Shown here piece by piece: positions 1 to 64,000 of a DNA stretch of 64,000 nucleotides. The DNA comes from Laetmonice hystrix (Eukaryota). Positions within the stretch are counted from its first letter, which is position 1. Every line of letters starts with the position of its first letter. The notes under the pieces are model-generated. The model was not told the origin of the DNA. It saw only the letters and a list, made by a program, of their open reading frames with translations, and ran no database searches. The translations under genes were made by a program, and so were the position numbers. Where the stretch lies: the NCBI GenBank assembly GCA_965235115.1, contig OZ249449.1, positions 2,294,001-2,358,000 of the forward strand, in the 5' to 3' direction.

Positions 1-1099
1 TTCAAGTGGCCCTCGGCCGGTGATAGCCACTCGACCCGTCCCATCGACATCTTCATCGTCTGCCGTACACCGGAAACGATAAACCGTCACTTCTGAAGGT
101 CATTCACCCATGGTAACGACCTCACGAAATCAGAGGTCACCCATGGTAACGACCTCGCGAATCAGAGGTCAGGGGCGGGGTTAGGTATGGGGATGGTAGG
201 TCAATTAATTAATACGGATTAATGAATTAGTCGATTATTTTTTACCCCGCCCAATTTTATAAGATGTTACCAAGATATAATGTTACTATCTCTTACTCTT
301 TAACAGGATTGAATCTCACTTTACAAACTCTTGCAAGGTGATAATTAATGTGTATAAATTAATGTTTTTTTTATTTAAGTTACGTCTAGATGCATTAAGT
401 TATTATTCTGTTCGGAAGCATGCATCGTTTGATGCCGTCTTCTCATACACCGTGGAGGATAATGAACTGGGAAACAATCTTATAATTTTGTTTTATATTA
501 GCCGTTATTTTTGCTTGTTTTCCGTTCATTCATTCTGGAACGGTTTAGCAACCAGTCCTGGAGATAAGCAGATTACACCAAGTCAAATTTTTCATTCAGT
601 CCATTTTAAATGCTTGCCTCCTGGTAATTGTTTTGTTGTACCGTAATGGCTGATAATGTTTCCGGTCCAGATACGACTGACAATCAATTAAACATTGTCC
701 AATCAAAGTGAGGTAAACAAACCTCGTGACAGCTGCTGCCATCGCTGTCGTGGCGACAGCTGCCGTGAAGCGGCAATAAGAACGCTGGCGTCCGTAGACA
801 ATAGCGTCTCTCTTCATAATGGTCGTCTGCTTACATACTGACCTTCAACTGGAACGCTTCTTTGTCTGTTACAGTCTACATGAACGCCAGGTGGCGCCCC
901 ACCCAGCTACTCTCGAGGGACACGTGACCACGCCAACACCTGCCAGTCGGCGCGAGAACATGTTCATCACACTGCCCTCTGGTGAGTAAAACAGACAACA
1001 TTCCATGGCGTAAATTCGGTACTTGGCCCCTAATTTACATCGATCCACCTTGTTTCTAAAGAACGCTAATAGATATAGACTCAAACACACCGTAACCAG

Positions 1100-1255
1100 G
1101 GGCCAGTTTTTCCCAAATTCTCAACTTGAGTAAAGCTTACTTAAGTAAACTAACAGGCTTCTGATTGGCTGGCCTGAGCAGACCAGCCAATCAAAAGCCT
1201 GTTAGTTTACTTAAGTAAGCTTTACTAAAGGTGAGAATTTTTGACAAACTGGGCC
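1100..1255. mobile_element. 156-bp palindromic MITE family A (PIF/Harbinger-like), full copy
   Basis: GGCCCAGTTTTTCAAAAATTCTCAACTTGAGTAAAGCTTACTTAAGTAAACTAACAGGCTTCTGATTGGCTGG-type arm plus inverted arm; flanks CAG/CAG. Confidence 0.85.
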
Positions 1256-4200
1256 CAGAGTTCCCTGTAGGGACCACCTATCCGAGGCTACCCATGAACA
1301 GCGCCGTAAATTTGAAGGGAATTTGACCGGAGGCCTCCTCCAGGAAATGTTGGCAATACATTTTTTTTTAATGTTGGAAATTTAGCCGAGACAGCTGTCT
1401 CGGCTGTCTCAATGCAGTTTACGTCCCTGCCTAAAGTCCCTCATCTCTTCATCCGATAAAGCACTAATCACAACAGATGACAAACGCCAAGATAAAACTA
1501 GCGTCCCATATTATATATCTTGTCGAATGAAATAAAACTCATAGAACATCTTGTGGTTGAGGCTCACCGGAATTACGATACATTCTGGTAGCGGAAGGGG
1601 GCGTGTTAGTATGACGGGTGGCCGCTAGGGGCGTGATTATCAGTTATTCAATACCTGGCGTTTACTGCAACTTCCGGTAGTATTAAAGACCCGGTAATTT
1701 CACTTGTATTGACGCACTCGGAGCAGATTGTATGGGAAGACGGAAATGGTTGTTATACAATATCCTATATGACAAAACGTCAGGGCAGACACCGTATCCA
1801 AGGTAACAATAGGACGCCAGCGGGTGACAATGGAGCCGTGTCATTGAACATTCATGAGGGTTTGTGTCAATACTGTAACAAAGAAAACCCTCCAATACTC
1901 GGCATCCCGTCTGAGGGACTCTGGGTGACGCGGGGGATTCTGGGTAAACGTTTAGATAGATCCCCATGGTAACATCGCTATGATAACAACAACAAATACA
2001 TTAATTTAAAAAAAAAACACCGCATGCATTTCAATCTCATCCTTGAGCTAAGGGGTCGACGATTTACCCCTGTGATAAACGCACTGATAATGTTAATGGT
2101 GATGACTTTACACCCCCAGTTAATTAAATAGAAGGGGTTGATGGGGTGGGGGCTCCATTAGGAGATCGGTGTGATAAGAAAAGGTAGGTCTATTGAATGA
2201 CCACTGTGGGTATACCTCAGTGTTTATGACGGGGGGAGTAGAGATGTGTGAAATTCCCCAACCACTCCCTCCATTATTTCCCAAGGCTAGAAACATTTTC
2301 AGATGTCAATCAAAGACGCCACGTTTTGAACCACCCGAGTGTAGTAGTATTTCCCTGTCGGCCACTCGCCTTCTGCCAACGTATAGGAGAATAATATTAC
2401 TATGTTTCTTGCCGTATAATGATCACATATTACGAGGGTCAAGCTCATATACACTATACAGTTTCCGGTGCAAACAAAGGTCGGTATGGGTATTACATAT
2501 TGATACATTGAACTCAAGGAGAGACACGTGTTTTCTGGGTATGGACAAAGATACGTTAGTGAAGAGGTTCCGCTCACCGTACCTATTCATTGATCAAATG
2601 CTGATCATGCAAGGTTAGCAGCTGTAGCCGTATGAATGTACCATGAATCAGCTCTAGGACGTTTCTTTATGACTGATATCATCTTAGCTAACATTTCCTG
2701 TGAGACTATGGCATGTCCAGGGTCAAATAAAACAAATATATTCATGTATATTACAACTACAGGTATGTTATTTGCACCCCGCGGTCAATGTCAAGGTTAG
2801 CCATGACTTTGTAACCAAGACAACGGAAGATCTCTAACTGAACGTCGAGACCATTGGTCGGTAAGGGGACTAGTGTTGTGATTTAAAGGTCTGTCCCCAA
2901 TCGCGCAGTCTGGGAGGGAGGGAGGTCTAGTCTCCGACATCTGAGGTCTTGATGGTTCTATCAGAACCTGGAGGATCACGTGACCGACATATGCTCCAGG
3001 TTACCTCCAATCCAGCCCCCCTGATGACTTAGGTTATGATCCACTATTTATTTTCTTCTATAATTTAATGTAATGTTTTGGCCATTTTCAATGTTTAAAA
3101 TAATTTCTGCGAATGTCTGCTTGGCATGGCAGGTTAGATATGCATGTTTCCGACAATAAAAACTCAATTTACGTATAGGTTGAATGATTAGATTTTATTT
3201 TATCGGAGCTTCTGTTACATGACCCCAGGTGGCACCACAAAATCGACCAGAATACAGGCCTGTGATACATAACATATTGGCTAAGATTTTCCAAGGAAAG
3301 TTAAGCAGATATTCTCTAATAATACACTGATATTATTGATCATATAGTGAACTTTTTCTCTGTGGTATTTGATGAGCACATTCAGGGGGGTTATATCCAT
3401 TCTTGGCCCTAGATACATTCACTCCATAGCATTTTGAGGGACAACCAGCAGCCCATTGGCTAAATAGGGGGTCATGACCCTTAGATCGCGTCGTAAACAG
3501 AACACTGGGAAAAGATGACAGCGGCTATATGTGATGGTGGACCCGTTCCAACGGTGTATACACACTGAGACACGTTTGTGGGCTAGTCGCCAATATCGTG
3601 CTGACAGCGGTCAGCCAATCTGGGCGTTGTCCTGACCTTATAAACGGGGACGCTATGACGTCATTGGCCGAGCACCAGAGACGGGGACTCGGGGAAATGG
3701 GTCCAATTCAAACAGAGAAACTAGAAAATGAAATACTTTCTTATATGATATTACTATGGATAGCAATGCGTGAAAGGTTATGTGGAGGAATGCAGGAGAT
3801 AATGTGGAACCTTGTCCATGTCCTCCCTGTCAGCTTTGACCCCGTGACCCCTACCGCCACCTGGCAGGTCCAGCTGGTACATGGCGTCCACTCCAACCGT
3901 TGCTTCCTGCCCCGGGACGCGGTTCTCCTGACGTCAGTGACGTCTTGGTGTTTGTTTTCTGACGACCACCACAGGCCGACAACAGAACGATGTCGTGTCA
4001 CTGGTTGCTATGGTGATGGCGTCATCCAGCTGGCGTTCGTCACGGTCTCTGACCAGACGTGGCGTACGATGGTCAAAGAAAGCATTGCTCGGAATGGTAA
4101 ACATTGTCATCACCCAGCGTGACATCCCGTTTGTTCTCATTATGACGTAACGTTAACGCGTCTTTGAACGTGGTAATATGACGTCACCACAGGGAATATT

Positions 4201-4938
4201 CCCAGGGGCCCAAGGAATTGGAAGGGTGAACTCCGTAACTTGTTATTTAGAGCGACTTGTCGACAACGCCAGCCCTTGAAGACTGATTCAGTATTGTTTG
4301 GTCTGTCACGGTGCTCTCACCCAATAATAGGGTGAATGTCAAAGTGAGGTTGAGTTTCAAAGTAACGGTGAGTATCAAAGTGACCTCCCACTAGTCGTAC
4401 TCTCACTGAGTCGTACCAACCAGTCCTGTCTGAATTCGTTTCCCACGCTGTCGGTATATCCGCCCTAACATCAAAGAGCACTGACGTCATAATTAAAGCG
4501 TTCACGCAGTCATACATTCCCTCGTTATCATCATGCCAAGCATGTCCTCCGTTACATGTCCTAGTCACCATGGTTACCGATAATTAGCTAATAACTGGTG
4601 GGTTGTCAATGACATGTTCGTCGGGCCAGAGCAGGAGGCCCGGGACCGTGTATTGACAACTCGGCCCGGGACCGTGTATTGACATAATTAATTATCCGGG
4701 ATGTACACAGTTAGCAGATCCCTCAACGGCAGCCTCTAACCCCGACGGCCCACCTGGCGCCCCCACCGGGAGCCTCCCACCCGGCGGCTGGCCTCAGTAC
4801 TCGGCGGACCGGAAGTCCCTGGGAGCCCCGCCGCCGGCGATCTCACACACCGGATATAAGCTTGTCCTCATCACGGAGTAGTTACTCCGCCATGCTAACA
4901 GTCCACCGAACTGGGAGCAGGGATGAGAGCTAGGTGTA

Positions 4939-5560
4939 GGGCTATTGGCAGGGCTATTGGCAGGGCTATGGGCAGGGCTAGAGGCAGGGCTAGGGACAGG
5001 GCTAGGGACAGGGCCAGCGTAGTGGCAGGGCTATGGGCAGGGCTATGGGCAGGGCTAGGGACAGGGCTAGGGGCAGGGCTAGGGGCAGGGGCAGGGGCAG
5101 GGCTAGGGGCAGGGCTAGAGGCAGGGCTAGGGACAGGGATAGGGGCAGGGGCAGGGCTAGGGGCAGGGCTAGGGGTAGGGGCAGGGCTAGAGGCAGGGCT
5201 AGGGACAGGTCTAGGGGCAGGGGCAGGGCTAGGGGCAGGGCTAGAGGCAGGGCTAGGGACAGGGCTAGGGGCAGGGGCAGGGCTAGGGGCAGGGGCAGGG
5301 CTAGGGGCAGGGCTATGGGCAGGGCTAGGGACAGGGCTAGGGGCAGGGCTAGGGGCAGGGGCAGGGCTAGGGGCAGGGCTAGGGACAGGGCTAGGGGCAG
5401 GGCTAGGGGCAGGGGCAGGGCTAGGGGCAGGGGCAGGGCTAGGGGCAGGGGCAGGGCTAGGGGCAGGGGCAGGGCTAGGGGCAGGGGCAGGGCTAGGGGC
5501 AGGGCTAGGGGCAGGGCTAGGGACAGGGCCAGCGTAGTGGCAGGGCTATGGGCAGGGCTA
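4939..5560. repeat. G-rich hexamer array (GGGCTA/GGGGCA/GGGACA)n
   Basis: Visible tandem hexamers; source of the spurious GA/RG/LP-repeat ORFs. Confidence 0.92.
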
Positions 5561-5562
5561 AG

Positions 5563-7450
5563 GGCAGTAGCCGGGAACCTGTCCGGGTGTGTGCGGTCCG
5601 CCGAGTCCGGGCAGGGTGCGGGGGGTCGACCAGTCGGTAGCCGGGAACCTGCCCGGGTGTGTGCGATTTCATGCCTCCGTTGGGTTAGGCCATGATGATA
5701 CCTTTGGTTTACGATGGGACTGATCTGATACAATTTATTGTTTGGTTGTTCATCCCATTCAGCCTGCCATCTGTTCTTAACGTCTGCCGGGTCCGGGCAG
5801 GGTGCGGGGGGGGGGGGCGGGGTGTCGGCCGGTCGGTAGCCGGGAACCTGGCCGGGTGTGTGCGGTCCAAGGGCCGGGTCTGGGCACGGGGCGGGGTCGG
5901 CCGGCCGGTAGCCGGGAACCTACCCGGGTGTGTGCGGTCCAAGGGCCGGGTCCGGGCATGGGGTGGGGGGGGGGGGCGGAGGTCGGCAGGTCGGTAGCCG
6001 GGAACATGCCCGGGTGTGTGCGGTCCAAGGGCCGGGTCCGGGCAGGGGGCGGGGTCGGCCGGTCGGTAGCCGGGAACCTGCCCGGGTGTGTGCGGTCCAA
6101 GGGCCGGGTCCGGGCAGGGGGCGGGGGGTCGGCCGGTCGGTAGCCGGGAACATGCCCGGGTGTGTGCGGTCCAAGGGCCGGGTTCGGGCAGGGGGCGGGG
6201 GCGGGTCGGCCGGTCGGTAGCCGGGAACCTGCCCGGGTGTGTGCGGTCCAAGGGCCGGGTCCGGGCAGGGGGCGGGGGGTCAGCCGGTCGGTAGCCGGGA
6301 ACCTGCCCGGGTGTGTGCGGTCCAAGGGCCGGGTGCGGGCATGCCGGGGGCGGGGTCGGGGGGTCAGCCGGCCGGTAGCCGGGAACCTGCTCAGGTGTGT
6401 GCTGTCCAAGGGCCGGGTGCGGGCAGGGACAGGGGGCGGGGGGTCAGCCGGCCGGTAGCCGGGAACCTGCTCAGGTGTGTGCTGTCCAAGGGCCGGGTCC
6501 GGGCAGGGGGCGGGGGGTCGGCCGGTCGGTAGCCGGGAACCTGCCCGGGTGTGTGCGGTCCAAGGGCCGGGTGCGGGCATGCCGGGGGCGGGGTCGGGGG
6601 GTCAGCCGGCCGGTAGCCGGGAACCTGCTCAGGTGTGTGCTGTCCAAGGGCCGGGTGCGGGCAGGGACAGGGGGCGGGGGGTCAGCCGGCCGGTAGCCGG
6701 GAACCTGCTCAGGTGTGTGCTGTCCAAGGGCCGGGTGCAGGCAGGGACAGGGGGCGGGGGGTCGGCCGGTCGGTAGCCGGGAACCTGCCCGGGTGTGTGC
6801 GGTCCAAGGGCCGGGGCCGGGCAGGGGGCGGGGTCGGCCGGTCGGTAGCCGGGAACCTGCCCAGGTGTGTGCGGTCCAAGGGCCGGGTTCGGGCAGGGAC
6901 AGGGGGCGGGGGGTCGGGCGGTCAGTAGTCGGGAACCTGCCCAGGTGTGTGCGGTCCAAGGGCCGGGTGCGGGTGGGGACAGGGGGCGGGGGGTCGGCCG
7001 GTCGGTAGCCGGGAACCTGCCCGGGTATGAGCGGTCCAAGGGCCGAGTACGGGCAGGGGGCGGGGGGTCGGCCGGTTAGTAGCCGGGAACCTGCCCGGGT
7101 GTGTGCGGTTCAAGGGCCGGGGCCGGGCAGGGGGCGGGGGCGGGGGGTCGGCCGGTCAGTAGCCGGGAACCTGCCCAGGTGTGTGCCATCCAAAGGCCGG
7201 GTCCGGGCAGGGGGCGGGGAGTCGGCCGGTCAGTAGCCGGGAACCTGCCCGGGTGTGTGCGGTCCAAGGGCCGGGTTCGGGCAGGGGGCGGGGGCGGGGG
7301 GTCGGCCGGTCGGTAGCCGGGAACCTGCCCGGGTGTGTCCGGTCCAAGGGCCGGTTCCGGGCAGGGGGCGGGGAGTCGGCCGGCCGGTAGCCGGGAACCT
7401 GCCCGGGTGTGTACGGTCCAAGGGCCGGGTCCGGGCAGGGGGCAGGGGCA
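5563..7450. repeat. GC-rich minisatellite, ~74-80-bp unit, interrupted at ~5655-5783
   Basis: Unit ccggtcggtagccgggaacctgcccgggtgtgtgcggtccaagggccgggtccgggcagggggcgggggg, more than 20 copies. Confidence 0.92.
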
Positions 7451-7828
7451 GAGACAGGGATACCTTATGTTTTTGTTTTCGGTTTGTGGCTCCCCTTTCA
7501 ATTTCGTAGAGACGGGACGCTGGGGGGGGGGGGCTGGAGACGGGGGGCTTGGATGGTGAGGGGGGAGGGGCTGGGGGGCAGGAGGAGGTATGGGGGCTGG
7601 TGCACCTTGAACCTCTCTCGCATGTGTCAACCCAACGAGTCTATACTCGTTGGTCAACCTAAACATTCTCACTTTAATATCATGCATCCTTTCCTGCTTT
7701 GTCAGTTTGAGAAGTTCTTTCCTGCTTTGTCAGTTTGAGTTCTACAAACCATTAGGGAGAAAGGAGGTTAATTACCGAAAAGTATGTTAATTAGCGACAC
7801 CTGTGTTTGGCTGATTGTATTCCTTGCC

Positions 7829-7899
7829 TACCGGAAGTGGCGTGCATGTACCGGAAGCACTGTTTATGTGCCGGAAGTTGTAGGTTTGTACCGGAAGTA
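7829..7899 (+). promoter_or_regulatory. Cluster of four ETS-binding motifs (RCCGGAAG) with 20-bp periodicity
   Basis: CCGGAAG at 7831, 7851, 7871 and 7891 with dissimilar spacers; single ACCGGAAGT sites at 1670(-), 4808 and 9566. Confidence 0.7.
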
Positions 7900-8156
7900 G
7901 TCTAACCTTTTGGAAAAGATGTAAACAAGTTAGTTGGGTGTGCGTAGGGCGGTGGTATTGAAGGTGGGAGGGGGCAGGATGTGGAGGGGGGCAGGATGTG
8001 GGGGGGCGGTGCCTGGTGCCCAGCCATGGGAGCCCGCCAGATCAACACAAACTATGCGCGAGGAATGCAGCCTGGCGATGGTTACTCCTTCATGGTAATC
8101 TCCCCATGAATCTGAAGGGAGAAGGTCGAGTTAGGAGTTAGCCAGGGTACGGATAA

Positions 8157-8202
8157 CAGATAGATAGACAGATAGACAGATAGATAGATAGACAGATAGA
8201 TA
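8157..8202. repeat. (GATA/GACA)n microsatellite
   Basis: Direct inspection. Confidence 0.85.
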
Positions 8203-8536
8203 ATCTTTAATACAGTGACATGTGTGCATGTATAGCATAGTACATTTAAACAAAACATGACAATTTAAAAAAAAACGTTAGCAATGTGCCAATCACACCT
8301 AGCCCACTTGGGCCTGCAAGTGACTTTGCACAGAAATTACAATGAATATGAACCTCTAGGTCACATTTATATAAACAGAAGAATATATACTATTATTTGT
8401 AGATAGTTCTTCCTGTTCTAAAGAAAGCATTTGGAATAAGTTGTGCTGTCCTTTAAACCACGTGATCATTCAATACGTCTGACAATAAAATTTCTCTTAG
8501 ATCATCATACATTGTAGCAGATAACATTTAGTGGGG

Positions 8537-8960
8537 ACGTCAGGAGATTGGCAGTAAGGGTAAGGGCCAGGTTTGGAGATTAGCAGTAGGACGGGTTAGG
8601 GCCAGGTCAGGAGATTGGCAGTAGGAGGGTTTAGGGCCAGGTCAGGAGATTGGCAGTAGGAGGGGTTAGGGCCAGGTCAGGAGATTGGCAGTAGGAGGGG
8701 TTAGGGCCAGGTCAGGAGATTGGCAGTAGGAGGGGTTAGGGCCAGGTCAGGAGATTGGCAGTAGGAGGGGTTAGGGCCAGGTCAGGATATTGGCAGTAGG
8801 AGGGGTTAGGGCCAGGTCAGGAGATTGGCAGTAGGAGGGGTTAGGGCCAGGTCAGGAGATTGGCAGTAGGAGGGGTTAGGGCCAGGTCAGGATATTGGTA
8901 GTAGGAGGGGTTAGGGTCAGGTCAGGAGATTGGCAGTAGGAGGGGTTAGGGTCAGGTTTG
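8537..8960. repeat. 35-bp minisatellite containing one TTAGGG per unit
   Basis: gtcaggagattggcagtaggaggggttagggccag, ~12 copies. Confidence 0.9.
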
Positions 8961-9783
8961 GGGCTAGGAATAATGGTAGATTATTAATTATCAGCAGCAA
9001 ATTTCGTGAAGCGTTACCATGGGAATGTACCTGGCAACTGGTCGGTACTGGAGGTCGGTGTGGAGTTAGTTCATTCTCCCACCGCCAGGTGGGGGTAGAG
9101 AATGGAGACTGATCTCATGGAGAGTAGTAACGCGCGTATGGAGATCAGCTCTGGGAAAGTTCAGGGAGAAGGAGGGGCATATTTGTCCAATTTCTTCAAT
9201 GTTCATTATTATCCATCATTTAAAATCGATGAAATTTTACTTTATGCACAGACTACATCAACTATAAAGTAGCCGAACTGTATTCTTAGGGTTATGACAT
9301 GTTTTCTTCCACTAACACTCCTTTGAGAACAAAATAATGGCAAGCTTTACCATTTTACTTTACTATAACATTATTAGATATACCTTCAAACGATATAGTA
9401 TGTGATGGTTGCGGGCCCGGGCCCGTCGATCCGTAGCGGAGTTCAGCAGGATGGAATGTAAAACACGAGCTCAAGGACGCAGCGCGAGCTGCACCGCCCC
9501 CACCCGGCCACCGCCAGTACTAACGTGGCTGGTGTTTCCGCCCGCCCATTGACTGCTGACAATAGACCGGAAGTGGTCTCGAACCGAAGGCTGACCTCTC
9601 GGCGGCCTGCCCTCAGTTTATCTCCCGCCTCCTAGAATCCCTCAGTGTATAGGCCTAGGGAATCGTAAAGACGTCATAACGCGTTCAGTAATGCATTAGG
9701 GGATACAACTCCAGGCTTGTAAACACGCTCAAAATGATATGCACCCCTTTAACCTTGGAGAGCACATGCTTATAGTGTCTTTC

Positions 9784-9872
9784 TCTGATTCTGTCTGTCT
9801 CTGTCTGTCTGTCTCTCTCTGTATCTGTCTCTCTCTGTCTCTCTCTCTATCCGTCTCTGTCTCTGTCTCTCT
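9784..9872. repeat. (TC/TCTG)n microsatellite
   Basis: Direct inspection. Confidence 0.85.
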
Positions 9873-9956
9873 CCCCAATCTCCCTTCTTATTTCTTATTG
9901 AACATTCCATTGAAGTTTGCTGTTTTTAACCCATGACGTTGTTGCTATGGTTACAG

Positions 9957-10246
9957 ACCCGCGGGAGTGGAGCCGAGAGGACGTGTCCAACTGGTTAATC
10001 TACATGAGAGTTACTCACAACCTGACCGACATCCAGCACGATCGCTTCCTCATGAACGGCAAGGCATTGTGCCTCATGAACGCAAACATGTTCTCCTACC
10101 GCGTGCCCGTCGGCGGCAAGTTTCTCTATAGAGACTTCAGAATGAGGCTCAGCCGGGCACTCTCCACGCAGCCGCAAACGCCCACTTCCGTTTCCGCTGC
10201 AGCAGCTACATCCGGGCCTCCAGTAGCCTCCCCGGCTAGGGCTTAA
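9957..10246 (+). CDS. edl: PNT/SAM (Pointed) domain-only protein, Mae/Ets-domain-lacking-like; terminal coding exon (or a single 99-aa ORF from ATG 9947)
   Basis: Translates DPREWSREDVSNWLIYMRVTHNL..DRFLMNGKALCLMNANMFSYRVPVGGKFLYRDFRMRLSRAL, closely matching the Drosophila Mae SAM as recalled (DPRDW..MNGKALCLM..RVPVGGKMLYRDFRVRLARAM). Acceptor ttacag at 9951-9956; stop 10244-10246; no ETS domain follows. No upstream exon identified with confidence. Confidence 0.85.
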
Positions 10247-10648
10247 CACAAAGCAATCAAGCTGTGGGCAACAAGGACACAGACTGTGTATAGGATATTC
10301 AAACGACAGTTCTGTGTTGTGCGGGGTTTTCCTGGTAGGCTGCTATAGGCCCTACCTTTTTGAAATCGAATGAATAAACTCTATCCAGAAATTGGTTATA
10401 GATTCTAGGCTTGAATAACGCATCGGCCAAACGGATTCGGAGCGTAATCGCAAGCTGATTCCTCTTGAAATCAACTTCACTGACTCTGAGGGGCGCTGAG
10501 TGTCCAGGGTTCCATGGCAACGTTAACATGTTAGAACCATACATCATTTGAGTACTGATTGTCCAGGGTTCCAGCCTGGCAACGTTAAATGTTGACAAGA
10601 CGCGCAGAAATTGACCGTTTCCTAATGTTGTGACGCTTGGAGACGGAC

Positions 10649-10748
10649 AATCTGATTAAAATTAGGTCTTAGTTACTTCGCATGCGCTCCATACTAGGAA
10701 AACAGCCGGGAGAGACGCGGAATACCAAGATCTAATTTTAATTAGATT
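10649..10748. repeat. 100-bp inverted repeat (22-bp arms) downstream of the Mae-like stop
   Basis: aatctgattaaaattaggtctt / aagatctaattttaattagatt. Confidence 0.6.
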
Positions 10749-13652
10749 GGGAGACGGATGAACCTGTTTGTCCTTTAAGGATTGAACAATTAACAGTTAC
10801 TGAAACAAGTTCGTGCGCAGTTCGAAACTCTTCCTACCTGAGCAGAAACGACGTTTTGCCTGTAGTCTACGGTGTCATTGTCAGTTTTTAAACTGTCAAC
10901 GGGTAAGGTATCTTTGAGATCTTTGTGAACATGTCATTAAGATTAGCATTATTATTGTGAGAATCTTTCCTCGCCAAACTAAGCTAAATGTTGCTCGGGG
11001 TCACACAAGGCTACTGAACTTGTTTTAAAACATCCGCGGGAGCATCTTAATAAGAAAGTCGACTTATTCTGTTTGTGTGCAGACAAGACTGACGCAAATT
11101 GTCATGGCAACGGTGGTTGGTACCAGGATGTTGGTGCCGCCCCTGGCGGTGATAGACAGTTTTACTGATCTCAGTCGTGTATAAAGTGTGCATGTCCAGT
11201 CATTTCAGTGTTTGTGTCAATGTCGTCAAGTCTACATTAAGATCTCCTTATATGGGCATCCAATCTACAAGGAGACCAGGGGATGTTTCAACAAGCGCAT
11301 CAGAATGTCCGAACGGTTGTAGGGTCTGGTACGTTTGGTCTGTCGTCGGTCGGAGGGTCGGACGCGCTTATTGAAACAGCCCCTGTACTATCGACTGTTC
11401 AATGTTCCTTTAGTTGATATCGTCAGTAGCGAGTACGTGACCAGTAAAAGTAAAAATGTCGTATGTCTTAATTATGACGTCATTATTGTTATGAGTGGCA
11501 CGTGACCACGCGACATTTGAATGGCTTAATTATGACGTAATTATTGAAATGAGTGACACATAATTTTGGGGCTGGCCCCCAAATAAAATGTCGTGTCCAG
11601 TCGACCAGTACTGTGTTGGTCTAATCGTGGAGTTATTTATTGTGAAACATATTTATACAGACAAAATAATAAACAATTAAGTGGTGAATGAAAGTGATAT
11701 TGTTTGTGTTTTGTACGGAATCTATCTGAATATATAAGTTGTCCCTGGCAACACTGCCGAATAGATTATAGCAGCTTCGGCGGCGCCACCATGGGAGCAT
11801 GGCGTGTGGTATACGGGGACTGGGAGCATGGTGTGGTGCTTGGGGGTTGGGTATATGACGGCCTAGATTCGGGTTGATTTAGCTCGGGAGGGGGGGGGGG
11901 GTATTAGTTCTGGGAGTTGAGTATTGAATTATTTGGGCCTATGACCATTATAGTTTAGGATTTTGCATAGATGTCTAAAGCTGGTTAGCACTGTTTTGAA
12001 CACCGATTGACAGCATCGAGGTGCAGACACCGACTGGAAATAGCAGGTGGACGGGGAGGGGGTCAACCAACTGGACATCACCATGAAGGCCCGAGTGCAC
12101 CCTGGCAGTGAAGGGCATTGATCACTCCTTTATTGAATCTGGGGTATACGTTCACGCACTTATAGGCGCGTCCGCCTATAAGCGGATTTTATCGTTTTTT
12201 GAGGGAATTTCAGAATAAAAAATCATCAGATATAGGCGCTTGGGCCTATATCCGGGTATAAGCACACCCTCAATAATATAAACGCACCCCAATATTCACA
12301 TAGCCGCAAATACACCCCCCCCCCCCAACCCCAATGGTAGAGTGCAATATTATTGCCACCGACAGCCCTAGCTTCGAGTGAAAAACATGGGCCCGGGCTA
12401 TGTCCATCCATGTTCTCAGCCGTACGGTAACACAACCTATAGGCCTATACAGGCGCATGTTTACGTATAGGCGCATGCGCCTAAAAGTTCGGCAATGCGG
12501 TAACAGGGCTGCGGAACTCCTAAATGCAATCAGCCGTTCGCAGCTCGTGTCAAAAATGATCCTCCAAAATAACCTTCTCCGCCATAGACCTAATGGGTAG
12601 ATCTAATACTGGAAGCCGTCTCGACTTAAACGAGGTTTGATTTCGGTATGCCCTGCTGCCGGGGTGTGTGTGGGGGGGGGGGGGGGGGGGGGGGTTGCAC
12701 GATGTTACAGAAAGAAAAATCGATCGATCAAGATAGGCCTATTAAGTCCATCGATCGACAAAGAAAAAAGAAAAAATATGTTATTGTGATGTCCTTTACC
12801 AGCCATCGCAAAAATATACACATGTCTTCTGCATGAAGAACTGCCATGTCTGCCTCCAGGGGCTGCATGTGTGAAAGGTTTGTCAGTCAGTTCTTTCCCG
12901 AAGGCCGGTGGTTTCATCCGGGTACTCTGGATTGATATGACTGGCTGTTGCAAGACGTAAAACCATGCCAAGAACTGCCAAGATCAAGCTGGCCAGACGC
13001 AACGGAAGCCCTCTACCCTCTCAAGTCCTCTGCTTGTAGATTAATTGGTACACTTGTTAAAGATGTCTGTTGTCGCACTGTCCTGAGAGTCAGCAACCCA
13101 TGCTGCCATCTGGCGGATAAATACCGAACTAATCGACCTTGAATGAAGGGACTGCCATTGCAAACATGTCTGTCATGGGCCGTCCATAAATTACATAACG
13201 CTATTCATTTCTGACCAAAATCTGACCCCCCCCCCAGCCCCCACCCTTGTATTTTTTTGTAGGCTAATGGGGCTTTATAATGGGCCATAACGCTTGGACA
13301 TAGGCCTAAGGCCTATACACACCCACCCCGACACACACACACACCGCCCCCACCCCGACACCCCTCATGGCCATGCGTGTAGTATACACCCCTACAGTGA
13401 TCTGGAAAAACCTATAAGTCGAGCTTTTGAGTTAGGCCCATTTTTGGACTTAGGCCTACTAGGTTTTGCCCTTTCATATAGTCCGCAATTCAAGGTTCTT
13501 GACCTGGAAAAACCTAGCGTTTGCAGCTTAATGCCAGGAAGACTGGTGTTCTCTGACCAGTGCGAAAGCCGGGCCGCCACCTGACGGCAAAGAATGGTAC
13601 TTACGCCGCCTAGCGGACTAACTAGTAACTAGAGATGACCCAGAAAGCGGCT

Positions 13653-13666
13653 GTGTCCATGGCAAC
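13653..13666 (+). promoter_or_regulatory. RFX X-box-like motif at the putative JHY promoter
   Basis: GTGTCCATGGCAAC (reverse GTTGCCATGGACAC). JHY is a ciliary gene and RFX controls ciliary genes, but similar half-sites are common in this window. Confidence 0.4.
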
Positions 13667-13672
13667 GTGTAA

Positions 13673-13786
13673 ATGAACCTTGGATGGAATCGATTTGGTG
13701 GGCGATGTTCAGTGCTTGTACCGGATATTTTGGATTTTTTACCCCGGATTACGATGAAGATTGAGAGTCTCTACCACGCAGTGAAG
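13673..13786 (+). other. JHY: Putative first (5'UTR or short coding) exon of JHY
   Basis: Strong donor GAAG|gtaagg at 13786; ATGs at 13673 and 13754 are in frame with the acceptor at 14974; X-box-like motif just upstream. Confidence 0.45.
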
Positions 13787-13932
13787 GTAAGGTTTATCTA
13801 CACTAGCTGACTATAGAGAGGCCCATTAAAAACTTTAGTTTTCCCTTCCGTATGAGGCCTAAATGATGATAAAAATAAAATCACATCCAGTCACACGGGC
13901 ACTGGTCCAGTGCCAGGGCCGCGACCGTGTAA

Positions 13933-14451
13933 AGGCCGGTGTCGCGGTCTCAGATCTCCGTGGTCTCAGATCTCCGGGAGGTTAGCTGCATTGCCGTGTG
14001 TTCTAGTCTAACTATCCGAAATATCAGCTCTCAGTTGAGTCACACGTAATAACTCTCATCTCCTCTACGATACTTGGTTTACAGTTTACCTATCCAGACT
14101 GTCCTTTAGTCTTGTTTGGAAGAAAACTCCACCGCCCATCAGCTAGCAGACGACCGGAGGTGTGAGCCCAAACAGCGACTCGCGCGTGCTCACTTAGTCA
14201 GATATAGCATCTAAACAATAGGAAACCATGCCCCCGGAGTTCTGAGACCAACGGAGATCTGAGACCGCGACACCGGTTTATAGTCCGTCGGCCGACCATC
14301 GGCCGATCATCGGCCGACCATCGCTCGACGTCAGGTCAAAGTTCACGCAGGCTTAACTCCCAGCGATCGGTCGATCGACGGCCGGATCGCTGGACTATAA
14401 ACGTTCAGCGATGGTCGACCGATGGTCGGCCGACGGACTATAAACCGGCCT
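13933..14451. mobile_element. Fused pair of MITEs in the putative JHY first intron (element 1 ~13933-14276, element 2 ~14273-14451, sharing CCGG)
   Basis: Inverted repeat ccggtgtcgcggtctcagatctccg / cggagatctgagaccgcgacaccgg, and ccggtttatagtccgtcggccgaccatcgg / ccgatggtcggccgacggactataaaccgg. Confidence 0.75.
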
Positions 14452-14973
14452 TAACCAAAGACCGACTAGACTGACTCTATATACTGTAATCGTCGGTCTT
14501 TGGTGTAACCACATCAAACTAATTATGAATTGATGAGTTACCTGTTCACGGTCGGGCGTTGTTGAGGATAAGTTTACGAAAATACTGAGCAGAGATTTTT
14601 CATGACCTCGGGGCTAGGCCTAGGCGTAGCCGTGGCGTAGGACATCTAACGTTATAGACTAGTCAGTGTAACTGTGTATAAAGTGTAAGCCTAGCTCTAT
14701 CTTTAGTACTGAATTTATTTTAATTTTTATTCATAACGTAGTCCCAAGTGACATACTTTTTTTTTAAATATTATAAATCACAGTACATGCACATTGTAGT
14801 GATTGAGACCATGTTCTGTATACAGGCACCGTTCTGACCGTGACTTGACGACAGCCGATAGTTACCATGACACCAGGCCATGACATGATCAGTACAAGAT
14901 GGGGGAGAGTTATCACGCCCCAGGAGGAGGAGGGATCATAACCCACAACCTTCAACTCCTATCTCTCCTCCAG

Positions 14974-17040
14974 GGATCTCCTCCAGGTGGTCAACAGGAG
15001 GTCATGGATCCACCCATTCAGAAAATCTACGTTGATTCTCCAGTGTTTGAACTGGAAGATGATTCCAAGTACAAATATGTCAGCACTAATGTGGATGACT
15101 TTGATGAGGATCAACACAAGGCGTTCCTCCAGGCTCGCTCCGGGGAGGACGTTACGGCAGCAGGGGGGTATGAAGACAATAAGGGTTTCCATGGTAATGA
15201 GGTGGAGGCCGAGTTGCCAGGCAGGAAAGACACGGTCAGACCCGGCCTTGTGCCGTCCCGTCCGTTCGGTCGTCGCGAGGAGGAGGAAGAAGATCTTGAT
15301 GAATTGAGGCGGGAGGAGGCGTACCAGGAAGGATTGAGACGTCGTCTCTCCGAACAGAATCGTGACGCGGAACAGCTCCAGATACCACGTCTTGATCTGT
15401 CTGACGATGAGGATAACCCTCGAGATTCCCTAGATCCATCACTAGGGGGCGCTGGTGGAGGTAAGATCCATGAGATTAGTCTCCGTGACTCGCTGGATTA
15501 CGTACAGCAGCGGGAGGACGAGGCTCGCCTCCGACACCTGATGGGGGATGACGAACGGGCTGGCTTCAATCTACATCTCAATGACCAACTCCAGGACGAT
15601 AGTGGGCCTCATCAATCAGCACCCCCTGGTGTATGGTCTCAACAACTCCAACAACAACTGATGGCAGAGAATCAGAGTGCGCGCCACCAATCGGACATAA
15701 ACACAGGCCAAACTGAGCCTCACGGACAGTTAGCACAGATGTTTACTATGCAGCAGCCTGGGCCAATGCAACATTATTATACAGATACCCAGGCCCCAGT
15801 GTATGTGCCAAGTCAGCATCCCAATAGTTTTATTTATCAGAGACCACCTGTAGAGTATTATCCAGAGGTAGGGGCCTACGGTCTAAGGTCCCACCAACAG
15901 GGGCCAAGTATTCAGGCCCTAGAACCTGGATATAATCAGCTTCAACCTGTTCCACCTCCACATTTCAGTCCCCAACACCAGGCCACGTATAGAACTGTAC
16001 CTCAGCTGCCCCAGCACCAGCCCACACATCCTCAACCAGAAACTTACTATACAGATTCCAGGGTTCCATCCCAGAACTATGATCAACCACAATATTCACC
16101 TTCCAGGGCCTCATATCAACAATATGAACGTCAAAACCCACTTCCTCCCCATCAATATATGCCCAGTCCAGTGGCTCCACCTGGTGTACAGGTCATACCC
16201 CAACAAGAAGAGCGTAACCATGACAATGCAGGGCCTTCAAGCCCTGTCAAGTATCGAGCTCGTGGGAGCCCAGCTTATACCGATGTTCCGCTCAAAGAAA
16301 AACCAAAAATTGATTTTTTAGAAAGAAACAAAAAAGACTATACCAGGGTTGCCCCTGGGGCTAAGCAGTCCTATGGACAACTTTTTACGGAAAAGAAGAA
16401 AATTAAGGAAAATGTTCCACCACCTAAAACCAAAGAGAAGACAAAGCCCGGTTCAAGTCCTGTGAAGGCAAGCCGCACCCAAGAGGTGACACGGGAAGAT
16501 ATGTTTCTTGTCAAGGATGGCGAACATCCCAACACAACCGAGAATTTCTGGTCGCAGCGAGCAAAAAGTCTGGCCGAGGCAAAGAGAGAGCGATCATCAG
16601 GGGTGCGGAAGACGAAACGTCCACCTCTGCAGAAGTATCCGAGCGAAAGCAGGGTTGATGACATGAAGAGTGTCCACTCAGCTCCGCCTCAACTACAGCC
16701 GATACAACCACCACCACGACAGGCGTTTACTGAACCAATCCGCTCTGAGCTTGTACCCAGCGAGGTGGTCGCAGGGGTCGGTCAACCCATCACCCATACA
16801 ATATACACAGATGATGGTCAGAGAGTTAGTGTGGATATAAACCTGAAACTGATGAGTCCAGGACCAACACTCCTCCACCAGCCTCAACCATACCCCGGCC
16901 TGCCCTCTGGTAGCATTCATCAGTACTACCACCCACAGGGGGCACCACTGATGGGGCCTGTACAGCAGCCACAGCTCCCCCTAGGGACCATTCAACGAAA
17001 CACGCCAGGACTTCCATACCAACCTGTCTACTCACAGCAA
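14974..17040 (+). CDS. JHY: JHY large exon (acidic, then Q/P-rich low complexity)
   Basis: 716-aa ORF; polypyrimidine acceptor ctcctccag ending 14973; donor CAA|gtaagt at 17040. Confidence 0.8.
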
Positions 17041-19376
17041 GTAAGTTAGCTTTTTACAATATAAGTGCCAGAGCCCTGCACCTATAACAATAACAGTAAC
17101 ATGGGCTTCTGATTGGCTGGCCTAAGCAAACCAGCCAATCAGAAGCCTGTTAGTTTACTTAAGTAAGATTTACTCAAGTTGAGAATTTTTGAAAAACTGG
17201 GCCCAGATTTACTTAAAATGCTGCAATAAAGGATTAACCCATGATTGTTAAAACTTAAATCACAATATAATCTTATGTGGTTTTCTGGGCCCCCAGGTCC
17301 AGAAGAGATGACATTTAGGTTTTGACATTTTGAAAAACTGGGCCCCGATTTACTTAGTGCTACAATCAAGGATTAACCCATTATTGTGATTATGACTTTA
17401 TGTTACGGGTGTTTTCTGGCCCCTAGGTCAGGAAGAGGTGACATTTAGGTTCGCCATTACCTAGACTATATAGCAAGGCTGGTGACTTGTTTTGACAGGC
17501 CCAGGGTCCAGTTTTTCAAAAATTCTCAACTTGAGTAAAGCTTACTTTAAAAGTAAACTAACAGGCTTCTCTTCTGATTGGCTGGTCTGCTTAGACCAGC
17601 CATTTACTTACTTTTTAAAAGTAAGCTTTACTCAAGTTGAGAATTTAAATTTTGAAAAACTCTGGGCCCCGATTTACTTAAAATGCAGCAATGAAGGAAC
17701 CCATTATTGTGGTACTAATTATCTTATGTTACGGGGGTTTTCTGGCCCCTAGGTCAGGAAGAGATGACATTTATGTTCACCACTATCTGTAGCAAGACTG
17801 GTGACTTGTTTTAGCAGGACTCAGGCTACAACATCCAACATGGAGCAGTACTGCCAGCAAGTGACCGGACGACTCCTCTCTCAAACCGCAGCAAGCCACC
17901 TACTGGAAGAATACCAACACCACTCAGCAGCCCCTTCAAGGTTCTACCTCCGATCAGCTCAGCTGAAGGCCACAGGGTAAGAATGAGACAACAGATTAAA
18001 AAGAAACTGATTTAAATTTGAATGTTTTTAGCTCATTTTTCTGATATAATAATAAAATGATCTGGGCCCAGTTTTTCAAAAATTCTCAACTTTAGTAAAG
18101 CTTACTTAAAGTAAACTAACAGGCTTCTGATTGGCTGACCTAAGCAGAGTGGCCAATCAGAAGCTTGTAACTTGTTTACTTAAGTTAGCATTACTCGAGG
18201 TGAGAATTTTTGAAAAACTGGGCCCTAGAACTGGACAAGTCCAGTGGTAATTTTCTGGCAGCCATAATAAATTATTGTCGTTAAAAATATTTTTTTATTT
18301 AAAACCAGGACGGAGCTGGATCAGATCTGCGGAGTAGACCAACGCCCCCTAGTGGCCAAGAGTCTTCACCACGGCATGATAATACAAGTTATCTTGCTGA
18401 GATGAGAAAGAAAAGGGATCGGAAACCTGTGGAGTATCGGCAGTATACGGTGGAGGATTATAAAAAACTTCACCGGGAGATACGCCTGGGGGGCCTTGGC
18501 CCTGACCTCGACAGTGAAACACTCAAGGAAAAGGTGGGTGTAATATGGATATTTATAATAATATTAATTTATTAATTAACTAGGTACATGAATAAGTGGC
18601 CTGTGATGTTTTTTCTTTTTCATTTATGACTTTATTTTTACCTGTAGCGTGACAAGCGCGAGAAACAGCTGGAGTATGCACAGCTGGTGAAGGACAAGAA
18701 TCGTCGTGGACTGGAGGTTGCCCCGAAGAAACCTGTCCTACACGGCCATCAACAGGAGGAGTCCTCCGACGAACTTCTCAACCGGAGGAGAATCGTGAGT
18801 CCTCAACTTTTAACTACAAGCAGTGTTCATGAATGTGAAGATTTTTATTATTTCGGGAAATAAGGGCCCAGTTTTTCAAAAATTCTCAACTTGAGTAAAG
18901 CTTACTTTTCTAACAGGCTTCGTATTGACTGGCCTTAGCAGACCAGCCAATCCATGCAAAGCCTGTTAGTTTACTTAAGTAAGCTTTACTCAAGTTGAGA
19001 ATTTTTTGAAAAACTGGGCCCATGTCTAGGGTAGTGAAGGTTGTTTTCAAGTGGCATGATCATCTAGCTTGGATATAAATTATAGTAAAATGTTTTGGGG
19101 ATCATGCATATATTTTACTCTTTTTTGCGACAGGCCATGGAGTATGCGAAGAGTGTGCCAAAACCTAAGGTGAAACCCCCAGCGCTGCCAAGTGACAAGC
19201 CGCGGAGGTCATCACAGTCAAACACCCGGTCAGCTCAGCCATCAGCGACCTCTACAGGCACGCCTGATGTACCAGACTTAATTGATCTCGCCAAACTCCG
19301 AGAGCGACATGAGCATGAGAAACAACAGGCTGCCATGATACGTCAAAACATGGAGGGTTTGGCAGGGCAAGGGTGA
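15004..19376 (+). CDS. JHY: Jhy protein homolog (juvenile hydrocephalus / C11orf63-like), ~936 aa from Met 15004; join(15004..17040,17818..17976,18309..18533,18648..18794,19134..19376)
   Basis: All junctions GT-AG and phase 0. The C-terminus YRQYTVEDYKKLHREIRLGGLGPD..QLEYAQLVKDKN..AMEYAKSVPKPK..LAKLRERHEHEKQQ matches the conserved JHY C-terminal motifs (YTLxDY..KLGGLGPD, ALEYAKTIPKP, RHEREKQ). Confidence 0.85.
17104..17205. mobile_element. MITE family A, left-truncated copy
   Basis: Centre plus right arm of the consensus. Confidence 0.8.
17504..17668. mobile_element. MITE family A copy (diverged)
   Basis: Both arms with small indels; an extra right-end fragment lies at ~17325-17346. Confidence 0.8.
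17818..17976 (+). CDS. JHY: JHY internal exon (DSGYNIQ..SAEGHR)
   Basis: ttttagcag acceptor, AGG|gtaaga donor, 159 nt, open frame. Confidence 0.75.
18065..18224. mobile_element. MITE family A copy
   Basis: Both arms; flanks CTG/CTA. Confidence 0.85.
18309..18533 (+). CDS. JHY: JHY exon with YTVEDY..LGGLGPD motif
   Basis: 225 nt, AAG|gtgggt donor, conserved motif. Confidence 0.85.
18648..18794 (+). CDS. JHY: JHY exon (RDKREKQLEYAQ..)
   Basis: 147 nt, cctgtag acceptor, ATC|gtgagt donor. Confidence 0.85.
18865..19020. mobile_element. MITE family A copy
   Basis: Both arms. Confidence 0.85.
19134..19376 (+). CDS. JHY: JHY last coding exon (AMEYAKSVPKPK..)
   Basis: ttttttgcgacag acceptor; stop TGA ends 19376; AATAAA near 19899. 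Confidence 0.85.
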   Translation, partial: AMEYAKSVPKPKVKPPALPSDKPRRSSQSNTRSAQPSATSTGTPDVPDLIDLAKLRERHEHEKQQAAMIRQNMEGLAGQG

Positions 19377-20088
19377 GAGAAATAACCCCAGTAAGGGGTA
19401 CAGGACAACCCCCACATTGAGGGGTGATGGACATAGCGAGACCAAATCCCCAGGGTGAGAGACAAAACGGCATGGATCGGGACCGGGGGTAAAACAAGAA
19501 CCCCTAGGGCGACAGACAGCAAACATTTTGTGGTGTCAAAGACAACAAATTCAGGTATTCATATCGACATTTCACAAATCAAACTCCTTCTATCATCCAG
19601 TTATCCTGGAAGAGTTTTGGTTTATGATGCTCCACAGATGTTGCCATGGTGACGCCTGACGTCGTTTACATAGCAGAGACAAGGATGACGTCAGCTAGCC
19701 CAGACTTGTGCCTGATAGAGACCACCGTGTTTGTATAAAGAGTGACATGTATAAAAACAGGATTTTGTTCTGTGACTGTGATACCAAAAATAGCCATACT
19801 CATGAAAAAAAACCATTCATGATAATTATTCTATTGACCTACGTTTAAAGCTTCCAATGGTGATCACAATCGATCACTACAGTTGGTGGGTGTTATAAAA
19901 TAAACTACCACACGTGGGATCGATTATCTTGATCAGTCCAGCAAGGCGTGGTGAACAAAACCACGGAAAGATGTTTTTTATTACCGTCCCATAGTGTGTG
20001 TATGATAGGGCTGGTTGGGCTCCGAGCTCGAGAAAAACGGTACTATTTCTACGGAGGAGGAGGTGGGGTTGGACTTGACCCACATATG

Positions 20089-20250
20089 GGCCCAGTTTTT
20101 CAAAAATTCTCAACTTGAGTAAAGCTTACTTAAATAAACTAACAGGCTTCTGATTGGCTGGCCTAGGTAAACCAGCCAAGCAGAAGCCTGTTAACTAAGT
20201 GTACTTAAGTAAGCTTTACTCAAGTTGAGAATTTTTGAAAAACTGGGCCC
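20089..20250. mobile_element. MITE family A copy
   Basis: Both arms. Confidence 0.85.
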
Positions 20251-20499
20251 AGATCATGTTGTGAAGTACTTTACTAAAAGTACATCATCTTAACTTTGTT
20301 ACATGTATACCGATACAACAATGTATCTCATGTACACTGCTTCGTTGTGCTTTTTTTTAAAAGAATTTCTGCGTAGAATGGAAATGGCGTTTTATTTTCT
20401 ATGCTGATAATGACTAGGTTTGTTGTATTTTTTTACTAAGACTCCAAGAGTTAGTAGAAGAAGCAGGTGGTGTTGTATTAGTCGTGGGGGGAGGACCTG

Positions 20500-21187
20500 G
20501 GCCCGGTTTTTTTGTTTTGTGCTTACCGTGAGCTGAGAAGTTGTGAGCTGAGCAGCATTTTACTGCTCACGTGAGCAGTGCTCACCGTGAGCAGCTATTC
20601 GGTTTTTTTTGTTTAATCTGAGCAGCTGCTCATGTGAGCACTTGCTCACGGTGAGCAAGACACCGTAACCAAGGATATATGACGGAACAGTCTATTGTCA
20701 TCACTCAGAGAAGGTGACGTCACAGTACTTTTGGAACTATTATAGACTTGAACAGTAGGGCCTCATTTCTAACGTCACAATAACAGCTGTGCCTGTGGCC
20801 GCGGTGTGACCCTGCCATGGCCAGAGTGGACACTGTCAGACTATTTTCAGCAACAGGCTGCTCTCAAAATCCTTTTTAAATTCAGAAACGTTATATGCAG
20901 GCTTATGGAGAACAACATTCTGCTCCCCGTGGTCAAAATAAGTAAAAGAAAGGAAGACAAAATTTATGTAAATTTGAGTGAAATTCTCCCTTGCTCACCC
21001 TTGCTCACGACACCGTGAGCATCCTTTTCGTGATCCTTTCCTTTTCGAGCAAATCTCACGAAAAGTGCTGCTCACAAAAACAAAAAAACCGGCGCGCTGT
21101 GCTCAGCCTGAGTCAGCTCACGAAAATGCTGCTCAGCTCACGAAAAGTGCTGCTCAGCTCACAAAAAGTAAACAAAAAAACCGGGCC
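20500..21187. mobile_element. ~690-bp non-autonomous DNA transposon with GGCCCGGTTTTTTT termini and GCTCAC/GTGAGC subterminal repeats
   Basis: TIR ggcccggttttttt / aaaaaaaccgggcc; flanks CTG/CAG. Confidence 0.75.
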
Positions 21188-21261
21188 CAGACCACCGGGC
21201 TGTCTGTACGTCTATAACTGCATGTCCAGTATAGATGTAGTACCTAAAGCTATATTATCAG

Positions 21262-21360
21262 GGTCCAGTTTTTCAAAAATTTTCAACTTGAGTAAAGCTT
21301 ACTTAAGTAAACTAACAGGCTTTTGATTGGCTGGTCTGCTTAGGCCAGGTATTTACTTAA
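21262..21360. mobile_element. MITE family A, right-truncated copy
   Basis: Left arm plus centre. Confidence 0.75.
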
Positions 21361-22526
21361 AGAAAGGCAAAATATTAGCTGTTCAGCTGTCTGTACATGT
21401 GCTTCTTACCTTATAGCTTCTTTCCAGCCCAAAATTAAACCCAATAGGCTGTTCAGAATAGAGAATTCGATAATAGAAAGAGGTGTGCTCTATAGAAGGC
21501 ACGAATATTGGAGTAGACCACCATTTTTGCCACGCCCATCGTATTAACCAATCAAAAAAGAGCGGGATTCCAGGACTCATGACGTCACTAAGTCGAACCA
21601 CAGCCCTGCCGCCATTCATTCAGGGGTAAAACTTGGTATCCTTCATACGCGTCTACACTCCTCCTATACAACTTTACAAGTCGTTTGGACTTTAGTCCAA
21701 GTTTTAAAAGTACTGGAGACTAGTGGAGTCGAGACAGGGAGAGGTTCATGATAATGTTATAGACTGTCGCTCAGGCAGCTTGAGCGACATGCAGTCAGCC
21801 CCCGTCCCCAGCATTGCTTTGGGGCTGTTCGCGGCTGACCGTCACCCTCAGCTGCAGTCTGAGACTGTCAGTCCTACAGTCAGGCCTTGTTCCTGGAGAT
21901 ATCACGTCACTTGAGCTCACCGCGAAATGAGCCCGTCATATGAGCCCCATCGGGTGGTCGCTGAGCCTGCCCGGGGTGAGCGAGGGAGCGGTGGCCGGTC
22001 ACTCGCCCGTTCGCTTACTCGCTCAAACTGCCGCCGGCCCGCCGGCCGCTTGGTGCCGGGGCTTGTAGGGGACCTGGGCCGGTCCGTTCGGCCCAGAAGT
22101 GTAGGGGGCCTCGCCCTCGGCTGGTCGGTTCGGCCTATGCTTGTTGAAGCAAGGGCCTCAGCCGGTAGAGAGCGGGATAGGGATCGGCTGCACTCAATTC
22201 GAAAAGACCGAAGACTAGCGCTATAAATAGCTATGTTGGCGGCTCTCGGTGCCTACTGCTACCGCGTCACTGCTTAGACACCTTGTACCATAGTCTATGG
22301 TGTCCTGCCACATGGAATGGGGTACGCACAAGTGACGTCATTTGCCAAGTGGGGAACCCCATGTTCTTGGCACAAGATGGCAGAGAACGGCCGGTGAGGA
22401 ATAGCGGTGGATTTTTAACGATTACTTTTTTGATCATTTTTTTCTGATTTTTTTAGAGGTCCAAGGTGCAAGGTATAGGATTGGTCTACCAGTGCAGCCC
22501 TATGTGATATAAATATTTTTCGTTGC

Positions 22527-22573
22527 TTTAAGTAAGCTTTGCTCAAGTTGAGAATTCTTTGAAAAACTGGACC
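22527..22573. mobile_element. MITE family A right-arm fragment
   Basis: taagtaagctttgctcaagttgagaattctttgaaaaactggaccc. Confidence 0.7.
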
Positions 22574-23312
22574 CTGGGCCTGGCTGCCAGACAATTTATA
22601 CAGACACTGGAGCCGGGGGGCGGCGGAGGCGACAAGGGGAGAGGCAAAGATACTCCCCTCTCACAACTGTTAAGTGAGGGGATTGGTGTATGCTTATCAA
22701 CAACGGCATCAACAAATAAAAATCTAAACAAATGTGCTAAACGGACTTTTGTTTTTGAATGTTGGCGTGGATCAGGATATGGTTCATAGTTATTGGTAGG
22801 AGCCAAAGCGGGAGGGGGAGGATGAGGGCAAGAAGGCTTACCGTTTTGGTCATCAGCCTTACGTTGGATCTATTGGGGATCACCGAACCCTCCTATTGAA
22901 ACATTGGGCGGAGCCAAAGGGGCAGGGGAGGATGAGGGTTTACAATTTTAGTCGTCAGCCCTACGTTGATTGGATCTATTGCTCCCCCTCCCCTCCTATT
23001 CAATATATCTTCCACATTTTTCAGAATACATGTAGGTGGATTGGGAACTTCTAAATATTCCAGAGAAACTTTACAAATGGCACCAAGTTTGACCCAATTT
23101 ACATGTCAATTTCGGGAATCTAACTTTCCTTTCCCATGAACGCACCATTTGTAAGAAAACCTGAGAAAGCAAGAAGTGAGACTTTGGTATACGTGGAACA
23201 TATCGTTCTGCATAAAATGGTAATGGGGTTTTATTTTCTATGCTGATATTTTAATTAGTAGCTTTGTTGTATTTTTTGTACTAAGAATTTATGTCCAAGC
23301 ATATAGTAGTTA

Positions 23313-23712
23313 TGCCCCTGATCCACCGGTGGCGACTGCTTCGCAACTGACTAGCCTAAAGAATCAAAGTTGCGAACCAGTCACAAACAAAACTTTGCAA
23401 CTGATTCGCAACTTTGATGACAAGTTGCGAATCAGTCGCGAAAGCTGATCCACCGGAAAATACAGTTGCCAAGTTCCAGTCGCCAGTGGGCGAAATCAAA
23501 CATGTTTGATTTCGCCAAGGGAGGTTGCGAACAGGTTGCAAAGCCAGGCGAGTTGCAGAGCCAGTTGCGAACTCCTCATGACAGGTGATCCACCAATTAA
23601 ATAGTGTTCGTGTCGTGTTCGTGACTGGGATGTCAACTGTAGGACTTCCCCGAGTTGCGAACAGGTTGCGAACGAGTTGCAAGGCCAAGTTGCCAGCGGT
23701 GGATCAGGGGCA
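23313..23712. mobile_element. 400-bp MITE with TTA target duplication (PIF/Harbinger-type)
   Basis: 25-bp TIR tgcccctgatccaccggtggcgact (2 mismatches), TTA on both sides, internal ttgcgaac/ttcgcaac repeats. Confidence 0.85.
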
Positions 23713-23814
23713 TTAGCGTTGTACTAGTCGCAGTGGAGCACGTGACAATCCGCTGCCTGTAGACCTATGTACATACATGTACGATGTATAGGCGTACCCG
23801 ATCCGCTATATCAG

Positions 23815-23970
23815 GGCCCAGTTTTTCCAAAATTCTCAACTTGAGTAAAGCTTACTTAAGTAAACTAACAGGCTTCCGATTGGCTGGTCTGCTTAGACCA
23901 GCCAATCGGAAGCTTGTTTGTTTACTTAAGTAAGCTTTACTCAAGTTGAGAATTTTTGAACAACTGGGCC
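23815..23970. mobile_element. MITE family A copy
   Basis: Both arms. Confidence 0.85.
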
Positions 23971-26789
23971 TGGCTGCCAGGTGATTCATTATAGGAGCTG
24001 GGCCCGGGGAGGGCAAGGTGAGGGGGCAAAGATACCCCCCTCCCCCCCCCCCCACCGTTCACAACTATTAATTTGTGGATAGTAAAAGGGGCGGGGGAGG
24101 ATGAGGGTTTACAATGTTTACTTTCCAGATGGCACACAGTTTGACCAAATTTACAAGTAAATTTCGGGAATCTAACATTCCTTTCCCGCGGACGGACCAT
24201 TTGTAAGATATCCTGAGAAAGCAAGAAGTGAGACTTTGGTATACGCGGAGCATATCGTCATTTATTCATTCTCACACGAGCTGCATGGAGACGTAACGCC
24301 CCCTGGCGGTGAACACAGCGTTCCACCAGAGGGCGCTCCGATCACGTGACAACCACTCATGCACCAGTTCTAGTCTGTACATCCCAGGCGCTTCAATAGA
24401 ACCAAATGCAGCTACGTACATCCATAATAATAGTATCTTTATATAACTTTCGTATCAAAATAGTTTTTACTAATTAGTTAATTCTTGCGGTAAGAGAGAG
24501 ATAGAGATAGAGAGAGAGAATCACGGCGGAATGGAGACTAAACCACGTCCCGTATTTCCCAGAATGCCACTCTGTACGACGCCTAACGTCAACCACGTCA
24601 CCTCAGCTGACTGCCCCTGGTGGACACTATTGGAAACAAAAGGTTTAAAGTCTATGTACAAGAGATCACATTCGTCCCCTGGAACTGCTTCCAACTGCCG
24701 CCACTAGGTGTCGCCACTGAGACCCTTGATGACGTCACTGAGAACACAACGCACATTTCGTTTCATCAATTAACAGATTATTGATACCAGCAATGCTGTA
24801 GTACCGAAAACCACTACACGTGAGCATAATGTACTCTTGCTTTATTCAATGAAGATTTTTTTTCAGTTTTTCGAGCCACAAAAATACTACGTTCACAATT
24901 TGCAGTTCATTACTGCTCACTGGAATGGCCTCCCATGATGCACTGCAAGCTCCAGCACGGGACCACGACGCTCACTGAATTCTCGCACCAGGGGGCGCCA
25001 CTGAATCATCCAAACCCGCACCCACCCTGCGTGTGCAAAGCACCCATGGAAAGATAGCCTCACACTCATAACGGTTGCTATGACAACTGCATTTTAGTCC
25101 TCTTTTGTGGGAGCGTTATGTTTTGTTGTTTTTTTTTTGTTTTTTTTTTGCAGTCAAAGAATAGCATCCCTTGAATTTTAGGCAACAGATGCTGAAAGAA
25201 AATCGCAGTTACTCTAAAAACATTTTCTTCAAAGTGTGTCCTAGTATTCCTCTCCATGAAAGAGCCAAGAAATGGACCTCTTATGAGCACAATAATGCAC
25301 TGTTGCCATGGTTACCCCCCGTCCCCATGGTTACCGGACGTGGTTAAGTAGTGAAAACGTCCCCAGGACCTCGGCAGTTGATCACGTGACGTGTTTCTGT
25401 TGGAACGTACACTTATAACAATGAAATCGGCCTTTTGAAACCAAGGGTATGCGTAAAATTAGAACATGCACTTATAATCCGGCCCTGTTGGCGATCAGAG
25501 AATGTCTCCAACACCGGGACCGACTCACTATGTACAATTACCGGTCAACACTCCTACCAGAGCGCCACCTAGGGACAGGCTCAGCATCTCTGGTCACGTG
25601 ATAAAGGTTGACCTAATTAATAATGTCCAGTTCCTGCACGCGGCCGGTGGTGAGGAACACGGTCTGACATGGTTCCGTACAGACCAACGGTGCAACATTC
25701 CTATTTGACGTCATAAGACCATGACGTCACAGATAAACCGTTATTCCCTGCTTAATGAGTTACAATATTCCTTTTTCATGTACCGTTTTTACTTATGATA
25801 TATACTCGTCCAGTCGGAACGGCAGGCCAGCGTATAGTGCCACCTGGTGGTTAACCTACAAGTAACGTTACCGTGGCAACAAGCAACTGCGTCGGAGACA
25901 TTCTTCCAACAATCTTTGCAATATCACAGCTTAGAAATGACTAGTCTCCTTTCTCTGCCACGAGATGGCGGTGTGCCCTAATGAATCCACAAGCAGCCGA
26001 CAGGGGGCGTTGTATGCAGCTGTTGTGGACAGAAATAATTGCCCTTAGCGTTCACTGTGGAACTCCTGCTGTAGAGGAGTACCATCACTGAACATGTGCC
26101 TGCACATTGAAGTAAACATTCCATCCGATGATAAAATGGTACCACCTCCCACTGCCATTCGTCAACCATGGGCCCAACCCTCGGAGGTCACGTGAACGCT
26201 CTGACGTCAACTGGCATCTCCGTGTCCTCAGGGGTCAGGTCACAATCTAGCAGTGACAATAAACGCCATAAGCCCCCCAAAATATAATAAAACGTAAAAA
26301 CAACACAACATAATAATAATCACTGTTGCCAATAGCAACGTATCCCCCCGGCCCCCAACCTATTTGCCCATGGCACATTCTCTGGCATCTTACAGCACCA
26401 ATATCGTCCAGAGGTCAGACCAGAGGTCAGAAGTACACAGAGATAACTGTCAATAAAAGCTGATATGGTTTGTATGTAACATGGTGACGAGGACAGGACC
26501 CGGTGAAATGTGAAATCTTAAGATCAGCTTAAAGGTTTTGATTGGATGATCTGGTGCAGTAAGCCAATCAGAAGTTTTAAGCTTAAGCTAAAGCACAATC
26601 TTAAGTTTTCATCAACCATGCCCTAGAGGGGTTATACCACACAGCATTGGGTGTTTGGGGTCAGCCTTGTGATGGAGTGATGCGTTTTTATTCTGTCTGT
26701 GAAGTATGACGTCACACAAGGCGTCATCAATTCATCTTTTAAATATTTTGATCGAAGTTTGGTGTACTTCATGGCCCTGCAAAACCTGC

Positions 26790-26932
26790 ACTCGGTTTTT
26801 CAAAAATTCTCAACTTGAGTAAAGCTTACTTAAGTAAAGTAATTGGCTGGCCTAAGCAGACCAGCCAATCCGAAGCCTGTTACTTTACTTAAGTAAGCTT
26901 TACTCAAGTTGAGAATTTTTGAAAAACTAGGT
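26790..26932. mobile_element. MITE family A copy with eroded ends
   Basis: Both arms, termini mutated. Confidence 0.8.
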
Positions 26933-28247
26933 ATTGAGCAACATCTAATGCAATGTGAGTGTACCCTTTGTGTTTGCACTAAAGATGTCAGTCAATACAC
27001 ATCATCATCACACAATGACTCCGCGTTCCAAGGTCACAAGGTCAAACCCCACAACCTCAACCAAGATTACACTGTCTAGATAAGAAGGTATACCCAGGGT
27101 GACCACATAATATTACATTTTCAAATTCCGTACCGTTTTTCTGTTTTCCCTGCTCTATGGTAAGTATTCCCTGTGATCAGACATGGCTGCCAAGCCTGCT
27201 AGTCCGTGTGTTCATTAAATATGGCGGCCAGGCAATCGCATTAAACCTGATCCCATCACATAACCTAACAACTTTCCTCAAGCATTTGCCAATTTTTTTT
27301 CTGGCTGAACATTTTTTCCCCTGTGTTTTGGAGATTTTTTTACAAACCCGCTGCGTTTTGCCTGCGGGGAATTCTTTTCGGTCATTTTCCCTGTGCTGTG
27401 GTCACCCCGATAATTATATAAAGTAACCTTACATAACAATGCCTGGAGTTATGTCAAGGTCACCACCAAGGTCACCACATTGGCCGCCAGGTGGCCGGCC
27501 AGAGAATGACTGCAAACATTTGATTCTGCACTGATTTCAGCGATTTGTTCAAAGGTTACCGAGAAAACCCAATGACCTTGAACTGTTACCTTGACGGTTA
27601 TTGAATATCTGCGCATAGAATTATGGGACATTAACATTAGCACGTGTAGCCAACTCCAATGAAAGACATCTTCTACATTTAACAATGACTAGAGCAACAG
27701 AGGCGACCATAGTCTCCCAAAGTCATCCCACTTGTACGATTATGCTTTGTGCTTATCAAATAGACATTAGGTCTATGAATAATTATTCAATAACATGGTT
27801 AGAGTAAAATTTCAGTTCTAAACCTCACTGTATTTTGTCATCACAAAGAGGAACTAGACACTTGGTTAATAATTTCTTCCAGTTAAAGTCCACAGGGCTC
27901 GCCAAACGCTGCTGGCGCCCTCTCGTGGGGTTGGTGTGTACCAAGAATTATGACCTTGAGATTAACAAATGGTAGTATGACCTTCAGAAGAACAAACAAA
28001 TGGCACACGATAGACACAGTAACGGACAAGCGGCCAAGGAATCCCAGTGACATTCCCTCCCTGTCCTCTCAATATATACTGGACATTTATCAGAGGATGA
28101 AAACGGCACCGTTACCACGACAACGGTAGGGCCGTTACCATGACAACCTTCACGCTATCACATTTATTACTTCAATGCCATGACGACCAGACAGACGGGG
28201 CCGTTTCTGTTCGTATTGATGATAGTACCTGCTCTCGCCAACACCAG

Positions 28248-28403
28248 GGCCCAGTTTGTCAAAAATTCTCAACTTGAGTAAAGCTTACTTAAGTAAACTA
28301 ACAGGCTTCTGATTGATTGGCCTAAGCAGACCAGCCAATCAAAAGCCTGTAAGTTTACTTAAGTAAGCTTTACTCAAGTTGAGAATTTTTGACAAACTGG
28401 GCC
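28248..28403. mobile_element. MITE family A copy
   Basis: 156 bp, near-perfect palindrome; flanks CAG/CTA. Confidence 0.87.
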
Positions 28404-29273
28404 CTATGGCAACAGGAGATGAGAGCGCGGCCATTTTATAACTAGACCAAAGTCACAGTGAAATGAAATATAATGACCAAGTCAATGGGTCACTGCTGCA
28501 GTGATACTGTAGCCAACCATCCTGCTTGACTACCCTGAACATCTACCCCAAAAGGTCATAGGTGCACTCTGCCAAAGGTCTTTGTATGCAGTATCTCCTA
28601 CCCAATGCCCCTGGACGCATAGATGTAACAATTCCACTGGGGAAGAAATATATGTTGATAAACATTTTGACGCGGTTAAGAGTAAGCAGACCTCGAGGTT
28701 ACTTGAGTTAAGTCACACCTTAGAATACTTAAAACGTCACACCTCTCAACCATATCCCTTATTATCACCCACTCCCTACCAAATATATATTAAAATTTCT
28801 TTTTTACAGCAAGATGACTTATATACAGCTGATAAATCTTCTGACCTGGCGAGAACTCGCCCCACCCGCGCCCTCTATCCTCTGCCACTAGGTGTCGCCA
28901 TTTCGTAGTTTATCATACACAGCGCCCCCTAGTGCCAGATCAACTTTAATATTACTTTTACGTGGTTTAAAGCACCTTTTATATTTTTACATATTTTTTT
29001 TTAGCTGAAATGCACAAGAGTGAAAACCAAACATCTGGAGGGGATCTTAACATCAAGCCCCCCCCCCCAGCCCCCCTAGCCCCCCCCCCTGCCCAAGTTT
29101 CACTCCAGGAATGGCCGGCTCACCGCAGCCTACAACGCCCCCTACCATCAGTTTCCTGCATTACCATAACTTAAGACTGTTCTCCCTCAAAGTCCCTGAC
29201 GTCACAATCACCTCGGCGTCTGGCATCACGATGACGTCAGCGTTGGTTCCCTCTGTTGCCATGCCAATGGAGG

Positions 29274-60840
<31,567 letters not shown>

Positions 60841-61346
60841 ATGGTGTTGGGATTAACGTCAAACTGATCGAAGTACGCAAGTGCCTGGAAGCGAGCCCGA
60901 CCCTCCTAGAAGTGCCGAGAAGGTAGAGCCTGCGTTTCTCGGGCGTCGGACGCTAGAACAGCCAGGCTTTGACGCACGCACGCGTCAGGCTGGGAGAGAC
61001 ACGCTGGCGACGGCGACGCTGCACGGCGCTGTCGTGGGAGCACTACAGCAGTACAGCTTGGACGGGTTGCCAGCCTCTGTGTGCCCCAGACCCACCTCCA
61101 GTCTAGACTCAATCTAATTAGGCCTAGCGAATCAGTCTAATTTGTTATAGGCCTAGTTAATTAGTCTATTTAATAGGACTATTTAGAGTCATTCTATAAG
61201 GGCATACGCCTATTAGGCCTACTATCTAATATACTATAGATCTAGCCAGGGGCTGGTCTTAGGCCTAGGTCTGGGCCGGGGGTTTTTTGCGGAGATTGAG
61301 TTGAGGCTGAAGTTGAGTCGAAATAGGCCGATATACTATGCCTAGG

Positions 61347-61750
61347 CTATAGGGGGTTTAAGTCTCGTGACCTGGATATGCAAATGACGTTAAATAGCCT
61401 CAAACCAGCTCCCGGTAGCGCCGAAAGTGCGCCAAGCGATTGTGACGTCAAAAAATTTCCCATAGGATTAACATTGACAGGGCCGACAGGTTCACAAAAA
61501 CCAGCCTGTATATTCACAATCTAACTTTCTAAACTATAAAACAAACTTTATCCTAGAGTAAACATCCCGGTAATCATGTATTGTAACGCTCAACATTAAC
61601 AGCGACTTGGCTGCAGAATGAAAATATTTCAAAGTTGACTGTCACTGTTCCCTATGGCCATCCCAATGTTAAACCAGCGAGGCTATTTGCTCCTTGTCCC
61701 GCTAACGCGAAATCTCTTGAATTCTCGTGACATACTTAAACGCCCTATAG
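61347..61750. mobile_element. ~400-bp MITE in the SIK3-NAT9 intergenic region
   Basis: TIR ctatagggggtttaagt / acttaaacgccctatag. Confidence 0.65.
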
Positions 61751-61831
61751 ACATAGTATAGATCCAGGCCTGCCCTGGCCTAGGCCCTAGCCTACTCGTT
61801 CTGCTAAAGCTCATGATCCGTAGGCCTAGGC

Positions 61832-62077
61832 CAGTGGCGTATCCAGGGGGGTTTCCAAGTATCCCGGACCCCCCCCCCCTCCTTAAAAAATTATATTAAG
61901 GACATTTTGGTAAAAAAAAAAAAAAAGGGGGGGTGTAAAATGCATTATTTTAACCAAAGGAAACTTTCATATTGCATTATGGGATGTTTTTTTTTTTAAT
62001 TTCCCAGGGAACCATGGCCATCTCTGAAGTACCTAAACTTTGGAAACCCCCTTAAAAGATTTCTGGATACACCACTG
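61832..62077. mobile_element. MITE with CAGTGGCGTATCCAG termini
   Basis: TIR cagtggcgtatccag / ctggatacaccactg; no clean TSD. Confidence 0.72.
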
Positions 62078-62352
62078 TAGGCTAAGTGCGTTTCTAAAGG
62101 CTCATTTTGAGCAGTAAATTTCTACTCAAGCTCCACTAAAAAAACAGGCCCAGAAATCGAGACTCGAGCAGGCATAGATCTAGTTCTGATAATGTAAATG
62201 GGATGTATAGACGTCGAGAATTAATGCATATAACGTTAGATCTAATTGTCTATAGCCTAGACCTAGCCAATTTCCCTAGATATTAGGCTAGCCCAATGCA
62301 AGAAGTGTAGGCCAGCTGGCCTACAGCATAGGGGCTATAGTAGGCTAATATA

Positions 62353-62628
62353 CAGTGGCGGATACAGGATTTCAGAAAAGGGGGGCAACTTTTTGGTGAA
62401 TAATCAGTGGCCCATTTTCGGGTGTCGGGGGCCCTCCTCTAGAATATATTTCCGGACGTCAGGGACGTGCTTTCTGAACAATGATGTAGATCTAGAGTGG
62501 AAATTTCTCCCAAATCTGTCAGCGAAATTCCATTATTTTTACGCATGGAACACAGAAAATAAGCGAGACTTTGGAAAATAAGGGGGGGGGCGCGACGGGT
62601 GCCCCCCCCCCTCTTGAATCCGCCACTG
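62353..62628. mobile_element. MITE with CAGTGGCGGAT termini, TA flanks
   Basis: TIR cagtggcggat / atccgccactg; TA on both sides. Confidence 0.72.
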
Positions 62629-63085
62629 TAGGTCTATTAATTATATAGTAGGCTAATGTACTATATCATTGGTCTAACATCATGAATTCACGAGGATGAC
62701 TGTTTCTCGGCTCACTCCATCCGCCGCCGCCGCCAGGGGGCTGGCTGGACCACCCCTGGCCCCCTAGCGGTAGTACAGGCAAAGTCTTTGGTACAGGGTA
62801 ACAGTCCTAGGGCTAATATAATTCGGTGCTGCCATCTAGTGTTGGATAATGTAGGTGTAATTGTCCTTATCCATGTTTGGTGCGGCCCCTAGCACCAACT
62901 TCAAGTTGTTGACGTGGCAAGCGGCCTTATCTTAATTATGATGTCAGGCAGACGACTGGTTTGATGGATGTTTTTACGGTCTCGACTAGCTGGACAAACA
63001 CACGGGTGATGACGGACGACTGAAGATCTCTCCCAGATATCTACTATAAGTCAAGGAAGCGTCTACAACACACCCGACCGCCGAG

Positions 63086-63679
63086 ATGCGTGAGAATAAG
63101 GACACTAGAATCACAGGGAGTAAAGTTGTGTTGGTTCCGTACACGAGAGCGCACGTTGAGCGCTACCACGCCTGGATGCAGAGTGAAGAACTCCGGGAAC
63201 TAACGGCGTCCGAACCTCTGACACTGGAGCAGGAATACGACATGCAGCGTTCGTGGTTTGACGATGATGACAAGTGTACTTTTATTGTCCTCGATCGGGA
63301 GAGATACATTGAGAACGCCGAGAATGACGTGGCGTCCATGGTTGGTGATGTCAATCTATTCTTCAACGTTCCGGACGATCGGAGCACAGCCGAGTTGGAG
63401 ATTATGATTGCGGAGGATTCCGCCAGGGGGCGTGGACTGGGTAAAGAGGCGACTGTTGCTATGATGAAGTATGGTTTTGATCGACTCAGTGTGAAACGAT
63501 TCGTCGTTAAGATCGGCTATAACAACGAGACAAGCATCGGTATGTTCAGGAAGTTAGGATTTCAGGAGTTCTCACGAAGTGACGTTTTTCAGGAGGTTTC
63601 CATGGAGCTGAGAGTGAGCACGGAAACGCTCGTATCTCTGCGACCTCTAGTGGATTGTGTTGACATTAAAGAGAAATGA
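63086..63679 (+). CDS. NAT9: N-acetyltransferase 9-like GNAT protein, 197 aa, intronless CDS
   Basis: KVVLVPY..HVERYHAWMQSEELRELTASEPLTLEQEYDMQRSW..DKCTFIVL..MVGDVNLF..AELEIMIAE..RGRGLG matches the NAT9 family; acetyl-CoA motif RGRGLG present. Confidence 0.93.
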   Translation: MRENKDTRITGSKVVLVPYTRAHVERYHAWMQSEELRELTASEPLTLEQEYDMQRSWFDDDDKCTFIVLDRERYIENAENDVASMVGDVNLFFNVPDDRSTAELEIMIAEDSARGRGLGKEATVAMMKYGFDRLSVKRFVVKIGYNNETSIGMFRKLGFQEFSRSDVFQEVSMELRVSTETLVSLRPLVDCVDIKEK

Positions 63680-64000
63680 AACAGCATAATGTTCATGTGT
63701 CTCTTTCTTCCCAACGTGAACACAGATATTATTAAGTAGACCTATTTTGAATTCAGAATGTGATCAGCGAGGTCTATAGTTTTTATTTTACTGGTTAGGA
63801 GAAAATGGAGAAATACTATAGACACCAGGACCGTAGCCTGCGGGGGGGGGGGGGCAGGGGGGGGGGGGCAGCTGCCCCCCCCCCCTGGGATTTCCATTTT
63901 TTTTTGTATTTTTTTTTAACCCACACCCCGGGCCAGCTCGACCGGCGCAATGGCGCGCTATCACTTGGCAGGCCTACTGCCCCCCCCCCCCCCTCGCATT

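What the first reader, a model, noticed from the sequence alone, without database searches (positions are those of the whole stretch)
7829..7899. Four ETS sites in exact 20-bp phase, with unique spacers, upstream of a Mae-like gene
Seen: CCGGAAG starts at 7831, 7851, 7871 and 7891. Only the core (TACCGGAAG or TGCCGGAAG) is shared and the 11-bp spacers differ, so this is not a simple tandem repeat and looks like selection on motif and spacing. Further ACCGGAAGT sites lie at 1670, 4808 and 9566; I noticed no comparable cluster elsewhere in the window. Established: Drosophila mae is a transcriptional target of the Ets factors Pointed and Yan, and Yan/TEL polymerise through their SAM domains. Inference: sites about two helical turns apart could form a landing pad for SAM-polymerised ETS repressors or cooperative activators, closing a feedback loop on the gene for the depolymerising factor in a non-arthropod.
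Basis: partly seen in the sequence, partly recalled or inferred. Interest (0 to 1): 0.8.

Follow-up and report, generated by a model that had tools for sequence, protein, structure and literature searches.

The report
Phased ETS-site array inside Mae-like intron
Four perfect binding motifs for ETS-family transcription factors sit exactly 20 bases apart inside (not upstream of) the long intron of a Mae-like gene in an unidentified invertebrate, and they look like a small tandem duplication whose motifs, but not the DNA between them, have been kept, which makes this a plausible but untested regulatory switch.

Summary
CCGGAAG starts at 7831, 7851, 7871 and 7891 on the + strand. The block is single-copy in the 627-Mb genome and cannot be chance. 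The placement is wrong. A spliced transcript contig joins window 981 to 9957. The array therefore lies in an 8,975-bp intron of the Mae-like gene, 2.06 kb before the SAM exon and 6.85 kb after exon 1.

The array probably arose as a 20-bp tandem quadruplication, in a 380-bp island made of short tandem duplications. The seven core columns are identical in all units, while eight spacer columns are 29% alike, which is chance level. Simulated uniform neutral decay never gave this pattern. All CCGGAAG sites of the 64-kb window lie in this intron.

My best reading, at about 0.5, is an intronic cluster of ETS sites that regulates the Mae-like gene. The binder is undetermined: GABPA-, Ets1/Pointed- and ETV6/Yan-like genes are all present.

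Against this, there are no relatives to test conservation and no chromatin or binding data. The genome also holds at least nine ordinary minisatellites with ACCGGAAGT in every unit. The scan index holds no other ETS-array note. It is a new member of a known kind, of moderate interest.

The parts
7829..7908 (+). Array of four 20-bp units, each beginning T-A/G-CCGGAAG. The ETS cores are at 7831-7837, 7851-7857, 7871-7877 and 7891-7897. The full 9-mer ACCGGAAGT is at 7830 and 7890.
   Evidence: Core columns are identical in 42/42 pairwise comparisons and spacer columns in 14/48.
7620..8000 (.). A 380-bp island, about 50% G+C, lying between two G-rich minisatellites and built from five short tandem duplications. 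These are 7626/7653 (17 nt, 76%), 7689/7717 (23 nt, 100%, contains TTTCCTG, which reads CAGGAAA on the other strand), 7760/7779 (19 nt, 84%, contains GTTAATTA), the ETS array, and 7964/7981 (17 nt, 88%).
   Evidence: sequence
819..981 (+). Coding part of exon 1 of the Mae-like gene, from the ATG at 819, with donor G|GTGAGT at 981/982. The 5' end of the exon was not determined: the transcript contig carries 403 nt before the junction.
982..9956 (+). Intron of 8,975 bp (GT...AG) that contains the array and every other CCGGAAG of the window.
   Evidence: Run X4 has a 982-nt contig whose positions 404-982 equal window 9956-10534 and whose preceding 30 nt equal window 951-980. No X4 contig lies on 7580-9955.
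9957..10534 (+). Exon 2 of the Mae-like gene. It holds the SAM/Pointed domain and the stop codon (coding sequence to 10246) plus at least 288 nt of 3' UTR.
   Evidence: Pfam SAM_PNT, E = 7.9e-16. PDB best match Mae 1sv0_C. The joined 150-aa product aligns with full-length Mae-like proteins across the junction LPS|DPREW.
1670..1678 (-). Isolated consensus ETS site ACCGGAAGT. Weaker ETS-like cores lie nearby, CCGGAAT near 1568 and GCGGAAG near 1591.
4808..4816 (+). Isolated consensus ETS site ACCGGAAGT in a 62% G+C patch just before the large minisatellite.
9566..9574 (+). Isolated consensus ETS site (GACCGGAAGTGG) inside a single-copy, CpG-island-like patch at 9400-9700 (CpG observed/expected 1.0), about 390 bp before the SAM exon.
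4921..7500 (+). G-rich minisatellite with 74/154-bp units and 73% G+C, with G on the sense strand. It flanks the island on the left.
8539..8957 (+). A 35-bp minisatellite of 12 copies on the right-hand side of the island, about 540 bp from its edge.

Best explanation
The block is a cluster of four high-affinity, same-orientation ETS-factor binding sites inside the long 5' intron of a Mae-like (SAM/Pointed-only) gene.

Origin (inferred). A 20-bp unit carrying one ETS site was duplicated in tandem to four copies, in a stretch that is prone to short tandem duplications. That origin fixes the exact 20-bp spacing.

Maintenance (inferred from sequence statistics). Since then the 8-11 nt between sites have drifted to chance-level similarity. 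The seven core bases of all four sites, each holding a mutable CpG, and the spacer lengths have stayed intact. This points to purifying selection on the motifs and on their spacing.

Function (inferred, not shown). The array acts as an intronic cis-regulatory module through which one or more ETS factors control transcription of the Mae-like gene. The three further consensus sites in the same intron would act with it. Neighbouring sites about 1.9 helical turns apart would favour cooperative occupancy by a multimeric ETS complex. That complex could be a GABP alpha2-beta2 tetramer on each pair, or SAM-linked ETV6/Yan competing with Ets1/Pointed. Which factor binds cannot be decided from sequence.
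For: The sites and their phase are exact.

The block is single-copy in the genome.

Chance expectation is about 1e-8.

The core is identical in 42/42 pairwise column comparisons, against 14/48 (29%) for the eight spacer columns, where chance gives 25-27%.

In 400,000 simulations of uniform neutral decay, a run of 7 or more fully conserved columns never appeared once pairwise identity fell to 0.37 or below. It appeared at 3e-5 when identity was 0.44.

Young ACCGGAAGT minisatellites elsewhere in the genome lose their cores while their spacers stay alike, for example L078. ETS cores are therefore not intrinsically protected from mutation.

The local island is a chain of short tandem duplications of different ages.

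All 7 CCGGAAG and all 5 ACCGGAAGT sites of the 64-kb window lie in this intron. With the array counted once, 4 of 4 loci fall in 14% of the window, binomial P = 3.9e-4.

The gene is Mae-like, and fly mae is described as a direct Yan/PntP2 target (PMC3355116).

GABPA-, Ets1/Pnt-, ERG- and ETV6-like genes exist in the genome.

GABP tetramers prefer in-phase ETS pairs, about 2 turns being optimal, and such pairs can arise by a ~22-bp tandem duplication (PMC9481613). TEL/Yan bind paired ETS sites cooperatively through their SAM domains (PMC5900712).
Against: No orthologous sequence from a related species could be found, so conservation is untested.

Distant Mae-like loci carry no phased CCGGAAG.

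There is no chromatin, binding or reporter evidence. No run is on record as RNA, and I take X4 to be transcript-derived only because one of its contigs skips the GT...AG intron.

Genome-wide, same-strand CCGGAAG pairs are no commoner than a control pattern (612 against 613 for gaps of 0-21; 46 against 36 at 20 bp), so this genome shows no general use of the spacing.

The genome is rich in minisatellites, including 9 or more with ACCGGAAGT in each 19-26-bp unit. Tandem ETS arrays therefore arise here without any need for function.

The neutral-decay test assumes equal rates across columns and was applied after the motif had been noticed.
Confidence: 0.5

Rival explanations
1. The array is a neutral relic. 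A small 20-bp minisatellite, one of very many in this genome, happened to carry an ETS-like word and does nothing. The intact cores would then reflect unequal mutation rates or luck.
For: The genome is full of minisatellites, and 9 or more have ACCGGAAGT in every unit. The array sits in an island of short tandem duplications flanked by large minisatellites. Genome-wide there is no excess of phased CCGGAAG pairs. There are no transcripts, conservation or occupancy data.
Against: Uniform decay to the observed spacer divergence never leaves seven columns intact in four units. The cores contain CpG, which should decay faster if methylated. Young ETS minisatellites do lose cores (L078). Three spacers kept exactly the same length despite saturated substitution. 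The window's other consensus sites also fall in the same intron (P = 3.9e-4).
Confidence: 0.28
2. The four sites are a landing pad for SAM-polymerised ETV6/Yan repressor, in competition with Pointed/Ets1. That would close a feedback loop on the gene for the depolymerising factor Mae.
For: The gene is Mae-like. Fly mae is described as a direct Yan/PntP2 target and feeds back on both (PMC3355116). TEL/Yan bind paired ETS sites cooperatively through SAM-SAM contacts (PMC5900712). An ETV6-like Ets domain lies at C11:1096209 (107 bits), with a SAM_PNT exon 7 kb upstream. An Ets1/Pnt-like gene is present.
Against: The position is intronic, not upstream. The motif flanks fit every ETS class (PMC2905244). 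The half-SAM exon of the ETV6-like gene is not clearly TEL-type. In flies the best-studied Yan element is an overlapping 'supersite', not a 20-bp ladder (PMC5900712). Nothing here tests binding.
Confidence: 0.15
3. The array is a GABP-type module. Two GABP alpha2-beta2 tetramers each bridge an adjacent pair of sites, giving a constitutive enhancer, or a TATA-less alternative promoter or initiator for the SAM exon or for an unannotated transcript.
For: GABP tetramers prefer in-phase pairs, with about 2 turns optimal, and a tandem duplication of about 22 bp is enough to create such a pair (PMC9481613). A GABPA-like gene lies at C19:5.95 Mb (76.8 bits to the GABPA PNT domain; Ets exon). ACCGGAAGT is the class-I optimum. 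A second four-site 20-bp array, at C5:16976525, lies in a promoter-like, CpG-rich setting next to an AAGATGGCG word.
Against: No transcript contig starts at or covers 7580-9955 in run X4. An alternative first exon here would not supply an in-frame start for the SAM domain (reading). The island's CpG observed/expected ratio is only 0.53. I did not look for a GABPB gene with a leucine zipper.
Confidence: 0.17

Closest known systems
In-phase ETS site pairs that recruit the GABP alpha2-beta2 heterotetramer, for example the TERT promoter hotspot mutations and ~22-bp tandem duplications (PMC9481613)
   Same: Consensus CCGGAA(G) sites lie in the same orientation about two helical turns apart. A tandem duplication of a ~20-bp segment holding one ETS site creates the phased partner. 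A GABPA-like gene is present in the genome.
   Different: There are four sites rather than two, spaced 20 bp rather than 22 bp. The location is intronic rather than a core promoter. This is a germline feature of an invertebrate and not a somatic cancer event. No binding or activity data exist.
Yan/Pointed-responsive enhancers of Drosophila, such as the eve MHE and argos, and the mae feedback loop (PMC5900712, PMC3355116)
   Same: High-affinity ETS sites cluster in a gene of the RTK/ETS network. The target gene encodes a Mae-like SAM-only protein. Pointed-like and ETV6/Yan-like factors are encoded in the genome.
   Different: Fly elements mix sites of different affinity, orientation and spacing, and the key Yan element is an overlapping pair. 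Here there is a regular ladder of four near-identical sites. The organism is not an arthropod, judging by the spread of protein hits. Regulation is untested.
Ordinary minisatellites carrying ACCGGAAGT in each unit, in this same genome (for example C10:4788290, C19:15620469, C3:43085469)
   Same: Units are head-to-tail with a constant period of 19-26 bp and one ETS consensus per unit. The probable mode of origin is the same.
   Different: Those arrays are 80-100% alike over the whole unit, and their cores mutate as often as their spacers. In the array studied here the spacers are at chance-level similarity, the cores are perfect, and Tandem Repeats Finder does not detect it.
GGAA microsatellite enhancers bound by EWS-FLI and ETV6 (PMC9928584, listed; not read)
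   Same: Repeated ETS cores act together as one element.
   Different: Those have a 4-bp period with low-affinity cores and no spacers. Here full 9-12-nt consensus sites are separated by unique spacers.

Membership tests
Homotypic cluster of ETS binding sites (cis-regulatory module) | Three or more consensus sites within about 100 bp, more than composition predicts | tested here: met
   There are four CCGGAAG sites in 67 bp. The 64-kb window holds 7 sites in total, and the chance of the phased quartet is about 1e-8 genome-wide.
Homotypic cluster of ETS binding sites (cis-regulatory module) | Motifs evolve more slowly than the DNA between them | tested here: met
   This was tested only by comparing the units within the array. 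The core is identical in 42/42 comparisons and the spacer in 14/48, and neutral-decay simulations give P < 2.5e-6. No cross-species test was possible.
Homotypic cluster of ETS binding sites (cis-regulatory module) | Conservation of sites in orthologous loci | not testable with these tools
   No close relative was found in the protein or contig collections. The best hits are 63%, 44% and 66% identical. Distant Mae-like loci L032-L043 lack phased sites.
Homotypic cluster of ETS binding sites (cis-regulatory module) | Factor occupancy, open chromatin, reporter activity | not testable with these tools
   Only contigs of five runs were available, and none is on record as RNA or chromatin data.
GABP heterotetramer paired site | Two ETS sites in helical phase (multiples of about 10.5 bp) | tested here: met
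   A 20-bp spacing equals 1.9 turns for each adjacent pair. The preferred geometry is taken from PMC9481613.
GABP heterotetramer paired site | GABPA and a tetramer-forming GABPB encoded in the genome | tested here: inconclusive
   GABPA-like PNT and Ets exons lie at C19:5.95 Mb. I did not search for GABPB.
GABP heterotetramer paired site | Location at or near a transcription start | tested here: not met
   The array lies 6.85 kb inside the intron, and no X4 transcript contig covers 7580-9955. Contigs cannot exclude rare transcription starts.
Yan/ETV6 polymer pad closing a Mae feedback loop | The target gene encodes a Mae-type SAM-only protein | tested here: met
   The best PDB domain hit is Drosophila Mae at 81.6 bits, against about 41 bits for TEL and Yan. 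The 150-aa product aligns with Mae-like proteins.
Yan/ETV6 polymer pad closing a Mae feedback loop | An ETV6/Yan orthologue with a polymerising SAM domain is present | tested here: inconclusive
   The Ets domain scores 107 bits to ETV6. The SAM first-half exon 7 kb upstream is ambiguous between Ets1 and ETV6. The polymer-interface residues were not examined.
   The spliced contig places the array inside intron 982-9956. An intronic enhancer would still be compatible with the loop.
Simple minisatellite | Head-to-tail units of constant period | tested here: met
   The spacing is 20, 20, 20.
Simple minisatellite | Similarity over the whole unit | tested here: not met
   Spacer identity is 29%, which is chance level. 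Tandem Repeats Finder reports no array at score 30.
Dispersed repeat / transposable element | Multiple copies in the genome | tested here: not met
   Window 7760-7960 and window 9400-9700 each match only themselves in G000. The spacers are not similar to those of other ETS minisatellites.

The most novel reading that the evidence does not exclude
The Mae/ETS feedback loop known from Drosophila is older than arthropods. In this animal it would be wired through a regular four-site ladder that reads the polymer state of the ETV6/Yan repressor against Pointed/Ets1. The depolymerising factor would then control its own gene through a site geometry created by a 20-bp tandem duplication and since held by selection.
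Probability: 0.12. Interest if true: 0.75.

Novelty: new member of a known kind. Interest (0 to 1): 0.35.

Why it matters
If the array is functional, it gives a compact and easily mutated handle on how an ETS network regulates its own SAM-only modulator outside arthropods. According to PMC3355116, the Mae node has not been identified in mammals. It would also be a natural germline example of phased, cooperative ETS sites built by a short tandem duplication, the same route seen somatically at the human TERT promoter. If it is not functional, it shows that a minisatellite-rich genome can produce regular arrays of textbook motifs without any function.

Tried and rejected
1. Dispersed repeat or transposable element: rejected. 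The block and the CpG-rich patch at 9400-9700 are single-copy.

2. Genome-wide preference for 20-bp ETS spacing: rejected. Counts are 46 against 36 control at 20 bp, and 612 against 613 for gaps of 0-21.

3. Segmental duplication between the patches around 4808 and 9566: no convincing alignment.

4. Kinship of the array's spacers with other ETS minisatellite families: chance level, with 966-1567 of 2000 shuffles scoring as well.

5. Cross-species comparison failed.
   - The best Mae-like hits are 63% identical or less.
   - Their loci (L032-L043, host DNA in metagenomes) have no phased CCGGAAG.
   - The neighbouring 716-aa ORF has one hit at 44%.
   - A NAT9-like gene peaks at 66%, with hits spread over many phyla, so the organism stays unidentified.

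6. Expression data.
   - No run is on record as RNA.
   - Run X4 behaves like a transcriptome and gave the splice junction, but nothing over the array.
   - Run X5, labelled 'organism B', gave one 268-nt contig 100% identical to the 3' part of exon 2, so it offers no outgroup.

7. Structured RNA genes in 1-14000: none in Rfam.

8. Gene context of the second array on C5: no long ORFs within 10 kb on either side, and I did not pursue it.

9. An alternative first exon at 7934-8096: considered from the sequence and dropped, because no in-frame join to the SAM exon exists and no transcript supports it.

Full report
**Observation.** The + strand at 7829-7908 reads as four 20-bp units: TACCGGAAGTGGCGTGCATG, TACCGGAAGCACTGTTTATG, TGCCGGAAGTTGTAGGTTTG and TACCGGAAGTAGTCTAACCT. 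CCGGAAG starts at 7831, 7851, 7871 and 7891. The window's only other copies are at 1671 (- strand), 4809 and 9567. The 9-mer ACCGGAAGT occurs five times against 0.51 expected, and 0 of 100 shuffles reach five. Tandem Repeats Finder does not report the block even at score 30. The repeat finder sees three overlapping 27-nt copies, 74-78% alike, only because each holds two cores.

**Chance and uniqueness.** With the window's own site frequency, four CCGGAAG at one fixed spacing are expected about 1e-8 times in the 627-Mb genome. For any 7-mer at any spacing of 8-50 the figure is about 0.01. The 201 bases around the array match only themselves in the genome. Genome-wide, CCGGAAG-N13-CCGGAAG occurs 46 times against 36 for a reversed control. 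Pairs with gaps of 0-21 occur 612 times against 613. This genome therefore shows no general preference for the spacing. Only three places chain three or more sites at 20 bp:
- this array;
- a 40-bp satellite on C8;
- a second array on C5, described below.

**Location.** This changes the picture. Run X4, from the same sample as the DNA runs that hold this stretch, holds a 982-nt contig. Its last 579 nt equal window 9956-10534, and the 30 nt just before them equal window 951-980. The genome has G|GTGAGT at 981/982 and an AG at 9955-9956. Joining 819-981 to 9957-10246 gives an open 150-aa product. It aligns with full-length Mae-like proteins from other animals right across the junction: LPS|DPREW here, LPLDPREW or LPIDPREW in them. 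The SAM/Pointed domain is confirmed by Pfam at 7.9e-16. Its best solved relative by a wide margin is Drosophila Mae, 1sv0 chain C, at 81.6 bits, against about 41 bits for the TEL and Yan SAM domains. The gene is therefore Mae-like. The array, however, lies inside its 8,975-bp intron, 6.85 kb after exon 1 and 2.06 kb before the SAM exon, and not upstream of the gene. No X4 contig covers 7580-9955. Contigs cannot exclude rare transcripts.

**Origin.** The array sits in a 380-bp island of ordinary composition between a 2.6-kb G-rich minisatellite (4921-7500) and, about 540 bp further on, a 35-bp minisatellite (8539-8957). The island is itself a chain of short tandem duplications of different ages:
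- 17 nt twice (76% alike);
- 23 nt twice (100%);
- 19 nt twice (84%);
- the ETS array;
- 17 nt twice (88%).

The genome also holds many ordinary minisatellites whose 19-26-bp units each carry ACCGGAAGT. There are 127 paired matches against 62 for the control, including arrays on C3, C4, C10, C12, C13, C19 and C20. A 20-bp tandem quadruplication is thus the simplest origin, and it explains the exact phase.

**Evidence for constraint.** What is not ordinary is the pattern of decay.
- The seven core columns are identical in all 42 pairwise comparisons.
- Five flanking columns match in 18 of 30 comparisons.
- The eight central spacer columns match in 14 of 48 comparisons (29%), where chance gives 25-27%.

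I simulated four copies decaying uniformly. A run of seven fully conserved columns never appeared in 400,000 trials once pairwise identity fell to 0.37 or lower, and it appeared at 3e-5 for identity 0.44. Each core holds a CpG, which makes neutral survival less likely still. In young arrays such as L078, cores mutate (CCGAAAG, CCGGGAG) while the spacers stay alike, so ETS words are not intrinsically protected. All three spacers also kept their length. The array's spacers do not resemble those of the other families.

The C5 array (C5:16976525-16976590) looks like an intermediate stage. It has four sites at 20 bp, with the fourth core changed to GCGGAAGT, and its spacers are 40-58% alike.

The caveats are that the test was made after the motif was noticed, that it assumes equal rates across columns, and that it compares units within one genome rather than species.

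**Context.** With the array counted as one event, all four CCGGAAG loci of the window fall in the intron, which is 14% of the window (binomial P = 3.9e-4). The site at 9566 lies in a single-copy patch with CpG observed/expected of 1.0, about 390 bp before the SAM exon. The intron as a whole therefore looks enriched for optimal ETS sites.

**Possible binders.** The genome has eight SAM_PNT exons and about thirteen Ets-domain genes. By best solved relative they include:
- a GABPA-like gene (C19:5.95 Mb);
- an ERG-like gene (C7);
- an Ets1/Pointed-like gene (C19:4.17 Mb);
- SPDEF-like genes;
- a gene whose Ets domain is clearly ETV6-like, at 107 bits against 78 for the next family.

The ETV6-like gene has a SAM exon 7 kb upstream whose first half is ambiguous between Ets1 and ETV6.

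The literature leaves the choice open.
- Class-I factors disfavour C at -3, and ETV6/7 form class IIb (PMC2905244). The A or G found at -3 in these sites suits either class.
- GABP tetramers prefer in-phase pairs with about two turns optimal, and a ~22-bp tandem duplication is enough to create such a pair at TERT (PMC9481613).
- TEL/Yan bind paired sites cooperatively through SAM contacts (PMC5900712).
- Fly mae is described as a direct target of Yan and PntP2, and the Mae node had not been identified in mammals (PMC3355116).

Twenty bp is 1.9 turns. Neighbouring sites face nearly the same way, but the first and fourth sites are about 100 degrees apart. That geometry fits pairwise bridging at least as well as a straight polymer.

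**Verdict.** The stated position is wrong, and the SAM-polymer model is one of several untested readings. I put:
- about 0.28 on a neutral relic;
- about 0.17 on the GABP-type module, including its alternative-promoter form.

Conservation could not be tested because no close relative exists in the collections searched. The scan's index holds no other ETS-array note for this genome, only the same stretch and the neighbouring Mae-like gene. This is a new member of a known kind of element: a clean, testable candidate rather than a surprise.

Noticed in passing
G000:C5:16976525-16976590 (L012 1501-1568; L079 326-393): A second array of four ETS sites at exact 20-bp steps: CCGGAAGT three times, then GCGGAAGT. 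Its spacers are 40-58% alike. It lies in a CpG-rich, promoter-like stretch next to an AAGATGGCG word. It looks like a younger stage of the same kind of array.
   Followed up: partly
G000: C3:43085469-885, C10:4788290-540, C13:2821758-873, C13:26902420-504, C19:15620469-638, C4:31410063-365, C12:3504060-116, C19:14287664-719, C20:15001946-2000 (L070-L078): At least nine ordinary minisatellites have a perfect ACCGGAAGT in every 19-26-bp unit. Several share the unit ACCGGAAGTAGGTGATACCAC-like sequence, which also occurs as dispersed two-site copies 22 bp apart. Paired matches number 127 against 62 for a reversed control. Whether ETS words are truly over-represented in this genome's minisatellites is open.
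   Followed up: partly
window 819-981 + 9957-10246: Two-exon model of the Mae-like gene giving a 150-aa product. It is supported by a spliced contig and by alignment with 142-173-aa Mae-like proteins from an insect and from unnamed Logan and ENA contigs. SAM-only clusters whose commonest labelled phylum is Echinodermata also appear in the ESM Atlas, so Mae-like proteins seem not to be confined to arthropods.
   Followed up: partly
window 4921-7500: A 2.6-kb minisatellite (74/154-bp units, 73% G+C, strong G excess on the sense strand) lies inside the same intron. It could form G-quadruplexes or R-loops during transcription of the gene.
   Followed up: no
window 8067-8498 and 9170-9408: Contigs of the DNA runs show two haplotypes differing by about 4-7%, counting substitutions and small indels, in unique intronic DNA. 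Over 7638-7968, which includes the array, only one contig is seen, with a single difference near its end. This is too weak to call reduced diversity.
   Followed up: no
G000:C19 2.30, 4.07, 4.17, 5.95 and 11.38 Mb: The Mae-like gene, an Ets1/Pointed-like gene, a neighbouring Ets-domain gene, a GABPA-like gene and one further Ets-domain gene all lie on the same chromosome-scale contig. Four of them fall within 3.7 Mb.
   Followed up: no
window 14899-17049: A 716-aa open frame rich in Q and P, with no Pfam family and only one distant homologue (44% over 32%). It is an unexplained gene or long exon next to the Mae-like gene.
   Followed up: partly
window 1100-1260 and many other places (e.g. 17139-17369, 21200-21326, 22415-22594): A palindromic, MITE-like element recurs through the window. 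Its translation repeatedly gives ...[15 protein letters not shown].
   Followed up: no
window 63086-63679: A single-exon NAT9-like N-acetyltransferase of 197 aa. Its best hits are only 49-66% identical and are spread over molluscs, fishes, a hemichordate, echinoderms and others, so the source animal has no close relative in the protein collection.
   Followed up: yes
window 10059-10324: Run X5, labelled as a different organism and study, holds one 268-nt contig 100% identical to the coding end and 3' UTR of the Mae-like gene. It may be the same species under another label, or carry-over.
   Followed up: no
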